This document shows positions 1 through 64,000 of a stretch of 64,000 bases of DNA, in pieces. A program made the position numbers and the translations under genes. The notes under the pieces are model-generated. The model saw nothing but the letters and a program-made list of their open reading frames with translations, had not been told where the DNA came from and ran no database searches. The DNA comes from Acidobacteriota bacterium. GTDB taxonomy: Bacteria > Acidobacteriota > CAIWXX01. The stretch covers positions 13,531 to 77,530 of the forward strand of contig JBFMAF010000009.1 in assembly GCA_040755995.1 (NCBI GenBank). Reading direction: 5' to 3'. The stretch's first letter is position 1; the number at the start of each line of letters is the position of its first letter.

Positions 1-598
1 GGCCGTACCTCTGTCGGCGGCCTCACCTCTGGCTCCTGCTGGCTCTGAGGTGCCGGGATGATCTTCGTCATCGGGTCAGCGAGAGCGTCGAGCATCCCCT
101 GCACCGCCGCGGCATACTCCTGCGCGCTCCTGGCATCGCGAATCCGCGGAATCGCCGCAATCAGTGCAGCGTCCCAGTCGATGTCTCTGTAGGCCAGGTA
201 CGGGTGTAGATATCGAACGAACCCCCAGAGCTTGCCAACGGCCGCGAGCCGCGCGATGTGCGGCCCGGGAGCCGATGCCGGCACCTCGCAGATGGCCGGG
301 GTGGCGAGTGCGAGCAGCAGAATCGATGTCGCGAAATCCAGAGCGCGGCGCTTCATGAAGCCTCCTTGGTGCAACCTCGAGAGACGACCATGCTATCCCA
401 CCAAGAGGGCCTGTACAAAGGTCGTCGCTGTTGCGGTGTTGCGGCGGATGGACGGCCCGTGCAGCGAGGGAAGCGGCGCGTGAAGACGAACAGCCCTGTG
501 GGATGGATCGAAGCCACACGCACGCGGTAGGATGGACCGCGGACCCCGCTCAGGAATAGACCCGTTTCCGGCTGACCCAAGGACCCAAGGACTGGTCC

Positions 599-627
599 TT
601 GACAGGCCAGGCGTCTCGCCCTAGATT
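599..627 (+). promoter_or_regulatory. sigma70-like promoter
   Basis: TTGACA (599-604), 17-nt spacer, TAGATT (622-627), about 90 nt upstream of the ORF at 718. Confidence 0.55.
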
Positions 628-717
628 CTCGACGTGACTCTTGAAAGCCTGGAGCAGAAGAAAGATCCTCGGCTCTTGTGCTGCGAACCTGCCTGAACCT
701 GCGACGGAAGAGCTTGC

Positions 718-1191
718 ATGGAGCCTGACGATCAATACGCGGTGAACACGGGTGTCGGCAACTCGGTGATCGCGATGATCGCCGGCGCCCTTTTCGCCGG
801 GTTCGGATTCTACTTCGCACCCGCGTTCTGGAAGGATCGGGAGCACATCGTCGCTATCTTCACGTTCATGCTTGGAGGCCAGGGCCTGTACTGGTTCTGC
901 AATGGCTTCTACAATCTCATTCTCGGCGGCAACAAGAGGGCTCGGCAGAGGGCTGCGGCCGCCGAGAAGGGCTACTTCCGGAAGACGCCGTCAGGACAAT
1001 ACGTTCCGGTCAGAGCCAGGCGCGCGGGACGCCTTGGAGAGAAGAGGAGCAACGCTGGGGCCGTCGCCGGTTTCCTCATCGGCGCATTTCTCGGATTCCT
1101 GTGGGTCGGCTTCGACGGCGCGTTCGTCGGCATCGTCTTCGGGACAGGTCTCGGAGCTCTCATCGACAGCACTCGCAAGCGCAACAAGTGA
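718..1191 (+). CDS. hypothetical membrane protein (about 4 TM segments, Gly-rich C-terminal helices)
   Basis: 157-aa ORF with hydrophobic segments VIAMIAGALFAGFGFYF, IVAIFTFMLGG.., AGAVAGFLIGAFLGFLW, AFVGIVFGTGLGALI; upstream promoter. Confidence 0.65.
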   Translation: MEPDDQYAVNTGVGNSVIAMIAGALFAGFGFYFAPAFWKDREHIVAIFTFMLGGQGLYWFCNGFYNLILGGNKRARQRAAAAEKGYFRKTPSGQYVPVRARRAGRLGEKRSNAGAVAGFLIGAFLGFLWVGFDGAFVGIVFGTGLGALIDSTRKRNK

Positions 1192-1373
1192 GCGAGGCAT
1201 CAGGCGACTCTGGTCTCAGTCCCCCACGCTGACCAAACGCCAGGGCAGGCCCTATGGGATCAGGTGGAAGTGCTTCCTCGCGAACAGACGAAACACCGAG
1301 AACCCGCGCCGGACCAGGGTGAAAACCGAATTCGTGCACATCTGGCGTTGCGCCCGGATCATCGCTATCACGG

Positions 1374-1494
1374 CAGCCCGGCGCGCGCGCACTTCAACCG
1401 TCAGATCACCCGAGCGAAGGTTCTCGATCGATGGTTCATGGCTCGGCCTCGAATCGGACCATCTTGTGCGCATCGGATCGAGCCGGGGTCTGGT
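1374..1494 (-). pseudogene. degenerate ~120-bp copy of the Y_Y_Y-domain region of the neighbouring sensor kinase (6536-6655)
   Basis: Direct nucleotide match (cagcccggcgcgc..cacttcaaccgtcagatcacccg..ggttctcgatcgat..tgtgcgcatcggatcgag); translates MRTRWSDSRPSHEPSIENLRSGDLTVEVRARRA vs MRTTWSEPRLSNELSIENLPAGDLTVEVSARRA. Confidence 0.8.
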
Positions 1495-1521
1495 CCCCGA
1501 ACGGCTCGCAGCCTGGCCGAA

Positions 1522-4062
1522 TCATGATTCCCTGCATCGCGAGGTGACATCGTGGCTGATTCGTTCGGCGGGCTCAACCCCCGCCTGTGTGGGATCGAGC
1601 TCGGCATCGAGGTAGCGGCGCAGCTCGGGTCGCACAGCGGTGAACCGCAGCTGAATTTCGCCATGCCGCGAATCGACCACTTTCGCGTAGGCATCCACCT
1701 CTGCACCGGGGAGGGCGTCAGCAGCGATCCTCACGCGCAGATCCACCAGCGAAGCGGGGCGCGAGTCTGACCGTAGCAGCGCGCCACGAGGAGACACCCC
1801 CACGATCGAGCCCGAGAACGATTCCGTGTCGATCAGCTTCCCCGAGAGGACCCAGCACTCGACCGGGACTTCGGCGTGAAGGCGACGAAACACGTCTTGA
1901 ACCGGCTCCAAGGAGATCCGGTCCGGCCCGCCGATGCCGACGAGCTCGTGCGCCACGACCGGATCCCGGAAGCCCTTGGCGTTGAGGGCAAACGTGCGCC
2001 CGATCACCACGTCGGGGCCGGCGGCCAGCCGCGTGCTCTCAGTCATCAGGATTTGACCCCCCACGGTGAACGATTCGATCCGTCCCGCGAGATTAACGTG
2101 CGTGCCCACGACCCCGTACTTCGCACGCATCTCGGACCCGTTATTGCCCGCCACGACCGGACCGGTATTGAGTGCGATACCCATCTCGATGCGCGGCAGC
2201 CCGGCGGCCGCATTGCGGTTCGTGACGGACTCCATCGCGCGTTGCATTTCCAGCGCGCAGTGGACGGCGCGCCGAGCGTCGTCCTCGGCGGTCATCGGCG
2301 TGCCGAAGAGCGCGAGGATCGCGTCTCCGATGAATTCGTCGATCGTCCCTCGATGCCGGATGATAATGTCAGACATCGTCCCGAGGTAGTTGTTGAGCCC
2401 GGTCATCACTACTTCCGGATTCAATTCATGAGTCAGCAATGTGAACCCCCGAAGGTCGGCCATGAGGATCGTGACTACACGCATTTCGCCGCCGAGCCGC
2501 AATCCTTCCGGGGTGTCGAGAAGGCTGGAGACCACGTCCTGACTGAGATAGCGTCCGAACGTCGTGCGGATGAACCGATTGCGCAGGTCCAGCTCTCCCA
2601 TCAGCCGTTGCACGCACTCGTTCGCGCGCTTCAGGGCCAGTTGTGCCCGGAGACGAGCCAGCACCACGGGCAGGTCGAGCGGCTTCGTCACGTAGTCATT
2701 CGCCCCGAGGCTCAGTGCCTCCACGATGTCGGTGCTCGCGTTACACGCTGTGGCCATGATGATCGGAAGCTCCGTCGCCGAGTGCATCCGGCGTAGCTCG
2801 CGCAGGACGCCGATGCCGTTCAAACCCGGCATGACGACGTCCAGGATGACGGCGTCGAAACGCGACGTCTCAGCCATCGCAATAGCGATCTGGCCTTCCA
2901 AGGCCGACGACACCACATACCCGTGCGATTCGAGCCAGCTCGACAACAATCCGATGTTGATATCGTCGTCATCGACCACTAGCACTCGATCGGTGTCGGT
3001 GTCCTCGCACGGCGCTCTTCCCTGAGGCGCGCGCCCGGTGGAGCGAGGCCGTCTCATCATCCTCGCGTGATCCGTACCGCCGACCGATGTGACGACGTCT
3101 CCGGGAGAACCGGCCGGCGCCTCGCTGGATACGCTCGAGTCGGCTCCGACCGACCCGGCGAAGAACCGGTTTCTCCCGTGCTCCTTCGCCAGGTACAGCT
3201 GTCGATCAGCCGCATCGATGAGGATCGAGGGAGATGAGTGCAGCTCCGGAACGACGCATGACACTCCGATCGAAATCGTCACGACGTCTGCAACCGAAGA
3301 GCGTTCGTGTCGAATCCCAAGCTCCCGCACGCGACTCAGCATCGTCTCCGCCACCGCACTGGCTCCGGCCGTGTCTACCTGCGGAAGGACGGCTGCAAAC
3401 TCCTCGCCGCCATATCGCGCCACGAGGTCCGATGCGCGCAATACCGAGGACCCCAGCACCTGCGCCACTCTGCGGAGGCAACAATCTCCGGCGAGGTGCC
3501 CGTAGCGATCGTTGAACGCCTTGAAGTGATCGATATCCACCATCGCAAGCGCCAACCAGTACTGCCCCCGCACCGCACGCTGCCACTCCACATTCAGAGA
3601 CTCGTCGAATTGCCTCCGGTTGGGTATGCCGGTGAGCCCGTCCCGCGCGGACAGCATGGCAAGGATGTCGGACTTGCGCTTCAGGTCCAGGTGCGTTCGA
3701 ACCCGCGCCCGTACCAGCGGCAGGCTGAACGGCTTGCTGATATAGTCAACGGCGCCGGATTCCAGCCCCCTCAGCTCATCTTCCTCGGCATCCTGCGCTG
3801 TGATGAACACAATCGGTATGTGCTGCGTGCGGGGATTGGCCTTGAGCCGCCGGCATGTCTCATAGCCGTCCATGCCCGGCATCAGGATGTCCAACAGAAT
3901 CAGGTCCGGCAGGACGTCAGCAGACGCCCGGTCGAGCGCGGTCTCGCCGCCGGTCGCAACCAACACCTCGCACGTCTCCCGAAACTCCTCGGCGAGAATA
4001 CGAATGCTCTCGGGTGAATCATCTACGATGAGGAGGCGGTGCTTCGGCAAAGCGTCACTCAT
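1522..4062 (-). CDS. response regulator: REC-GGDEF-REC-class III nucleotidyl cyclase with C-terminal PilZ-like extension
   Basis: Two REC domains (LIVDD..LLDILMP..SKP; LVVDD..ILDVVMP..TKP), RASD..RYGGEEF, cyclase motifs MADLRGFT, IDEFIGDA, KYGVVG..VNLAGRIES; ATG at 4062 overlaps the kinase stop (ATGA). Confidence 0.9.
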   Translation of the reverse strand: MSDALPKHRLLIVDDSPESIRILAEEFRETCEVLVATGGETALDRASADVLPDLILLDILMPGMDGYETCRRLKANPRTQHIPIVFITAQDAEEDELRGLESGAVDYISKPFSLPLVRARVRTHLDLKRKSDILAMLSARDGLTGIPNRRQFDESLNVEWQRAVRGQYWLALAMVDIDHFKAFNDRYGHLAGDCCLRRVAQVLGSSVLRASDLVARYGGEEFAAVLPQVDTAGASAVAETMLSRVRELGIRHERSSVADVVTISIGVSCVVPELHSSPSILIDAADRQLYLAKEHGRNRFFAGSVGADSSVSSEAPAGSPGDVVTSVGGTDHARMMRRPRSTGRAPQGRAPCEDTDTDRVLVVDDDDINIGLLSSWLESHGYVVSSALEGQIAIAMAETSRFDAVILDVVMPGLNGIGVLRELRRMHSATELPIIMATACNASTDIVEALSLGANDYVTKPLDLPVVLARLRAQLALKRANECVQRLMGELDLRNRFIRTTFGRYLSQDVVSSLLDTPEGLRLGGEMRVVTILMADLRGFTLLTHELNPEVVMTGLNNYLGTMSDIIIRHRGTIDEFIGDAILALFGTPMTAEDDARRAVHCALEMQRAMESVTNRNAAAGLPRIEMGIALNTGPVVAGNNGSEMRAKYGVVGTHVNLAGRIESFTVGGQILMTESTRLAAGPDVVIGRTFALNAKGFRDPVVAHELVGIGGPDRISLEPVQDVFRRLHAEVPVECWVLSGKLIDTESFSGSIVGVSPRGALLRSDSRPASLVDLRVRIAADALPGAEVDAYAKVVDSRHGEIQLRFTAVRPELRRYLDAELDPTQAGVEPAERISHDVTSRCRES

Positions 4063-7000
4063 GGTCGCAATCCTTCGATCGGGATCTGCAACCGCCTCGC
4101 GATGCCGGCAAGAACGGCGCGGGCGTTCTCCAGCTCGAACCGCCTGATGAGATCGTCCAAACGTCCGAGGTCCTCGGCGTATGCCGGATCCAGCAGGCGC
4201 GCCTTGAGCGATCTCAGGCACTCCTCGGCCCTGATGTTTCCCTCCTTCAGCTGTGAATCCATCGACAAGATCAGAGAAGGCAAATCGGATCCGGGTTCGG
4301 AGGCTACGCCTCCCGCTCCGATCTCCGCCGCTTCGGTGGAGTTCTCGGTGAGCCAAGCCGACGCCGATTCAATCGTGCGAGTCAGGGCGGCGGCGAAGCC
4401 GCCCATGATCAATTCCGGTGGTGTGTCGCCGGCCGCGATAGACGTCTCGAGCTCGCCGGCTGCTTCCTGGAGGCTGGCCGATCCGATGCTGCCGGAGAGT
4501 CCCTTCACGGTGTGCGCCAGCCGGCGAGCACCCTCACGATCTCCTCCTGCCAATAGCTCGCGTATGCGCTCGCCGGCCCCCTGTTGCTTCGTGACGAACT
4601 GGCGGAGGAGATGAATGAGGAGGTCTCGCCGGCCACCCAGTCGGCGGAGTGCGCCGGTGATGTCGAGCACCGCGCCGGCAGCGACAAGCTGGGCTGATGT
4701 CGGACGATCTTCGCCCACCTCAGGCGCGGCCGCGCCACTGCCGACGGCCGACCCGCCGCGAATCCACTTGCGGAGCACGGCATAGAGATGCTCAGCGTCA
4801 ATGGGCTTCGGCACATGATCGTCCATTCCACTTTCGAGAAATCTCTCGCGAGCTCCCTTCATGGCATGAGCCGTCATGGCGATGATAGGCAGGGTACGGT
4901 GGTCAGGATTCCCTCGGATCCGCGCCGTGGCTTCCCATCCATCCATCTCGGGCATCTCCACGTCCATGAGGACAGCATCATATTCGTGCATGTTTACCAT
5001 GTTCACCGCCTCTAGACCGTTGTTTGCTATGTCGACTCGTAATCCCGTTTCCTCCAGGATACCCAGAGCCACCTGCTGGTTGATGGGATTGTCCTCCACC
5101 AACAGCACGAGCGCACCTCGGAGTCCGTGAAGCTCCGCCGCCTCGACCGGAGGATTCGAAGAGGCGGCCGTCGTCATTCCTTGGAGTCCCATGGCAGACA
5201 GAATCGTGTTCAGTAGTACCGACGGGCTGACGGGTTTCATGAGAAAGGCGCAGATGCCGGCCTTCTCTGCGGCCTTGACGATTTCTTCCCGCCCGAACGC
5301 CGATATCATCACGAGTTTCGGAATCTTCGAGAGCTTCGGATTTGCTCGGATGCGCCGAGCTGTCTCGATTCCGTTGAGGTCGGGCATCTTCCAGTCAAGG
5401 AGGACAAGGTCGAACGGGATCCGGTCCAGATACGCCAAAGCCTCTTTCCCCGAGGTCGCCTGCGTTACCTGGAGGCCGAAACTGCTGAGCATTTCACCAA
5501 TAGCTTCAAGGGCAGCCTCACAGTCGTCCACGATCAGGGCTTTCAGCCCCACTAATGCAGGAGGAGGAACGGGTTTGAAATCCTCCGTGGGACATGAGAA
5601 TTCAAGCTCAAACGTGAAAATGCTGCCGCGGTCCGGCGCGCTTTCCAGTCGAATCTCACCCCCCATGGCCTCTACGAGGCGTTTGGTGATGGCCAGCCCC
5701 AGACCGGTTCCTCCGAACCTGCGAGTGGTGCTTGCGTCCGCTTGAGAAAATGACTCGAAGATCCGCGTCTGCTGCTCGGGCGTAATACCTATCCCGGTAT
5801 CCTCCACCTTGAAGCGAAGGCGGAGCCGGTTTTCCCGTCTGTCCCCTCTGTCCACGCGTAGGCGGATGTAGCCTGCCTCGGTGAACTTGACCGCGTTCCC
5901 GATCAGGTTCACGAGGATCTGGCGGAGACGCAGGGGATCTCCTAACAGCTTCAGCGGAAGGGGGGGAGCTATCAGGATCAACTCAATATCTTTTTCCGTT
6001 GCCCGCTGGGAGAACAGATCCACGATCTGATCCATTATTTCGTGGAGATCGAAAGGGGAAACCTCGATTTCCAGCTTGCCTGCCTCGATCTTCGAGAAGT
6101 CCAGAATGTCATCGATAATGCCCAGCAGGTGGTGACCGGAAGTGCCGATCCTACGAAAGTAGTCGTGTGCCTTGTTGGTCAGAAGAAGCTTCTCACCCAG
6201 GGCGGCGAAGCCCATGATGGCGTTCATGGGTGTACGGATTTCATGGCTCATGCGGGCCAGAAACTCGCTCCTCGCTTTGGCCGCCCCCTCGGCCCGGTCC
6301 CGTGCGATGGCCAGGGCCTCATTGGCATCCCTGAGCTCGGCGGTCCGATCCGCCACGATCCGCTCCAACCTCCCCGCGCGTCCAGCCAGTTGCCATGTTC
6401 GTACGCGGACGATGGCCACAATGAGGGTCAGCAGCAACAGACCTGCTAAGAGTTTTGCCCAGTAAGTCTCTATGAAACGAGGTTGCACTCGAATGCGATA
6501 CGTGATCGGTTCCGTCCACTTAGCGTACTTGATTCCAGCCCGGCGCGCGGACACTTCAACCGTCAGATCACCCGCGGGAAGGTTCTCGATCGATAGCTCA
6601 TTGCTCAGCCTCGGTTCGGACCATGTTGTGCGCATCGGATCGAGTCGGGTCCGGTACTGGATGATTTCGGGGCGCAGCCACGGTGCCGTCCAACCGACAT
6701 GCAATGTGCGCGTGTTGTTGTCCAGGTATGCGATTCCATCAGGTCCGGCCGGCGGGGTGACGCTCCAAAAGACCTTCAAGCTCGGCAGGGGCGGAACGGG
6801 AATTCGCGGATTGAAGCGCGCGAGGGACGCCATGGTTCCGACATAGATACATCCGTCGGATGATATGCAGAGGCCGTTGAGATTGCACTCGTTTTCGATG
6901 AGGCCGTTCTGAGAATCGTATTGCGTCCATTGGAGGTCTTTGAAGTGGGCGACACCCGCCGATCCGGTGGCCCAGATACTGCCATCCGGGGCTTTTTCCA

Positions 7001-8699
7001 AAGCGTAGATGGTGTTCCCGGGAATTCCATCTGATGGTGACAGGATCATCCACCGGTCTCCGCGGTAGATTCCAATCCCGCCGAATCCGCCGACCCAGGT
7101 CTCGCCGGGGGCAACATCGAGTGCCACATTCGCCTGTGATGGGAATCCCGTCACCGGGTCGAGTGGCAAAGTCCGGCCTTGGTTCTCTCCGTGAAGAACC
7201 GTCACCCCACGCATGGTGGATATCCATACATCCCCATTGCTCATGAACTCCATTCCTCGCACGTTCAGTTCAGGCAGGAATCGGTTCCAACTCATGTGCG
7301 GCGTCCATGATCCGTTCGTGAGGCTGTAAACCCCGTTCCGGGATGTTGCCAGATGCCACCCGCCGCTCCGGTCACGATGGATCCCGTTGACGAAGCCATC
7401 GGGGAGGGCGAGAATTTTTTTGAAGCTCTGTCCTGGAAGAGCTTCGAACAAGCCGTACCGCGTGCCAGCCCAAATCGTGCCGGGGCGCGGTTCGACCGCG
7501 CACCGGACATCTTCCATCAGTCCGCGCTCTCGCCCATACGTCCGCATATGACCGCCGGTCCAGTGCCAGAGTCCGCGGCTAAATGCCGCAATCAGCAATC
7601 CTCCGTCGGATGTTTCAGAAATGCCGAAAACTTGGACGCGCAATGACAGCTGAGCATCGGATGACCAGAAGGCTCGATGCAACCACTGCTCGGAGACGCA
7701 TTGCTGCAATCCGCCTCCGTTGAAGCCAAACCACATCGTCCCCTCGCGATCGGCGAAAATGGACATGACGCCATTCGGCTTCAGCCCGTTACTGGGGTCC
7801 CACTGCGTCCATTGGCCTTCCTCGCGGCCATAGCCCACGCACCCGTCTCCGCCTCCCGCCCAGATCTGCCCATACAGGTCTTCGGCGAGACAGCGTATTC
7901 GGCCGCCGTTCCAGCCTGCGAAACCGGCCCGCGACCACCTGGTGGATCCTCGGCGGCAAGAATAGATCTCTCCCCGTTGCGTTCCCACCCAACACGTGCC
8001 GCTTTTCGATACAAGAATCGTGCTGATGGGATCTGGCGGGGACGTTGAGTTGGCGATTGTGCTCATCGCGTGACGCGACATGACGGTGACGAGATTGCTA
8101 TAGGCGACCCAGGTATTCCCATCTGTATCGATGGCCAGGTCAGCAGCGTGGTTGCTCCGCCCTGACGGTGCTTTCTTGATCCATGTCAGATCTTGAGCTG
8201 GATTCAGATACCACAGGTCACCGTGTATATCGATGATCCACAGCGACCCCTCACCGTCTTCGACCATATCCCCCACGCCACGTGGGGTTTGAATCATCGT
8301 CCAGTTCAGTCCATCCCAGACGTGGATTCCGCGGCTGCCCCCCACAAAAATCCCGCCCTTCTTCCGGCGGACCAGGGTCGTGTACGCTCCGAACCACGGC
8401 GAATCGCGCCGCGACGGGACTCTCTCAATCTTGGTGCCGTCGTATGTTGCCACACCGTCGAAAGTCGCAATCCAGAGGAACCCTCGCTCATCTTGCGTGA
8501 TCGCGTTGATCGTGCTTTGAGGTAATCCACTTGCCGTGGATTGATCGAAGCTTCGGAATGCACGCAGCGGCGTCATCTCCTCATCGACGCCCTGTCCGTG
8601 TGCACGCGAGGGGACATGGATCAGCAAGCAGGTCATGAAACAGAGACAGGGCCATCGTGATCGCCGTAAGGATCGGAGGCGGTGGCTTTGAGGGGGCAT
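4059..8699 (-). CDS. hybrid sensor histidine kinase (periplasmic beta-propeller + Y_Y_Y, TM, HisKA, HATPase, 2xREC, Hpt)
   Basis: GLPQSTINAITQDERGFLWIAT propeller repeats; EFLARMSHEIRTPMN; NLIGNAVKFT, DTGIG, GGTGLGL; two REC domains; AHTVKGLSGSIG Hpt. Start codon uncertain. Confidence 0.92.
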   Translation of the reverse strand: MPPQSHRLRSLRRSRWPCLCFMTCLLIHVPSRAHGQGVDEEMTPLRAFRSFDQSTASGLPQSTINAITQDERGFLWIATFDGVATYDGTKIERVPSRRDSPWFGAYTTLVRRKKGGIFVGGSRGIHVWDGLNWTMIQTPRGVGDMVEDGEGSLWIIDIHGDLWYLNPAQDLTWIKKAPSGRSNHAADLAIDTDGNTWVAYSNLVTVMSRHAMSTIANSTSPPDPISTILVSKSGTCWVGTQRGEIYSCRRGSTRWSRAGFAGWNGGRIRCLAEDLYGQIWAGGGDGCVGYGREEGQWTQWDPSNGLKPNGVMSIFADREGTMWFGFNGGGLQQCVSEQWLHRAFWSSDAQLSLRVQVFGISETSDGGLLIAAFSRGLWHWTGGHMRTYGRERGLMEDVRCAVEPRPGTIWAGTRYGLFEALPGQSFKKILALPDGFVNGIHRDRSGGWHLATSRNGVYSLTNGSWTPHMSWNRFLPELNVRGMEFMSNGDVWISTMRGVTVLHGENQGRTLPLDPVTGFPSQANVALDVAPGETWVGGFGGIGIYRGDRWMILSPSDGIPGNTIYALEKAPDGSIWATGSAGVAHFKDLQWTQYDSQNGLIENECNLNGLCISSDGCIYVGTMASLARFNPRIPVPPLPSLKVFWSVTPPAGPDGIAYLDNNTRTLHVGWTAPWLRPEIIQYRTRLDPMRTTWSEPRLSNELSIENLPAGDLTVEVSARRAGIKYAKWTEPITYRIRVQPRFIETYWAKLLAGLLLLTLIVAIVRVRTWQLAGRAGRLERIVADRTAELRDANEALAIARDRAEGAAKARSEFLARMSHEIRTPMNAIMGFAALGEKLLLTNKAHDYFRRIGTSGHHLLGIIDDILDFSKIEAGKLEIEVSPFDLHEIMDQIVDLFSQRATEKDIELILIAPPLPLKLLGDPLRLRQILVNLIGNAVKFTEAGYIRLRVDRGDRRENRLRLRFKVEDTGIGITPEQQTRIFESFSQADASTTRRFGGTGLGLAITKRLVEAMGGEIRLESAPDRGSIFTFELEFSCPTEDFKPVPPPALVGLKALIVDDCEAALEAIGEMLSSFGLQVTQATSGKEALAYLDRIPFDLVLLDWKMPDLNGIETARRIRANPKLSKIPKLVMISAFGREEIVKAAEKAGICAFLMKPVSPSVLLNTILSAMGLQGMTTAASSNPPVEAAELHGLRGALVLLVEDNPINQQVALGILEETGLRVDIANNGLEAVNMVNMHEYDAVLMDVEMPEMDGWEATARIRGNPDHRTLPIIAMTAHAMKGARERFLESGMDDHVPKPIDAEHLYAVLRKWIRGGSAVGSGAAAPEVGEDRPTSAQLVAAGAVLDITGALRRLGGRRDLLIHLLRQFVTKQQGAGERIRELLAGGDREGARRLAHTVKGLSGSIGSASLQEAAGELETSIAAGDTPPELIMGGFAAALTRTIESASAWLTENSTEAAEIGAGGVASEPGSDLPSLILSMDSQLKEGNIRAEECLRSLKARLLDPAYAEDLGRLDDLIRRFELENARAVLAGIARRLQIPIEGLRP

Positions 8700-8879
8700 C
8701 GACGTTTGAGCGCCGGTCTTACGCGGGAGTGCTGTCTTCGGACGCGGATTCCCGCGACGCCGATTCAATTGGCGCTGCGCTCGACGGCTTGCCGAGGAAC
8801 TGCTCGCATGCCGGGCGGATCGAAGCCTCGTCGCCTTTGACCTTCACCTGCGCGACGCCCTCGACGATGACGGACACTG

Positions 8880-9110
8880 GGATCGTCGACAGAGCCGCAA
8901 ACCGGAGTACTTCGTCCCACTCGATCCCCAGACCCAGCATGCCGGGTTTGATCATCTCCGCTACCTCCCCGTCCTGATCGGAGTACACGGGGACCTATTT
9001 TTCGAGAGTGTCGATGGCATCGGCGAGGAAGATGCCGAGTGCCACGTCGGGGCCGTAAAGAAGGCCCGCCACCGCGATCGCCGCATCATCCGACTGGCCC
9101 CGGGGATGGA
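8880..9110 (-). pseudogene. truncated paralogous fragment of the gene at 15022-16314, with an in-frame stop
   Basis: Translates GQSDDAAIAVAGLLYGPDVALGIFLADAIDTLEK*VPVYSDQDGEVAEMIKPGMLGLGIEWDEVLRFAALSTIP vs intact GQSDDSAIVVAGLLYGRDVALGVFLADAVDTLEKYVPKYSDQDEDIAGIIAGGIKDLGIGWDEVLQFARLSAIP; TAG at 8997-8995. Confidence 0.85.
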
Positions 9111-9164
9111 GGATGGGCTATTTCGGCTATGAAGTCGCGGCGATCGGCAGTTGATCACGGCTGG

Positions 9165-9193
9165 AGAGTAGCCCTGAGGCGAGTTGATGTCAA
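9165..9193 (-). promoter_or_regulatory. sigma70-like promoter facing the pseudogene and kinase operon
   Basis: Minus strand TTGACA (9193-9188), 17 nt, TACTCT (9170-9165). Confidence 0.45.
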
Positions 9194-9390
9194 GGATTAC
9201 TGAGAAGCAGGCAGAGCTCTCCCCCAGGAGCCTGCGAGTGGGGCTACAGGCAGTAGGAATCTGAGAGGCCCGGCTGGGGTTCTGGGGAGAACGATGAGGG
9301 AGGCGGGGCGCGTGCCGGGAGCACGAAATGGTACTTGATCTGTTTCAAGATTCTGCCGACGAGATCCGGCCGCGATTCGAAGTGACTTGG

Positions 9391-9945
9391 TTATTTCTTT
9401 TCCGTATCTGTGGACGGCCTTAGAGCGACTGAAAAACTATTGCTGGCCGAGCGGCGAGGGTCTTCTCCAGACCCGTTTCCCAGAACATCGTCAAGAAGCT
9501 CGCTCTCGTGTTGTTCGAAATCGGTTGCATAGGGGTAATCACCGGAATCCAGGCTGTAGAACATTGGTTCGGCGGATTGAGTTGTCCTGAGAGGTCCTAT
9601 GTCGGAAGCGCCGGCACCGTCCTGTCGGGGGGGCGAGATCGAATCCTGGTCGATGGGAATGGCACCGTCGGTACTGCCGGATTTGGATGAGGGCTTGTCC
9701 TGAGCTCCTACCTCTTCGGCCTGGAAACGGGTCTCCAATTGTTGTCTCATCAATTGGCCCTGGAGGGCGGCTTCCCACGTTCGTGTCGAAGCCTTGCCGC
9801 CTGTGGAGGCCTTTGCCTCCTCCTCCGCCGGGGTCTCGTCACTACTAGTTGACGGCCTGGGAATCGCCTTGGCAGCCGCAGCCTCGCGGCTCCGACTACT
9901 TTCCAGATCGGGCGGTTGGAACGAACCAACGCGTCTGATGTTCAT
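9391..9945 (-). CDS. hypothetical low-complexity/disordered protein
   Basis: 184-aa Ser/Asp/Glu-rich ORF with GAGG-type RBS upstream; no recognisable domain. Confidence 0.5.
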   Translation of the reverse strand: MNIRRVGSFQPPDLESSRSREAAAAKAIPRPSTSSDETPAEEEAKASTGGKASTRTWEAALQGQLMRQQLETRFQAEEVGAQDKPSSKSGSTDGAIPIDQDSISPPRQDGAGASDIGPLRTTQSAEPMFYSLDSGDYPYATDFEQHESELLDDVLGNGSGEDPRRSASNSFSVALRPSTDTEKK

Positions 9946-10133
9946 ACCGCTACCTCTTCCGAGAAGCGTACCATCTCAGCCTGCGCGACTCAAGCCGCAA
10001 CAGGCGGCAGGGTGCTTAACGGAAATCGTGGTGCAGTGACGCTCTCTGGGACCTATCTACAAATGTAGTATTGCATCGCACTGGTATTCGACATCCGCTT
10101 CTGGAAGAATCAGGCGGTGGAGAAGGCTGACGG

Positions 10134-10832
10134 ATGAAGACGAGGATCCGAGTCGCCGGACGGGAGCTCAAGAGGCCTGGTTCGGGGTTGATCGTTGCCT
10201 GGCTCCTTCTGTGCGTCTCTATCACGGCCGCGGCTTCGGCGGAGGCGCAGGAGAGGCAGTTCCAGCCGGAGTACTTCGAGAAACCCGAGCGGGCTGCCTG
10301 GCAGAAGCCTGACGAAGTCGTGAGCAAGCTGAATTTGAAGGCGGGCGACGCCGTGGCCGACATCGGCGCGGGTTCGGGGTATTTCAGCCGCAGATTCGCC
10401 GGTGCGGTCGGCGGGGGCGGAGTCGTATACGCCGCCGACATCGACCCGTCCATGCTTCGCTATATCCAGAAGGGCGCGGAGCGCGAGGGTATTCGCAACA
10501 TCGTGACCGTACTCTGCGCTCCCAACGACCCGATGCTGGCCCCGGGCACCGTCGACCTCGTCTTCATCTGCGACACGATCCATCACATCACGAACCGCGG
10601 CGACTACTACGGCCGGCTGCGACGATGTTTGAAGCCCGGCGGTCGAATCGCCATCGTAGACTTCGAGAAGAAACCGCTGCCCGTCAACGCACCTCCTATG
10701 AACACGCGGATCTCCAAGGAGGAGCTGACGAAGGAGCTGGCGGCAGCCGGTTTCGCGCTCTCGGAAGACTTGCACCTACTCCCCTATCAGTACTTCCTCG
10801 TGTTCATCCCTGCCTCGGCCCCGGAGAAGTAG
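10134..10832 (+). CDS. class I SAM-dependent methyltransferase with N-terminal signal-like segment
   Basis: ERAAWQKPDEVV..VADIGAGSGYF..VYAADI..LKPGGRIAIVDF. Confidence 0.88.
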   Translation: MKTRIRVAGRELKRPGSGLIVAWLLLCVSITAAASAEAQERQFQPEYFEKPERAAWQKPDEVVSKLNLKAGDAVADIGAGSGYFSRRFAGAVGGGGVVYAADIDPSMLRYIQKGAEREGIRNIVTVLCAPNDPMLAPGTVDLVFICDTIHHITNRGDYYGRLRRCLKPGGRIAIVDFEKKPLPVNAPPMNTRISKEELTKELAAAGFALSEDLHLLPYQYFLVFIPASAPEK

Positions 10833-10883
10833 CCGCGACTACGCCGGATTGTGGCCGAGGCACTCAATGAGATGGAGAACAGC

Positions 10884-12158
10884 ATGAAACGAAAAGCTAC
10901 AGACATCATCCTTCTGTGCATGGCGGTCCTCACCATCACCTCGCCCGCCGCCGCCCACGATTACTGGCTCGAGCCGGAGACATCACAGGCTCAGCCCAAT
11001 TCACAGCTGCCAGTGAGGCTTTTCGTCGGCATGGACCTGACGCCCGAGAAGGAGCATCCGTATGAGACTCAGCGGACGGAAAGTTTCACAGTCATGGGTC
11101 CGGGAGCGCTGGAGACGAAGCCGGTCGAGGGCGGGAAACCCTTTTGTACCGTGCCGACCGCCGAGTCGGGCGACATTATTGTCGGGTTGGTTCGAAAGTT
11201 GGCGCATATCGAATTGACGGCCGAGCAGTTCAACGACTATGTCACACACGAAGGGCTCAGGTACATTTACGACATAAGGACGAAGAACGGGACTCTGAAC
11301 AGGCCGGCACGCGAGAACTACACGCGATACATCAAGGCGATCGCGCGCACTCGCACCGGCGACGGGAGGATCTTCACCGAGCCGCTCGGGTATCGACTCG
11401 AAATCGTCCCGATGTCGGACCCGCTCGGCCTGGCCGCAGGCGCTCCTCTCCCGATCAAGGTGCTCTTCGAAGGGCGGCCGCTCGCGGGTGCGACCGTCTT
11501 CTGTTATGGCAAGAACGGGACCTCCGTCAGCAAGAGCAGCGTCACGACCGGCAGAGACGGTACTGCTGATGCAGCGATCTCAGGCCCGGGCCTCTGGAGC
11601 CTGCGGCTCATCCACATGCGCGAGTGCGCGGGATGCAAGGACGCAGATTGGGAGAGCTTCTGGGCGAGCCTCACGTTTCATGTAGCAGCACGAGGCGCTT
11701 CGCAGCATGCCGGAGAGCAGTCCATCCCGTTCGGGAACGTGACTCTCGAACAGCTTCTCGAGACGAGCCCGGAATGGCAGGATGCGGCCGATGCGTATCA
11801 ACCGGATCCAGCGTCTGTCGCCTATCTCAGGCGCATCGTCTCACCCGTAACCGTGCAGGTCTACTACGGCCATTGGTGCTCGGACAGCAAGGCCCACGTT
11901 CCGGCTCTCGTCAAGACCCTCATGAACGCCGGGAACCCGTCGATCATGGCGGACTACTGGAGCGTTCCACGCAGGAAGGAAGGTGAAGAGCGACCGCCGG
12001 TCAACGGGCGGACGCTTACCGCGGTCCCGACGTTTGTCGTTTTCGTGAACGGTGTCGAAGCGGGATCGATTATCGAGACACCCGCGGCCAGTGTCGAGAA
12101 GGATCTGGTGGCCATCATCGAAAAGGCCCAGCCGGAACTGGAGCCGGAAGCGAAGTGA
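10884..12158 (+). CDS. DUF4198-like exported protein fused to a thioredoxin-like domain
   Basis: Signal peptide then AHDYWLEP; LEIVP..P..L..G..VLFEGRPL; WESFWASLTF; C-terminal YYGHWCSDS..VPTFVV; GGAG RBS before ATG 10884. Confidence 0.75.
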   Translation: MKRKATDIILLCMAVLTITSPAAAHDYWLEPETSQAQPNSQLPVRLFVGMDLTPEKEHPYETQRTESFTVMGPGALETKPVEGGKPFCTVPTAESGDIIVGLVRKLAHIELTAEQFNDYVTHEGLRYIYDIRTKNGTLNRPARENYTRYIKAIARTRTGDGRIFTEPLGYRLEIVPMSDPLGLAAGAPLPIKVLFEGRPLAGATVFCYGKNGTSVSKSSVTTGRDGTADAAISGPGLWSLRLIHMRECAGCKDADWESFWASLTFHVAARGASQHAGEQSIPFGNVTLEQLLETSPEWQDAADAYQPDPASVAYLRRIVSPVTVQVYYGHWCSDSKAHVPALVKTLMNAGNPSIMADYWSVPRRKEGEERPPVNGRTLTAVPTFVVFVNGVEAGSIIETPAASVEKDLVAIIEKAQPELEPEAK

Positions 12159-12232
12159 TTCAGCACCCGGCAGTGTGGTGGCTTGATCTTGCGGTTGCTC
12201 AGGATACATAACCTGTGCATATAGGCGACGAT

Positions 12233-12604
12233 GTGACCAGCGCAGGGCCGCCGGCGCACCCCTTCAGGTTCGATTGCGTCTTCTATTACGTGAGCGACCT
12301 TGATCGCGCGATCGACTTCTATTCCAACGTCTTTGGCTTCCGGCTTTCCTCTCGGGATGCGGTGGCGCGCTTCTACGTCGACGGCGTTCTGTTCGAGCTC
12401 GTACCGACCAAAGATCCAGCGGCCCTCTCTGGAAGCGGGAATGCACGGCTGACGCTGTCGGTAGAGGACATCGAAGCGGTGGTCGCCGAGTTGCGCGCGA
12501 AGGGTCTGGACGTTTCCGGCGTGCAAAGGGTCAGCAATGGATTCCTCGCGTCGCTCAGGGATCCGGACGGCAACGAGATCGTGATATGGCAGTACGCGAA
12601 GTAG
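12233..12604 (+). CDS. VOC/glyoxalase family protein
   Basis: VSDLDRAIDFYSNVFGF..VEDIEAVVAELRAKG..RDPDGNEI; start uncertain. Confidence 0.85.
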   Translation: MTSAGPPAHPFRFDCVFYYVSDLDRAIDFYSNVFGFRLSSRDAVARFYVDGVLFELVPTKDPAALSGSGNARLTLSVEDIEAVVAELRAKGLDVSGVQRVSNGFLASLRDPDGNEIVIWQYAK

Positions 12605-12729
12605 CGGGACGCGGGTTCAGACCGCCCTGTTCCTCGCATGCCTGCACCGGCTAGCCCGAAGGCCGGCGCCCGTCGCCGCACACGCCGATGGGTTATCTGC
12701 TACGATCTGCATCGAGGCAGGAGGTCGGA

Positions 12730-13011
12730 ATGGAATGGTCTGAGATACGCAAGGCATATCCATCCGAGTGGCTAGTCATCGAGGCTCTTGAAGCCCATAC
12801 GACGGTGGAGAATCGGCGTCAGCTTGACAAGATCGCCGTCGTTGAACGGTGCGTCGATGGCAACAGTGCCATGCGGTGCTACCGCCGCTTTCACAGACAA
12901 CATCCAGGTCGCGAGTTTTACTTCGTACATACCAGCCGGGAGGCGCTCGAAATCCGCGAACAATACTGGCTGGGCATTCGGAGGACAGATGCGGTTGCGG
13001 CTGAAGGATAG
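12730..13011 (+). CDS. small hypothetical protein (DUF5678-like partner of aspartyl protease)
   Basis: MEWSEIRKAYPSEWLVIE..FYFVHT; GGAGG RBS; overlaps start of the protease gene. Confidence 0.65.
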   Translation: MEWSEIRKAYPSEWLVIEALEAHTTVENRRQLDKIAVVERCVDGNSAMRCYRRFHRQHPGREFYFVHTSREALEIREQYWLGIRRTDAVAAEG

Positions 13012-13375
13012 CCTCCCTTTTGTGAGCCTCACCGTGACCTACAGGGGGCTGCCTGTTGAGGTACCCGAGGTCTTGGTGGACACAGGATCGGCCACAACGA
13101 TCTTGGCGGCCGATATTGTTGAGGCAGTTCGAATTGCACCCTCTCCGGAGGACGCTCTCTGCACCCTGCGCGGTGTCGGCGGGAACGAAGTTGTCTTCAC
13201 TCGCCGAGTCGACAGCCTGAGGTTGGGCCACTTTGAAATGGCCCACTTCGAAATCGAAATCGGTGGCATGGACTACGGCTTCGACATCAATGGCATCCTC
13301 GGAATGGATTGCCTGACAAGGGCCGGGGCAGTCATCAATTTGCGCGACATGGAGATCGATCTCCCCAAGCCGTAG
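12989..13375 (+). CDS. retropepsin-like (clan AA) aspartic protease
   Basis: VLVDTGSATT and GILGMDCL motifs. Confidence 0.85.
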   Translation: MRLRLKDSLPFVSLTVTYRGLPVEVPEVLVDTGSATTILAADIVEAVRIAPSPEDALCTLRGVGGNEVVFTRRVDSLRLGHFEMAHFEIEIGGMDYGFDINGILGMDCLTRAGAVINLRDMEIDLPKP

Positions 13376-13563
13376 CCACCATTCACACCGGGCCGGGTCC
13401 GCGCCCAAGAGCCCGGAACGTTCGTCCGCACTCGCCGCTTAGCCTCGGCCCCCGCACTTTCGCCGCGTCTCCGCGTCTACTCCCCACATGGACCACACCA
13501 TATTGCGGTCACAGCTCTGATACTAGCGAGGCCCCGCCTCAAACCGACGAGGCGTGGCCTCGC

Positions 13564-13673
13564 GTTGAAAGTTGAATGTCGAAGGTCGAAATGTTGAGTC
13601 CGCCAAATCGGTTCCTAGACTTCTCGACTTCTCGCTGTCAACCGCTTTCAACATTTGACCTTCAACCTTTGAC
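13564..13673. repeat. inverted pair of heptamer tandem arrays between convergent genes
   Basis: gttgaaa-gttgaat-gtcgaag-gtcgaaa.. and tttcaac-atttgac-cttcaac-ctttgac. Confidence 0.7.
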
Positions 13674-13735
13674 GTTGCCTTGTCCGCGCCGGAAAAACTC
13701 GTCACATTCGTTCATATCCGCCGCGGACAAGGCAA

Positions 13736-14965
13736 CTAGATCAGGTGGCTGAGGAATCCGTCTCTCAGCTTCGGCTCGAACCAGGTCGACTTTGGAGGCA
13801 TGATCTCGCCTGCATCCGCGACGGCGAAAAGGTCGTCCATCGTCACCGGGTAGAGTGAGAAGGCCACGGCCATCTCGCCCGAGTTCACGCGCCGCTCCAG
13901 CTCGGCCGTTCCGCGAATCCCGCCGACGAAATCGATCCGCTTGTCGGTGCGGGGATCCTGGATTCCGAGCAGTGGGCTCAGAAGCTCGTCTTGCAGGACG
14001 CTCACGTCGAGGGTATCGATCGGGCCCTTGCGCGCAGGCGCGCTCGGGAGACGCCTCAGCAGATACCACTTGCCTTGAAGGTACATGGCGAAGTCACCCT
14101 TGGCGCGCGGGGATGCCGGCCCGTCGGGCTGCACCACAAAGTGTGCCCTCACACGATCGAGAAACTCGGCCGGACTGCACCGAAGATCTCGCGCGACGCG
14201 GTTGTACGGCATGATGCGGAGCTGCTCGGCCGGGAACACCACCGCGAGGAAGTAGTTGTACTCTTCTTCGCCGGTGTGGCTCGGGTTGGCCGTGCGCATC
14301 GTCGTGCGCGCGCGTGCGGCGCTGGCCGCGCGGTGGTGCCCATCCGCGATGTAGAGCTGCGGCACCTGCTCGAAGGCCTGGATCAAGGCACCGGTCAGCT
14401 CGCCCGGCACTCGCCAGATCGTGTGGGCGATTCCGTCCGGTGCCGTCACGTCGAAGAGGGGCGCGCCCGCGGTGACGCGGTCCACGATCGAGTTGATGGC
14501 CGCTACACCTCGATATGCCAGGAACACCGGGCCGGTCTGCGCGCGGAGGGTCGTGATGTGGCGAGTGCGATCGTCCTCCTTGTCACGGCGCGTCTTCTCG
14601 TGCTTCAGTATCTTGTTCGCTTCGTACTCGTCAACCGAGAAGGCCGCGCAGATGCCGGTCTGCGAGTGGTCGCCCATCTTCAAGCGATAGACGTACAGGC
14701 TCGGCTCGGCCTCCTTCACCAGCGGCGCGTCCTTTCTCAGCTTCTCGAAATTGGCCCGCGCCCGCTCGTAGACCTGGTCGGCGTACGGGTTGACGCCGTC
14801 GGCGAGCTCGAGCTCCGCGCGCGACACCCGCAGGAAGCTCCACGGGTTCCCCTCCGAGAACTGCCGTGCCTCCGCCACATTCACCACGTCATACGGCACT
14901 GCGGACACCTGGGCCGCCATCGCCGGCTCCGGGCGCAACGCCGGAAAGGCATGTATCTTCGACAT
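13736..14965 (-). CDS. DUF1015 family protein
   Basis: PYDVV, ILKHEKT, YIADGHHR, MPPKSTWFEPKLRDG. Confidence 0.9.
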   Translation of the reverse strand: MSKIHAFPALRPEPAMAAQVSAVPYDVVNVAEARQFSEGNPWSFLRVSRAELELADGVNPYADQVYERARANFEKLRKDAPLVKEAEPSLYVYRLKMGDHSQTGICAAFSVDEYEANKILKHEKTRRDKEDDRTRHITTLRAQTGPVFLAYRGVAAINSIVDRVTAGAPLFDVTAPDGIAHTIWRVPGELTGALIQAFEQVPQLYIADGHHRAASAARARTTMRTANPSHTGEEEYNYFLAVVFPAEQLRIMPYNRVARDLRCSPAEFLDRVRAHFVVQPDGPASPRAKGDFAMYLQGKWYLLRRLPSAPARKGPIDTLDVSVLQDELLSPLLGIQDPRTDKRIDFVGGIRGTAELERRVNSGEMAVAFSLYPVTMDDLFAVADAGEIMPPKSTWFEPKLRDGFLSHLI

Positions 14966-15021
14966 CAGTTCCTCCTCACACGAATCTGGGCCGCTTGATG
15001 CCAGGGCCCCGATGATTCACA

Positions 15022-16314
15022 CTACAACCTGAGTATGCGCAGCAGATCGCTGCTCCGTACGGCCCCGCGCACCTTGCCCTTCCGATCCAGGACGACGGCG
15101 AAATCCTTGTTCTCGCTCAGCATCCGGGCAATGAGGTCTTCGACTCGAGTGTCGGCGGAGACCGTCAGCACGTCGGGATTCATGAATTCCTTGACACGCA
15201 TGGCGCGAGCCGCCGCAGGGGCGACGGGTACCGCAACCGGGCGAGCTGGTGGGCGCGTCTCCAGAATGCGGCGGTTGATATACGAGTAGAAGTCGTAGGA
15301 CGGCACGCGGCTCAATCCGAGGGGCATCGGGAGGAGCGGCTCTTTCTCGACCGCCTTCAGGTGGCTCTCGAGGGCAGTCATGCGAGTCTGCCTGTCGACG
15401 AGCAGCAGGTAGCGGAGCGAGCTGTCCGGCACTGAGTGCTCGTGCCCTTCCGGGATTGCCGACAACCTCGCAAACTGCAGCACCTCGTCCCAGCCTATCC
15501 CCAGGTCCTTGATGCCGCCGGCAATGATGCCGGCGATGTCCTCGTCCTGGTCGGAATACTTCGGGACGTATTTCTCCAACGTGTCGACGGCATCGGCGAG
15601 GAAGACGCCGAGAGCCACGTCGCGCCCATAGAGCAGCCCGGCAACCACGATGGCGGAGTCGTCTGACTGGCCCGGGCCGACCCGGTGCCGGATATACACG
15701 TGGCGGTAGTTGCCGTTGGCGCTTCCGTGATAGCGATCTTCCCCGACGATCAGGCCCTTGGCGCGATACTCCCCTATGCTGTCAGCGTGAGGCCCGTGGG
15801 CGAGCTTCTCGCAGTCGAGCCCCATCCGGCGCAGCACCTGCATGTCGACGAAGTAGTGCTCGCCTCCACCGATCTTGACTCCGTACTTCTCCTCGGCCTC
15901 CCGCCGTACCTCACTGTTGTCACGCTTGCCGCCGAGATAGAGCCCACGACACACATCCACCGCGTCGACGGTCAGGTCCTTCAGGAAAGGGATCCGGAGA
16001 AAAGGCTCGCCCTGGTCGTTCACCAACCGTTCCGGGCGGTCGCCGGCGACGCTCTTCTCGGCGAACTGTCGGATCTCGTCGATCAGCCGCTGCCTGGCTG
16101 CGCGGATCGCCGCCGTGTCCTTGCCCAGAAGTTTCACGATGTCATCGATCGTCAGATCCACATACCGGTTCTTCTGGAAGGTGCCTGCGCCGTTGTGGGC
16201 GTGCCCCTCAATCGACTGCATGAAGATCAGCTCCTCGGTCTGATGATCCGTGCGAAGGCGCTCCGAATTCAGCAGGTTCTCGAAATCGCGACGGACAAGA
16301 TCCTTGAGGTGCAT
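15022..16314 (-). CDS. uncharacterised protein with C-terminal CBS domain
   Basis: 430 aa, AGGAGG RBS; C-terminus MRVKEFMNPDVLTVSADT..VVLDRKGKVRGAV; N-terminal 370 aa not recognised. Confidence 0.75.
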   Translation of the reverse strand: MHLKDLVRRDFENLLNSERLRTDHQTEELIFMQSIEGHAHNGAGTFQKNRYVDLTIDDIVKLLGKDTAAIRAARQRLIDEIRQFAEKSVAGDRPERLVNDQGEPFLRIPFLKDLTVDAVDVCRGLYLGGKRDNSEVRREAEEKYGVKIGGGEHYFVDMQVLRRMGLDCEKLAHGPHADSIGEYRAKGLIVGEDRYHGSANGNYRHVYIRHRVGPGQSDDSAIVVAGLLYGRDVALGVFLADAVDTLEKYVPKYSDQDEDIAGIIAGGIKDLGIGWDEVLQFARLSAIPEGHEHSVPDSSLRYLLLVDRQTRMTALESHLKAVEKEPLLPMPLGLSRVPSYDFYSYINRRILETRPPARPVAVPVAPAAARAMRVKEFMNPDVLTVSADTRVEDLIARMLSENKDFAVVLDRKGKVRGAVRSSDLLRILRL

Positions 16315-16458
16315 ACCGTTCCTCCTCGGCTGCCCATTCTATACAGCGTGTGGTGAGTCCACAATAGGTCCGGTAAGGTTCGGCAGCCCAGCGCGATAGT
16401 CGTCGCGATCGTGAACGCCGGCGTCGGCGTGAAAGGAGCGCCGTGGTGCCCCAAGCCA

Positions 16459-16481
16459 GGGCGAGCGCCGCTCGCCCCTAT
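16459..16481 (-). repeat. GTAG-type REP-like palindrome
   Basis: Minus strand ATAGGGGCGAGCGGCGCTCGCCC, immediately after a stop codon. Confidence 0.6.
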
Positions 16482-17290
16482 CAGCTCACCTGACCGGGTT
16501 GGTATGAGGCTACGAGGAGGATCTCGTCCCGCGCTTCTTCCTGGGCCGAGAGGTCGATGAAGTAGCCGAACATGAGCGGCACGGCCTCGACGCTCAGCAG
16601 CGGTCTGAGCCGGGAGAGCACTGCGCGGAACTGTGACACCTCTCTCCTGTAGATCCTGGACTTCGCCTCGCCGATCAGAGCGATAGGGCCATCGCCTCGT
16701 GTACCGTCGCCGTAGAGATCGACTTCGATCGTCTCGCTGCCCACACGGAACTGCCGTCTCTCCAAACGAGGCACATTCAGCCCGAAACGCTTCGACAAGT
16801 ATGCCGGAAGGATGGTGCGCCCAATGTCTTCCAGCCCAAAGCCGATCACATCGCTCAGCGCGCCAACCTGCCTGCTCAGCTGGGTCATCTGGAATGCCAG
16901 CTCCTTGACGGATGCATCGGTGCGCGCCTGCGCCTCGCCCAGGCGCTCGATGGCGGCCTCGACTCGTGTAAGGCGCTCCTCGCTCCGAGCCTGGGCCTCT
17001 GTCAGGCGCTCGACTGCGGCCTCGACTCGTGTAAGGCGCTCCTCGCTCCGAGCCTGCGCCTCGGTCAGGCGCTCGACGGCAGCCTCGACGCGCGTAAGGC
17101 GCTCTTCGCCCCGCGCCTGCGCGTCGGCCAGGCGCTCGATGGCGGCCTCGACCCGGTCCATCCGGTTCGTCGTCTCGCGCCGAAATGCATCGAATGTCTC
17201 GCGGTCGGGGCGCAGGTCCTTCAGCTTGTCATCTATCACAGCGGCGACGAACTTGTAGAGCTCCGGCGCCAACACCCCCTCGGTTGCCAT
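16481..17290 (-). CDS. coiled-coil repeat protein with C-terminal PD-(D/E)XK-like domain (DUF3782/DUF1626-like)
   Basis: 21-aa repeats RVEAAVERLTEAQARSEERLT; then IGFGLED..IEVDLYG..IGEAKSR; AGGAGG RBS. Confidence 0.75.
   Translation of the reverse strand: MATEGVLAPELYKFVAAVIDDKLKDLRPDRETFDAFRRETTNRMDRVEAAIERLADAQARGEERLTRVEAAVERLTEAQARSEERLTRVEAAVERLTEAQARSEERLTRVEAAIERLGEAQARTDASVKELAFQMTQLSRQVGALSDVIGFGLEDIGRTILPAYLSKRFGLNVPRLERRQFRVGSETIEVDLYGDGTRGDGPIALIGEAKSRIYRREVSQFRAVLSRLRPLLSVEAVPLMFGYFIDLSAQEEARDEILLVASYQPGQVS
16923..17156 (-). repeat. 63-bp coding tandem repeat (about 3.7 copies)
   Basis: aggcgctcga recurs at 16941, 17004 and onwards with period 63. Confidence 0.9.
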
Positions 17291-17418
17291 CTCGCCTCCT
17301 GAGACCCATGGTACCACACCGATCCCCACCCAGCAATGCCCAGTCCGACCTCCCGACCTCGCCGCCCCACGTCTACCTTCACGGACAGGAACGGACGCAC
17401 CAACGTCGGTGCCCGAAC

Positions 17419-17441
17419 GGGCGACCGCCGCTCGACCCTAC
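17419..17441 (-). repeat. GTAG-type REP-like palindrome overlapping the purN stop
   Basis: Minus strand GTAGGGTCGAGCGGCGGTCGCCC. Confidence 0.6.
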
Positions 17442-18055
17442 GGGCGAATCACGGTGCGTCGCCCGTCGATTGCGACCTTGCCTCGCAGCACCAGGTCGAT
17501 TGCGCGCCAGTAGGTGTCGTGCTCCTTCTTGAGTATCCGGGCGGAGAGAGTCTCCTCCGTGTCCTCATTCAGAACGTTCACGGCTTGCTGTATGACGATC
17601 GGCCCCGTGTCCACACCCTCGTCGACGAAGTGTACCGTGCAGCCGGAGATCTTGACGCCGTAGTCCAGCGCCTGCTTCTGGGCGTGAAGTCCGGGGAATG
17701 ACGGCAGGAGTGCCGGATGGATGTTCAGCATTCTGCCGCGGAACATTCGGACGAACTCGGGGCTCAATATTCTCATCCATCCCGCCAGGCAGATCAGGTC
17801 AACGCCGCGCTCCTGGATCTCGCGCGCCACGGCCACGTCATACGCGACGCGGTCTGGATGCGCCTTGGGATCGAGGAACACTGTGTGCAGCCCGCGCTCG
17901 GCCGCCGCCGCCAGTCCTCGAGCGTCCGCCTTGTTGCTGATCACCACCTCGATACGCGCCTGCAGATCGCCCGACCGAATTCGATCGGCGATGGCGACGA
18001 AGTTGGAGCCGCGGCCGGACAGCAGGATGGCCAGGGCGCGCCCGTCGGAGCTCAT
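17438..18055 (-). CDS. purN: phosphoribosylglycinamide formyltransferase
   Basis: LLSGRGSN, LAGWMRIL, LNIHPALLPSFPG, HFVDEGVDTGPI. Confidence 0.97.
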   Translation of the reverse strand: MSSDGRALAILLSGRGSNFVAIADRIRSGDLQARIEVVISNKADARGLAAAAERGLHTVFLDPKAHPDRVAYDVAVAREIQERGVDLICLAGWMRILSPEFVRMFRGRMLNIHPALLPSFPGLHAQKQALDYGVKISGCTVHFVDEGVDTGPIVIQQAVNVLNEDTEETLSARILKKEHDTYWRAIDLVLRGKVAIDGRRTVIRP

Positions 18056-19134
18056 CACGCGTCCACCAGCATCACGCGCCTAGGGCCTCGAACGATCTCG
18101 CCGATGTCATAGTACGTCTCGCCGCGCCTTGAAAGGAACGAGGTGACACGGCCGAGGTCGCCTTCTCCTACGATCAGAACCATCCCGACGCCCATGTTGA
18201 AGGTGCGGTGCATCTCGGCCTCGTCCAGCCCGGCGGCTTCCTGCATGAGCTTGAAGACCGGCAGCACCTCGAACGACCCTCGCCTGATCCGCGCCCGGCA
18301 GCCGCGGGGCAGAATCCGCTTGATGTTCTCGTAGAAGCCGCCGCCGGTGATGTGGGCAAGGCCGTGCAATAGCCGTCTCGAAAGGAGCGGCTGGAGCAGT
18401 GGGTGGTAGGCACGGTGGACGGCCATCAGCGCCTCGGCCACCGTAGCCCCGAGCTCGGGCATGAAGCTCTCGGGGCGCAGCCGAAGCAGCTCGAAGAAGA
18501 TCTTCCGCGCCAGCGTGAAGCCGTTGGTGTGGAGCCCGGTCGAGGGGAGGCCGAGCAGACGATCGCCCGGGCGGATTCTTGTTCCATCGATCAGCTTCCG
18601 GCGGTCCACGAGGCCGACGATGAACCCGGCGAGGTCATACTCCCCGCTCGGGTAGAACTCAGGCATCTCCGCCGTCTCGCCGCCGATCAGAGCCGTGCCG
18701 GTCTCGCGGCATGCGACGGCCATTCCCGCCACGATCTGTTCCACCACCTTCGGGTCGAGCCGGCCCATCGCGAGATAATCGAGGAAGAAGAGAGGCCTTG
18801 CGCCCTGCACCAGGATGTCATTCACGCAGTGGTTCACGAGATCCTGGCCGACAGTGCCGTGGATGCCCGTCATGAACGCAAGCTTGAGCTTGGTCCCGAC
18901 TCCGTCGCAGCTGCTCACGAGCACCCGGGAGCCATCCCCTGCGCCAAGCCTGTACAGCCCTCCGAAAAGCCCGATGTCCGCCAGAACACTCCGGTTGAAC
19001 GTGCTCCGCGTGCGCGCCTTGATCCGCGCAACCGCCTCGTTGCCGCGATCAATGTCGACACCAGCCGACGCGTAGGTGACTGGGCCCCTCTCCGTGTCTC
19101 CGCGTCCCCGCGTCACCGCGTCTACTTCCGCCAA
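18055..19134 (-). CDS. purM: phosphoribosylformylglycinamidine cyclo-ligase
   Basis: TYASAGVDI, DGVGTK, GGETAEMP, HTNGF, HITGGG, TFNMGVG. Confidence 0.97.
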   Translation of the reverse strand: MAEVDAVTRGRGDTERGPVTYASAGVDIDRGNEAVARIKARTRSTFNRSVLADIGLFGGLYRLGAGDGSRVLVSSCDGVGTKLKLAFMTGIHGTVGQDLVNHCVNDILVQGARPLFFLDYLAMGRLDPKVVEQIVAGMAVACRETGTALIGGETAEMPEFYPSGEYDLAGFIVGLVDRRKLIDGTRIRPGDRLLGLPSTGLHTNGFTLARKIFFELLRLRPESFMPELGATVAEALMAVHRAYHPLLQPLLSRRLLHGLAHITGGGFYENIKRILPRGCRARIRRGSFEVLPVFKLMQEAAGLDEAEMHRTFNMGVGMVLIVGEGDLGRVTSFLSRRGETYYDIGEIVRGPRRVMLVDA

Positions 19135-19140
19135 GCCACG

Positions 19141-20598
19141 CTACTCACGGCGGACAAGCTGGGGGGACTCGACCAGCCGCAGCGTCGGCTCCTCGGGCTC
19201 CTCCGCATGGAACAGCCGAAGCTGTGACAGGTTCTCACGCGGAAACTCGACCGGGTAGTTCAGCGTGTAGCACGCCGTACAGTATGAGGCACCGTTGCCT
19301 ACGGCCGCCAGCAGTCCTTCCAGGCTGAGGTAGCCGAGCGAATCCGCATCCAGATACTCTCGAATCTCCTCGACCGAATGGTTGGAAGCGATCAGATCGC
19401 GCCGGAACGGCGTGTCGATGCCGTAGTAGCACGAGCCGATCGTGGGAGGGCAGCTGACGCGGAAATGCACCTCACGCGCCCCTCCCATTCTGAGCATCCG
19501 CACGATCTTCCGGCTGGTTGTGCCGCGGACAATCGAATCGTCGGTGACAACGACCCGCTTCCCTTCAAGAAGGCTGCGCACCGGGTTCAGCTTCACCCGG
19601 ACGCTGAAGTTGCGGATCGATTGCCTCGGCTCGATAAAGCTTCGCCCCACATAGTGGTTCCGTATCAGCGCGAACTCGAACGGAATGCCGGATTCCTGCG
19701 AGTACCCGATCGCAGCGCAGACACCCGAGTCTGGAACGGGCACTACGATATCCGCCTCCGCCGGGTGCTCGCGCGCGAGGTAGCGACCGAGCAGGTTGCG
19801 AGACTGATTGACACTGCGACCGAAAACGACACTGTCCGGGCGCGAGAAGTAGACGTGCTCGAATATGCAGTGCGCCGGCTTCTCCTCGGGGAACGGCTTC
19901 AGCGATTTGACCCCTTCGTTCGAGATCACCACGACCTCGCCCGGCTCCACATCCCTGATCCATGTTGCATCGACGATGTCGAACGCACAGGTTTCGGACC
20001 CCACCAGCATCGAGTTCCCGAGCCGCCCGATCGAAAGCGGACGGAAGCCGTGGGGATCACGCGCCGCGAACAGCCGGTCGGCCGTCAGGAAAACGAGCGA
20101 AAACGCCCCCTTGATCTGCATCAGCGCCTCGCACATCGCATCTTCGATCGACGCGGCACGCGAGCGCGCGATGAGATGGAGGATCACCTCGCTGTCGGAT
20201 GTCGACTGGAAGATCGCCCCTTCCTTCTCGAGCTCGCTCCGTATCTGAAACGCATTCACCAGGTTGCCGTTGTGGGCGAGAGCGATCTGGCCGCGATGGC
20301 TGTCGATCAAGATCGGCTGGGCATTCACGAGCTGACTCTCGCCGGCCGTCGAGTAGCGCACGTGCCCGATGGCGTGAGGGCCGCGCATGGCGGCGAGGTC
20401 GTGCTCGCGGAAGATGTCGACCACGTGCCCCATCCCGCGCGCGGCCCGCAGCCTGCGGCCGTTCCGGTACACGATTCCGCCGCTCTCCTGGCCGCGGTGC
20501 TGGAGGGCATAGAGACCGAGAAACGTCACGCGCGCCGCCTCGGGGTGAGCGAAGGCGCCGAACACACCGCACTCTTCTCTGAACTTGTCCTTCACCAT
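19141..20598 (-). CDS. purF: amidophosphoribosyltransferase
   Basis: EECGVFG, LQHRGQE, GHVRYST, VPVPDSG, DDSIVRGTT, Fe-S Cys (CYYG, CTAC). Confidence 0.97.
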   Translation of the reverse strand: MVKDKFREECGVFGAFAHPEAARVTFLGLYALQHRGQESGGIVYRNGRRLRAARGMGHVVDIFREHDLAAMRGPHAIGHVRYSTAGESQLVNAQPILIDSHRGQIALAHNGNLVNAFQIRSELEKEGAIFQSTSDSEVILHLIARSRAASIEDAMCEALMQIKGAFSLVFLTADRLFAARDPHGFRPLSIGRLGNSMLVGSETCAFDIVDATWIRDVEPGEVVVISNEGVKSLKPFPEEKPAHCIFEHVYFSRPDSVVFGRSVNQSRNLLGRYLAREHPAEADIVVPVPDSGVCAAIGYSQESGIPFEFALIRNHYVGRSFIEPRQSIRNFSVRVKLNPVRSLLEGKRVVVTDDSIVRGTTSRKIVRMLRMGGAREVHFRVSCPPTIGSCYYGIDTPFRRDLIASNHSVEEIREYLDADSLGYLSLEGLLAAVGNGASYCTACYTLNYPVEFPRENLSQLRLFHAEEPEEPTLRLVESPQLVRRE

Positions 20599-20690
20599 CC
20601 CACCCTCCAGCGGAAGGCAACCGGCACGGCGTGGCCGGCGGGCGCGGCGAGGCACGGCCCGGCCGGTCATGACACGTGTCTGACGTGGTC

Positions 20691-22901
20691 TCACCCGAGG
20701 CACTCTCCCAAGGCGTTGAAGTATGCCGAACTGAGCTTGTGCATCGGCACCTCAACCACCTTCCTACCCGCCCACTTCAATCTTAGCGCATTCGGGGCTA
20801 CAATTCCCAATCTTTTTAGCGGGCAGCCGAGGGAACCAGCCAGGCCCAGGAGGTTGTTCTCCTCGTCGCCCGGACGCACACTCAGGACCACTCGGCTGCT
20901 CCCCTCGCCGAACAGCGCCGCGTCGATCGTGGCTGCGCCGGCGGATTCTGCGTCGAGATCGAGCGTCATCCCGTTGAGCGCTTCCGGAGCCAGGCCGCAC
21001 TCCACGAGCGCGACGAGCAGGCCGCCGTCCGAGCAGTCGTGTGCCGACCGCACCAGACCTGATGCGGCGGCCCGAATGCAGAGCTCCTGCACCGCCTTCT
21101 CCGCCTGCAAGTCGCAAGCAGCCGGCCAGCCGGCCGTGAGCCGGTGGATCGTTTTCAGGAACTCGCTGGCCCCGAGCGAGACGCGCCCGGCACCGGCGAG
21201 GTAGATAACGTCTCCGTCATCCTTGAACCACGGCGTGACGGCCCTGGCTGCCTGCTCGATCAGACCCAGTACCCCGATCACAGGGGTCGGGGGGATTGCT
21301 CGACCGGACGTCTCGTTGTAAAAGCTCACATTCCCGCCGGTGATCGGGATGCCGAGCACGCGGCAGGCGTCGGCCATCCCATCTATGACCTCGCAGAACT
21401 GTCCCATGATCTCGGGCTTTTCCGGGTTGCCGAAATTCAGGCAGTCGGTGGCTCCTATCGGGCGCGCTCCGGCGCACGCCACATTCCGCGCGGCCTCGGC
21501 CACCGCCGCTCGCGCGCCCCGTCCCGGATGAGCCGCGCAGTAACGCCCGTTGCCGTCGACGCTGATCGCGACGGCCTTCGCTGTGCCCTTGATCCTGAGC
21601 ACGCTGGCGTCGCCTCCCGGCAGGATCAGCGTGTTGGTGCGCACAGTGTGATCGTACTGCTCGTAGACCCATCGCTTGCTGGCGACGGACGGGGCGCGGA
21701 GGACCTTGATGAGCGCCTCCTCGACATTCGTCTTGGGCAGATCGGGCAGCGGGTCCTCGTGATAAGCCGGAGCCTTCATCGGGCGCTCGTAGACCGGCGC
21801 CTCGTCCATGAGGAAACGATTGGGGATCGTGGCCAGCACCTTCTCGCCATGGCGGACGCGCAGGACCGGCTCGGCGATGACCCTCCCCACGACCACCGAG
21901 TCCAATCCCCACTTGTGGAATACCCTCTGGAGGTCAGCCTCGCGCCCGTGCTCGGTCACCAGTAGCATTCTCTCTTGCGACTCCGACAGCATGATCTCCT
22001 TCGGCGTCATGCCGTCTTCGCGCAGCGGCACCTTCGAGATGTCCAGATCTACGCCCGTGTGCGCGCGGGCCCCCATCTCGGTGCTGGAACAGGTGAGTCC
22101 CGCGGCTCCCATGTCCTGGATGCCCACGATCAGGCCCTTCTTCATGGCTTCGAGACACGCTTCCAGCAGGAGCTTCTCCATGAAGGGGTCGCCCACCTGC
22201 ACATTCGGACGCTTCGCCTGGGCGTCTTCGTTGAACTCCGCGGAGGCCATCGTCGCGCCATGGATGCCGTCGCGGCCCGTCCCGGCGCCGACGTAGATCA
22301 CCGGATTCCCGATGCCCTTCGCCTTGGCATAGACGATGGCCTTGTGCCGGAGGATGCCGAGGCAGAGCACGTTGACAAGAGGATTGGCCGTGTAGCCCTC
22401 GTCGAATTGGATCTCCCCACCGGTTGTCGGGATGCCCATGCAGTTGCCGTAGCTGGAAATGCCCGAGACCACCCCCCTGAGCAGGCGCCGGTTCTGCGCC
22501 TGCGAGAGCTCGCCGAAGCGGAGGCTGTTGAGAAGAGCGATCGGGCGAGCCCCCATCGTGAAAACGTCGCGGATTATGCCGCCGACTCCGGTGGCCGCGC
22601 CCTGGAACGGCTCTATGAACGACGGGTGGTTGTGCGATTCGATCTTGAAGACCACCGCCAGCGCGTCGCCGATATCGACGATGCCCGCGTTCTCGCCCGG
22701 GCCCTGCATCACCCGCTCGCCGCGCGTCGGCAGCCGCCGCAGATGCACCCGGCTGCTCTTGTAGCTGCAGTGCTCGGACCACATGACGGCGTATATCTGC
22801 AGCTCCAGCGCATTCGGCTGCCGCCCCAACTGCCGGCAGACGGTGTCGTACTCCTCCTGGGTGAGATTCACATCCCGCAGAACCTTCTGATCGACACTCA
22901 C
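20691..22901 (-). CDS. purL: phosphoribosylformylglycinamidine synthase subunit PurL
   Basis: [48 protein letters not shown] start overlaps the purQ stop. Confidence 0.97.
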
Positions 22902-23611
22902 GAGTGTCCCCCTGCGATGACCTCTTCGAAGGTCGATATTACCGACTTGAACACGTCGAGACCGTCCTCGCTGCCCACCTCCGGCTCGCTTGCGCGCTCC
23001 GGATGCGGCATCAGCGCGACCACATTGCGCGCCCGGTTGCAAATTCCGGCGATGGACCCCATCGATCCGTTCGGATTCCAGTCCGGATCGACCTCGCCCT
23101 TGGGCGAGCAGTACCTGAAGATGATCCGGCCGTCGCCTTCCAGTTTCTTGAGCGTCTCGGCGTCCGCGTAGTAGTTGCCGACCATGTGGGCAATCGGAAT
23201 CTTCAGCACCTGCCCCGGCTTCATCAGGCCGGTGAACGGCGTATCCGTCTTCTCGACGCGGATGTGCACCTGCTTGCAGATGAACCTCAGGCTGGCGTTC
23301 CGAAGCAGGGCGCCGTCGAGCGTCCCGGCCTCGGTAAGCACCTGGAATCCGTTGCAGATGCCCAAAACCGGCCCGCCTTTCTTCGCGAAAGCCGCGACCT
23401 CCTGCATGATCGGAGAGAACCTGGCCAGCGCGCCGCAGCGCAGGTAATCACCGTGCGCGAAGCCGCCGGGGAGAATTACGCAGTCGCTCTTGCGCAGGTC
23501 CCGCTCGCCATGCCACAAGAACTCAGCGTCCTGGCCCAGCACGTGTTTCACCACGTGGTAGGTGTCATGATCGCAATTGCTGCCCGGAAAAACGACGATT
23601 CCGAATCTCAT
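22898..23611 (-). CDS. purQ: FGAM synthase glutaminase subunit PurQ
   Basis: [31 protein letters not shown]. Confidence 0.97.
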
Positions 23612-23893
23612 TTGTTCCACCTAACGAGGCGCAGCCTCTGACCAATCGGCACTTGACGTACCCGTACCCAGGCCGAATGCCGGTGCGCACACCCGTGCCC
23701 GGCCGGAGCCGCAATCGCGAACGGGTACGCACCGCGGTTGGGCATGGCGATGCCGCGCAGCCCCGAGAACTAGACTAGGTTGCAACATGTCCTTCGCATC
23801 GAGCCGCCTGGCGAGGCACTGCCTACGCTCGATCCGCCGGCGCTGCGATGCCCGCGGCCGGTCCGATCGAGCGGGCCAGGCCCGCCGCGGCCG

Positions 23894-24145
23894 TCACTTC
23901 TCCATGATGCATTCGAAGGTCTCCAGAAGCGGATTGGAGAGCACCTCGCCGGCGACCTCCTTGGCCGCCGCCAGAGCGCTCGGCGCACTCTTGGCGCTGA
24001 TGACGAGGTCGAACACCTTTCCCTGGCGCACGTCTTCGAATCCCTTCTTCTCCATGCCATCAATCACGTGCTTGATGGCGAGCCCCTGCGGGTCCAAGAC
24101 CCCTTCCTTGAGGGTGACGATGACCCTCACCTTGTGCTTTTTCAT
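23894..24145 (-). CDS. purS: FGAM synthase subunit PurS
   Basis: VTLKEGVLDPQG..VRQGKVF..LSNPLLE; TGATG overlap with purB. Confidence 0.95.
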   Translation of the reverse strand: MKKHKVRVIVTLKEGVLDPQGLAIKHVIDGMEKKGFEDVRQGKVFDLVISAKSAPSALAAAKEVAGEVLSNPLLETFECIMEK

Positions 24146-25458
24146 CACTTCTCCTTCAGAACGCGTCGCACCACCGCATCGGCGTATTTGAGCTGCGGAG
24201 CGAGATCGAAGCACGCCTCGATCTCCTTGCGTTTCAGAGCCTTTGTAATCCGCCGGTCGCGCAGAATCCGGCGTTTGAAGCTCGCGGGCTGTCCGTTCGA
24301 CATCGCCGCCCAGGCGTCCATTGCGTGGCCCTGCACTATCGCATACGCCTCCTCCCGTGACATCCCGGCGCGCGCAAGCGCCAGCAGGACTTCCTGCGAA
24401 TAGATCAACCCGCCGGTCAGCTCGAGGTTTCGCGCCATGGTCCGCGGGTAGACCAGCAACCGATCTACGACTGTAGTAAATTTCTCCACCAGGTAGTGCG
24501 CGAGGATGAACGAATCGGGCAGTATCACGCGTTCCACCGACGAGTGCGAGATGTCGCGTTCGTGCCAGAGCGGGATGTTCTCGAGCGCGGCCAGGAGATT
24601 CGACCTCAGCAGCCGCGCCAATCCGGAGAGCTGTTCGCACTGGATCGGATTCCGCTTGTGGGGCATGGCGGATGAGCCTTTCTGGCCCGGCTGGAAGTAC
24701 TCCTCCGCCTCTCGCACCTCGGTCCTCTGCAGGTGGCGGATCTCGGTGGAGAACTTGTCGATGGAGCTTCCTAGGATCGCCAACGCGGCGAGGACCTCCG
24801 CGTGGCGGTCGCGTTGGAGGATCTGGGTGGAGATCGGAGCCGGCTCGAGGCCCAACAGGCGGCACGCATGTCTCTCGACCTGCGGCGGCACATGGGCGAA
24901 CGTGCCGACGGCGCCGGAGATCTTCCCGAAGCTTATGTTCTTCCGGGCGTGCTCGAGACGTTCGATGTCGCGGCCGATCTCCGCGTACCAGACGGCCAGC
25001 TTCAACCCGAAGGTGGTGGGCTCGGCGTGGATCCCGTGAGTGCGCCCTATCATCGGCGTGTCGCGGAACTCCTGCGTGCGGCCCCTCAGAACACGCCGCA
25101 GCCTCTGGATGCTCTCCAGAAGCAGGTCGATCGAGTCGCGGATCTGAAGAGCCAGGGCAGTGTCGAGGACGTCCGAGCTGGTCATGCCGACGTGGATGTA
25201 GCGCGAGTCCGGGCCCACGTTCTCAGCCACAGCCTGCAGGAAGGCGATCACGTCATGCCGGGTCACAGCCTCGATCTCCGCTATCCGCTCAAGCTCGAAC
25301 GATGCCTTCCTTCGGATCGTCTCCAGGGCGCTCTTCGGGATTCTGCCGACTACCGTCCAGGCCTCGCATGCGGCGATCTCCACCTTGAGCCACAGATCGA
25401 ACCTGGCCTTGTCGGTCCACTTGTCGCCCATCGCGGGCAGCGTGTATCGCGGGATCAT
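24145..25458 (-). CDS. purB: adenylosuccinate lyase
   Basis: MIPRY, TRHDV, GRTHGIHAEP, GSSAMPHKRNP. Confidence 0.97.
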   Translation of the reverse strand: MIPRYTLPAMGDKWTDKARFDLWLKVEIAACEAWTVVGRIPKSALETIRRKASFELERIAEIEAVTRHDVIAFLQAVAENVGPDSRYIHVGMTSSDVLDTALALQIRDSIDLLLESIQRLRRVLRGRTQEFRDTPMIGRTHGIHAEPTTFGLKLAVWYAEIGRDIERLEHARKNISFGKISGAVGTFAHVPPQVERHACRLLGLEPAPISTQILQRDRHAEVLAALAILGSSIDKFSTEIRHLQRTEVREAEEYFQPGQKGSSAMPHKRNPIQCEQLSGLARLLRSNLLAALENIPLWHERDISHSSVERVILPDSFILAHYLVEKFTTVVDRLLVYPRTMARNLELTGGLIYSQEVLLALARAGMSREEAYAIVQGHAMDAWAAMSNGQPASFKRRILRDRRITKALKRKEIEACFDLAPQLKYADAVVRRVLKEK

Positions 25459-25491
25459 TGGTCTGCACCCCCTGAGTTCATTGAGGCCGGA

Positions 25492-26802
25492 TCATGGAGC
25501 GAGGTGGAGGTCCAGGGCCTCCAGGTCGATGTCGTTCTTGCCGCCAAGGATGACCAGCGACGTGTCCTCCGTGCGGAACAGCCGCCGGGCCAGGTCCACC
25601 ATCTGGTCGAGCGTGACACGCTCAATCGACTCGAGTACCTCCTCCGGCGTGAACTGCCGTCCGAAGTAGAGCTCGTTGAGCGCGAGGCTGGCCATGCGGG
25701 CCGAGGAACTCTCCAGCCCCAGCATGAGCCCGCCTTTGAGGTGCGCCTTGGAGTCATCCAGCTCCTCCTGGTCGATCTCCCTTCTCAGCAGCTTCCCGAT
25801 CTCGTCCATGGTCAAACGGACCACGCGTGAGACCTCGCTCGGATCGACCGCCGTGTAGATGGTCACGGTGCCGACGTCGTGGAAGCTGGTGACGTAGGAG
25901 AAGATCGAGTAGGCAAGGCCCCACTTTTCCCGGATGTTCTGAAACAGGCGGCTGCTCATGCTGCCGCCGAGCATGTTGTTCAGCAGGAACAGAGCGAAGC
26001 GGTCTTCGTGCGAGCGGTGCAGCCCCGGGAACCCGATGTTGATGTGAGTCTGCTCGAGGTCGTTCTTGCGCACGAACAGCCTGCCGGGATGAGGCGTCGG
26101 CCGAGCGCCGTTGGAAGGAGCCGGGGAGCTCTGCGACGGGAATTGCCTACTGAAGTATTCGACCAGGAAATTGTGCTCGACGTTGCCGGCGGCTGAGACG
26201 ACCAGATTCGCCGGCACGTAGCTGTCCCGGAAGAACTCGCTGATGCGCCGCCGTCCCAACGCGGCAACGCTCGCGTTGGTGCCGAGTATCGACCGTCCCA
26301 GCGGGTGATCCTGGAAGTAGGTCTGGTAGTAGACCTCGCCTATGTAGTCATCGGGGTTGTCCTGCGTCGACTTGATCTCCTCGAATATGACCCGGCGCTC
26401 GTTCTCGATCTCGCCGGGATCGAACGCGGGACGCGTGAGGATGTCTGTCAGCAGATCGAGAGCCACCGGCAGGTGCTCGTCCATCACCTTCACCGAGAAA
26501 GTGGCGAACTCCTTCGAGGTCGACGCGTCCGTCATGCCGCCCGTGCGGTCGATCGTGCGCGCGATGTCCTTGTATGACCGCCTCTCCGTCCCCTTGAAGA
26601 CCAGGTGCTCGATGAAATGCGAGATCCCCGCCTCCTCATCCGACTCGTGCCGCGAGCCCTTCTTCAGCCAGATGCCGACCGTCGCCGACCGAAGGTGCTC
26701 CATCTTCTCGCTCACCACGGTGAGCCCCGCGGGCAGCACAGTCTTCTTGTAGCGGAAGCTCTTCGTGTCGGAGGACGGGCTGTCCATCAGCCCAACAGAC
26801 AT
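25492..26802 (-). CDS. M16 (pitrilysin) family zinc peptidase
   Basis: Inverted zinc motif HFIEH-LVFKGT; LGGSMSSRLFQNIREKWGLAYS. Confidence 0.93.
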   Translation of the reverse strand: MSVGLMDSPSSDTKSFRYKKTVLPAGLTVVSEKMEHLRSATVGIWLKKGSRHESDEEAGISHFIEHLVFKGTERRSYKDIARTIDRTGGMTDASTSKEFATFSVKVMDEHLPVALDLLTDILTRPAFDPGEIENERRVIFEEIKSTQDNPDDYIGEVYYQTYFQDHPLGRSILGTNASVAALGRRRISEFFRDSYVPANLVVSAAGNVEHNFLVEYFSRQFPSQSSPAPSNGARPTPHPGRLFVRKNDLEQTHINIGFPGLHRSHEDRFALFLLNNMLGGSMSSRLFQNIREKWGLAYSIFSYVTSFHDVGTVTIYTAVDPSEVSRVVRLTMDEIGKLLRREIDQEELDDSKAHLKGGLMLGLESSSARMASLALNELYFGRQFTPEEVLESIERVTLDQMVDLARRLFRTEDTSLVILGGKNDIDLEALDLHLAP

Positions 26803-27248
26803 CCCGCCGGCCGGGCCCGGCCCAAGGCTCCGATCCCCCGGCGCCCTCTATCCATACCCTTGAACTTCGAAACTTAGCACAGCACTGCCGGTGGTTTCAA
26901 CATGAGCATGAGCAAGCAGCTTTCTTTCTCCCCACGCCCGCGTGCTCAACGTCGGGGACGGAGCCATCAGGAGCTGAGAGACAAGGGGACCTGTGCGCCA
27001 TCCGGAAGCCACACGGGTAACTGGAGTGCCTGAGGAAACCGGGAGGCAATCGACGGTCACCACCTTGAAGCCGGCTTCTGCGCCAAGTATCATCTGGAAG
27101 GAGGGGGAAGAGACCGGGACTAGCTGGAAATCAGTCGAAGATTGGTCAACCTTCCATATTCGATCGTATCAACGCGGGAGAAAGGAGTGCGGGAATCTTG
27201 CGCTCCGAGTGTTGGACCGATCGTCAACAAATCAAAAGGAGAACACAG

Positions 27249-27653
27249 ATGCTAGGCGAGAATCTTGGTACGGAAACGGGCAAGGTGACGTCGCAAAGAG
27301 TGCTGCCGAATCCTGGTGGTGGTCCCAAGATGGAAACCTCGTTCCAGGGCACTGGGACAATACTCGGCGTGCCCACGACGGATGTCGGCACATACTGGTC
27401 CGTTCTTCGCCCAGATGGGACGTTATACGGGGAAGGACAAGGCGTCCTGATGGGCAAAGGCGGCGAGGTGGCCACGTGGGTGGGCCAAGGAGTCGGCACG
27501 TTCAAGAAGGACGGTGCGATCAGCTATCGAGGTGCCATCTACTATCAGACTGCCTCTTCCAGATTGTCCCGTCTGAACGGCGTCGCCGTCGTCTTCGAGT
27601 ACGAGATAGACGGCCAGGGCAACACGCGATCAGAGGTGTGGGAATGGAAGTAG
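27249..27653 (+). CDS. conserved hypothetical beta-rich protein
   Basis: AAGGAG RBS; MLGENLGTETGKVT..RPDGTLYGEGQG..LNGVAVVFEYEID..WEWK. Confidence 0.75.
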   Translation: MLGENLGTETGKVTSQRVLPNPGGGPKMETSFQGTGTILGVPTTDVGTYWSVLRPDGTLYGEGQGVLMGKGGEVATWVGQGVGTFKKDGAISYRGAIYYQTASSRLSRLNGVAVVFEYEIDGQGNTRSEVWEWK

Positions 27654-27697
27654 CGGTAACGCGCTGACGCCCCAACTATAGACACGACGCACGGGCG

Positions 27698-27773
27698 GCC
27701 TGACATCCGAATGGAGCCGTCGCGCCGACTGCCGAGGGATGTCGCAGCGGCGCGCGGCCCGTTCGGAGGCACG
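27698..27773 (+). other. imperfect hairpin resembling a degenerate integron attC site
   Basis: GCCTGAC then tccgaatgGagccgTcgcgccg pairing with cggcgcgcggcccgttcgga with two bulged bases; no intact GTTRRRY. Confidence 0.3.
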
Positions 27774-27862
27774 CGCGGAACCTCGAATACAACTTCACTA
27801 CCCTCGCCGGCACCAGCAAATGGGTGTCGCACGATTCGTACCAGCGTATCGGCCCAGCTCCT

Positions 27863-28276
27863 CTATTGCGACTCCATCGGCATCATTCGGACTCTGCCGG
27901 CGTCAGCAGCAATCTCGATCGCGATGATCTTCTGCGATGATTTCTCCGGAGGCCAACCCACGACTTCGGCGTGGTTCGCGTTTCGATCGACGGGGGCGGG
28001 GATCACTCGCAGCCGGTGCCTTTCGAAGCTGGACGCTTGAAGGTCCGCGCGGGCCAGCACAGGTTTCCCGCGCTGCCGGGCGATATCCTGCCCTATGTTC
28101 CAGAGGTCGGCCTCGGTCAATCGGAGGTGCCGTGTCACGGACAGGCCGGTATGAGGGAATGGTACAAACTCGTCGGCCTTTAGCGTACCGTCATGTCGGA
28201 TTCGGTTTCGAAAGAAGACGAACCGGGCCAGCCACTCGCCGGATGCCACGGGCGGCATCGACACGGATTCGCTCAT
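27863..28276 (-). CDS. hypothetical protein, possibly ART/RES-like toxin fold
   Basis: LARF..(R), GLSV (S), NHAEV (H) pattern; ATGA-coupled to the upstream gene. Confidence 0.6.
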   Translation of the reverse strand: MSESVSMPPVASGEWLARFVFFRNRIRHDGTLKADEFVPFPHTGLSVTRHLRLTEADLWNIGQDIARQRGKPVLARADLQASSFERHRLRVIPAPVDRNANHAEVVGWPPEKSSQKIIAIEIAADAGRVRMMPMESQ

Positions 28277-28770
28277 TTCGTCGTGACGCGACGGATCAGG
28301 TCCAGCACAATTGCGGGTGACTCACCGAGGAAGGGCTCAGAGCCGAAGCTCTTGCTGGCTCCAAGCAGGGCCGCATAGTGGATCTCTCCGTCAGGCGTTA
28401 TGCTCACAGACAGCGTCCGTCTTGGGCCACCGTACCACTCCATCGTGATGTGGCCGTCGGCCTCGGCCCCAAAGGATGGGCCCGGAGCGCCCAGAGGCAG
28501 TGCCTCAAGGAACTCACGCGCCTGTTCGTAAGTCGCCTCTGATACCGGCGCTGCTCCATGTCCGTCCCAACCTGCGTTCTGACATTCCTCGTACACGCGA
28601 AACAGCTCATGAAAGCCCATAGCGCCGCGCGAATCAAGGGCCAGCGACTCGAGGAGGTGAGACCATCCTAGTCGCATCTCCTTGCCAACCAATATGGCCA
28701 CGTCGCTCATTGCTCGCGAGTGTACCGCGCGGTGAGAGCTCGGACTCGATTCGGACGCCCCAACTATCAT
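28273..28770 (-). CDS. hypothetical protein, middle gene of the TIGR04255-type cassette
   Basis: GWDGHGAAPVS..AREFLEALP..EADGHITMEWY..LSVSI; ATGA overlaps at both ends. Confidence 0.7.
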   Translation of the reverse strand: MIVGASESSPSSHRAVHSRAMSDVAILVGKEMRLGWSHLLESLALDSRGAMGFHELFRVYEECQNAGWDGHGAAPVSEATYEQAREFLEALPLGAPGPSFGAEADGHITMEWYGGPRRTLSVSITPDGEIHYAALLGASKSFGSEPFLGESPAIVLDLIRRVTTK

Positions 28771-29555
28771 TGATATGCCTCCAGCGCACGATCGGTCAGG
28801 CTCCCGAAGAAGACCTTGTTCTTGACCCAGCGCATCTCCTGCAGTCGCGCCAGCAACACGGAATCGTCGAGCGCGGACTCTTGAGTCGTAAATACGTCAA
28901 TATCGATGATCAACGAAATCCCCAGGACATCCCCGCCGACCGGCCGCTGGACCGTGCGAACTACAGAGACCGCATAGGGGTGCCCAGGTACTGCCAACAA
29001 ATCACGATGCAGAAAACTCGCGAAGGGCAGATGCAGGTCATGTGGCGGCGCTGGCGCCGGCTGAATGTATTCTTCAAATCGCAATTCGCCCTGCGGTAGC
29101 TTGATGCGATTGACGAAACGCACCCCGACCCTCTGTATGCTGAGCGGATCGGCGATTCCTACGAAAATCCTCCAAAGACGGAGCGCCTCCCCCTCGAGTT
29201 GAGCCCAATTGACGTACGGCTCCAATCGGCTCATGACGAACCCATCCCGATTGAACCGGGCGACCTGCCTGGCGTCGCCAGATCGGAACCGCAGTCCCTT
29301 CCATCCGAGATCTCTCGCCGCCTGACGAGGCAGCGTCCCTCGCTCCATGGTCGTCTCGTGCTCCAACTCTCTCTGAGAATCCAGGAGCTCGTATTGTCCC
29401 TGGAGCTGAGGCTGGAGTTGGGAACGCACGGCGCTTTCCTCCCACGCACGGGAGGCACGCGCTCTGATGTCGATCACGGCTTCTACGATCGGTGCTTGCG
29501 ACAGATGCGGAAAAGCCTCGTTGATATCGATCGAGACCAGCTTGGCGACGGACAT
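28767..29555 (-). CDS. TIGR04255 family protein
   Basis: FPHLSQAPIVEAVIDIR..PYVNW..RVGVRFVNRI..IIDIDV..KNKVFFGSLT; AAGGAGG RBS. Confidence 0.8.
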   Translation of the reverse strand: MSVAKLVSIDINEAFPHLSQAPIVEAVIDIRARASRAWEESAVRSQLQPQLQGQYELLDSQRELEHETTMERGTLPRQAARDLGWKGLRFRSGDARQVARFNRDGFVMSRLEPYVNWAQLEGEALRLWRIFVGIADPLSIQRVGVRFVNRIKLPQGELRFEEYIQPAPAPPHDLHLPFASFLHRDLLAVPGHPYAVSVVRTVQRPVGGDVLGISLIIDIDVFTTQESALDDSVLLARLQEMRWVKNKVFFGSLTDRALEAYQ

Positions 29556-29878
29556 CCGGAGTATCCTCCTTCTTGATCCTATCACAGCACAAGCACCAAT
29601 CGTGACCTGCCGCATGGCACATTGGCACGTGCGGCCGATGTGGCGGGCAGGCCGTCAGATAACAAGCCGCGCTCCCGGGGTTGGAGTGGCTGACCCCAAG
29701 ATGTGGTGGTTGACGTGGGCATGGTGGTCAGTCGGAGGAGGGCCAAGCCATGGGGTAGAGGTCGAGCGCAGCGCAGTAGCTCACGGCTCCGAAGAGCGGC
29801 CACACTCCTGGCATTCTTCGCAATCCTCAGCCTACTCATGTGGAGACCTACCTGGTAAGACATCAAGGGGCACGCAAC

Positions 29879-31177
29879 CTAGCCGGCGCCTGCCGCAATC
29901 AGCTTCGCTGCGCCGACCAGGTAGAGTGAGCCGCTGATCATGATCAGGCCGCCGGGTGGCACGGCGATCTGCTGGTAGCGCCATGTGGGTCCCGGACCGA
30001 TGATGCGCGGCAGGTCGGGCTCGATTGAGCAGGGGACGGCCAGGTCTCTCGTGATCTCCTCGATCATCTCTGGCGGCGCGGCCCGCGGGTTCCTTACGGC
30101 CGTGAGCACGACGGCATCGAATGCGGGAAACAGCGCCTCGGCGATCATGCGGATCTTCTTGTCCTTCATGCATCCGAAGACCAGCACCCGCGGGCTCCGA
30201 TCGAGACTCTTAGTGAAGGTTGCAGCTGTGGCGGCTCCCGCCGGGTTGTGGCAGCCATCCAGGTAGATGTCAGGGGCACGCGCAACGAGCTCGAGCCTGC
30301 CGGGCCACGAGCATGACTCGATGCCAGCTCGGACCGTAGACGAATTGATCCCGAACGCCCCCAGCCTCCGGCACGCATCCAACACCAGCGCGGCGTTCGA
30401 GACCTGATGGGCCCCGGCCAGCGGCAGGCCAATCCATGGCGCGCTCGCATCTGCGCGCACGCTGTAGCGGCCGTCTGGTCCGCAGGCACACTCGGGCAAA
30501 GGGGGCGGAAACTCCAGAGGTGCGCCGATCGCGGCGGCCTGCCTCCGCAGCTCCCCGGCGACCTCTGCGCTCTGCTCAGCGCTAATGGCGGGAATGCCGG
30601 CTCGCATGATTCCGGCCTTCTCAGATGCGATCTCGGCGAGCGAGCTGCCCAGATAGTCCTCGTGGTCATGGCTGATGGAGGTGATCACCGAGAGGATTGG
30701 ATCAACTACGTTGGTGGCGTCGAACCGCCCACCCATGCCCACTTCGAGGACGGCAATGTCACAGCGGCTCCTCTTGAAGTACAGGAAGGCGGCTATCGTA
30801 ACAGCCTCGAAGTACGTCGGCTGCCGTTCGATCTCACCAGCCCGCAGCAACGCCTCCGATGCATCTTCGATCTCGTCGAGGAGCGCCGAGAGAGCGGCGT
30901 GATCGATGTCGGAGTTCTTCATTCGAATCCTCTCGGTCACGTCCACGAGATGCGGCGATGTATAGAGTCCCGCATTCAATCCGGTGGAGGTGAGCACGCT
31001 ATGGAGCATAGCCGAGCAGGATCCCTTGCCATTGGTACCGGCGACGAGGACCGCCGGTGTCGTCTGCGGATGGCCGAAGTGCCGGCACAGGCGTCGAGTC
31101 GTCTCCAGACCGGGCCGGATGCCGAATCTGTCGAGCCGGTCCAGGTAGCGCTGAGCGCTCGTCGAGAGGCTGCTGAT
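29879..31177 (-). CDS. folC: folylpolyglutamate synthase/dihydrofolate synthase (probable non-canonical ATC start)
   Basis: In-frame YLDRLDRFGIRPGLE..VAGTNGKGS upstream of the first ATG; YTSPHL, EVGMGGRFDATN, WPGRLE, GSLYLVG. Confidence 0.93.
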   Translation of the reverse strand: MSSLSTSAQRYLDRLDRFGIRPGLETTRRLCRHFGHPQTTPAVLVAGTNGKGSCSAMLHSVLTSTGLNAGLYTSPHLVDVTERIRMKNSDIDHAALSALLDEIEDASEALLRAGEIERQPTYFEAVTIAAFLYFKRSRCDIAVLEVGMGGRFDATNVVDPILSVITSISHDHEDYLGSSLAEIASEKAGIMRAGIPAISAEQSAEVAGELRRQAAAIGAPLEFPPPLPECACGPDGRYSVRADASAPWIGLPLAGAHQVSNAALVLDACRRLGAFGINSSTVRAGIESCSWPGRLELVARAPDIYLDGCHNPAGAATAATFTKSLDRSPRVLVFGCMKDKKIRMIAEALFPAFDAVVLTAVRNPRAAPPEMIEEITRDLAVPCSIEPDLPRIIGPGPTWRYQQIAVPPGGLIMISGSLYLVGAAKLIAAGAG

Positions 31178-31195
31178 CGCCGACCTGCCGGTGCG

Positions 31196-32032
31196 CTAGC
31201 TGAGCCAGCGCAATGTTTCGATGAGGTAGTCGCGCATCTGTGGGCGCGACACGATCGCATCCAGCATGCCGTGCTCCAGCAGAAACTCCGCGCGCTGGAA
31301 CCCTTCCGGCAGCTTCCGTCGTATCGTCTGCTCGATGACGCGCGGCCCCGCGAACCCGATCAGCGCCTTCGGCTCCGCGATGTTCAGATCGCCCAGCATC
31401 GAGAAGCTCGCCGTGACACCACCCGTGGTCGGATCCGTCAGGATCGAGATATACGGGATGCGGGCTTCGTCCAGTCGAGCCAGGCTTGATGATATCTTCG
31501 CAAGCTGCATGAGCGACAGCACACCCTCCATCATCCGCGCCCCGCCGCTCTGCGAGATCAGAATCAGCGGCTTCTTCTCTGCGAGCGACAACTCGATCGC
31601 ACGCGTCACCTTCTCCCCGACAACCGACCCCATGCTCCCGCCGATGAAATCGTACTCCATGCACCCGACGATGACCGGGATCTGCCCGATCGAACCGCGA
31701 GCGGTGACGAACGCCTCGAGATGTCCGGTGGCCTCGAACGCGGCCTTCAGCCGGGCCTTGTAGGGTTTCAAGTCGACGAAGTCCAGAGGGTCGGCCGGCG
31801 CGATGTTCGCATCCACCTCCTCATACTTCGCCCCGTCCAGGAGAAGCATCAAGCGTTCCTTCGCGTCGATGCGGAAGTGGTACTGGCACTTGGGGCAGAC
31901 GTTCAGGTTCCGCTCCATGTCCTTCTTGAAGATCACCTCCCGGCAATTGTTGCAGCGTACCCATAGCCCTTCGGGCACCCGCTTCTCACGCGCAGAGTCA
32001 GCCGGTATGCGCGGCCGCTTGTCCTGGTCCAT
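31196..32032 (-). CDS. accD: acetyl-CoA carboxylase carboxyltransferase beta subunit
   Basis: PEGLWVRCNNC..CPKC zinc finger, GGSMGSVVGEK, SGGARMMEG, PTTGGVTAS, GFAGPRVI. Confidence 0.97.
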   Translation of the reverse strand: MDQDKRPRIPADSAREKRVPEGLWVRCNNCREVIFKKDMERNLNVCPKCQYHFRIDAKERLMLLLDGAKYEEVDANIAPADPLDFVDLKPYKARLKAAFEATGHLEAFVTARGSIGQIPVIVGCMEYDFIGGSMGSVVGEKVTRAIELSLAEKKPLILISQSGGARMMEGVLSLMQLAKISSSLARLDEARIPYISILTDPTTGGVTASFSMLGDLNIAEPKALIGFAGPRVIEQTIRRKLPEGFQRAEFLLEHGMLDAIVSRPQMRDYLIETLRWLS

Positions 32033-32071
32033 CGGTTTCCTTTCGCAATGCTCACAATTACCATAGCCAGG

Positions 32072-32147
32072 GCAAAATGCAAAATGAAAAAGGCAAAGTG
32101 CAAAGTGCGGAGAGACCCGCGCCGGTGCAGAATGCAGAAGGCAGAAC
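32072..32147 (+). repeat. heptamer tandem repeats in divergent intergenic region
   Basis: gcaaaat-gcaaaat-gaaaaag-gcaaagt-gcaaagt and gcagaat-gcagaag-gcagaac. Confidence 0.75.
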
Positions 32148-32262
32148 GACAGAGGCGGCGAGCCGCCGAGTGGAGCGATTCGGCTGCTCCATGGTACCAT
32201 GCCCTGTCGACGCGATGGGCAGGAGGCCGTCTTCGCGCGCCGTCGCGCGTGGTATAGCGATC

Positions 32263-33198
32263 TTGAGCCACAAAGAGGAGCTGCTTGCAGTGCGCGACCT
32301 CACGGTCTCCGTGCGGACACCCCGCGGCATCGCGAGGCCGATTCGAGGCGTCAACCTGGAGATTCATGTGGGCGAGGCGGTAGGCCTCGTCGGTGAGAGC
32401 GGATGCGGAAAGTCCACACTCGCAGCCGCAGCCGTGCGGCTGCTGCCGTCGGAGTGGGCGATCGGAGGCGAGATCCGGTGGCGCGGGACGAATGTAATGG
32501 AGTTGGAGGCGGAAGAGTTACGCCGCATCCGCGGCGGCGACATCGGGATGGTCTTCCAGGACCCGCTCGGCGCGCTGGATCCGCTCATGAAGGTCGGCGC
32601 CCAGATCTCGGAAGCGCTTCGAGCTCACGCGGTCGATGATCACGGACGCAGACGGACCAGGGAGCTGCTCAGCATGGTCTCGCTCGGTGAGGGCGTCGAA
32701 TCGTTGTACCCGCATCAGCTGAGCGGGGGGATGCGGCAGCGGGTCATGATCGCGATCGCTCTTGCCGCCGGGCCGTCGCTGCTGTTGGCCGACGAGCCCG
32801 TTTCGGCGCTTGACGCTCCACTTCAGTCTCAGCTTGTGGATCTCCTCGCCGATCTCCAACGAAGGCTCTCGCTCTCACTCCTCCTCATCTCCCACGACCT
32901 CGCACTCGTCGGCCGCGCGTGCTCCCGGATCGTGGTCATGTACGCCGGACAGGTCGTCGAGGTGGGTCCGAGCGAGAAGCTTCTGGCTGCGCCTCTGCAC
33001 CCATATACTTCCATGCTTCTGCGGGCCGGCTGCATGGAGGGGCCGGCCGGTCGCGAATCTCCGCACCACCTCGTCGATGAAGAGGAACTTTGCGCGTTCC
33101 ATCCGAGGTGTACGAGCCCGCTACCCTGCTGTGTGGACCAGTCTCCCCGCCTCGTGGAATCCGACGGAAGACTCTGCCGCTGTCATCTCAATGCTTGA
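32263..33198 (+). CDS. oligopeptide/dipeptide ABC transporter ATP-binding protein (OppD/DppD-like)
   Basis: GESGCGKS, MVFQDP, LSGGMRQR, LLADEP, HPYT, CAFHPRC; start uncertain. Confidence 0.9.
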   Translation: MSHKEELLAVRDLTVSVRTPRGIARPIRGVNLEIHVGEAVGLVGESGCGKSTLAAAAVRLLPSEWAIGGEIRWRGTNVMELEAEELRRIRGGDIGMVFQDPLGALDPLMKVGAQISEALRAHAVDDHGRRRTRELLSMVSLGEGVESLYPHQLSGGMRQRVMIAIALAAGPSLLLADEPVSALDAPLQSQLVDLLADLQRRLSLSLLLISHDLALVGRACSRIVVMYAGQVVEVGPSEKLLAAPLHPYTSMLLRAGCMEGPAGRESPHHLVDEEELCAFHPRCTSPLPCCVDQSPRLVESDGRLCRCHLNA

Positions 33199-34012
33199 GA
33201 AGCCGCTCGTCGTTGCCACGGCGCTGGCCAAGACATTCCGCCGCGGGCGCGGGTTGGGCGCAGGCGTTCCAGCCGTGGACGGTGTGGACATCCAGATCGG
33301 CGCGGGAGAAATCGTCGCCCTGGTGGGGGAATCGGGAAGCGGCAAATCGACGCTCGGACGCCTCCTACTGCGGCTCCTGGAGCCGACTCGCGGCCAGGTC
33401 TTCTTCGACGGAATCGACCTGGCAGGCCTGTCCGACCGCGCGATGCGCCAGTTGCGCCGCCGAATGCAGATCATCTTCCAGGACGCTTCGTCGTCCCTGG
33501 ATCCCCTCTGGAGAGTGCGAGACCAGGTGGCCGAACCGCTCAGGATCCATCACTCTGAGCTGGGCGCGGGGGAAATCGAGAGGCGGGTCACGGCGCTAAT
33601 GGATGAAGTCCGTCTCGGTGCGAACCTTATGCCCTGCTACCCGCACGAGCTCTCGGGCGGGCAGCGGCAGCGAGTCGTGATCGCTCGGGCGCTCGCGCTG
33701 TCCCCCGAGTTCCTCGTGGCCGACGAACCCGTATCCGCGCTTGACGCCAGCGTCAGGCAGCAGGTGATCGAGCTGCTGCTGGAGCTGCAGGCGAGGCGCC
33801 GTCTCGCAATGCTTTTCATCACGCACGACTTGCGCGTCGCACGACGCGTCAGCCAGCGCACCCTCGTGATGTACGGCGGGAGGATCGTGGAGGCTGGATC
33901 GTCCGAATCGCTCTTCGCGACGCCTGCGCACCCGTACACGCGCTACCTGCTGGGGGCCGCGGCGGAGACACGGAGAGACGGCGAGGGGACTCGCGTGGGA
34001 AAGCCGGTCTGA
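33191..34012 (+). CDS. oligopeptide/dipeptide ABC transporter ATP-binding protein (OppF/DppF-like)
   Basis: GESGSGKS, MQIIFQD, LSGGQRQR, VADEPVSALD, HPYT. Confidence 0.9.
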   Translation: MLEKPLVVATALAKTFRRGRGLGAGVPAVDGVDIQIGAGEIVALVGESGSGKSTLGRLLLRLLEPTRGQVFFDGIDLAGLSDRAMRQLRRRMQIIFQDASSSLDPLWRVRDQVAEPLRIHHSELGAGEIERRVTALMDEVRLGANLMPCYPHELSGGQRQRVVIARALALSPEFLVADEPVSALDASVRQQVIELLLELQARRRLAMLFITHDLRVARRVSQRTLVMYGGRIVEAGSSESLFATPAHPYTRYLLGAAAETRRDGEGTRVGKPV

Positions 34013-34026
34013 AACATGAGGCGTCT

Positions 34027-34914
34027 ATGAAGATCGCTGCGGTCATCGTCAACTACAACGCGAAGGCGTTCATCCAGGACTGCGTGGCCTCGATCCAGAA
34101 GCAGACGCGGCCGCTCGACAGGATCATCGTCGTCGACAACGCGAGCACCGACGGGTCGCTCGATGCGTTGCGCGCTGTTGCCGGGATAGAGCTGATCCTG
34201 AACACCACGAACATCGGATTCGCCCCCGCGAACAATCAAGCCGTAGACCTTGTGAGGGATTCGCACGTTCTTTGCTGCAATGCCGACCTCGTGCTGGAAC
34301 CGACCTTCCTCGAGAGATGCCTTAGGGCCATTGACGGAGACCAGGCTACCGGCATGATCACGGGGAAGATCCTGCGCTTCGACCGGCGCACGATCGACTC
34401 GACCGGGCAGTTCCTGTCTGCCTCGCGCTGGCCGAAGGAACGCGGCTACGGGGAGATCAATCGCGGGCAGTACGATCGCGATGGGCCGGTGTTCTCGGTG
34501 TGCGCCGCCTGCGCGTTGTACAGACGCGAGATGATCGATCAGATCAGCGACGAGCGGGGGTTCTTCGACCGGCGCTACTTCGCGTTCTACGAGGACCTGG
34601 ACGTCGGCTGGAGGGCGCAGAGGGCCGGGTGGGGAGGCGCCTACGTGCACGACGCCGTAGCGTACCACTTCCGGGGAGGCGTTTCAGGAGCCGGCCGGTT
34701 CTCATTCACACGGAAGAGCCCGGAAATACGCTTCCATGTGCTCAAGAACCGCTACCTGACCATTTCGAAGAACGACCGGCCGCTTTCGTTCATCCTGCAC
34801 CTCCCGGCGATCATCGCCAGGGACGCCGTCCTGCTCGGGTACACCGCGCTCACAACCCCTGCGGTTCTCTGGCGCCTGGCGCGCTACTTCGGCGGCGGCC
34901 AGCACAGAACCTAG
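34027..34914 (+). CDS. glycosyltransferase family 2
   Basis: VIVNYN, VVDNASTDGS, NIGFAPANN, NAD, FYEDLD. Confidence 0.92.
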   Translation: MKIAAVIVNYNAKAFIQDCVASIQKQTRPLDRIIVVDNASTDGSLDALRAVAGIELILNTTNIGFAPANNQAVDLVRDSHVLCCNADLVLEPTFLERCLRAIDGDQATGMITGKILRFDRRTIDSTGQFLSASRWPKERGYGEINRGQYDRDGPVFSVCAACALYRREMIDQISDERGFFDRRYFAFYEDLDVGWRAQRAGWGGAYVHDAVAYHFRGGVSGAGRFSFTRKSPEIRFHVLKNRYLTISKNDRPLSFILHLPAIIARDAVLLGYTALTTPAVLWRLARYFGGGQHRT

Positions 34915-35006
34915 CCGGCGTGAGCGCAGGATGCTGCGCATCAGTTGGCGACAGACGCGGTGACACGGAGACGCGGTGCGCAACGTACGTGCCTGCGCCG
35001 CACCCC

Positions 35007-35050
35007 TTGACAAAACGTCGGACCCGGCCTATATTAGTTGCATGGTGCAA
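35007..35050 (+). promoter_or_regulatory. sigma70 promoter with overlapping palindromic operator (probably leaderless marR transcript)
   Basis: TTGACA (35007-12), 17 nt, TATATT (35030-35); TTGCA-tgg-TGCAA at 35038-35050 spans the ATG at 35042. Confidence 0.7.
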
Positions 35051-35533
35051 GGATTGAACGCATCGAGGCTCTACCGGGCCCTGACCGATTTCGCGAGGCG
35101 GTATCAGTTCCGGAATCGCGACGAGGTATGCTGCTACGGGCTGACCATCTCGCAGTGCTATGCTCTGGAGCTGCTCGCCTGGGAGGGGGTCCTGGCGTCC
35201 TCGGCTCTGGCCTCGAGGTTGGGGCTGGATATCTCGTCGACGACACGACTCGTGGACCAGCTCGTACGCAAGAAGCTCGCCGTCCGGCGTCGAATGGCGC
35301 GCGATGCGCGGGTCAGAGAGATCGAGATCACCGATCCGGGACGGCGCCTGGTCGCACGCATCGAGGAGGACTTTTCCACAATGCTGGCAGACGCCCTCAG
35401 GGATATGCCGCCCGCAGTCCTGAAAGCGCTGCCGGAGATCATCCGTCGTCTGACGGCGACGCTCGGCGGGAGCGATGCGGAGGCCTGCCGGTGCGGTCCC
35501 GCTTCCGCACAGGCAGAAGATGGGCGGGCGTAA
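35042..35533 (+). CDS. MarR family regulator, Cys-rich
   Basis: RDEVCCYGLTISQCYAL..LDISSTTRLVDQLV..DARV..ITDPG; C-terminal CRC. Confidence 0.88.
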   Translation: MVQGLNASRLYRALTDFARRYQFRNRDEVCCYGLTISQCYALELLAWEGVLASSALASRLGLDISSTTRLVDQLVRKKLAVRRRMARDARVREIEITDPGRRLVARIEEDFSTMLADALRDMPPAVLKALPEIIRRLTATLGGSDAEACRCGPASAQAEDGRA

Positions 35534-35548
35534 GACTGACATTTGTTT

Positions 35549-35572
35549 TGCGATAATGATTGCACGGTACAA
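35549..35572 (+). promoter_or_regulatory. extended -10 plus second copy of the operator upstream of arsM
   Basis: TG-c-GATAAT (35549-57) followed after 2 nt by TTGCA-cgg-TACAA (35560-72). Confidence 0.6.
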
Positions 35573-35587
35573 CAATAGGAGGAAACC

Positions 35588-36427
35588 ATGGCAACGACCG
35601 AGGAACGAATCAAGCAGAACGTGCGGGAGCACTACACGAAGGCAGTGACGCGCGGGAGTTGCTGCGCAAGCACCCCGGCTCAATCGAGCTGCTGCGTCCC
35701 CGCTGACCAGGTCGGGTTCCATGCCGGCTACGGGGAGGAGGTCAAGACACTCCCGCAGGATGCCGTCATCAACAGCTTCGGCTGTGGAAACCCTCTGGCC
35801 TTCGCCGGTGTGGAGCCCGGGCATGTCGTGGTCGATATCGGGAGCGGCGCGGGGATCGACTGCTTGCTGGCGGCCCAGAAAGTGGGCCCGGCCGGGCGGG
35901 TCATCGGCATCGACATGACGCCGATGATGATCCAGAAGGCTCGGGAGAACGCCAGGCGCGCGGGCGCGGCCAACATCGAGTTCCGCCTGGGCGACGCCGA
36001 GTCGATGCCTGTGGAAGACGGCGTTGCCGACTGGATCATCTCGAACTGCGTCATCAACCTCTCACCCGACAAGCCGCGCGTATTCCGCGAAGCCTATCGA
36101 GTGCTGCGGCCCGGCGGCCGCCTTTCGATCTCGGACATAATGGTCGAGGAGCTCCCCGACACCTTGAGACAGTCGGCCGCGCTCTATTCATCCTGCGTCG
36201 CCGGTGCGATCCCTGAGGCGCAGTACCTGGATGGGATCCGCCAGGCGGGATTCAGCGACGTGAAGGTGACCGAGCGTGTCATGTACGATCGAGACCAGAT
36301 GCTGGCTCTCTTGGAGGACACTGATCTGACCAGGCGCATCGGCGGGCTGGCCGAATCGCCGGAGGCCCTGGTGGATCGATACCTGGTGGGCAAGATCTGG
36401 AGCGCCAAGGTGACGGCCCGGAAGTAG
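35588..36427 (+). CDS. arsM: arsenite S-adenosylmethionine methyltransferase
   Basis: N-terminal CC pairs, SFGCGNP, DIGSGAGID, IISNCVINLSPDK, SCVAGA. Confidence 0.92.
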   Translation: MATTEERIKQNVREHYTKAVTRGSCCASTPAQSSCCVPADQVGFHAGYGEEVKTLPQDAVINSFGCGNPLAFAGVEPGHVVVDIGSGAGIDCLLAAQKVGPAGRVIGIDMTPMMIQKARENARRAGAANIEFRLGDAESMPVEDGVADWIISNCVINLSPDKPRVFREAYRVLRPGGRLSISDIMVEELPDTLRQSAALYSSCVAGAIPEAQYLDGIRQAGFSDVKVTERVMYDRDQMLALLEDTDLTRRIGGLAESPEALVDRYLVGKIWSAKVTARK

Positions 36428-36572
36428 CAGGGGACGCTCTGGCGGCAGAAGGCTTCGTGGGGAGAGGCAGTGGCGCGGAGAACCGGCGAACCGGGGAAAC
36501 GGAGACGGGGGGAGGGCGGGTCGCGCTCACACCGCGCGCCCTGCCGGCCGAATAGAGCCAGAGGAAGAGGCA

Positions 36573-37040
36573 ATGGAGGATGTGGAATTCACGCGGGCGG
36601 TGCCGGGCGATCTGGCGGAGATTCGGGCGCTTCTGGTGTCTGCAGAACTGCCGGCCGCCGACATCGAGCCGCATATCAGCAACTTCATCGTGGCAAGGGC
36701 TGGGCAGGAGCTGATCGGGTCCATCGGCATCGAGGTGGCAGGCGATGCCGGGCTGCTCCGATCGCTTGCCGTTCGGCCGCCGTACCGCGGTCGCGGTATC
36801 GCTGAGACACTATGCAGCCGTCTCGAGGGCTACGCGCGGGCGCTCGGCGTACGCCGGCTCTACTTGCTCACCACCACCGCCGAGGGCTATTTCCGCAAGC
36901 GAGGGTATCAGCGCGTCCCGCGATCCGAAGCACCGGCAGGAGTGCAGTCCACCCACGAATTCCGATCGGCCTGCCCGTCGACTGCCGCGTGCATGCGGAA
37001 GGATCTTGTCGAGGCCGGGGCAGAAGCGGCGCGCACATAG
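36573..37040 (+). CDS. arsN2: GNAT acetyltransferase, ArsN2-like
   Basis: LLRSLAV..RGRGIA..YLLTTTAEGYF..EFRSACPSTAACM; directly after arsM. Confidence 0.8.
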   Translation: MEDVEFTRAVPGDLAEIRALLVSAELPAADIEPHISNFIVARAGQELIGSIGIEVAGDAGLLRSLAVRPPYRGRGIAETLCSRLEGYARALGVRRLYLLTTTAEGYFRKRGYQRVPRSEAPAGVQSTHEFRSACPSTAACMRKDLVEAGAEAART

Positions 37041-37080
37041 CAAGCACGGAAACACCGCCGTCGTCTACGCCGAAGCGTTC

Positions 37081-37515
37081 TCAATTTCCAGGGAGGACGA
37101 CTTCACGGATGACCGGAGCGCCGCGCCAGAGCCACATCATCGGCCGAATGGCGGTGACACGGATGACTGCGCCCCTGCGTAGGTTCGACGGTAGCGTGAC
37201 TTCGTAGTGACGGTGCATTGGCAGAGGGTTGATCGAAGCCCATGGGTTGGACGGAACCGTATCCCGCCAGAACTGCGATCGACGGCCCCCCTCCACGATC
37301 TCCATCACCATCTCCGTCTGCCCGCGGCCCGGTGTTGTGACGTCGATATCCACCACCGGGGGGGTGCCGGGACAGAGCCTAAGTGTGACTTTCGGGGGCA
37401 GGGCCGCGCGAATTCCAGACAGAACGGCGAAGGGGACGTTCAGGAGCACGAACGCCAACAGAATTGCGCGGAGGATTCGATGGAACCGGGGCGGGCTTGG
37501 TTGCTCAACAAACAC
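37081..37515 (-). CDS. hypothetical protein with N-terminal membrane segment
   Basis: 144-aa ORF, GGAG RBS, ILRAILLAFVLLNVPFAVLS. Confidence 0.45.
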   Translation of the reverse strand: MFVEQPSPPRFHRILRAILLAFVLLNVPFAVLSGIRAALPPKVTLRLCPGTPPVVDIDVTTPGRGQTEMVMEIVEGGRRSQFWRDTVPSNPWASINPLPMHRHYEVTLPSNLRRGAVIRVTAIRPMMWLWRGAPVIREVVLPGN

Positions 37516-38048
37516 GATAGCGAACTCCAGCGTGTCCCGCTAACTACACCCGGCCGCCACAGCGACAAGTCTATCACCTGATGCTGCCACACTCCACGGG
37601 ACAGCGACCGCTCGTGCGCTCGCCCGCCTGTGCCTTCGCTTCGGAGGCGAACCGAGGGCGCGGCCGGCCGCTTCGGGGAAAATTGTCGTCAGTGGGTACG
37701 ATAGGCCTCACGAGCTGCGAACGCTCGTACACGCCTCTGGCTCATTGGCCTGAGCGGGTTTGAAGGTTCTGCGCCTCCGTACTGCCGCAGAGATGGTGTA
37801 CAGGTGGGCCCACGTGCTTATCACCCCACAGCCACGAGTCCCAGACAGACAGCCCGAATGAGGCGCCGCGGGAATTGGCACACATTGTGCAATTCCTACG
37901 GACATGGGAGCAGGCTCGGCGTCATGCACGGAGGAGGGAACATGACAACCCCGGATATGCCCAACGGGCGGACGCATACCCGGTGCATGACCCGGCTGCC
38001 CTCGGTGAGGGAAGTTCTCTTCTCGGCAACTCGAAAGGAGTCATCAAC

Positions 38049-40154
38049 ATGATCAGAACGACGATCGCCATGATTCTGCTTGTGGCGGCGCTGGGGTGGC
38101 GGGCCCAGGCGGCTGCGACGGACGAGGGGGGCGCCGTGGTGCTCCAGTACACGTCGCCATCGGGACACGTCATCGGGTTCGAGGCCGGATCGATGTACGT
38201 GGCCTCGGCGGATCACGCGCTGAAGGTGGAGCTGGTGGGCGCTGATGCGGCCGTGACGCCAGTGGCCCGCGAGGCCTGTGTCGGCAGTGCCAAGCAAACG
38301 ACCCAATCCCTCGCACACGTCACTTATCCCGGAGCATGGGAAGGTGTCACGGCAAGCTACGAAAGCGACCCGGGAGCCATCCTGAAGAGCTCCTACGTCA
38401 TCGCCGCGGGATCGCGTGCGAATGCCGTGGACCAGATTCGACTGCGCTACAACCGCCCGGTGCACATCGACGAGACTGGCCGATTGGTGATCGGGTTCGA
38501 GACAGGGCAAATGGTGGAAGAAGCCCCGGTCGCGTGGCAGGAGAAGGACGGCAAGAGGACGCCGGTCGCAGCGGAGTTTCGGAAGCTGGGCGAGTCGGAG
38601 GTCGGGTTCTGTGTCGGAAGCTACGATCGCTCGCTTCCTTTGCTCATCGATCCGGCGTTGACCTGGAACACGTTTCTTGGCGGCGACGGCTCGGACTACG
38701 GATACGGAATCGCGTTGGACAGCGCGGGGAATATCTACTTGGTAGGCAAGAGCTCCATGACATGGGGCACCCCCGTGAGGGGCTTTTCCGGTTCCAGCGG
38801 CGATGCGTTCGTCGCCAAGCTTGACGTCAACGGCACCCTGATCTGGAACACGTTCCTCGGGGGCAACCTCGATGATGTTGGGAATGGTATTGCGGTGGAT
38901 GGGATCGGGAACGTCTATGTCGTCGGCCACAGCCGGGAAACTTGGGGCGCGCCCGTGCGCGCCTTCACGGCAGTATACGATGTTCTTGTCGCCAAGCTCG
39001 CCAACAACGGGGTGCTCCTGTGGAACACCTTCCTGGGGGGCAACGACTCCGATGTTGGCAATGGGATAGCGGTGGATGGCAGTGGAAGCGCCTACGTAAC
39101 CGGCGAAAGCCGCATGACGTGGGGCACTCCCTCGAATCCGTATTCGGCAGGGTCGGATGCCTTTGCCGCACAGGTCGCGGGCAACGGTGTCCTCACATGG
39201 AACACTTTCCTGGGCGGCACCGGCACCGACGCGGGGCGCGGCATCGCAACGGATGGCGTGGGTAGCTTATACCTCGTGGGCAACAGCGGGACCACATGGG
39301 GGTCACCCGTAAGACCCTATACCCAGTCCTATGACATCTTCGTCTGCAAGCTCCTCGCGGCCGACGGCTTCGCTATCTGGAACACCTTTCTCGGCGGAAC
39401 GAGTGTCGACTTCGGAGAGGATATCGCGCTGGACGGGAGCGGGAACGCGTACGTCACCGGCGTCAGCTATGCCACGTGGGGCGCTCCTGCGAGAGCCTTC
39501 ACTGCCCTCATAGACGGGACCGTCGCGAAGCTCTCCTGCGCCGACGGCGCACTTGGCTGGAATACATTCCTGGGCGGAAGCGGCAGTGATTATGGGAACA
39601 GCATCGCAGTCGATAGTGCCGGAAACGTTTACGCAACGGGCAGTAGTCCTTCATCGTGGGGTTCTCCCACGAGGCCTTACGCTGGAGGCCTTGATGCCTA
39701 TATCGCCGGGTTGGCCGTCACCGATGGATCCCTGAAGTGGAACGAATTCCTGGGGAGCGATTCGAATGACCACGGTTTCGGCGTCGCAGCCGGCGGCAGT
39801 GGTAAGAGGTATGTCGCAGGTTACAGCGCCCTCACGTGGGGGTCACCACTGGTCCCGCACGCTCTCTGGGGGGACGCGTTCGTGGCGTTGTTGACTGCGA
39901 ACGACCCGGTTGTCACCAAGATCACGTCGAAGACCAGCAGGCCGGACAGCCCCGCAACCATAAAGGGAACAGGTTTCTCAGCTGACAAGACGAAGAACGT
40001 CGTCTACTTCGGCACGAAGAAGGCCACCATCAACAACGCAACGACGACCAGGTTGAAAGTCACCATTCCACGCCGGGTCAAGAAGGGCCTGGTGGACGTG
40101 TATGTCATGGTCAACGGCCAGAAGAGCAACGTGGTGAAGTTCCAGGTGAAATAA
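38049..40154 (+). CDS. secreted SBBP-repeat beta-propeller protein with C-terminal IPT/TIG-like domain
   Basis: Signal peptide; YDRSLPLLIDP; seven WNTFLGG..D.G.GIA.D..G..YV.G repeats; C-terminal TIKGTGFS..VYFG..LKVTIP. Confidence 0.85.
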   Translation: MIRTTIAMILLVAALGWRAQAAATDEGGAVVLQYTSPSGHVIGFEAGSMYVASADHALKVELVGADAAVTPVAREACVGSAKQTTQSLAHVTYPGAWEGVTASYESDPGAILKSSYVIAAGSRANAVDQIRLRYNRPVHIDETGRLVIGFETGQMVEEAPVAWQEKDGKRTPVAAEFRKLGESEVGFCVGSYDRSLPLLIDPALTWNTFLGGDGSDYGYGIALDSAGNIYLVGKSSMTWGTPVRGFSGSSGDAFVAKLDVNGTLIWNTFLGGNLDDVGNGIAVDGIGNVYVVGHSRETWGAPVRAFTAVYDVLVAKLANNGVLLWNTFLGGNDSDVGNGIAVDGSGSAYVTGESRMTWGTPSNPYSAGSDAFAAQVAGNGVLTWNTFLGGTGTDAGRGIATDGVGSLYLVGNSGTTWGSPVRPYTQSYDIFVCKLLAADGFAIWNTFLGGTSVDFGEDIALDGSGNAYVTGVSYATWGAPARAFTALIDGTVAKLSCADGALGWNTFLGGSGSDYGNSIAVDSAGNVYATGSSPSSWGSPTRPYAGGLDAYIAGLAVTDGSLKWNEFLGSDSNDHGFGVAAGGSGKRYVAGYSALTWGSPLVPHALWGDAFVALLTANDPVVTKITSKTSRPDSPATIKGTGFSADKTKNVVYFGTKKATINNATTTRLKVTIPRRVKKGLVDVYVMVNGQKSNVVKFQVK

Positions 40155-40382
40155 CGGCGGCAGCACTGGGCGCCTGAGAGGAGTCGCGGGCGGCATTGGA
40201 AATCGCTTCGTTCACTGTTGGTGCGACGAGCGGGTGAAGGGGATCGCTGCGTTCAGCGCGACAGGCGGAGGAAAGGGGCAACGCCGGAGCGTGCCCGTTC
40301 CCGATTCCGGCCGGGTACGGGCATCAGCTTTCGGCCTGTGTAGGGGTACGGGACGGTCTGGTCGGTTGGCGATACTGCCCCG

Positions 40383-43300
40383 CTACAGTTTCCGGAAGGA
40401 CTCGATGGAGGACATCAACTTGGGGAGGCGTCCCTGGCAGGAGGTCTCCTCGGTCTTCCACTCGGTGCATTCGTTGTTCGTGGCGGTGGCACAGTAGCGG
40501 TCCTGTAGACTTGACTTGAATTCTCCTTCAAGGTGGTGGCCGAACCACTGATCCATTAAGAACTTGCCTTCTCCGGTGAAGCTCCCGGTCTCCTTCGTTG
40601 ACAGCTCGTGCTCGTTCATGCGCCAGTCTGCATCGGACGAGAATGTACCGTCGATCCGGAGCTGGTCCGCAACGAATGTGCCTTCGCCGGAAATCACGTG
40701 CCGCACCTTGCCATCTCCGATGTAGGGCTCGCTCCATTCCTTCGAGAATCGGAATCTGCCGTCGACCCCGACCTGTACCTGCAGCGTGACCGTGAATCTC
40801 AAGAAGCTCCAGTAGTGGTTCATGGCGGCGCATTCGGAACCTGCATCCGGGGTCTCCGCGGTGATGTCCAGGCTCAACTCGTAGTTGCCGACCGGCTCAC
40901 CGCCGACAGTGTCCGACGGCCTGCTCTCGAGGTAGACTGGATCGCCATTCTCATTCCTGCCGATCTCCACGGCACTGCTCACGGCCACTCTCGGTATCCC
41001 GTGCCCCGCCCAGCTCGGGATCTCTTCGGCCTTCATTTCGATGCGGCAGTTGACCCGGTCGACCGCCGGTTCCATCGCCCTGCTCTTGAGCTCGTTCACA
41101 TAGATGAAATAGCGGAACTCAGGCGCCCCCGCGCACGCGCCCTCCTGCGCGGCGGGAGGCGCTTTCCATGTCAGCACCAACTTGCCCCTGTCCACTTCCG
41201 CCGCAAGCTCCGCAGGCGGTTCCAGCGCGAACACCTTCGCCGGCTTGAAGCCGCGGACGTAGCCTGATCCAGTCTGCCCGGTGTCCACCACGTAGATGAA
41301 GGCGTCCTCGGCGAAGTCCATCTTGGTTGCGGCGTAGTCAGAGCTGAGCGGCGCCTGGTCCAGATCCCGGAGCTCCTGCACTTCCTCTTCCGATGCCTTC
41401 TCGCGGAAGAATACGCCTCTCTGGTTCCTGTCCTTCGGGAACCACTCCCGCGGAACTATCGCCGCGAGCTCGACGTTCTTCCGCTTCGGGCTCCTGAATT
41501 TCAAGAACTGGATCGACCACGACTTGATCAGGTTGTCGTCGATCTCGGTGCAGGCCGTCTGGCTGAAGTCGTAGAGCGCCGGCGTGAGACCGAACTCGGA
41601 GGTAGCATCCTTACTGTACGGGGAGTCCTGAAAAGGCCCGGATGTGTTCCCCGATTTCACATACTTGACCCAGTACGGCGCACTCTTGCCAAACTGCGCA
41701 GTTTCCTGGTCGCCCTTGAGGATCCTGGTCCTGGCGAAATCCAAGAAATACTCCCCGAGTTTCCTCTCATCGTCCCCCGCAGCCCACAAGAGCGCCTTGA
41801 AATTCGCGTTGTACCGGTTGCTTGCCCACGCACCGAGAATGTCACGCTGAAAAGAAAGGGGATCGCCTGCCTCGAGTGGAACGCGCAGCGAGCCGGCGTC
41901 GGCGGAGCACAGAGGCGAGGCGCCTCCGATTTCAAATCGCCGGTCCCTGAGGTACTCGAGAAACCAGCTCAGCGAGTAGCCGAACTTGCGCACAGGGACT
42001 TCCTGCCAGAACCATGCATCAGGTCCGCTCTTGAGGCTGTTGCGGAAGCCCAGGTACTGGGCCAACATCAGCCCATCCTGGCATGAGTACGGGCGTCCCG
42101 CGGCCGTGTAGCAAGCCTCTGCCTCTCGTTCCATCAGCAGTGCGGAGGCCTCCACGAACGGCAAATGTCCGTTCCGGTCGATCCAGACGTAGCCCGTCTG
42201 GTAGTGGTGAAAGAGCTCGTGCAGTGTCGCCGAGCTAAGCACTTCCGGCTTCAGATCCGCGGGCAGTACGAGATAGCGCCGGCCGGACCAGGGATTGTGC
42301 AGGTAGCCGTCATAACCCCGGAATGACGGTATGATGTAGACAGGCAGATTGCAGAAGGGGCGGCGGAACTTGCGCTTGTCCTCCAGGTACCGCCGCGCGA
42401 AATCGAGCGCCTTTTCGACGGCCACGGCCTGCTCGGGCATGATGAGGCTGCGCTTCAGGCGCGCCTCCTCGATGCGAAAATCCCACGCCAGATCGGGCGG
42501 CCAGCTGCCCGGGTCCGCATTCATCAGCCGATTGTTCGCCATCGTGCGGCGCCTGATGGCTTCGCGTCCCGCTTCGAAGGCCGACACGTCGTAGGGCATC
42601 AGGCCCGTACCCGGGTCAAGGCCCGGCATCTTCAGACTGTAGTAGATCTCGAGTCCCACCGGGTCGAGCTTGCTATTTCCCAGAAAGCCGATCCGCTTGA
42701 ACGGCGCATACTCCTGGAACTGGCTCGGGAACTCGTCGGGGAAGATGACCAGGCTGACCAGCGCGACCCCTGTCGCGACACCCGTGATCACGGCGCCGAT
42801 GATCGAGAAGTGCCGCGTGGTGAAAACCAGGTTGTCGCCCTCCATGGTGTACGGAAGGCTGTCCCAGGTCTTGCCGTCGAGGCTGATGACAGGCTGCACA
42901 ATCTGCCGGCCCGCGGCCCGGACCTGCGTGGTGTCGACCGCGATGCGCACATCCTCGGAGTAGAGACCCGCTTCGCTGCCAGCGTCTACTTCGAAAGCCA
43001 GGCCCAGTTCGGCCGGTTTCGCGCTCTCGCCCTCTGCGAGTGAAACTGAGAGGTTGGCAGGAGGCGGCACGCGCACCTCGTACAGGGAGATCTCGCGGTC
43101 CTCGGGCAGGCATTTCGCGGGAAACCGGACGCTGATGCCCGGAGCCTGAAGGCTGCCGCCGGCTGTCGTGGAGATCTTCCCGCTCGCGAGCTTTCTGACG
43201 CGCTCGACAGGGATCGGGGTTCCAGGTCTGATGCCGTAGTCCAGGCCCGTCAACGGCTTTTCCACAGCGGCCTCCGCGCCGCCCTGACCTTCCTGCGGCG

Positions 43301-43766
43301 ATGCGCCCCTTCCTCTGACCAGGTGAATCCCCAGCCACACCAAACCGGCTGCAGCAAGGCTCGCGAAGACGGTGCCGGCGGCGATCCATAGTGCCACCCT
43401 GCTGCCGCTGGCGCGCAGTGGTGCGGGAGGCGGCGGAGGCGGCGGCGTGGGCTCGGGCTGAGGCGCGCCGATGGCGTCATCGAAGGCGAAGATGACCCCT
43501 CCAATCTCTATCCGATCGCCGTGCTGCAGCCACGCCTTATCTATGCGGGCCCCGTTGAGCACCGTGCCGTTGGCGCTTCTCATGTCCTCCAGCCACCAGC
43601 CTTCCGTGCCGCGGTGAATAGCCGCATGGCGCCTGCTCACCTGGTTGTCGGACAGTCGCAGCGTGTTCTCAGGCGTGCGGCCAATCGCGAAGTGATCGTC
43701 CTCCAGCGGGATCACCCGATTGAGAAGCGCAGGGTCATCGGCCTGCACGACGATCAGGCTTGGCAC
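40383..43766 (-). CDS. FHA-domain membrane protein with ZU5-like/HFS region and HExxH metallopeptidase motif
   Basis: IGR..VSRRHA..SANGT FHA; poly-Pro linker; TM; TTRHFS; TLHELFHHYQ..EASA. Confidence 0.8.
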   Translation of the reverse strand: MPSLIVVQADDPALLNRVIPLEDDHFAIGRTPENTLRLSDNQVSRRHAAIHRGTEGWWLEDMRSANGTVLNGARIDKAWLQHGDRIEIGGVIFAFDDAIGAPQPEPTPPPPPPPAPLRASGSRVALWIAAGTVFASLAAAGLVWLGIHLVRGRGASPQEGQGGAEAAVEKPLTGLDYGIRPGTPIPVERVRKLASGKISTTAGGSLQAPGISVRFPAKCLPEDREISLYEVRVPPPANLSVSLAEGESAKPAELGLAFEVDAGSEAGLYSEDVRIAVDTTQVRAAGRQIVQPVISLDGKTWDSLPYTMEGDNLVFTTRHFSIIGAVITGVATGVALVSLVIFPDEFPSQFQEYAPFKRIGFLGNSKLDPVGLEIYYSLKMPGLDPGTGLMPYDVSAFEAGREAIRRRTMANNRLMNADPGSWPPDLAWDFRIEEARLKRSLIMPEQAVAVEKALDFARRYLEDKRKFRRPFCNLPVYIIPSFRGYDGYLHNPWSGRRYLVLPADLKPEVLSSATLHELFHHYQTGYVWIDRNGHLPFVEASALLMEREAEACYTAAGRPYSCQDGLMLAQYLGFRNSLKSGPDAWFWQEVPVRKFGYSLSWFLEYLRDRRFEIGGASPLCSADAGSLRVPLEAGDPLSFQRDILGAWASNRYNANFKALLWAAGDDERKLGEYFLDFARTRILKGDQETAQFGKSAPYWVKYVKSGNTSGPFQDSPYSKDATSEFGLTPALYDFSQTACTEIDDNLIKSWSIQFLKFRSPKRKNVELAAIVPREWFPKDRNQRGVFFREKASEEEVQELRDLDQAPLSSDYAATKMDFAEDAFIYVVDTGQTGSGYVRGFKPAKVFALEPPAELAAEVDRGKLVLTWKAPPAAQEGACAGAPEFRYFIYVNELKSRAMEPAVDRVNCRIEMKAEEIPSWAGHGIPRVAVSSAVEIGRNENGDPVYLESRPSDTVGGEPVGNYELSLDITAETPDAGSECAAMNHYWSFLRFTVTLQVQVGVDGRFRFSKEWSEPYIGDGKVRHVISGEGTFVADQLRIDGTFSSDADWRMNEHELSTKETGSFTGEGKFLMDQWFGHHLEGEFKSSLQDRYCATATNNECTEWKTEETSCQGRLPKLMSSIESFRKL

Positions 43767-43805
43767 TCGGCCCTCTCACTCCTCGCGCCGGCGGATCATG
43801 AAGCC

Positions 43806-43834
43806 ACTGTAGGCCGCAACCAGCGGGATGTCAA
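43806..43834 (-). promoter_or_regulatory. sigma70-like promoter of the FHA gene
   Basis: Minus strand TTGACA (43834-29), 17 nt, TACAGT (43811-06). Confidence 0.6.
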
Positions 43835-43967
43835 GGCCCGTGCGGAGCCATCTGCAGTGTGTTGGATGAGTGAAGGACTGTAAACAGCCCGTCACAGGTT
43901 GCGTCCACTCGTTCAATCTGTCGTGGACTTGCGACGCGCTGTTTAGTCGATTGGGGCCGGGACGCTT

Positions 43968-45416
43968 TCAGAACAGGCTCTGGAGGTGCCTGGAGACGAC
44001 GAGGCGTTCGAACTTGGCCACTGAGCTGCAGATGAGGCATTCGAGTGCCTCGGTCATGGGGCCGAGCGGCTCGCCCGAAAAATGGTTCAGCATGAAGAAG
44101 GTGTGTCGATCGTCCACCGCATGATCGTTGTCCCGCAGGTAGTTCCTGGGATGCTGAAGGAATTCGTCCTTCTCCTGGTCGTCGCCGGCCAGGGTCGCGA
44201 AGATCCGGCGCAGGTCTTCGTCATCGAGGAAGTCGAGGACCACCTGCTTGTCCACCATGACGAACTTCGAGGCGAAGAAGTCATACTCCTCCTGGTAGCT
44301 CGTCGAGAGCGGCGGGCCCGGCCGGATCTTGCCGGCCTCGTCCGTGGTCCGATCGATCTGATGGCGGAAGCATGATGGGACCTTGGAGAACGGATCTCCG
44401 GTCAGCCCATAGGCGTTGGCTGGGCAACCGCGACACACCTGGTAGAAGTCGCAGCGCCCGCAGGCCTCATAGGATTCGGGGCGGCGGAACTTCTTCAGCA
44501 GCTCGGATCCCAGCCAGATCTCTTCAAACGACTGCTCCGGCATCTTCCCAACCGGGATAGGCAATCGGCGGCACGCGAGCAGCGTGCCATCGCTCAGAAG
44601 TGCGAATGAGTTCCAGGCGTTGAGGCACCCCGAGATCACGGGCGTATTCTCCAGGCCCATGGGATAGTACGTCTTGTTCTCGAACTGGGTGAGCTTGAGG
44701 AGATTGGGCTTCTCACGCATGGCGATGGGATTCCCGGAGGTCCGCAGCTGGTGCTTCTCCGCGAGGTACCGCGAGAACAGCTCTCGCATGCGCTCCGGCG
44801 AGAAAGCATACTTGTCCATCGTCGCTGCGTTTCCGACGAATGAGCCTACATCAAAGCTGAACGAATTCGAGGCCGTGCTCTCGGCGACGTACCGCATGAG
44901 CGGAATGAGCTCATGGGCGTTGCCGGGGAAAAGCGTGAACATGATATTGCTCTGGATGCCATGGCGCGCCAGCCGGTCCAGGGCTTCCACCGTGCGACCG
45001 AAGCTGCCCTCGGAACGGAAGTAGTCGTGTGTGGGCTCGAGGCCGTCCAGGCTCATTTGAAAGGCTTGCACCCGGAGGTTCTCCAGAAGCTCGATGTTCT
45101 CATCCGTGAGGGTCTCCGGATTACCCATAAGCCGAAAGTGCTTCCCGCGCCTGTTCAGCTCCGTCAGAAACCTCCTCAGGTCCGGCCGCAAGAACGGATC
45201 GCCGCCGGTGATCGAGAAATTCACGATCCGCGCGCCGTACCTGTCCTCGAACGCCTCGAAGCTGTCGAGAACCCGCATCATGCCCTCGTAGGACAACGTG
45301 TTCTTGCGCTCGCTCTCGAACGTAGCTTCGTCGTACATGTAGCAGTGCTTGCAGCGGTTCTCGCAGTCGGTCGTGATGTGCCACTGCACTGAAATCGCCG
45401 GAGGATAGGACTTCAT
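43968..45416 (-). CDS. radical SAM/SPASM peptide maturase
   Basis: QWHITTDCENRCKHC (CX3CX2C), ITGGDP, SLDG..THD..R; SPASM GCLNA..ACRR..CGRCDFYQVCRGCPA..C; AGGAG RBS. Confidence 0.92.
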   Translation of the reverse strand: MKSYPPAISVQWHITTDCENRCKHCYMYDEATFESERKNTLSYEGMMRVLDSFEAFEDRYGARIVNFSITGGDPFLRPDLRRFLTELNRRGKHFRLMGNPETLTDENIELLENLRVQAFQMSLDGLEPTHDYFRSEGSFGRTVEALDRLARHGIQSNIMFTLFPGNAHELIPLMRYVAESTASNSFSFDVGSFVGNAATMDKYAFSPERMRELFSRYLAEKHQLRTSGNPIAMREKPNLLKLTQFENKTYYPMGLENTPVISGCLNAWNSFALLSDGTLLACRRLPIPVGKMPEQSFEEIWLGSELLKKFRRPESYEACGRCDFYQVCRGCPANAYGLTGDPFSKVPSCFRHQIDRTTDEAGKIRPGPPLSTSYQEEYDFFASKFVMVDKQVVLDFLDDEDLRRIFATLAGDDQEKDEFLQHPRNYLRDNDHAVDDRHTFFMLNHFSGEPLGPMTEALECLICSSVAKFERLVVSRHLQSLF

Positions 45417-45482
45417 GGCTGGTCTCCTGTCGGCCGCCGGTGTGCCGTCATTGGCCGATCATAGTGTTTGGGCCATCGCGCA

Positions 45483-47471
45483 TCAAGGCCTTTCCGCAAT
45501 CGTCCGCTGGACGACGCCCGCATCGCTGAAGCGGTCTCCGCCGCCCCTCAGCAGAACCGCGCCGCCCGGATATTCGCTTCTCTCAGGCAGCGCGGTAGCC
45601 GGCTCGCAGAGGGCCAGGGCGAGCAGACGACCGCCTACCTCGATCATGAGCTTGCGGTCCAGTAGGGAATGAGCTGCCGCTTCGACCTCGGCCCTACTAT
45701 GACCGCGCGCCACCATCTGGTTCAGAAGCCTCCTCCATCCCACCGCAGCGTCACAAGCGAGGTGGATCTCGCGCTCGACCCCCTCCAACACGAACGACGA
45801 CGCCACTGCCACCGGACGCGTGTCGCGGATCCGGACGGCCGAGTCAGTAACGGTCATGATGAGGCAAGGAGCGCTCTCAGACCAGAATGCGATCTTCCAC
45901 TGTGCCGCGGCCTTGCTGGCGGCCAGTATGCCCGGGCGCGTGAGCAGCGTCTCGAAACGGGGATCAATTGCACGTTCCTCGTCCTCAAAGAAGCACACCA
46001 GACTTGCAAGGGCGTCGGGGCTGATGGGGTAGATGTAAGAGAAGAGCTCTGCCGGCTGCAGCTTCAGACCGAACTCTTGGGGACGCCCGTGGTACTGGCT
46101 GTAGCGATCGAGCCGCACACGAGCAAACGCCCACGGCGGCTGCAGGTGGCTGAGAAGCGGGAGCATCCGCGCCATCTCCCAATACCACTCATCGGCCTCG
46201 CCGGGGAAGTCACACATGATGTACCAACCCACGTAGACTCCGTATTGCCGGCACCACTTCAGGAACTGAACATTCTGCCAGGACTTGCAGCCCTTGTTCA
46301 TGTGCGCAAGGACCTTGTCGCTCAGACTTTCGATCCCACACCAGACCCAGGTCAACCCCGCATCCCGCATCGTCCTCACCTGCTCGCGGCTCAGGTTCGA
46401 CATGATCTGGTAGTAGATGCGGTACGGCGAACGCTTGCGCGCCAGATCCGGGAACAGCGTTCGGAAATAGCGCATCTCGAGGGAGTTGTCGGCGGCCAAA
46501 AACCGGGTCACACCGTGTCGATGATAGAGCGAATCAAGATCGCGCACCACCTGAGACGCGAGCTTGCTCCGAAAACGCCTGCCGCAGCCGTTCAGACTGC
46601 AGTACACGCATCCGCTCTTCTCCCCCCACCAGCAACCGCGGGATGTCTCGATGGGCAGAGACACCGCGATCTTGTCGCGGAAGGATGACTCCTTCAGTGT
46701 CCGGAAGTAGTCGTCGTAGTCGGGCACAGGCAGATCATCGAGAGACTCCACCGTCGCGCGCGGCGCGCCATCGGCCGGCCCGCGCGGATAACCGATGCGG
46801 CGATGCACCGGCGCGAATACGCCTTCTGGAAGCATCTCCGGCGCCACCTCGGTCCCCTTCTCCCGAATGGCCCGGACGAGCGGCGTGATCAGAGCGTCTG
46901 CTTCTCCGGAAACCACATAGTCAACCCAAGGAAAGAACGAGTGTGTGCTGCGGCCCATGATGGTCTCGCAGTTGGCACCTCCCATGACCGTGACGACATC
47001 CGGGGAAAACTCGCGCACGCGCTTCAACAGCGCAATTGACGACAGGTGCTGCATGTAGGTCGTTCCGCACCCGACCATGAAAGGCTTCCGCTCCAGAATA
47101 CGCCCGGCGAGATCATCCACAAACCGGCCCGCCTTCTCACGGACCGAGAGCATTATGTCCTTCAACTCACCGGCGTCGCAGCCGCGATACATGCGGTTGC
47201 GATCGATCAGCCGCCGGATGAAACGGTCGTGGTCGGATTCGAATCCTGGGAAGACGAGGTGGGAGAATGTCCAATCACCCAGAGCGTCTTGCGGGCGCGT
47301 CCCTGTGATGAGCATGTGACGGTGCAGCCCGATCTCACGCGCGAACAAGAGATCGGCATAGACAGTCTCCACGGCCCAGCCGTCGCGGATCAACACCGCC
47401 TGAAGCAGCCCCAGCGCGACCGACGGGCGCTCGATCGGCGTATAGGGCATGTTCACAAGGCATATGTCCAT
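45483..47471 (-). CDS. B12-dependent radical SAM RiPP maturase (TIGR03975-like C-methyltransferase) 3
   Basis: LVNMPY..PSVALGLL, MGGANCE, SGEAD, ETSRGCWWGEKSGCVYC (CX7CX2C), HLQPP..RLDRYS. Confidence 0.9.
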   Translation of the reverse strand: MDICLVNMPYTPIERPSVALGLLQAVLIRDGWAVETVYADLLFAREIGLHRHMLITGTRPQDALGDWTFSHLVFPGFESDHDRFIRRLIDRNRMYRGCDAGELKDIMLSVREKAGRFVDDLAGRILERKPFMVGCGTTYMQHLSSIALLKRVREFSPDVVTVMGGANCETIMGRSTHSFFPWVDYVVSGEADALITPLVRAIREKGTEVAPEMLPEGVFAPVHRRIGYPRGPADGAPRATVESLDDLPVPDYDDYFRTLKESSFRDKIAVSLPIETSRGCWWGEKSGCVYCSLNGCGRRFRSKLASQVVRDLDSLYHRHGVTRFLAADNSLEMRYFRTLFPDLARKRSPYRIYYQIMSNLSREQVRTMRDAGLTWVWCGIESLSDKVLAHMNKGCKSWQNVQFLKWCRQYGVYVGWYIMCDFPGEADEWYWEMARMLPLLSHLQPPWAFARVRLDRYSQYHGRPQEFGLKLQPAELFSYIYPISPDALASLVCFFEDEERAIDPRFETLLTRPGILAASKAAAQWKIAFWSESAPCLIMTVTDSAVRIRDTRPVAVASSFVLEGVEREIHLACDAAVGWRRLLNQMVARGHSRAEVEAAAHSLLDRKLMIEVGGRLLALALCEPATALPERSEYPGGAVLLRGGGDRFSDAGVVQRTIAERP

Positions 47472-47472
47472 T

Positions 47473-49467
47473 CTACGCACCTGATCCTGTGTGGCGGTCC
47501 CTTCCATCGAGCCGCGCTCGTGCGGCCTCCGATACCAGCCCTCCACCGGGGTAGTCGCTCAAGCCCGGCATCTCTGCGCACGGTTCACGGACGGCGAGCG
47601 AGATCAGATGCCCATCCGAAGAGAGCAGCAACTTGCGGTCGACGAGGTCCCGTGCGGCGCGCTCGACTTCCGATTTCGCGAACCCCCGCTCAGCGAGGGC
47701 CCGCTGGACGTTCTCTCCTGAGGGTGCATCGTCGCAGGCAAGGTAGAGGCTGCGCGACAGCCCGGTAAGCTCGAACTCCGGCTGCGAGGCCGCCGGACGT
47801 GTGTCCCGGATCCTGATGCGCGAGCGTGTGACGGTCATCGACAGGACGGGCCGCATGGCCGAGTAGAACCGCCGCGTCCAGTCGTCCACGGCCCGCCGCA
47901 CGGCCCGGATGCCCGGCCTTCTCATCAGGGGGCTGAAGAGCGGGTTGCGCGCCCGCGCGGGGTCCTCGAAGAAGTAGACCTGATTCTGGAGGTCTTCGCG
48001 ACTCAGAGGGTAGATGTATGCGTAGAGTCTCGCCGGCATCAACCTCAGGCCGTACTGCTTGGCTCGAAAATGGTAGTCACTGTAGCGATCGAACCGGACG
48101 CGGGTGACCTCAGCCGGCGGCTGCAGATGCGAGAGCAGCGGCAGATCACGGGCCAATTCCACGTACCAGCCGTCGTCCTCGCCCGGCAGGTCGCACATCA
48201 AGTTCCAGCCCACGTAGATACCGTGTTGCCGGCACCACTTGAGAAGCTGCACATTCTGCCTGGCAGTCACACCTTTGTTCATTAGCTTCAGTGCCCGCTC
48301 ATGAAGATGTTCGATGCCGGCCCAGACCCAGGTGAGGCCCGCATCGCGCATCAGCCCGACCTGCCGCTTGCTCAGGTTGGGCCTGACATCGAAGAAAAGT
48401 CGGACAGGCATGCGCCGGCGCGCCAGCTCGGGCAGTAGTGAACGGAAGAAATCGAGGTTCATGACATTGTCGACGGTCTGGATACGATCCGCCTGATAGC
48501 GCTCGAGCAGTGTGTCGATTTCTCTCAGAACCTGGCCGGCAGGTTTGGAGCGAAAGCGCTTACTCTGCGGCAGGATCCCACAGAATGTGCACGATCGCTT
48601 CTGTCCCCACCAGCAACCGCGCGAAGTCTCCAGCGGAAGCGCTGGAAGGATCATGCGCCGCAGCCATGCCGGCAGGTCGTTCAGCGTGTCGAAGTAGTCG
48701 TGAAAGTCCGGCACCGGGAGGGACTGGAGCGACCAGTACACGGCGCGCGGCGCGTCATCGCCGCCGCTCACGGAGGCGCGGGGATATCCGAGAGTGCGAT
48801 GAATCGGGGCGAACACGCCGTCGGCCAGGCCGTCGCCATACGCCTCGCGGCCATTCTGCAGAATCGCGCGCACGAGCGGAGCGATCAGGCCGTCGGCCTC
48901 GCCGGAGACGACGAAGTCGACCCACGGAGACGACTTGTGCGTGGTGCGGCCCATCACGGTCTCGCAGTTCGCTCCGCCCATCAACGTCACCACATCCGGC
49001 GCCAGCTTCCGAATGCGTTTGAGCAGGGCAAGCGAGGGCACATGTTGATTGAAGGACGACGTGCAACCCACTATGCGCGGTCTGCGCTCGAGAACGCGAG
49101 TCGCAAGGCGATCCACGAACTCGGCGGCGGCGCCGCGCACCGCGAAGACTGCCTCCTTGAACCGGTCCGGTTCACAGCCCTCAGGCAGCCGGTTTCGCCG
49201 GATGACATGATCGAGATACTCGTCGTGATCGGGGGCGAAGTCCGGGAATGCGATGTGGGCGAATGTCCAATCACGGAGCGCGTCGGATGACATGGTCTTG
49301 ATGACGAGCCGGTATGGACGTATCCCGATCGCCTCCAGGAAGAGCAGGTTCGCGTACACGCTCGCGACCGAGAATCCGTCGCGTTCGAGAATCGCCTGCA
49401 GAAGGCCCAGGGCCATCGAAGGCTGGATCGGTGGCGCGTACGGCATGTTGACGAAGCACACGTCCAT
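47473..49467 (-). CDS. B12-dependent radical SAM RiPP maturase (TIGR03975-like C-methyltransferase) 2
   Basis: FVNMPY..PSMALGLL, MGGANCE, ETSRGCWWGQKRSCTFC (CX7CX2C), HLQPP..RFDRYS. Confidence 0.9.
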   Translation of the reverse strand: MDVCFVNMPYAPPIQPSMALGLLQAILERDGFSVASVYANLLFLEAIGIRPYRLVIKTMSSDALRDWTFAHIAFPDFAPDHDEYLDHVIRRNRLPEGCEPDRFKEAVFAVRGAAAEFVDRLATRVLERRPRIVGCTSSFNQHVPSLALLKRIRKLAPDVVTLMGGANCETVMGRTTHKSSPWVDFVVSGEADGLIAPLVRAILQNGREAYGDGLADGVFAPIHRTLGYPRASVSGGDDAPRAVYWSLQSLPVPDFHDYFDTLNDLPAWLRRMILPALPLETSRGCWWGQKRSCTFCGILPQSKRFRSKPAGQVLREIDTLLERYQADRIQTVDNVMNLDFFRSLLPELARRRMPVRLFFDVRPNLSKRQVGLMRDAGLTWVWAGIEHLHERALKLMNKGVTARQNVQLLKWCRQHGIYVGWNLMCDLPGEDDGWYVELARDLPLLSHLQPPAEVTRVRFDRYSDYHFRAKQYGLRLMPARLYAYIYPLSREDLQNQVYFFEDPARARNPLFSPLMRRPGIRAVRRAVDDWTRRFYSAMRPVLSMTVTRSRIRIRDTRPAASQPEFELTGLSRSLYLACDDAPSGENVQRALAERGFAKSEVERAARDLVDRKLLLSSDGHLISLAVREPCAEMPGLSDYPGGGLVSEAARARLDGRDRHTGSGA

Positions 49468-49503
49468 GCTCGCCACCGCCGCCCTACATCGGCACTGGCC
49501 GGG

Positions 49504-51483
49504 TCAGGTCAGCCATGCCAGGAGCTCGCCGCCGGGGTAGTCGATCTTCTTGGGCAGCTCGGGGAGCGGCTCTTCGACGGCGAGCGCGAGCAGCCGCCCG
49601 TCGAGCTCGACCATCAGCTTCTGCTCCAACAAGCGCTCAACGGCTGCCTCAACCTCGTCCTTGTCATACCCCTGCTTCTCCAGAAAGGTCTTCAGCGTGG
49701 CCTTGCGGCACGCTTCGTCGCACCGGAGGTAAATCTCGCGCTCGATCCCGTGGAGGGTGAAGGTGGAGCTCACGGCGACCGGACGCGTGTCACGGATCCG
49801 TATTTCGGAGTCAGACTGCGACATCGCGAGGACAGGGAGGTTGTTGGACCAGAACGCTTTCTTCCACCAGCCCATCTCGCCGGCGGCCGCTCTCATACCG
49901 GGGCGGGTGAACAACGACGAGACCAGTGGATGCAGAGTGCGCGCCTCGTCCTCGAAGAAATACGTGAACCCGCGCATCTGTTCTTCGTCGAGCGGGTAGA
50001 CGTATGGCGCGAGCTCCGACGGGCGCAGCTCCAGGCCGTATTCCTTGGCCTTATCGTGGTAGTGGCTGAAGCGGTCCAGGCGCAGTCGAACGAAGCCGCG
50101 CGGCGGCTGCAGATGCGTGAGCAGCGGGAGGAGCTCGGCCATCTCGCCGTACCACTCGTCTTCCTCACCCGGGAAATCGCACATCACGTTCCAGGCGACG
50201 AAGATGCCATACTGGCGGCACCATTTCACGAACTGAACATTCTGGTACGCTTTGCATCCCTTGTTGATCAGCTTCAGCAGCTTGCTGTGCAGGCTCTCGA
50301 CGCCACACCAGATCCAGGTCACGCCCGCCTCACGCATGAGCCTGACCTGATCCTTCCTCAGGTTCGACATGAGCTCGTAGTAGAGTCGATAGGGCTTCTG
50401 CGCGCGCACAAGTTCTGGGAAGAGCGTGTCGAACCAACGCATGTCGATCGAGTTGTCGCAGGCATAGAAACGATGAATGCCATAGCGCTCATAAAGCGTG
50501 TCGAGCTCTCGGATCACCCTAGCCCCGGGCTTGCTCCGAAACCGCTTGCCGCACCCGTTCAGGCTGCAGAAGGTGCAGCCGTTCGTCCTGCCCTGGCCCC
50601 ACCAGCAGCCGCGGGAGGTCTCGACCGGCACGGACGGAATCACGTTCTTCTTGAGCTCAACCGAGGCATTGAGAGTCCGGAAGTAGTCGTCGTAGTTCGG
50701 GACGGGAAGACCGTCGAGCGTCTGCGACGTTGCGCGAGGAGCGCCGTCCGGCCCGCCAGACAGGTCCCGAGGATAGCCGGCCGACCTGTGCACTGGCGCA
50801 TACACGCCCTCGGCCAGCGCCGAGGCCGGAACATCGCGGCCGTGTTCCCTGATGCAGCGAACCAGGGACGTGATCAGCCCGTCGCCCTCGCCCGCTATCA
50901 CATAGTCCACCCAGGGGAACAGCCTGTGGGTCGCGCGGCCCATGACGGTTTCGCAGTTGGCGCCGCCGATCATGTTTATCAGCTCGGGCGCGCGCTCCTT
51001 GAGGCGCCGGAACAGCGCGAGAGACGACACGTGCTGGACCAACGTTGATGTACAGCCGACCACCATCGGCCTCTTCTCGAGGATGCGTTCGGTCATCTCA
51101 TCGATGAAGGGGGTCGCTGCTTCGCGCGCCTGCCACAGGATCTCCCGGAACTCCTGGGGGTCGCAATTGATATAAAGCGTGTTGCGCTCGATCAAGCGCG
51201 CGACATAGAGATCGTCATCCGGCTTGAAATCCGGGAAGGCGATGTGCGCGAACGTCCAGTCGCCCAGGGCGTCCGGCGCCCGGGTATCGATGATGAGTTT
51301 GTACCGGCGCAGACCAAGCTTCTCGGCGAAAAGGAGATCGGCACATACCGTCGCAGTCCTGAGCCCGTCGCGTTCGAGCACCGCGTGCAAGAGACCCAAC
51401 GCGGCCGATGGCCTGACAATCCCCGTGTACGGCATGTTGACCAGGCAGACATCCGTTGCGTTGTCGCTCGAATAACGATGCAT
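49504..51483 (-). CDS. B12-dependent radical SAM RiPP maturase (TIGR03975-like C-methyltransferase) 1
   Basis: LVNMPY..PSAALGLL, IGGANCE, ETSRGCWWGQGRTNGCTFC (CX9CX2C), HLQPP..RLDRFS. Confidence 0.9.
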   Translation of the reverse strand: MHRYSSDNATDVCLVNMPYTGIVRPSAALGLLHAVLERDGLRTATVCADLLFAEKLGLRRYKLIIDTRAPDALGDWTFAHIAFPDFKPDDDLYVARLIERNTLYINCDPQEFREILWQAREAATPFIDEMTERILEKRPMVVGCTSTLVQHVSSLALFRRLKERAPELINMIGGANCETVMGRATHRLFPWVDYVIAGEGDGLITSLVRCIREHGRDVPASALAEGVYAPVHRSAGYPRDLSGGPDGAPRATSQTLDGLPVPNYDDYFRTLNASVELKKNVIPSVPVETSRGCWWGQGRTNGCTFCSLNGCGKRFRSKPGARVIRELDTLYERYGIHRFYACDNSIDMRWFDTLFPELVRAQKPYRLYYELMSNLRKDQVRLMREAGVTWIWCGVESLHSKLLKLINKGCKAYQNVQFVKWCRQYGIFVAWNVMCDFPGEEDEWYGEMAELLPLLTHLQPPRGFVRLRLDRFSHYHDKAKEYGLELRPSELAPYVYPLDEEQMRGFTYFFEDEARTLHPLVSSLFTRPGMRAAAGEMGWWKKAFWSNNLPVLAMSQSDSEIRIRDTRPVAVSSTFTLHGIEREIYLRCDEACRKATLKTFLEKQGYDKDEVEAAVERLLEQKLMVELDGRLLALAVEEPLPELPKKIDYPGGELLAWLT

Positions 51484-51577
51484 TCGCCTCTTCCCGTCCA
51501 CCACGGTCCGCGTGCGGGTAGCGTGACTCGGCTATCATCTTCTCAGATGTGGTGAGAAAAGAAAAGCTGGGTCTCGC

Positions 51578-51606
51578 TTGACACTGGCCATGGCCGATGG
51601 TAGAAG
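51578..51606 (+). promoter_or_regulatory. candidate promoter of the precursor gene
   Basis: TTGACA (51578-83), 17-nt spacer containing palindrome GGCCATGGCC, TG-g-TAGAAG. Confidence 0.5.
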
Positions 51607-51701
51607 GTGTGAAGAAGAGGATCATCAGTTGAAATGCGAGCCGCCAGGTAGGGGCTCGCGGTGGCAATTTTAACAGAGTTTTTTCCGAAGGAGGACACTA
51701 C

Positions 51702-51989
51702 ATGCGGTCACAAGTTCACAAGGACCTGAAGACGCAGATCCAGAAGAAGGTCGCCACGAGCGCTCAATTCCGCGAGGCCCTGTTGAAGGATCCCAAGGGC
51801 ACCATCGGGAAAGAGTGGGGAATCAAGGTTCGCCCGGACATCAACATCGTCGTGCACGAGAACACCGCGAACACGGTCCACTTCATACTTCCCGACGCCA
51901 AGGCCGAGCTCTCTGAACGCGAACTGGAAGCGGTGGCGGGTGGTCGCGTGGGCGCATGGAGCTGTGCCTGCGGTCCCAGCATCGGATAG
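51702..51989 (+). CDS. NHLP-leader RiPP precursor; predicted core RVGAWSCACGPSIG
   Basis: AAGGAGG RBS; FREALLKDPK..IVVHENTANTVHFILP..ELSERELEAVAGG double-glycine site; lies beside the NHLP export genes. Confidence 0.95.
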   Translation: MRSQVHKDLKTQIQKKVATSAQFREALLKDPKGTIGKEWGIKVRPDINIVVHENTANTVHFILPDAKAELSERELEAVAGGRVGAWSCACGPSIG

Positions 51990-51996
51990 GTGAGCT

Positions 51997-52041
51997 CATC
52001 CCCGCGCGGGGATGGTAGGCGCAAGCCCCGGTTGTTGGGGC
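51997..52041 (+). terminator. stem-loops directly after the precursor stop (mRNA stabiliser/attenuator candidate)
   Basis: Perfect 18-bp palindrome CATCCCCGCGCGGGGATG (51997-52014), then GCCCCGG-TTG-TTGGGGC; no U-tract. Confidence 0.45.
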
Positions 52042-52168
52042 ACGCCGGAGATCTGGAGCGTTGCCGGGGGATACGTGTGTCCAACCGATGTCTCCTGTCC
52101 ATGAGGGCATCGCAATCCGCCGCTGACGCGCCCGGTCCATTGACTTTCACCAGCGGAGCGGCCGGCAC

Positions 52169-54853
52169 TTGAGCAGCTCATCTCGGTACCATGCCGAATG
52201 CCTGCTCCTGCATGCGGGCGTGGCCACGATCGCAACTGGGCTGCCCTCGATCTGCCGGTACCTCAGAAATGCGGGGGTCGCCGCTGAAATACTGCGGATC
52301 GCGCCCTCCGTGGTCGAGACTCTTGCGGACGACATCGCGCGTTTCACGAATCTCAGACTGATCGGCATCTCGATGCACTGGCACCCGCAGGTGCCGATCA
52401 GCATCAAGCTCGCGGAGCTTCTTCGAGCCCTGCCGGGTTCGCGCCATGCCGCGATCGTAATCGGCGGCATGACCGCGAGCTACTTCGCCGAGGAGCTGAT
52501 CCGCCTGCCCTTCGTCGACTTCGTGATCAAAGGCGACGGTGAGCTGCCGATGCTGCTCCTGTTTCGATCACTGTGCGGCTCCGTCGTGCCTCTCTCATCG
52601 GTGCCTAATCTCTACTTCAAGCGGAACGGCGAGGTGGTTCGGAGTCGCGAGACCTACTGCATAGATGAAGAGACGTTGGCATCTCTGGAGCGGCAGGTCA
52701 TCGACGATGGCGAGTGGTTTCCTCAGACAAGATCAGTTCTGAGCGTCGGCAGAGGTTGTGACTATGATTGTATCGCTTGCGGAGGAAACCGGCGTGGGCT
52801 TCCAAGGTGGGGCAATAGAATCGCTGCCATGCGAAGGGACCCGGGCTCTATAAGAGTCTCTATTGAGAAGCTGTTGAGCCAGGATGCCGGGCGGCTCTTT
52901 CTGCTGAACGACTACGACGGCCGATTCGAGATGCTGGGCACATGCCTGCAGGAATTCGACCTGTCGGCCTTCAAGACCCTGGCCGTCGATGCGTGGGGAC
53001 TGCCGCGGTTCGAGAATCTGCAGAGGGCGTTGGCAGGCACCAGGCCTGGCGGCGATCTCGTCGTGACCCTGGAATTGAGCCCGGAGGCGGGCAACGAAGA
53101 GACCCGAGCCAGGGTCAGATCATGTTCCTACTCCAACGCGGACCTGACTGAGCTCATGGATCGGGTGTTCTCGCACTACCGGAACATCCGCATCGTGCTC
53201 TGCTTCACATACTTCCTGCCTTTCTCGGACAAGTACAACCTGGAAACCCGCAGCTTCATCCGCTCGCTGACAACGACCTATCTCCAGCAGATCCTCGAGA
53301 ACAGGCTCCAGATCCAGTTCTGGCCCCTGTCCACTGATCCGGGCTCGTCGATCCAGCAGGACATGGTTGAGGGCCTCAGGCACGACGTACATGCGCTGGC
53401 TGACTATCTGGGCAAGATGCTGGCGATGCGCTCGACCGGCGGCAACTTGCTTAGACATTGGCCGGCGGAAATGGAGCCCGGGGAGATCGACTACCTCTGC
53501 CGCTTCTTCACCTACGAGAACGTTCTGCGGCTCCTTTATCCCGTGCTGTATCTCAACCTGGTCCAGCTCTTCGACGAGTTCAGCGGATATGACCAGTTCG
53601 TAAGGAGCTCGTTCGAACCCTTCTATGACATCCATCTGAGAAACTCATCCTCATCGGCCATGCACGCTCTGCATGTGTCGCTGGATTCATCGAGCATCTT
53701 CGGCTTCGCCTTCTCGGGAGACGAAGCGCTGCCCAAGCTCCCTCTGGTTCTCGTCTGGCTCAGGTTCCTCGAACGAGGATTGCGGAAGCACGCTGGAGAG
53801 TCTCTCCCGGCGCGCGCCAGCCGCAGGTCACAAGCTTGCCTGTGTCCCGATCTGGTCAGCCCGCTCTCTACCAAGGGCGATGATTTCGCCTCCTTCTCGG
53901 GCGCCGAGAACGTGTCAATGGAGTGGACCGATCTGCACTCTTATGTGCTCGAACTGCTCGACCTCATCGCGCGCCGTGAGGCATTTCGTCTGGGACAGGC
54001 CGGTCGCAAGAAACCGTTGTTCCTCGACTTCCTTCTGTACAACGACCGGAAGGTCGACGCCATCATCGAGCGCGGGCTGTTCCGTTGCGAGCTTCTCCCC
54101 GCCGCCAATGTTCTCTGCGAGATCATTCCGATACGCCGGGCGCATGTGATCATCCCGCCGCTCACGAGCCACGAGAACCTTCGATTGCTCGGTGCGAGGC
54201 TCTTCGAGAAGCTGATCTGCGGAGCCGACTACCGAGACGGATCGGCGAGCTGGCAGAGGGAATTGAGAGCGGAGCTCTCTGCGGAGGGAGACCTCAGGGA
54301 AGTCGTGGAGGGCCGTGTGGAGGAGCTCTGGCGGACGGTTCTGCGAGACGAACAGAGCGACCTCGGCAGAGTTCTCACCGATCTGATCATCTCAAGCCAC
54401 GTTCCGAGCAACCAGATCCTCGCCCGGATGGGTATCTCACAGGACGACGAGGCCCTTCGTGCTGCGGCGACCTCCGGATCGAGCACCCTCAGGCTTCGGT
54501 TGCGTGATCTGTACGGAGTTTTCGGAGATCGCTGTGACATTCGCCTCGCTGCCTTCTACCTGAATCACACGAAGTCTACCTGCCGGTTTCGAGAGGTCGT
54601 TCGGCCGGGCTCGGAGGAGGTCGCCATCCTGACCACGATCTACTATCCTGATCCATGCGGACACGATGGAGCGTTCGTGTTCTCTGCGGGGCTGGACCCG
54701 ATCGAGCTGGAAGCACTGCGGCTCTGCGATGGGACCCACACAATGAACGAGATCCTCAGCAGACTGGACGAGAGGTTCCCTGAGAGCCGCCTCAGCGGGC
54801 CCCGGCTTGGCGACATGATGATTTCGTTCTACAGCAGGCAGCTCGTGTACTAG
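52169..54853 (+). CDS. large B12-binding radical SAM protein with C-terminal PqqD/RRE-like domain
   Basis: LIGISMHW..IVIGGMTASYF..VDFVIKGDGE B12 region; GRGCDYDCIAC (CX3CX2C); C-terminal LRLCDGTHTMNEILSRL; TTG start uncertain. Confidence 0.8.
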   Translation: MSSSSRYHAECLLLHAGVATIATGLPSICRYLRNAGVAAEILRIAPSVVETLADDIARFTNLRLIGISMHWHPQVPISIKLAELLRALPGSRHAAIVIGGMTASYFAEELIRLPFVDFVIKGDGELPMLLLFRSLCGSVVPLSSVPNLYFKRNGEVVRSRETYCIDEETLASLERQVIDDGEWFPQTRSVLSVGRGCDYDCIACGGNRRGLPRWGNRIAAMRRDPGSIRVSIEKLLSQDAGRLFLLNDYDGRFEMLGTCLQEFDLSAFKTLAVDAWGLPRFENLQRALAGTRPGGDLVVTLELSPEAGNEETRARVRSCSYSNADLTELMDRVFSHYRNIRIVLCFTYFLPFSDKYNLETRSFIRSLTTTYLQQILENRLQIQFWPLSTDPGSSIQQDMVEGLRHDVHALADYLGKMLAMRSTGGNLLRHWPAEMEPGEIDYLCRFFTYENVLRLLYPVLYLNLVQLFDEFSGYDQFVRSSFEPFYDIHLRNSSSSAMHALHVSLDSSSIFGFAFSGDEALPKLPLVLVWLRFLERGLRKHAGESLPARASRRSQACLCPDLVSPLSTKGDDFASFSGAENVSMEWTDLHSYVLELLDLIARREAFRLGQAGRKKPLFLDFLLYNDRKVDAIIERGLFRCELLPAANVLCEIIPIRRAHVIIPPLTSHENLRLLGARLFEKLICGADYRDGSASWQRELRAELSAEGDLREVVEGRVEELWRTVLRDEQSDLGRVLTDLIISSHVPSNQILARMGISQDDEALRAAATSGSSTLRLRLRDLYGVFGDRCDIRLAAFYLNHTKSTCRFREVVRPGSEEVAILTTIYYPDPCGHDGAFVFSAGLDPIELEALRLCDGTHTMNEILSRLDERFPESRLSGPRLGDMMISFYSRQLVY

Positions 54854-54934
54854 AGGCCCGGGCATGCGCCAGATCCACATGTGGTCCGAGAGTGAGATGC
54901 GCGAGGCAATGGAGGGTCTTCGCCGTTTCCGCCG

Positions 54935-54943
54935 TGGTATACT
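54935..54943 (+). promoter_or_regulatory. extended -10 element upstream of the export genes
   Basis: TG-g-TATACT about 40 nt upstream of the RBS-backed GTG at 54984. Confidence 0.4.
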
Positions 54944-54983
54944 GGGACCCGATGTCAATGCGCTGGCCGTGAGAGGAGACAAG

Positions 54984-56552
54984 GTGTCCTCCGCCCTTAC
55001 GCTGGATCACAGGCATGTTAGGACAGTGTGCCTGCTCTGGGCCCTGACGTTCACGGCGCAGCTCTGGGGCCAGTCGCAGACAGGGCTTTCTCTGCAAGAG
55101 GCGGTACGGATCACGATCGAACGCCAGCCCGAGATCCTGGCTCAGAAGCAGCTGGTGGAGTCCGCACGCGGTTCGCTCGTGGCCGCCGGCGGCCAGTTCG
55201 ACTCGATGCTCCAGGCATACCTCAGTGTTGAGCACGAAGACTCGCCGCTCACGCGCGAGATACAGAACGAGCTGCAGCTGTCAAGTCTCAAGACCGACAC
55301 TGCCTCATATGGCATCGGGGTCGAGAAGCAGTTTCGCACCGGGCTGACGCTTAACCCGACCATCTCGTTCCAGAGAATCGAGGACAACTCGACGAATGTG
55401 ACCGCACCCAACTACGGTACGGCCAACCTGCAGATCACGCAGCCGCTGATGAGAGGCTTCGGCAGGGACGACGTGGCGGCAGCCGAACGATCCGCTGCGG
55501 CCGATTACCGGGCGGCCGTCGATACACTGCACCATACGATGGCCACCGATGCAGTGAACGCGGTGGTGGCCTATTGGGACTATGTCGGATATCAGCAGGT
55601 GTTGGCCGCGCGAAAGGAGACCGAGGAGCTCGCTCACAACCTGCTGGATCAGACCAAGGCGCTGATCGAGGCCGACCAGCGCCCGGCGTCTGAAATCAAC
55701 AAGGTCACTGCCAACCTGGCCTCCGCCACCGCCCAGCGAATCTCTGCCGAGCAGGATCTCTACGAGGCGAAGCAGAATCTCGGTCTTGCCATCGGCCTGA
55801 ATTGGGAAGAGATCGAGGCGATGAGGGAGCCTTCGGACGACTTCCCGGAGGTGGATGAGAACGATCTGCCATCTCTGTCGTCGATCGGGAGCTTCGTGCA
55901 GACTGCGTTGGTCGAACGTGGCGATCTGGCCGCAGCCAGGGAGACCCGCGAGTCGGCGCGTATTCTGTCGGTGGGGGCGGTCAAGGCGAGCCGGCCGCAG
56001 CTGGATCTGGGCGTGGGGCTGGGATTCGAGGGCATTGTCGAGGGCAAGGAGCCAAGCCATTTCCTGACCGCCTTCACGGACAACGTGCCCGGCCCCAGCC
56101 TGAATGCGTCTCTGACTTTCGGATGGCCGTTCGGCAACAGATCGGCGGTCGGACTCGTGGAACAGAACGAGGCCGAGCACCGACAAGCCATTATCGCTGC
56201 TGACGATCTGGCGAGAAGAATCGCCTCGTCTGTGGCCGCGGCCCTGTCGAGCGTGAGACAGAGAGGGTTGCAGCTGAAGAAGGCCGAAGAAGCCGCGGCG
56301 GCTTATCGAGTGGCAGTAAGCAACGAAACCCAGATACACCAGGCGGGGCTGTCCACGACGCTCGAGGTAATTCAGACCGAGGATCTGCTCTCGTCGGCGC
56401 TCATTGACCTGGTATCGGCCAGGCACGACTACGCCGTGGCCGTGGCTCTGCTTCGCTATCAGACTGGTACGCTGATGAGGTTCGACAGCTCAGGAGCGGT
56501 GACGGCTATCGAGCTGATGAGCCTCCCGTCGATTGAGGCCCCGCCCGAATGA
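54984..56552 (+). CDS. TolC family outer-membrane efflux protein
   Basis: Signal-like N-terminus, LSLQEAVRITIERQP, ITQPLMRGFG, AGLSTTLEVIQTE; AGGAG RBS. Confidence 0.88.
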   Translation: MSSALTLDHRHVRTVCLLWALTFTAQLWGQSQTGLSLQEAVRITIERQPEILAQKQLVESARGSLVAAGGQFDSMLQAYLSVEHEDSPLTREIQNELQLSSLKTDTASYGIGVEKQFRTGLTLNPTISFQRIEDNSTNVTAPNYGTANLQITQPLMRGFGRDDVAAAERSAAADYRAAVDTLHHTMATDAVNAVVAYWDYVGYQQVLAARKETEELAHNLLDQTKALIEADQRPASEINKVTANLASATAQRISAEQDLYEAKQNLGLAIGLNWEEIEAMREPSDDFPEVDENDLPSLSSIGSFVQTALVERGDLAAARETRESARILSVGAVKASRPQLDLGVGLGFEGIVEGKEPSHFLTAFTDNVPGPSLNASLTFGWPFGNRSAVGLVEQNEAEHRQAIIAADDLARRIASSVAAALSSVRQRGLQLKKAEEAAAAYRVAVSNETQIHQAGLSTTLEVIQTEDLLSSALIDLVSARHDYAVAVALLRYQTGTLMRFDSSGAVTAIELMSLPSIEAPPE

Positions 56553-56790
56553 TTGACGAGATGCAGCCATGGGAGCGGGCGACCCCTATAGGTTGTGGTC
56601 GTTCTCCGAGTCTCCCCCCACTGCGTCCCCGTGTCAATTGCGAGACGCCACGGCCCGCCTTGTGGCGAAAGCCGAAGCAACGGCCGGTTCCGACCGCACG
56701 GCCGCAATCTGTTGGAATCACCCCCGCCGACCGGAGAGGCACCGTGAGCGAGAGGGCGGCCGGGGACTCTGCTCGGGAGGCTGAACTCCA

Positions 56791-58041
56791 ATGAAAGATC
56801 GTCTGTTTCGGAAAGTGTCGCTGGAACGACTGTCCTCGCCCGAACAGCTCGACCAGCTCATGCAGATCACGAGTCCCAGGGACTGGATCGTGCTGGTAGG
56901 CCTGGGCGCCCTGCTCCTCACATCGCTCCTCTGGGGTGCCCTCGGGACGATCAGGACCGATGTGCAGGGTCAGGCATTCCTGATCAAGCGCGGCGGCGTC
57001 TACCGAGTCGTCAGTTTTGGTTCAGGAGAGGTGACCAAGATCGACGTAGACGTCGGGGCGCCTGTGAAGGCCGGCCAGGTGGTCGCCTGGATCGCACAAC
57101 CCGCTCTTGCCGATCAGATTCGAGACGCCTACGAGCAGGTGTCGCAGAGTGAGGAAGACCTTCAATTCCTGACGGCATTCTACGATCGTGCCACGAAGCT
57201 GGAGACCGTATCCTTTCGCCAGCAGAAGGCGAACCTCGACGACCAGATCAAGCAGAACAACGATCGTCTCACGTGGCTCAACGAGCTGCTGGCCACTCAG
57301 AAGGCGCTCTGGGAGAAAGGGTTGGTCACAAAGCAGACCTACATGTCTACCGTGGACCAGATCAACAGCACTCGGCAGCAGATCCAGGGCAGCGAGGAGA
57401 AGCTCGACGAGATGAGGGTCCAGGTCAACAGTCTGCTGAAACAGAGAGACGAGGGCCTGTTCGATGCCGAGGTGAAGGTGCGGGAGGCCCGGCTGAAGCT
57501 CGACGCATTGACGGATCAGAGCGATCTGCAGACCAAGGTCACATGCCCGTACGAGGGCCGCGTCGTCGATGTCAGGGTCCAGGCACATGAGATGGTTTCC
57601 GAAGGCGCCGCGATCGTCAACGTCGAGCTCACGGGTGAGGAATTGATGGCAGTCGCATTCCTCTCCGCTTTTGACGGCAAGAAGGTAACGTCGGGCATGG
57701 AGGTCCGGCTTTCGCCGTCGATCGTCAAGCAGGAAGAGTACGGGTACATGCTCGGACGGGTCACGTCCGTGTCTGGGTTTCCGGCGACCTCGGATTCGCT
57801 TCTCTCGCTGCTCGGCAACGCCGACCTTGTGAAGCAGATCATGTCTCCGGAACCGCCGATTCAGATCTTCGTGGAGCTCTCGAGGAACCTTCACACTCCT
57901 AGTGGCTACGAGTGGTCTTCACGCCGGGGCCCGCCGATCAAGTTCACCAGCGGGACGGTCTGCCAGGTCGGCATCACCACCAGCCAGGACCCGCCCTACC
58001 GGCTCGTAGTACCGTATCTCAAGAAGACGCTGGGTGTATGA
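56791..58041 (+). CDS. NHLP system secretion protein (HlyD family)
   Basis: LFRKVSLERLSSPEQLDQLM, GKKVTSGMEV..PS.VKQEEYG, SGYEWSS. Confidence 0.93.
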   Translation: MKDRLFRKVSLERLSSPEQLDQLMQITSPRDWIVLVGLGALLLTSLLWGALGTIRTDVQGQAFLIKRGGVYRVVSFGSGEVTKIDVDVGAPVKAGQVVAWIAQPALADQIRDAYEQVSQSEEDLQFLTAFYDRATKLETVSFRQQKANLDDQIKQNNDRLTWLNELLATQKALWEKGLVTKQTYMSTVDQINSTRQQIQGSEEKLDEMRVQVNSLLKQRDEGLFDAEVKVREARLKLDALTDQSDLQTKVTCPYEGRVVDVRVQAHEMVSEGAAIVNVELTGEELMAVAFLSAFDGKKVTSGMEVRLSPSIVKQEEYGYMLGRVTSVSGFPATSDSLLSLLGNADLVKQIMSPEPPIQIFVELSRNLHTPSGYEWSSRRGPPIKFTSGTVCQVGITTSQDPPYRLVVPYLKKTLGV

Positions 58042-58130
58042 CGGCATGAGTCCAGCTGTGCAGCCGGCCGGGCGCGCGCCGCGCGCCCCTACAAGAAGAC
58101 GCTGGGTGTCTGACGGCATGAGTTCACCTG
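58020..58130 (+). repeat. 39-bp direct repeat of the HlyD gene 3' end bracketing a GTAG REP-like palindrome
   Basis: caagaagacgctgggtgtatgacggcatgagtccagctg (58020-58) vs caagaagacgctgggtgtctgacggcatgagttcacctg (58092-130); GGGCGCGCG-C-CGCGCGCCC-CTAC between. Confidence 0.85.
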
Positions 58131-58146
58131 CCCAGGCGGTGAACCA

Positions 58147-60342
58147 GTGAGCATCGCTGGACGACTCCGGGACTTGCTAGCAGGCTCGATGCGCACAAGG
58201 CGCGTGAAGACACCGACGGTTCTGCAGATGGAGGTGGTCGAATGCGGCGCCGCGGCGCTCGCCAGCGTGCTCGGCTACCACGGCCGGGTGGTGCCGCTGG
58301 AGGAGCTCCGGGTCGAGTGCGGGGTCTCGCGTGACGGCAGCAAGGCCAATAACATGCTGAGGGCCGCACGGAGCTACGGCATGATCGCGAAGGGTTTTCG
58401 CAAGGAGCCTGCGGAGCTGCGGGAGCTCTCCCTGCCCATGATCGTGTTCTGGAACTTCAATCATTTCGTGGTGGTCGAGGGATGGGGAAAGGGCCTGGTC
58501 TACATCAACGACCCTGCCTGCGGGCCGAAGACTGTCAGCGAGGATGAGTTCGATGAGTCGTTCACGGGGGTGGCGCTGACCTTCGAACCGGGCCCCGACT
58601 TCACGAAGGGCGGCGTCAGACGGTCGCTCTACAGGGCACTGGCCAGCCGCCTTCCCGGCTCCGAAACGGCTCTCGCCTATATCGTCCTGGCGGGTCTGAT
58701 GCTCGTCATTCCGGGCATCGTCATCCCGACGTTCACCAAAGTGTTCGTGGACGACTACCTGGTCGCGGGGATGGATTCATGGATCAAGCCGCTACTCCTG
58801 GCCATGGGCCTCACGGCGGTCATGCGAGGCGTGCTCACCTGGCTCCAGCAGCGTTTCCTGCTCCGCCTGCAGACGCGCATGACATTGAGCTCCTCCAGCA
58901 AGTTCCTCTGGCACGTGCTGCACCTGCCAATCGAGTTCTTCTCGCAGAGGTTCGGAGGTGAGATCGGATCGCGCGTCGCTATCAATGACCGCATAGGGCA
59001 GCTGCTTTCGGGCGATCTCGCCACCTCCGTGCTCAACCTCGTGACCCTGGTCTTCTACGCGGCCCTGATGTTCAGGTATGACCGGGTGCTGACCCTGGTC
59101 GGGATTCTCGTCTGCCTCCTGAACATCGAAGGCCTGAGGCTCGTCTCGCGCAAGCGCACGGATCTCAACCAGAGGTACCTGCAAGAGAGCGGCAAGCTCC
59201 TGGGAACCGGCATGAGGGGGCTGCAGATGATCGAGTCGCTGAAGGCCTGTGGCTCCGAATCGGACCTCTTCTCGAGATGGGCCGGCTATCAGGCCAAGGC
59301 CATGAATGCTCAACAACAGATGGGCCTGTATACCCTAATACTCTCAGCGCTGCCTTCGCTGCTGTCTTCCCTCAACACTGTCGCCATCTTGGGGATCGGC
59401 GGACTGCGGATCATGGACGGGCACCTCAGCATGGGCATGCTCGTCGCTTTCCAGAGCCTCATGTCGAGCTTCACCGACCCCGTGAACAAACTGGTCAACC
59501 TCGGCGGCACTCTACAGGAAGCCGAAGGCGACATGAACCGGTTGGAGGACGTGCTGCGGTGCGATGTGGAGAAGTCGATTACGGGCGCGGAGAGTGCATC
59601 GGGTTCGTCGCAAGCTGCGGGGACACTGGCCGGTTCCCTGGAGCTGAGAAATGTGACGTTCGGCTACTCGCGCCTCGATCCACCCCTGATCGCCGATTTC
59701 AGTCTCGTCCTGAAGCCCGGTGATCGGGTGGCTCTTGTCGGGGCCACGGGAAGCGGGAAGTCGACCATATCCAGGCTGGCCTCGGGCCTGTATCAGCCGT
59801 GGCAGGGAACGGTGTTGCTGGATGGGATGCCGCGTGATCAGATCCCTCGGGACCTCATAACCAATTCGGTCGCGATGGTCGATCAGGACATCTTCATGTT
59901 CGAAGGCTCCGTCCGTGACAACCTGACGCTGTGGGATACGACCGTGTCTGAGGCGGACCTGATCAGGGCCGCAAAGGACGCCTCTATTCATGAGGACATC
60001 GCCGCAAGACAGGGCGGCTATGATTGCCGGGTCGCCGAGGCGGGCAGGAATTTCAGCGGAGGTCAGCGCCAGCGCATGGAAATAGCCAGGGCGCTGGTCG
60101 GGAACCCATCGGTTTTGGTTCTCGACGAAGCTACAAGCGCCCTTGACACCAGGACCGAGGCGACAATCGACGACAACCTGCGCCGGCGCGGTTGCACCTG
60201 CCTCATCGTGGCACATCGGTTGAGCACGATCAGGGATTGCGATGAGATCATCGTGCTGGACCGGGGAACCGTCGTCCAGCGCGGCACGCACGATGAGCTT
60301 GTCAAGGTCGAGGGCCCATACGCCGAGTTGATAGGACAATGA
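58147..60342 (+). CDS. NHLP export ABC transporter, C39 peptidase/permease/ATPase
   Basis: TPTVLQMEVVECGAA, WNFNHFVV, INDP; GATGSGKS, FSGGQRQR, LDEATS. Confidence 0.95.
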   Translation: MSIAGRLRDLLAGSMRTRRVKTPTVLQMEVVECGAAALASVLGYHGRVVPLEELRVECGVSRDGSKANNMLRAARSYGMIAKGFRKEPAELRELSLPMIVFWNFNHFVVVEGWGKGLVYINDPACGPKTVSEDEFDESFTGVALTFEPGPDFTKGGVRRSLYRALASRLPGSETALAYIVLAGLMLVIPGIVIPTFTKVFVDDYLVAGMDSWIKPLLLAMGLTAVMRGVLTWLQQRFLLRLQTRMTLSSSSKFLWHVLHLPIEFFSQRFGGEIGSRVAINDRIGQLLSGDLATSVLNLVTLVFYAALMFRYDRVLTLVGILVCLLNIEGLRLVSRKRTDLNQRYLQESGKLLGTGMRGLQMIESLKACGSESDLFSRWAGYQAKAMNAQQQMGLYTLILSALPSLLSSLNTVAILGIGGLRIMDGHLSMGMLVAFQSLMSSFTDPVNKLVNLGGTLQEAEGDMNRLEDVLRCDVEKSITGAESASGSSQAAGTLAGSLELRNVTFGYSRLDPPLIADFSLVLKPGDRVALVGATGSGKSTISRLASGLYQPWQGTVLLDGMPRDQIPRDLITNSVAMVDQDIFMFEGSVRDNLTLWDTTVSEADLIRAAKDASIHEDIAARQGGYDCRVAEAGRNFSGGQRQRMEIARALVGNPSVLVLDEATSALDTRTEATIDDNLRRRGCTCLIVAHRLSTIRDCDEIIVLDRGTVVQRGTHDELVKVEGPYAELIGQ

Positions 60343-60349
60343 ATCCGAT

Positions 60350-60391
60350 GGTTCCCGGTTCACGGTTCTCGGTTCCCGGTTCACGGTTCGG
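60350..60391 (+). repeat. heptamer tandem repeat (GGTTCNC x6)
   Basis: ggttccc-ggttcac-ggttctc-ggttccc-ggttcac-ggttcgg. Confidence 0.85.
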
Positions 60392-60440
60392 GGCCCTTCA
60401 CGAGTGCACATCTGATGTGGCGGGGATAGAGGAATAGCGA

Positions 60441-63350
60441 GTGGATTCGAAGATGCAGTCGGTCTTCCGCGAGGAGGGATCGACCTCTACGATCGGCGGC
60501 AACGAGCCGTTCTTGCTCGATGGTCCGGCCAAGGTCTGGTTCGTGCAATCTGGAACAGTGGATGTGTTCGCTGTGAGACTGGACGCGGCCGAGACAGCGA
60601 GTCCTCGAAGGCACGTGTTCCGCGTCGAGGCTGGAGGGATCCTCATCGGTGTACACATGGGCGATGCACAGCCCGGCCTCCTCGCGGTTGGATTCCCCGG
60701 GACTGAGGTCTCCGAGCTCTCCGCCACCAGATTTTTTCAACTTGCCGAAGACTCTCAGTACGCTCCAGAGCTCGCCTGCCTGTTGGACGGGTGGGTTTGC
60801 AGGTTCTGGTCTGGAGCTCATACCGGGCTCGCTCCAAGAAGATTCAAGCCCATGACCGCCGGCACGGTACTGGAGCTCCGGGGTGGCGAGGCCGCCCTGT
60901 GCACCGGCGCGGTGTTGTGGGCTGTGCAATCCGAGGGCAGCTCCAGTTTCGCCTGGTGGGAGGAGCTACCCGCCGCTGAGGAGAAGATCTACTTTCCCGT
61001 CCCCACCGGCGCCTGGCTAACGTCGCTCGGTGAGAGCAAACTCACCGTCACGGACACGCTGGCGGCGCTCGCAAGCGGGTCTTGCATGGCCGGGCTCGAT
61101 CGGTTTCACCGCATGGCCGTGGACGCGGTGTCGCTCAATATCGAACGCTCGGAACAGATGCTTGCCGACGGGCAGCTCAAGGCGGCCACCGCCGACCAGC
61201 TGTCCCTTCACGGTGCGCTCATGCGACTGGGGAGTGTGCTCGAGCCGCGAGGCGAGCACCCGGTTTTCGCCGAAACCGAGATCGATCCGCTGGTAGCAGC
61301 ATGCCGCGCCGTGGGAGGTCTCGTGAATATCGGCGTCGTGACGCCGCCCAGTTGGAAATCCAAGCGCCGCGGCCCTGACCCTCTGGATGAGATCGCCCGG
61401 GCATCTCGTTTCCGCGTCCGGCGAGTCGCGCTTCGCGACGACTGGTGGCGACGCGACAATGGGCCGTTGCTCGCTTACGTGCAGGAAGGAGAGGATCGGA
61501 GGCGTCCCGTGGCGCTGCTGCCGCGCTCGCCACAGTCCTATGGCCTCTACGACCCGACAACCGGCCAGACCGAGATGGTGGGGACCGATCAGGCGGCTAC
61601 GATAGCCCCGTTCGCCTACGGTTTCACGGCTCCGTTCGCCGAACGCACGATTCGCCTTCCCGACGTGCTCAGGTTCGGTCTGGAGGGCAGCGGGAGCGAC
61701 CTGCGCACGCTCCTTCTCATGAGCATCCTCGTCGGGCTTCTCGGGCTCGTGACACCGCTGGCCACAGGACAGATCTTCAACAAGATCATACCCGGTGCGG
61801 AGCGCAGCGAGCATCTGCAGCTGATCCTGGTGCTCGTGGCGAGCTCGCTGGCCACTGGAGGTTTCCTCGTGGCGCGGAGCATCGCTCTGCTGCGGCTCGA
61901 AGGCAAGATGGACGCGAGACTCCAGGCGGCTGTCTGGGATCGACTGTTGAGCCTGCCGGCACCGTTCTTCCGCCGTTACTCGGCGGGCGATCTGGCCATG
62001 CGCGCGAACGCGTTCGGGTTCATCAGGCAGGTACTCACGGATGCCACCGTATCGTCGATCCTGGGCGGCGTATTCTCCGTGTTCAACATCCTCCTGTTGT
62101 TCTACTACAGCTGGCGGCTCACTCTGGTGGCGATAGGTCTCACCGTCGTCGCCATGATCGTGATGGGCGTTACCGGCCGCATGCAGATCCGATTTCAGAG
62201 GCAGCTTTTCGAACAGCAGGGACGGATCGGCGGCATGCTGCTGCAGTTCATCAGCGGGATCTCGAAGCTGAGAGTGGCCGGAGCCGAGAGGCGTGCGTTC
62301 GCGTGCTGGGGCAGGGAATTCGCCGCCCAGAAGACCATCTCCTACGCATCAGGACGCGTCGCCAACTCGCTCGTTGTGTTCAATTCCGTCCTCATGGTCT
62401 TGACTTGGTTGATCATCTTCTGGGTCATGTCGTCCTGGTCGGGCGCCCGAATGCGAACAGGGGATTTCGTCGCGTTCAACTCAGCCTTCGGGTCCTTTCT
62501 CGTCGCCGCGCTGGCGATGAGTGCATCGCTGGTTTCGGTCTTGAGCATCGTGCCGGTATTCGAGCGAGCGAGACCGATCATCGAGACAATGCCGGAGGTC
62601 GATCAGGCGAAATCACATCCAGGCGAGTTGAGCGGGGAGCTCGAGGTCAGCCATGTATCTTTCCGCTATACAGCGGATGGACCACTGATCCTCGATGACG
62701 TCGCCTTCCATGTGCGGCCGGGCGAGTTCGTGGCGCTGGTGGGCCCGTCGGGTTCGGGCAAGTCCACGATCTTCCGCCTGCTGCTCGGCTTCGAGGCTCC
62801 CGACTCCGGTTCAATCTACTACGACCACCAGGACATCTCGGGCCTCGATCTGAGCGCCCTGCGGCGCCAGATGGGTGTGGTGTTGCAGAGCGGCGAGCTC
62901 ATGACGGGGGATATCCTCACCAACATCACCGGCGCCTCGCTGCTGACCGAGGAAGATGCGTGGGAAGCGGCCCGTCTGGCCGGCATCGAGCAGGACATCC
63001 GCGAGATGCCGATGGGGATGCAGACGGTGGTGAGCGAGGGTGGCGGTGGACTCTCAGGCGGACAGCGACAGAGACTGCTGATAGCGAGGGCGGTAGTGAA
63101 CAAGCCGAGGATTCTGCTCTTCGACGAGGCCACCAGCGCCCTGGACAACCGGACGCAGGCTCTGGTGAGCGCGAGCCTGCTCGGCCTGCGCGCGAGCCGC
63201 ATCGTAATCGCCCATCGCCTCAGCACCGTCATGAAGGCCGACACGATCCACGTCATCGACGGCGGCCGCGTAGTCGAGAGCGGCAGCTACGACGAATTGA
63301 TGCGCCGCGACGGCCTCTTCGCGCAACTAGCCAGACGCCAGCTCACGTAG
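60441..63350 (+). CDS. NHLP export ABC transporter, permease/ATPase subunit
   Basis: PFLLD..VWFVQSGTVDVF, WWRRDNGPLL, GPSGSGKS, LSGGQRQR, FDEATSALD, FAQLARRQL. Confidence 0.95.
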   Translation: MDSKMQSVFREEGSTSTIGGNEPFLLDGPAKVWFVQSGTVDVFAVRLDAAETASPRRHVFRVEAGGILIGVHMGDAQPGLLAVGFPGTEVSELSATRFFQLAEDSQYAPELACLLDGWVCRFWSGAHTGLAPRRFKPMTAGTVLELRGGEAALCTGAVLWAVQSEGSSSFAWWEELPAAEEKIYFPVPTGAWLTSLGESKLTVTDTLAALASGSCMAGLDRFHRMAVDAVSLNIERSEQMLADGQLKAATADQLSLHGALMRLGSVLEPRGEHPVFAETEIDPLVAACRAVGGLVNIGVVTPPSWKSKRRGPDPLDEIARASRFRVRRVALRDDWWRRDNGPLLAYVQEGEDRRRPVALLPRSPQSYGLYDPTTGQTEMVGTDQAATIAPFAYGFTAPFAERTIRLPDVLRFGLEGSGSDLRTLLLMSILVGLLGLVTPLATGQIFNKIIPGAERSEHLQLILVLVASSLATGGFLVARSIALLRLEGKMDARLQAAVWDRLLSLPAPFFRRYSAGDLAMRANAFGFIRQVLTDATVSSILGGVFSVFNILLLFYYSWRLTLVAIGLTVVAMIVMGVTGRMQIRFQRQLFEQQGRIGGMLLQFISGISKLRVAGAERRAFACWGREFAAQKTISYASGRVANSLVVFNSVLMVLTWLIIFWVMSSWSGARMRTGDFVAFNSAFGSFLVAALAMSASLVSVLSIVPVFERARPIIETMPEVDQAKSHPGELSGELEVSHVSFRYTADGPLILDDVAFHVRPGEFVALVGPSGSGKSTIFRLLLGFEAPDSGSIYYDHQDISGLDLSALRRQMGVVLQSGELMTGDILTNITGASLLTEEDAWEAARLAGIEQDIREMPMGMQTVVSEGGGGLSGGQRQRLLIARAVVNKPRILLFDEATSALDNRTQALVSASLLGLRASRIVIAHRLSTVMKADTIHVIDGGRVVESGSYDELMRRDGLFAQLARRQLT

Positions 63351-63480
63351 CCTCTACGGGCCGCCCAGTGAGGTCCGCGCGGACTGGCCCACTTCCCGCC
63401 CATGTCGCGCCGCACATCGGTTGCCGGATCTGAGGTGGCGAACCTCGCATCCTACCATCAACCTCACCATCGCCCGCGCT

Positions 63481-63832
63481 CATCCGGTGTCGATACTCTC
63501 GACGGGTCCGTTGCGCCACGCCGCATTCACAAGGGCGTTGGCCAACGCTCGGCCTCGACTCTCGCGCGCGCCACTCGCACCGTTCCCGCGGCTTCCGCCA
63601 GGCGGGCTGCCGTATCGAAATCGGCGAGGGCCGCTAACCGATCAGATTTGAATCTCGCCGCTTTCGTGGGCATCGGCAAGTAGCTGATGGCTCGATCGAC
63701 GAGCCGCGTGTAGATCCTCCCACCACTCTCAGCGCGGTAGACATCGATCCACTCAGCCAGAGCCGCAGACGCCTCCATGTTGATGCGCGCCATCTCCTCG
63801 TCGCTGATTCGACTGACATTCTCCGAGGTCAC
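63481..63832 (-). pseudogene. possible frameshifted gene remnant
   Basis: Protein-like SRISDEEMARINMEASAALAEWI.. appears to continue in another frame as LANALVNAAWRNGPVESIDTG*; no clear start. Confidence 0.35.
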
Positions 63833-64000
63833 CCCGGGCCGGAGGGGCTTGTCGCGATCGAGGAGAACGGCAAGCTAGCGCATGTTTGCAGGCGAGTGCG
63901 AAAACTGGGCTGAAACGATGAGAAGCTGGATGAGGTGAGTGTGGAATTTACGACAGACGTAGAGCACTTCTCGAAAGGTGTAGTGACCACCGACGTCGAA

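Follow-up and report, generated by a model that had tools for sequence, protein, structure and literature searches.

A radical SAM/SPASM maturase related to SbtM and ACGX-system enzymes in an NHLP-leader peptide cluster of an Acidobacteriota bacterium

Introduction

SbtM forms thio(seleno)oxazoles (PMC9204691), as an earlier note on this DNA had stated, with a loss of 4 Da at Gly-Cys/Sec, removal of hydrogen from the cysteine β-carbon and a band at 304 nm (PMC9204691; PMC13638132). The ACGX-system enzymes (TIGR04340) are an uncharacterised family classed as a hypothetical equivalog. A third kind of comparison is offered by the proteusin and other NHLP-leader clusters, where a Cx7Cx2C-type motif is known from PoyC, and by bottromycin, where Phe, Val and Pro are the targets of three such enzymes (PMC11285071). 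The bufferins carry thiooxazoles derived from cysteine that chelate copper (PMC12452194).

The NHLP leaders themselves have been described in different oligomeric states. Os1348 forms a homodimer in its crystal structure (PMC7726476), while SAXS shows the MprE7 NHLP to be monomeric (PMC10858898). The view that NHLP leaders oligomerise in general was dropped, being contradicted by MprE7, with a dimer reported in the papers found for Os1348 only (PMC7726476). In the same literature NHLP leaders are recognised by the surface of an enzyme or by side chains that are inserted (PMC12715784, PMC12537861, PMC12455567).

The present analysis concerns a maturase gene in a 64,000-nucleotide stretch of an Acidobacteriota genome (the window), and the cluster in which it lies. 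The literature within reach contained no paper on the maturase lineage, its core or the ACGX family, although publications outside it may already list such clusters; none was found on a leader-like domain fused to an enzyme, and those on thiooxazoles with SPASM enzymes, proteusins or NHLP included none that dealt with this system in title or opening of the abstract.

Results

The maturase

The gene and the parts of its product that are discussed first are as follows.

43968..45416, minus strand: radical SAM/SPASM maturase of the QWH-type clade (482 aa), without N-terminal RRE extension
45339..45386, minus strand: QWH and CxxxCxxC motif, residues 11-26, with C18, C22 and C25
44370..44627, minus strand: SPASM domain, whose seven cysteines are C264, C282, C319, C322, C328, C331 and C349

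The reading frame is intact with no internal stops, an AGGAG lies 7 nt ahead of the ATG, and the gene is the last of an operon-like run with three TIGR03975 genes. In Pfam the product passed the thresholds of Radical_SAM, with 68.6 bits, and of SPASM, with 38 bits, and the AF2 model had a mean pLDDT of 93.4. The motif series read in the earlier note was found as claimed and comprises QWHITTDCENRCKHCY (residues 11-26), ITGGDP, MGNP, SLDGLEPTHDYFR, ACRR and CRGCPA. QWH, GNP and CRR are the discriminating elements, the generic ones being CxxxCxxC, GGDP, SLDG and the SPASM cysteines; QWH was kept in 78 of the 81 aligned rows that cover the motif, and 82 of the 86 homologs in the alignment retain all seven SPASM cysteines.

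The CxxxCxxC motif and the SPASM cysteines have the ligand pattern that would be expected for three Fe-S clusters. Since the seven-cysteine pattern is as in CteB, SuiB and TigE, whose SPASM ligands leave an open iron on auxiliary cluster I (PMC10878394), this cluster would by analogy have three ligands and an open iron in the maturase as well.

Family assignment and phylogeny

When the maturase was scored against 60 families, TIGR04340 came first with 235.1 bits and TIGR04082 second with 180.7 bits, the third family reaching 126 bits. Both scores lie below the respective cut-offs of 400 and 350 bits, and the TIGR04082 match covers profile positions 199-515 only. Homologs, of which 663 were collected in all, behaved in the same way where they were scanned: TIGR04340 was first for all 24 scanned and TIGR04082 second for 23, with none above cut-off, and among the 71 of 150 representatives that were scanned two passed TIGR04340 and none passed TIGR04082. 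The TIGR04340 profile collected 1,406 representatives at E <= 1e-30, part of them outside the SbtM/ACGX clade, and its members above cut-off show the same motif series (QWH, GGDP, GNP, CRR, CRGCP). In the ESM Atlas the top two clusters for the maturase carry an automatic ACGX name.

The main tree was built with LG+G4 from the radical SAM and SPASM region of 54 rows selected by hand, with eight SPASM rows as outgroup, six of them AhbD-like (below the AhbD cut-off) and two from the source genome itself. SbtM, the ACGX-related enzymes and the maturase lineage formed one clade (99/97) apart from the eight outgroup rows. Within it the SbtM pair (100/100) was sister to all others (100/96), the maturase lineage was a branch of its own with 19 rows (100/99), and the ACGX rows (100/100), to the exclusion of the maturase, fell within a set of short archaeal and Bacillota enzymes. 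The two groups also came apart in a quick tree of 104 rows, which gave its single SbtM row no settled position. The SbtM rows are anchored by 713 and 496 bits against the TIGR04082 cut-off. The full-length one follows a peptide in which three TGA codons stand in frame after Ser-Gly, which matches the selenopeptide described in PMC9204691, and in the vicinity of the other is a membrane protein of TIGR04222 bearing a GGCG-repeat tail.

The maturase is 29-35% identical to the ACGX rows and 27-31% to the SbtM rows. Eight residues (Q11, H13, P100, Q120, M159, F188, K236 and R283) were found in the maturase and in every one of the two SbtM and six ACGX rows, and in none of the eight outgroup rows; in the AF2 model six of them lie on or beside barrel strands or the SPASM hairpin. 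D189 is particular to the maturase lineage, being Asn in SbtM and small residues in ACGX.

The kinship with ACGX enzymes and SbtM that the earlier note had drawn thus holds, in the two best family scores and in the shared clade. Membership does not: with both cut-offs missed and a separate clade, the maturase belongs by its sequence neither to the ACGX system nor to the SbtM family. A constraint joining the maturase lineage with ACGX gave a p-AU of 0.079, so the lineage may be sister to ACGX and is not a member of it; the claimed direction, recruitment of an ACGX-like enzyme, was not borne out, a sister relation being neither shown nor rejected. The note had named clustering with non-peptide SPASM families as a refutation, and none was seen, AhbD (120.9 of 500 bits) and NirJ2 (103.9 of 500 bits) both scoring under cut-off and the maturase falling outside the AhbD-like rows. 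The placement in a similarity network that it proposed was carried through as far as the 54-row tree, whose rows were not purposely chosen to represent ranthipeptide, sactipeptide or cyclophane enzymes.

Beyond the shared clade and diagnostic residues, SbtM and the maturase have in common the seven SPASM cysteines and peptides with Cys/Sec beside Gly. They differ in that the maturase has no counterpart of profile positions 1-198, which one above-cut-off member also misses, and has a C-terminal tail. Likewise the ACGX enzymes, although they give the best score and the same motif series, are about 345 aa long without a tail and form their own clade.

The precursor and its core

51702..51989, plus strand: 95-aa NHLP precursor, transcribed away from the enzyme operon, TIGR03793
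51945..51986, plus strand: predicted core RVGAWSCACGPSIG, with Cys7 as TGT at 51963-51965 and Cys9 as TGC at 51969-51971, no UGA

The precursor scored 66 bits against TIGR03793 (cut-off 50.9) and is the only match to this family in the genome. Because the exporter carries a C39 peptidase, cleavage is expected after the double glycine, which would release the 14 residues of RVGAWSCACGPSIG; SC, ACGP, W5, C7 and C9 are all present in it as the earlier note had said, with Ser ahead of Cys7 and Ala ahead of Cys9. A search returned ten precursor proteins out of 16 candidates, one of which ends before the core, so that nine cores were compared. Identity over the whole precursor drops to 46% among the nine homologues, while R1, W5, S6, C7, C9, G10, P11, S12, I13 and G14 are invariant in all nine. 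Position 8 is Ala in seven and Ser in two.

The significance of the core, on conservation, lies in the invariant W5-S6-C7-x-C9-G10-P11-S12-I13-G14, and the ACG word alone is weak, since position 8 is Ser in two of nine cores and none of the 43 xCGx words counted around ACGX loci ends in Pro. A-C-G in the core is a likeness to the ACGX peptides, but these have four to seven repeats ending in Ala, Ser or Thr and no NHLP leader, whereas here there is a single ACGP. With that single word, and with no TIGR04341 match of the precursor at E <= 0.05 (the control L061 gave 60.5), the ACGX motif loses the linking role it had been given. SbtM-linked peptides differ in turn: this precursor has an NHLP leader, no UGA in the core and Ala/Ser-Cys in place of a GGUG-type Gly-Sec/Cys motif, and its cluster adds C-methyltransferases and NHLP export.

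The cluster and its spread

The remaining genes of the cluster lie around the precursor.

45483..47546, minus strand: B12-dependent RiPP C-methyltransferase a, Cx7Cx2C, TIGR03975 633 bits (cut-off 281.85), likely start ATG 47471
47473..49476, minus strand: B12-dependent RiPP C-methyltransferase b, Cx7Cx2C, TIGR03975 641 bits
49504..51504, minus strand: B12-dependent RiPP C-methyltransferase c, Cx9Cx2C, TIGR03975 639 bits
52169..54853, plus strand: B12-binding radical SAM protein, 894 aa, CxxxCxxC, Pfam B12-binding 47 bits
54864..56552, plus strand: TolC-like outer membrane efflux protein, Pfam OEP 109 bits
56791..58041, plus strand: NHLP secretion adaptor (HlyD), TIGR03794 341.5 bits (cut-off 156.2)
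58147..60342, plus strand: NHLP export ABC transporter with C39 peptidase, TIGR03796 1115.8 bits (cut-off 853.3), Pfam C39
60441..63350, plus strand: second ABC transporter subunit, assigned from translation alone

With a TIGR03793 precursor and TIGR03794 and TIGR03796 export genes all above cut-off, this is an NHLP-leader RiPP cluster; neither YcaO nor LanM was found among the ORFs scanned against families. The 894-aa protein matched no family above cut-off (TIGR04190 gave 112 bits against 500) and has an ortholog of 64% identity at the related locus L001. Compared with the proteusin and NHLP clusters (PoyB/PoyC, and the three methyltransferases of bottromycin), the NHLP leader, the Cx7Cx2C methyltransferases and the C39 exporter are alike, and the differences are the 14-residue core, the lack of an epimerase in the cluster and the SPASM enzyme of the SbtM clade.

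L001, whose enzyme is 87% identical to the maturase, shares both the order of the genes and the core, and this conserved synteny upholds the proposed pairing of the enzyme with an NHLP precursor. An FHA-domain gene at 40383-43766 is not kept beside the enzyme there and was not counted in the cluster. In two further enzyme-precursor pairs both members are on 121,163-base and on 10,034-base contigs, respectively, so each pair presumably shares a contig. The system is rare, a match at E <= 1e-50 being found in 3 of 401 genomes of the phylum, the source genome included. The source genome contains selA, which was found in three of the four genomes searched. Additional methyltransferases encoded on contig C44 were first weighed as members of the system and then rejected, since they have a Nif11 precursor and an epimerase of their own.

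Peptides at related loci

True ACGX loci were obtained from 7 of 300 genomes. At six of these seven above-cut-off loci, three of them near copies, the enzyme adjoins a peptide with 4-7 [A/S]CG[A/S/T] repeats, so that the pairing stated in the earlier note stands; the seventh has a different Cys/Ser-rich peptide. Peptides beside other branches of the clade are also rich in x-Cys-Gly.

In the maturase lineage a leader-like peptide was visible at seven distinct loci, and at six others (L006, L019, L022, L023, L049 and L077) no precursor was seen within the 480-900 bases read upstream. The leader calls of the small ORFs are weak: among those scanned, two match TIGR03798 below cut-off and two match nothing. 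Four of the seven loci (L001, L003, L004 and L005) have cores containing Cys, with x-Cys-Gly in three, and the other three (L020, L033 and L079) have cores free of Cys. The L020 enzyme has no C264 and the L079 enzyme no Q11, H13, M159, K236 or R283, losses that would fit drift from cysteine chemistry; this is a partial excuse, as the L004 and L005 enzymes also lack C264 yet their cores keep Cys, and the L033 enzyme is truncated. At L003 the peptide contains a TGA where the preceding repeat has TGT. Read-through as selenocysteine was considered and set aside, and the TGA is read as a probable stop, because no selA candidate was found in that genome (G402), the completeness of which is uncertain.

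The C-terminal tail

44076..44249, minus strand: candidate C-terminal helical domain, weakly Os1348/NHLP-leader-like, about residues 390-447

The N-terminal 198 profile positions of SbtM are missing from the maturase, and about 130 residues follow the SPASM domain; they are helical and confidently modelled. An NHLP-leader-like fold of this tail, which the earlier note had missed, was predicted first from alignment and then tested. When the tail model was compared with 48,161 chains, Os1348 ranked first (Z 5.8, rmsd 4.2, 58 aligned) and was the only match with Z >= 5, although a Z of 5.8 falls inside the chance range for helical domains; LigA (Z 4.2) and SonA (Z 4.1) ranked 8 and 9. The likeness to the Os1348/LigA/SonA fold is confined to the tail, which here is part of an enzyme and has no core behind it. 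NF038399 (Os1348, NHLP clan) matched three of nine tails with a best E of 1.9e-6, all under the cut-off of 40, and left the maturase's own tail unmatched. Alignment with hhalign placed tail residues 407-442 on leader residues 15-51 with a probability of 0.8% and an E of 0.069. An additional clear C-terminal NHLP-leader domain (23-57 bits) is carried by 5 of 161 enzymes.

Other searches with the tail gave no support. Foldseek with the tail model returned nothing at E <= 0.001, and the ESM Atlas searched with the tail alone gave no usable match. A tail profile retrieved neither the precursor from the six-frame ORFs of the genome (E <= 20) nor any of the ten precursors, and in the reverse search with a leader profile the maturase's tail was not among the best 30 of 161. 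The tail, a weak but recurrent match, may well be homologous to the NHLP clan, and it might dock on the substrate leader. Leader-on-leader docking would follow the manner of the Os1348 homodimer.

A predicted complex of enzyme and precursor scored 0.55, compared with 0.00 for the best of three controls; at least 53% of contacts recur between runs, and the partner has a pLDDT of at least 70. Of 157 solved pairs 116 attained the score mark, as did 2 of 215 mismatched pairs; 18 of the 157 solved pairs and both mismatches attained it with scores of 0.60 or under. The model weakly supports the pairing of enzyme and precursor, and as it gave no interface it is silent on the tail as a docking site.

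Discussion

The locus is a real and uncharacterised RiPP system, and its maturase probably works in the manner of SbtM. The chemistry considered below is argued by analogy with SbtM from the gene content, the conservation and the phylogenetic position described above. Oxidation of Cys9, and perhaps also of Cys7, to a 5-thiooxazole has about an even chance of being the reaction. It is suggested because SbtM branches below the maturase lineage and shares its diagnostic residues, and because peptides beside most branches of the clade are rich in x-Cys-Gly; the earlier view of cysteine as the likely target is supported.

On this proposal the maturase would be the cysteine-modifying enzyme of an exported, C-methylated NHLP-leader peptide. 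Cleavage of SAM would give the 5'-dAdo radical, and the thiolate of Cys9, at the x-Cys-Gly site, would bind the open iron of auxiliary cluster I. Hydrogen abstraction from the cysteine C-beta with electron transfer would yield a thioaldehyde, onto which the backbone carbonyl of Ala8/Ser8 could close to a 5-thio-oxazoline, and a second SAM turnover would produce the 5-thiooxazole, with a loss of 4 Da, a band near 304 nm and the thiol left free. A second ring may arise in the same way from Cys7 and the carbonyl of Ser6. C-methyls would be added by the three TIGR03975 enzymes, for which Val2/Leu2, Pro11, Ile13 or Trp5 are guesses, and the C39 transporter would cut after Gly-Gly and export the 14-mer, perhaps as a metal binder. 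The bufferins resemble such a product in predicted chemistry and export; they are 5-thiooxazole copper binders made by MNIO enzymes, a different superfamily, and have a signal peptide, and metal binding here would be a guess.

The proposal has clear weaknesses. SPASM relatives as far apart as these often catalyse different reactions. The clade as a whole is bracketed by a single characterised enzyme, and the maturase shares only 27-31% identity with the SbtM rows; the SbtM site is Gly-Cys/Sec where the site here is Ala/Ser-Cys, D189 is specific to the lineage, and some relatives lie beside Cys-free peptides. A test by thiol state would also mislead. Two free cysteines after turnover had been named in the earlier note as a refutation, which is wrong for a thiooxazole: the SbtM product still reacts with iodoacetamide (PMC9204691), so thiol alkylation alone cannot refute it.

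Foremost among the alternatives, though unlikely, is a thioether of the ranthi- or sactionine type, in which a Cys thiolate bound to auxiliary cluster I is joined to a carbon radical elsewhere in the core, with a loss of 2 Da per ring and consumption of the thiol. A seven-cysteine SPASM domain is equally typical of such enzymes, substrate Cys/Sec at the auxiliary cluster is documented (PMC10177961; PMC10878394), the core has two invariant cysteines, and the best PDB sequence matches of the maturase are SkfB and CteB. These matches are remote (E 2.7e-9 and 9.5e-6) and lack QWH and GNP, however, the thioether families score far lower (PapB 50.6, AlbA 45.6 and StsB 49 bits, compared with 181 for SbtM) and the core offers no Asp, Glu or Asn acceptor.

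The same C-beta oxidation, of Cys or Ser, might instead end in formylglycine, an enethiol, a thiazole or chain cleavage, with Ser6 as a possible target, an improbable outcome. Cysteine thioaldehydes partition among such products (PMC13638132), D189 is unlike SbtM, and the L005 and L020 enzymes, which are 77% identical, stand beside homologous peptides with Cys and Ser, respectively, in register before Gly. Against this, both of those enzymes have lost the auxiliary cluster I ligand C264 that the maturase keeps, and only three such sequences were found.

There is a slim prospect that the maturase links Trp5 to the sulfur or C-beta of Cys7/Cys9 in a cyclophane-like ring. Trp5 is invariant in all nine cores, two residues ahead of Cys7, and Foldseek with the whole maturase model placed SuiB and ChlB among its top matches; these matches are to generic SPASM enzymes only (15-19% identity), neither the ACGX peptides nor those linked to SbtM contain Trp and most cores of the lineage lack it, and a methyltransferase or the B12 radical SAM protein at 52169-54853, a possible source of Trp chemistry that the earlier note had overlooked, could account for the conservation of Trp5.

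That the maturase acts on another substrate, or is a passenger, is very improbable. The precursor is 6.3 kb away on the opposite strand, six lineage loci show no nearby precursor and the complex score lends only weak support, but L001 keeps the gene order, two more pairs presumably share a contig, the precursor is the only NHLP precursor in the genome and all catalytic cysteines are intact. A proteusin-type epimerase, acting with no mass change, is hardly credible: an NHLP leader with B12 C-methyltransferases is the polytheonamide pattern (PMC11285071), but at E <= 0.01 TIGR04517 matches nothing here, the maturase included, and clustering with epimerases, the other refutation named in the earlier note, was thus not seen; its only match is the contig C44 gene (488.5 bits), which has its own Nif11 precursor.

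If the 5-thiooxazole proposal is extended to the whole system, the lineage would be a widespread third branch of the clade in which the RRE is replaced by a domain of NHLP-leader fold that docks on an NHLP/Nif11 leader, and the product would be a triply C-methylated, exported 14-mer with one or two 5-thiooxazoles that binds metal like a bufferin. This complete picture is doubtful.

SbtM is the only enzyme of the clade for which a reported reaction was found, and its substrate is a selenopeptide. A short, invariant core with plain cysteines and a soluble enzyme encoded by a single gene would make thiooxazole chemistry across the clade, the ACGX enzymes included, directly testable. If the tail does bind the leader, it would represent a mode of recognition beyond those described for NHLP leaders in the literature found, and may provide a portable handle for engineering.

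Other features of the window

The sequence directly past the precursor stop codon was inspected by eye, which revealed a perfect, GC-rich inverted repeat that could serve to stabilise the precursor transcript. Two further regions of the window encode the products listed here.

51998-52015: perfect inverted repeat
40383-43766 (-): protein of 1127 aa whose FHA domain is N-terminal and which also contains an HExxH-like word and one membrane segment
35588-37040: genes that from their translations we take to be arsenite-methyltransferase-like and GNAT-like, preceded by a presumed MarR-like regulator

The FHA-domain gene lies on the same strand as the SPASM maturase gene, 200 bases downstream of it, and is not conserved in the corresponding place of L001, the locus that shares the gene order and core of the window.

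Related genes elsewhere in the genome

Immediately after its SPASM gene, L001 contains two further methyltransferase and radical SAM gene pairs (L001:11496-18825). Orthologs of both pairs (69-78%) were located in the genome of the window on a separate contig, C40, at 54852-58479 and 73320-77017. No precursor was seen near the C40 pairs, which might modify the same peptide as the SPASM maturase in trans.

A second, polytheonamide-like RiPP cluster was identified in this genome on contig C44, at about 78760-90950 (L082:761-12952), with the following components.

Precursor: Nif11 leader, core rich in Thr, Val and Glu, C-terminal end Cys-Leu-Thr
Epimerase: TIGR04517
Methyltransferases: five in tandem, TIGR03975-like
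Export genes: NHLP-type

Variant enzymes and peptides among the relatives

Six relatives of the maturase (P0015, P0028; P0094, P0107, P0108, P0141) carry additional C-terminal fusions, either a prenyltransferase/squalene-cyclase-like domain according to Pfam labels or a winged-helix-like extension recognised by eye. In the Chlamydiota-labelled or closely related loci L004, L005 and L020 one or both of the N-terminal AuxI cysteines of the enzyme are lost, with the remainder of the gene intact.

The leader-like peptide at L003:9704-9966, from the same lineage as the maturase, contains a 10-codon repeat in two copies, the Cys codon TGT of copy 1 being replaced by TGA in copy 2; a search for selA in the genome of L003 did not find the gene. 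At L009, L010, L030 and L031 short QWH-type enzymes, archaeal and other, adjoin a glycosyltransferase and one to four tiny Cys/Gly-rich peptides that have the leader word K-Y-x-x-W in common. The small ORFs for these peptides either precede or follow the enzyme match. A family scan of two of these peptides gave no match. An ACGX-repeat peptide together with its enzyme was located at L080:2700-4010, on a contig from a viral collection.

TIGR04222 membrane proteins with Gly/Cys tails were observed at L074:9767-10702 and L075:11033-11986, in the vicinity of two genes, one from the SbtM family and the other of a basal QWH type. Since TIGR04222 proteins without MNIO partners are left unexplained in PMC12452194, this proximity suggests that radical SAM enzymes may be the alternative modifiers of such proteins.

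What the first reader, a model, noticed from the sequence alone, without database searches (positions are those of the whole stretch)
52169..54853. Divergent 894-aa cobalamin radical SAM enzyme with ~350 aa unassigned and a C-terminal RRE-like domain
Seen: B12-binding region (GISMHW..GGMTASYF..KGDGE), RGCDYDCIACGG, a long middle region I cannot assign, and a C-terminal LCDGTHTMNEI..L PqqD-like tail. It is the first gene after the precursor and is not a paralogue of the other three. From memory the N-terminal motifs resemble the uncharacterised TIGR04190 (Ta0216-type) family. Inference: it is a precursor-binding enzyme that may do chemistry other than ordinary C-methylation, and is the best candidate for new enzymology here.
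Basis: partly seen in the sequence, partly recalled or inferred. Interest (0 to 1): 0.76.

Follow-up and report, generated by a model that had tools for sequence, protein, structure and literature searches.

The report
Rare B12 radical-SAM with split RRE
An intact gene for a rare, undescribed vitamin-B12-type radical enzyme sits inside a peptide-modification cluster, and its predicted peptide-gripping domain is interrupted by an inserted domain; it probably modifies the neighbouring small peptide, but distant relatives have no such peptide, so both substrate and chemistry remain open.

Summary
The 894-aa ORF is real and intact: B12-binding domain, invariant CX3CX2C and purifying selection (dN/dS about 0.25). 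It belongs to a rare clade (12 full-length sequences found) within the TIGR04190-like clan, but is not a TIGR04190 member (112 bits, cut-off 500). Its N-half folds like TokK, TsrM and CysS. The 'unassigned' half is now largely parsed from an AlphaFold model: a helical domain (434-615), then an RRE/PqqD-type winged helix that appears split. Its first strand lies at about 644-655 and the rest at 818-894, around a roughly 135-aa insert that has a stand-alone homologue. The fold ties equally with RiPP RREs and with non-RiPP winged helices. Here and in one relative (G029/L009) the gene follows an NHLP precursor with an identical 14-residue core. Five loci of more distant homologues show no precursor but tend to carry another rare radical SAM gene. 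Best reading (0.45): a precursor-tailoring radical C-methylase. Non-methylating chemistry (0.2) is suggested only by a His-Trp-His motif under the cobalamin, which the whole clan largely shares. A non-peptide substrate (0.27) is a serious rival. Verdict: new variant of a known kind.

The parts
52169..54853 (+). 894-aa cobalamin-binding radical SAM protein, rare clade of the TIGR04190-like clan
52208..52552 (+). Cobalamin-binding Rossmann domain (res 14-128) with G66-x-S68-x-H70-W71-H72, G99-G100 and G124-E125
   Evidence: Pfam PF02310 E 2.5e-12; conservation
52727..53467 (+). Radical SAM partial TIM barrel (about res 187-433); CX3CX2C at 197/201/204 (nt 52757-52780)
   Evidence: invariant cysteines in 15 of 15 aligned sequences; fold matches TokK, TsrM, CysS, MgmA
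53468..54013 (+). Helical domain (about res 434-615), cap-like; together with the winged helix it loosely resembles DUF2063/TglI proteins
   Evidence: model; 3dee Z 7.9, rmsd 5.3, 195 aligned; 8hci_C Z 7.8, rmsd 5.3, 200 aligned
54098..54133 (+). Predicted first strand of the split RRE-like winged helix (about res 644-655; P644 invariant)
   Evidence: stand-alone RREs of 84-94 aa align from model residues 193-211 to 461 with 81-92 residues matched; strand at model 217-222; inferred from ranges, not from residue pairs
54176..54574 (+). Inserted helical domain (about res 670-802) with a stand-alone 153-aa homologue in G359; no family assigned
   Evidence: hhalign probability 95.2%, E 2.8e-8, 132 columns; no Pfam, NCBIfam, PHROGs or PDB sequence assignment
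54620..54850 (+). Remainder of the RRE-like fold: strands 818-825 and 836-842, helices 844-852, 859-869, 877-889
51702..51989 (+). NHLP-leader RiPP precursor, 81-aa leader ending in GG plus 14-aa core RVGAWSCACGPSIG
   Evidence: TIGR03793 66 bits, cut-off 50.9; core identical in L009, 4 synonymous and 0 non-synonymous changes
49504..51504 (-). TIGR03975 RiPP C-methyltransferase-type B12 radical SAM, copy 1
   Evidence: 639 bits, cut-off 282
47473..49476 (-). TIGR03975 copy 2
   Evidence: 641 bits
45483..47546 (-). TIGR03975 copy 3
   Evidence: 633 bits
43968..45416 (-). Radical SAM/SPASM protein; best models TIGR04340 (ACGX system) and SbtM, both below cut-off
   Evidence: 235 of 400 bits and 181 of 350 bits
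54864..56552 (+). TolC-like outer membrane efflux protein
   Evidence: PF02321
56791..58041 (+). NHLP system secretion protein (HlyD-like)
   Evidence: TIGR03794 over cut-off
58147..60342 (+). NHLP export ABC transporter with C39 peptidase
   Evidence: TIGR03796 over cut-off
60441..63350 (+). NHLP export ABC transporter, second subunit
   Evidence: TIGR03797 over cut-off

Best explanation
An active class B (cobalamin-dependent) radical SAM enzyme from a rare, undescribed clade, which in this lineage serves as a tailoring enzyme of the adjacent NHLP precursor. Shown: intact gene, cofactor motifs, domain layout of the predicted model, conserved position in the cluster. Inferred, in order: (1) base-off cobalamin and a [4Fe-4S] cluster bind as in TokK and CysS; (2) the split RRE-like domain, perhaps helped by the helical and inserted domains, holds the leader; (3) a 5'-deoxyadenosyl radical abstracts H from one residue of the 14-aa core and methylcobalamin delivers a methyl group, at a site that the TIGR03975 enzymes do not reach; (4) the C39 transporter cuts after GG and the TolC/HlyD system exports the product.
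For: Gene order precursor, this gene, TolC, HlyD, two ABC transporters is the same in the window and in L009, whose core is identical. Top structural rows for the C-half include RiPP leader-binding domains: MibB Z 8.8 (rmsd 2.4, 86 aligned), TbtB 8.6 (2.6, 94), TbiB1 8.5 (2.6, 81), 6jx3_B 8.4 (2.2, 82), TigE 8.4 (2.3, 80), PqqD 7.6 (2.7, 92). The full model matches TokK Z 15.3 (rmsd 7.0, 492 aligned), TsrM 14.8, MgmA 14.6 and CysS 14.4, all methylases. dN/dS is about 0.25 against L009, 0.16 in the catalytic half. TokK tolerates His at its lower-axial Trp76 (PMC9204698, passages), so a His-rich motif does not exclude methylation.
Against: No precursor recognised in L010, L011, L057, L058 or L059; G401 and G402 have no TIGR03793 match and no TIGR03975 over cut-off, though both are metagenome-assembled genomes of unreported completeness. 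The best C-half match, tied within 1 Z unit, is the non-RiPP Rv2067c winged helix (Z 9.3, rmsd 2.4, 89 aligned), and PKMT and carbamoyltransferases also appear. Residues 806-894 are the least constrained part between the two clusters (dN/dS about 0.43), and at 65% identity the protein is less conserved than the 12 other genes compared (69-87%). The two NHLP loci are in one family and are not independent. The cluster already encodes three to five TIGR03975 methylases for 14 residues.
Confidence: 0.45

Rival explanations
1. It acts on the precursor but does not methylate. Cobalamin, held over His70/His72 instead of a hydrophobic residue, serves as radical or electron sink for a cross-link, ring formation, desaturation or rearrangement on the Trp/Cys-containing core, possibly in sequence with the rare 487-aa radical SAM partner.
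For: By motif register H70 falls at the position of OxsB Asn186, TsrM Arg69 and TokK Tyr74, and H72 at TokK Trp76 (PMC9204698). A review states that radical methylases have a hydrophobic lower face and the non-radical-methylating enzymes a polar one (PMC12931638). H70 is present in 14 of 16 family rows and 119 of 140 other clan rows. Methylation capacity in the cluster is already abundant.
Against: The register is read from sequence, not from a residue-level superposition. The motif is clan-wide and so says nothing special about this gene. TokK W76H stays active. The four best fold matches are methylases; AprD4 (Z 13.7) and OxsB (13.5) rank just below.
Confidence: 0.2
2. Its substrate is not the NHLP precursor. 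The family works on another protein, lipid or small molecule, with the 487-aa radical SAM (and DUF483 in Omnitrophota), and uses the winged helix for protein contact or dimerisation as non-RiPP enzymes do. The gene was swept into a radical-SAM-rich island.
For: Two of the three lineages with usable context show no precursor, and the NHLP subclade is nested among them in the tree. The 487-aa radical SAM is found in 4 of 4 genomes known to hold the family, against 5 of 401 and 6 of 331 in phylum samples. Winged helices of Rv2067c, PKMT and carbamoyltransferases match as well as RREs. Unchecked earlier notes link true TIGR04190 members to quinone and formate dehydrogenase loci.
Against: The position between precursor and exporter is kept in two genera at dS near 0.9. 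In G029 the 487-aa-type partner itself lies in the NHLP cluster next to TIGR03975 genes. In L128 and L042 that partner sits in PqqD-containing radical SAM islands, which look peptide-directed. Precursors may lie off the short contigs.
Confidence: 0.27
3. A decaying or non-catalytic copy that survives only as a scaffold or leader-binding adaptor for the other radical SAM enzymes.
For: Pfam Radical_SAM gives no hit on the window's protein at E 0.1; it is the most diverged of the compared cluster genes.
Against: CX3CX2C, GG, GE and barrel motifs are conserved across 12 full-length sequences at 29-65% identity, and the catalytic half is the most constrained. Homologues P0015-P0017 do hit Radical_SAM weakly.
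Confidence: 0.05

Closest known systems
TIGR04190 (B12_SAM_Ta0216), uncharacterised B12-binding radical SAM family
   Same: Best NCBIfam model for this protein, its family and all 38 more distant relatives tested; shares the H-W cobalamin motif and CxxxCxxCGG.
   Different: 112 bits against a cut-off of 500; match ends at residue 413; 894 aa against a 554-position model; separate clade in the tree; carries the insert and RRE-like tail.
Class B cobalamin-dependent radical SAM enzymes with solved structures (TokK, CysS, TsrM, MgmA/QCMT, OxsB)
   Same: Rossmann cobalamin domain, partial TIM barrel, C-terminal cap; Z 13.5-15.3; Foldseek E down to 3e-11.
   Different: Only 11-17% identity; H-W-H in place of their lower-axial residues; about 300 extra C-terminal residues.
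TIGR03975 RiPP C-methyltransferases (PoyB/PoyC type; that PoyC belongs to this model is recalled) and proteusin-type NHLP clusters
   Same: Same cluster type: NHLP leader, GG cleavage, TIGR03794/03796/03797 export, B12 radical SAMs. Two of the three window copies have the CX7CX2C motif described for PoyC (PMC11285071).
   Different: This protein scores 23 bits on TIGR03975 (cut-off 282), has a canonical CX3CX2C, and its tail is not detectably related to theirs (hhalign probability 2.7%). The core is only 14 residues.
RiPP recognition element (PqqD, TbiB1, lasso B1, MibB/NisB, TigE) and DUF2063/TglI partner proteins
   Same: Three strands plus three helices; Z 7.3-8.8. Helical domain plus RRE order as described for TglI (PMC10880893).
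   Different: Predicted to be discontinuous, with about 160 residues between the first and second strand; sequence scores are below all PqqD cut-offs; binding untested.

Membership tests
TIGR04190 (Ta0216 equivalog) | Score at or above the curated cut-off of 500 bits over the 554-position model | tested here: not met
   112 bits, residues 23-413, model 38-441; family members 50-127 bits; 3 of 38 distant relatives do pass
TIGR04190-like clan (broad) | TIGR04190 as best model and the shared H-W cobalamin motif | tested here: met
Class B cobalamin-dependent radical SAM | N-terminal cobalamin-binding Rossmann domain with G-x-S, GG and GE motifs | tested here: met
   motifs as described in PMC9204698
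Class B cobalamin-dependent radical SAM | CX3CX2C and partial TIM barrel | tested here: met
Class B cobalamin-dependent radical SAM | Actual binding of cobalamin and [4Fe-4S], SAM cleavage | not testable with these tools
   needs purified protein
Radical C-methylases (TokK type) | Hydrophobic residue under the corrin ring | tested here: inconclusive
   H70/H72 at the motif positions with W71 between them; no residue-level superposition available; TokK tolerates His
TIGR03975 RiPP C-methyltransferase | Score at or above 281.85 bits | tested here: not met
   22.8 bits; outside that clade
RiPP recognition element | Three-strand, three-helix winged-helix fold | tested here: met
   predicted model, pLDDT 80, pTM 0.79; Z 7.3-8.8 to known RREs; discontinuous in sequence
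RiPP recognition element | PqqD-type profile score over cut-off | tested here: not met
   TIGR03859 15-18.6 bits against 46; Pfam PqqD in 1 of 13 members at E 0.054
RiPP recognition element | Binds a precursor leader in the strand-3/helix-3 cleft | not testable with these tools
   needs a binding assay
RiPP maturase | Homologues consistently encoded beside a precursor | tested here: inconclusive
   precursor beside the window gene and L009; none recognised in L010, L011, L057, L058, L059; L060 too short; loci of P0003, P0004, P0007, P0015-P0017 not obtained
GDGT ring synthase / archaeal lipid-modifying B12 radical SAMs | Sequence relationship to GrsA/GrsB | not tested
   no sequence of these enzymes was available from a tool; Sulfolobus acidocaldarius matches TIGR04190 below cut-off, gene unidentified

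The most novel reading that the evidence does not exclude
A first RiPP-modifying member of the uncharacterised TIGR04190-like clan. It binds cobalamin through a histidine from the strand-3 loop (a His-on mode not reported for the solved cobalamin radical SAM enzymes in the reviews read), grips the leader through an RRE split by an inserted domain, and performs a non-methylating radical reaction on a 14-residue core that up to nine radical SAM enzymes process.
Probability: 0.15. Interest if true: 0.85.

Novelty: new variant of a known kind. Interest (0 to 1): 0.57.

Why it matters
The TIGR04190-like clan is large (over 2,000 representatives matched) and no paper in the library searched names TIGR04190. 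This locus offers a clan member with a short, expressible candidate substrate next door, so its chemistry and the role of the His-Trp motif can be tested directly. A discontinuous RRE, if real, would be missed by profile tools that expect a contiguous domain. The related cluster in G029 holds nine radical SAM genes around one 14-residue core, which points to a densely modified small peptide.

Tried and rejected
Complex prediction of the C-half (A4) with the precursor (A5): no answer, score 0.00 in two runs; not used for or against binding. Foldseek of the C-half model found nothing at E 0.001 in PDB or viral models. ESM Atlas features gave no usable hit for residues 435-894, and structure rows stayed at TM 0.40 or less by query. 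Sequence searches of the PDB with the protein, A2, A4 and the 153-aa insert homologue gave nothing below E 0.05. Searches for stand-alone or differently fused forms of the C-half among proteins of 185-807 aa returned only the query member P0064, from a 3.3-kb contig; the longer range returned four known members; both scored only the top 8,000 candidates. Profile comparison of A4 with three PqqD-like proteins (probability 7%) and with TIGR03975 tails (2.7%) was not significant. A 30-codon ORF between precursor and gene (52012-52104) with an AGG-type motif is not retained in L009 and was dropped. No promoter or terminator match and no unusual RNA fold in the intergenic region. No sequencing run was listed, so expression is untested. 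Plasmids held one distant partial match. Viral contigs were not scanned (one search returned no usable pattern). Literature: TIGR04190 in 0 papers; Ta0216, TIGR04340 or ACGX in 195 papers, of which the 20 listed were unrelated; DUF483 with radical SAM in 2 papers, 1 listed, on phages. A link to GDGT ring synthases could not be tested. Earlier findings by sequence and by nearby place returned nothing.
Full report
OBSERVATION. Pfam finds only the B12-binding domain (residues 14-128, E 2.5e-12). NCBIfam ranks TIGR04190 first (112 bits, cut-off 500, residues 23-413) and gives PqqD a trace hit at 842-872 (15 bits, cut-off 46). It follows an NHLP precursor (TIGR03793 over cut-off; core RVGAWSCACGPSIG after GG) and precedes TolC, HlyD and two NHLP ABC transporters. 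Three TIGR03975 genes and a SPASM gene run divergently. It is unrelated at BLAST level to the three TIGR03975 proteins (E 0.075-0.12).

A REAL, RARE FAMILY. Word-based search gave six other clusters at 33-65% identity over at least 98% of the length. The exhaustive search gave seven representatives, the query included, at E 3.5e-112 or better, then a gap to 2e-41, among 2,062 hits. Together with L010 this makes 12 full-length sequences of 835-903 aa. They form a clade (FastTree support 0.96, 41 sequences, 417 columns, rooted on TIGR03975) inside a wider clan. All 38 more distant relatives scanned have TIGR04190 as best model, but only 3 pass its cut-off. The C-half profile found full matches in 2 of 401 genomes of the window's phylum (the window's own and G029) and in 1 of 401 of the phylum of G401 (G401 itself). 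The cysteines and cobalamin motifs are invariant in 15 of 15 aligned sequences. Against L009, dN/dS is about 0.25 overall, 0.16 for residues 9-433, 0.31 for 434-805 and 0.43 for 806-894. The gene is therefore not degenerate.

ANATOMY. The full-length model (pLDDT 72, pTM 0.69) matches TokK (Z 15.3, rmsd 7.0, 492 aligned), TsrM (14.8, 5.6, 387), MgmA (14.6, 5.5, 357), CysS (14.4, 5.8, 473), AprD4 (13.7) and OxsB (13.5). Residues 434-894 folded alone gave a better model (pLDDT 80, pTM 0.79). Its best matches are winged-helix domains: Rv2067c Z 9.3, MibB 8.8, PKMT2 8.6, TbtB 8.6, TbiB1 8.5, 6jx3_B 8.4, TigE 8.4, PqqD 7.6, NisB 7.3, each with 80-98 residues aligned at rmsd 2.2-3.0. These Z values are moderate and the top seven are tied. 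Stand-alone RREs of 84-94 residues align almost end to end, yet over model residues 193-211 to 461. I infer that the first strand comes from residues 644-655 and the other two strands and three helices from 818-889, with about 160 residues between them. The tool gives ranges only, so this is inference from a predicted model. Independent support: a stand-alone 153-aa protein in G359 matches residues 670-802 and nothing else (hhalign 95%, E 2.8e-8), as expected of an inserted domain; it has no family assignment. The helical region plus winged helix also aligns loosely with NGO1945/DUF2063 and TglI (Z 7.8-7.9, rmsd 5.3, 195-200 aligned); TglI is described as a helical domain plus a substrate-binding RRE (PMC10880893, passages). 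Structure-based RRE calling has a high false-positive rate, and related winged helices are common outside RiPP pathways (PMC12710340, abstract, passages and section 7).

COBALAMIN SITE. The motif is G66-x-S68-x-H70-W71-H72. Published registers are G-x-S-x-N186 in OxsB, G-x-T-x-R69 in TsrM and A-x-S-x-Y74-x-W76 in TokK (PMC9204698, passages), which puts His at both lower-axial positions. [quoted passage not shown] However, TokK W76H remains active, and the motif is clan-wide: H70 in 14 of 16 family rows and 119 of 140 others, W71 in 16 of 16 and 134 of 140. It is a lead for unusual chemistry, not evidence of it.

CONTEXT, FOR. L009 (65% identical, same family as the window's genome) has the same gene order and an identical core, with 4 synonymous and no non-synonymous core changes against about 20 non-synonymous changes in the leader. 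In that genome the cluster extends to five TIGR03975 genes, the SPASM gene, two unassigned radical SAM genes and this gene. The window's genome has orthologues of the four extra genes (69-78% identity) on contig C40, and only one TIGR03793 precursor.

CONTEXT, AGAINST. No precursor was recognised in L010 and L011 (Omnitrophota by record title), or in L057, L058 and L059 (metagenome contigs of 9-12 kb, L057 and L058 nearly identical); L060 is too short. G401 and G402 have no TIGR03793 match and no TIGR03975 over cut-off. Their neighbours are DUF483, a 487-aa radical SAM, a DUF512-type radical SAM, a Memo-like protein and an aminotransferase. The 487-aa radical SAM occurs in 4 of 4 genomes known to hold the family and not in G010, which lacks it. 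Its background is 5 of 401 and 6 of 331 genomes. It lies 1.3 kb upstream in L011, in the same order across a contig break in G401, about 10 kb away in G029, on another contig in the window's genome, and a weaker relative lies downstream in L059. These are only two independent genome lineages, and eight sampled genomes have the partner without this family. Around the partner, 1 of 7 further regions fetched (L128), plus L042, is a PqqD-containing radical SAM island; the other six are not. The loci of the nearest remaining homologues, P0003 and P0004, could not be obtained, so it is unknown whether the whole subclade is precursor-linked.

MECHANISM AND RIVALS. Most likely (0.45) the enzyme binds the precursor through the split RRE and methylates one core position by standard class B radical chemistry. 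A non-precursor substrate shared with the distant loci (0.27) and non-methylating chemistry on the precursor (0.2) remain open; decay is unlikely (0.05). The SPASM enzyme is closest to the ACGX-system model and to SbtM, both below cut-off. SbtM forms a thiooxazole at a Gly-Cys motif (PMC9204691, passages), so the core cysteines may be altered before this enzyme acts; that order is inference.

COMPARISON AND NOVELTY. It works like a TokK/CysS-type class B enzyme placed in a proteusin-type NHLP cluster, but it fails the membership tests for TIGR04190 and TIGR03975 and the profile test for PqqD. I found no paper naming TIGR04190; the library lacks most subscription journals, and I read no supplements, where family lists could mention it. 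A link to archaeal lipid-modifying B12 radical SAMs, raised in an earlier unchecked note, could not be tested: the passages read (PMC13459092; bioRxiv 10.1101/2025.10.20.683597) give no family identifier. Verdict: a new variant of a known kind, with an unusual predicted architecture and a testable candidate substrate; interest 0.57.

Noticed in passing
L009 plus L071 (G029:C53, about 105,000-132,000): Nine radical SAM genes (five TIGR03975, one SPASM, two unassigned, the 894-aa homologue) surround one NHLP precursor with a 14-residue core; the window's genome keeps four of the nine on another contig.
   Followed up: partly
L077:4853-8480 and L078:4320-8017 (G000:C40): Two pairs, each an unassigned radical SAM (516 and 487 aa) next to a TIGR03975 gene, with no adjacent precursor; they may act in trans on the window's precursor.
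   Followed up: partly
G000:C44:78760-98945: A second RiPP cluster: a Nif11-like precursor (label from its sequence, not scanned) with a Thr/Val/Glu-rich core, a 519-aa gene, five tandem TIGR03975 genes and an export system. The genome has 12 TIGR03975 matches over cut-off.
   Followed up: no
window 43968-45416 (-): SPASM enzyme closest to the ACGX-system model (235 of 400 bits) and SbtM; the core contains A-C-G-P and S-C, so thiooxazole or another Cys modification is plausible.
   Followed up: partly
L070:8973-9434 (G359:C27): Stand-alone 153-aa protein homologous to the inserted domain, upstream of an ankyrin-like gene and pheS/pheT-like genes (names from sequence, not scanned); no family in Pfam, NCBIfam or PHROGs at cut-off.
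   Followed up: partly
L057:8515-9783 (-) and L059:5039-6268 (+): Memo-like proteins with an N-terminal extension that weakly resembles PqqD (E 0.099 in L057), next to the family gene.
   Followed up: partly
L057:2887-4600: The first codons of the family gene are duplicated about 1.7 kb upstream, flanking a DUF512-type radical SAM gene on the opposite strand, suggesting a local rearrangement.
   Followed up: no
L042 and L128: Omnitrophota islands with PqqD proteins and five to eight radical SAM genes, including the 487-aa family; no precursor identified.
   Followed up: no
L075:1426-1734 (-): Second NHLP precursor in G029 with a Cys/Pro-rich core, downstream of an apparently frameshifted SPASM-type gene.
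   Followed up: no
window 49504-51504 (-): This TIGR03975 copy has CX9CX2C, whereas the other two have CX7CX2C.
   Followed up: no
window 52012-52104 (+): 30-codon ORF with an AGG motif followed by a two-Cys tail between precursor and enzyme; not retained in L009, probably chance.
   Followed up: yes
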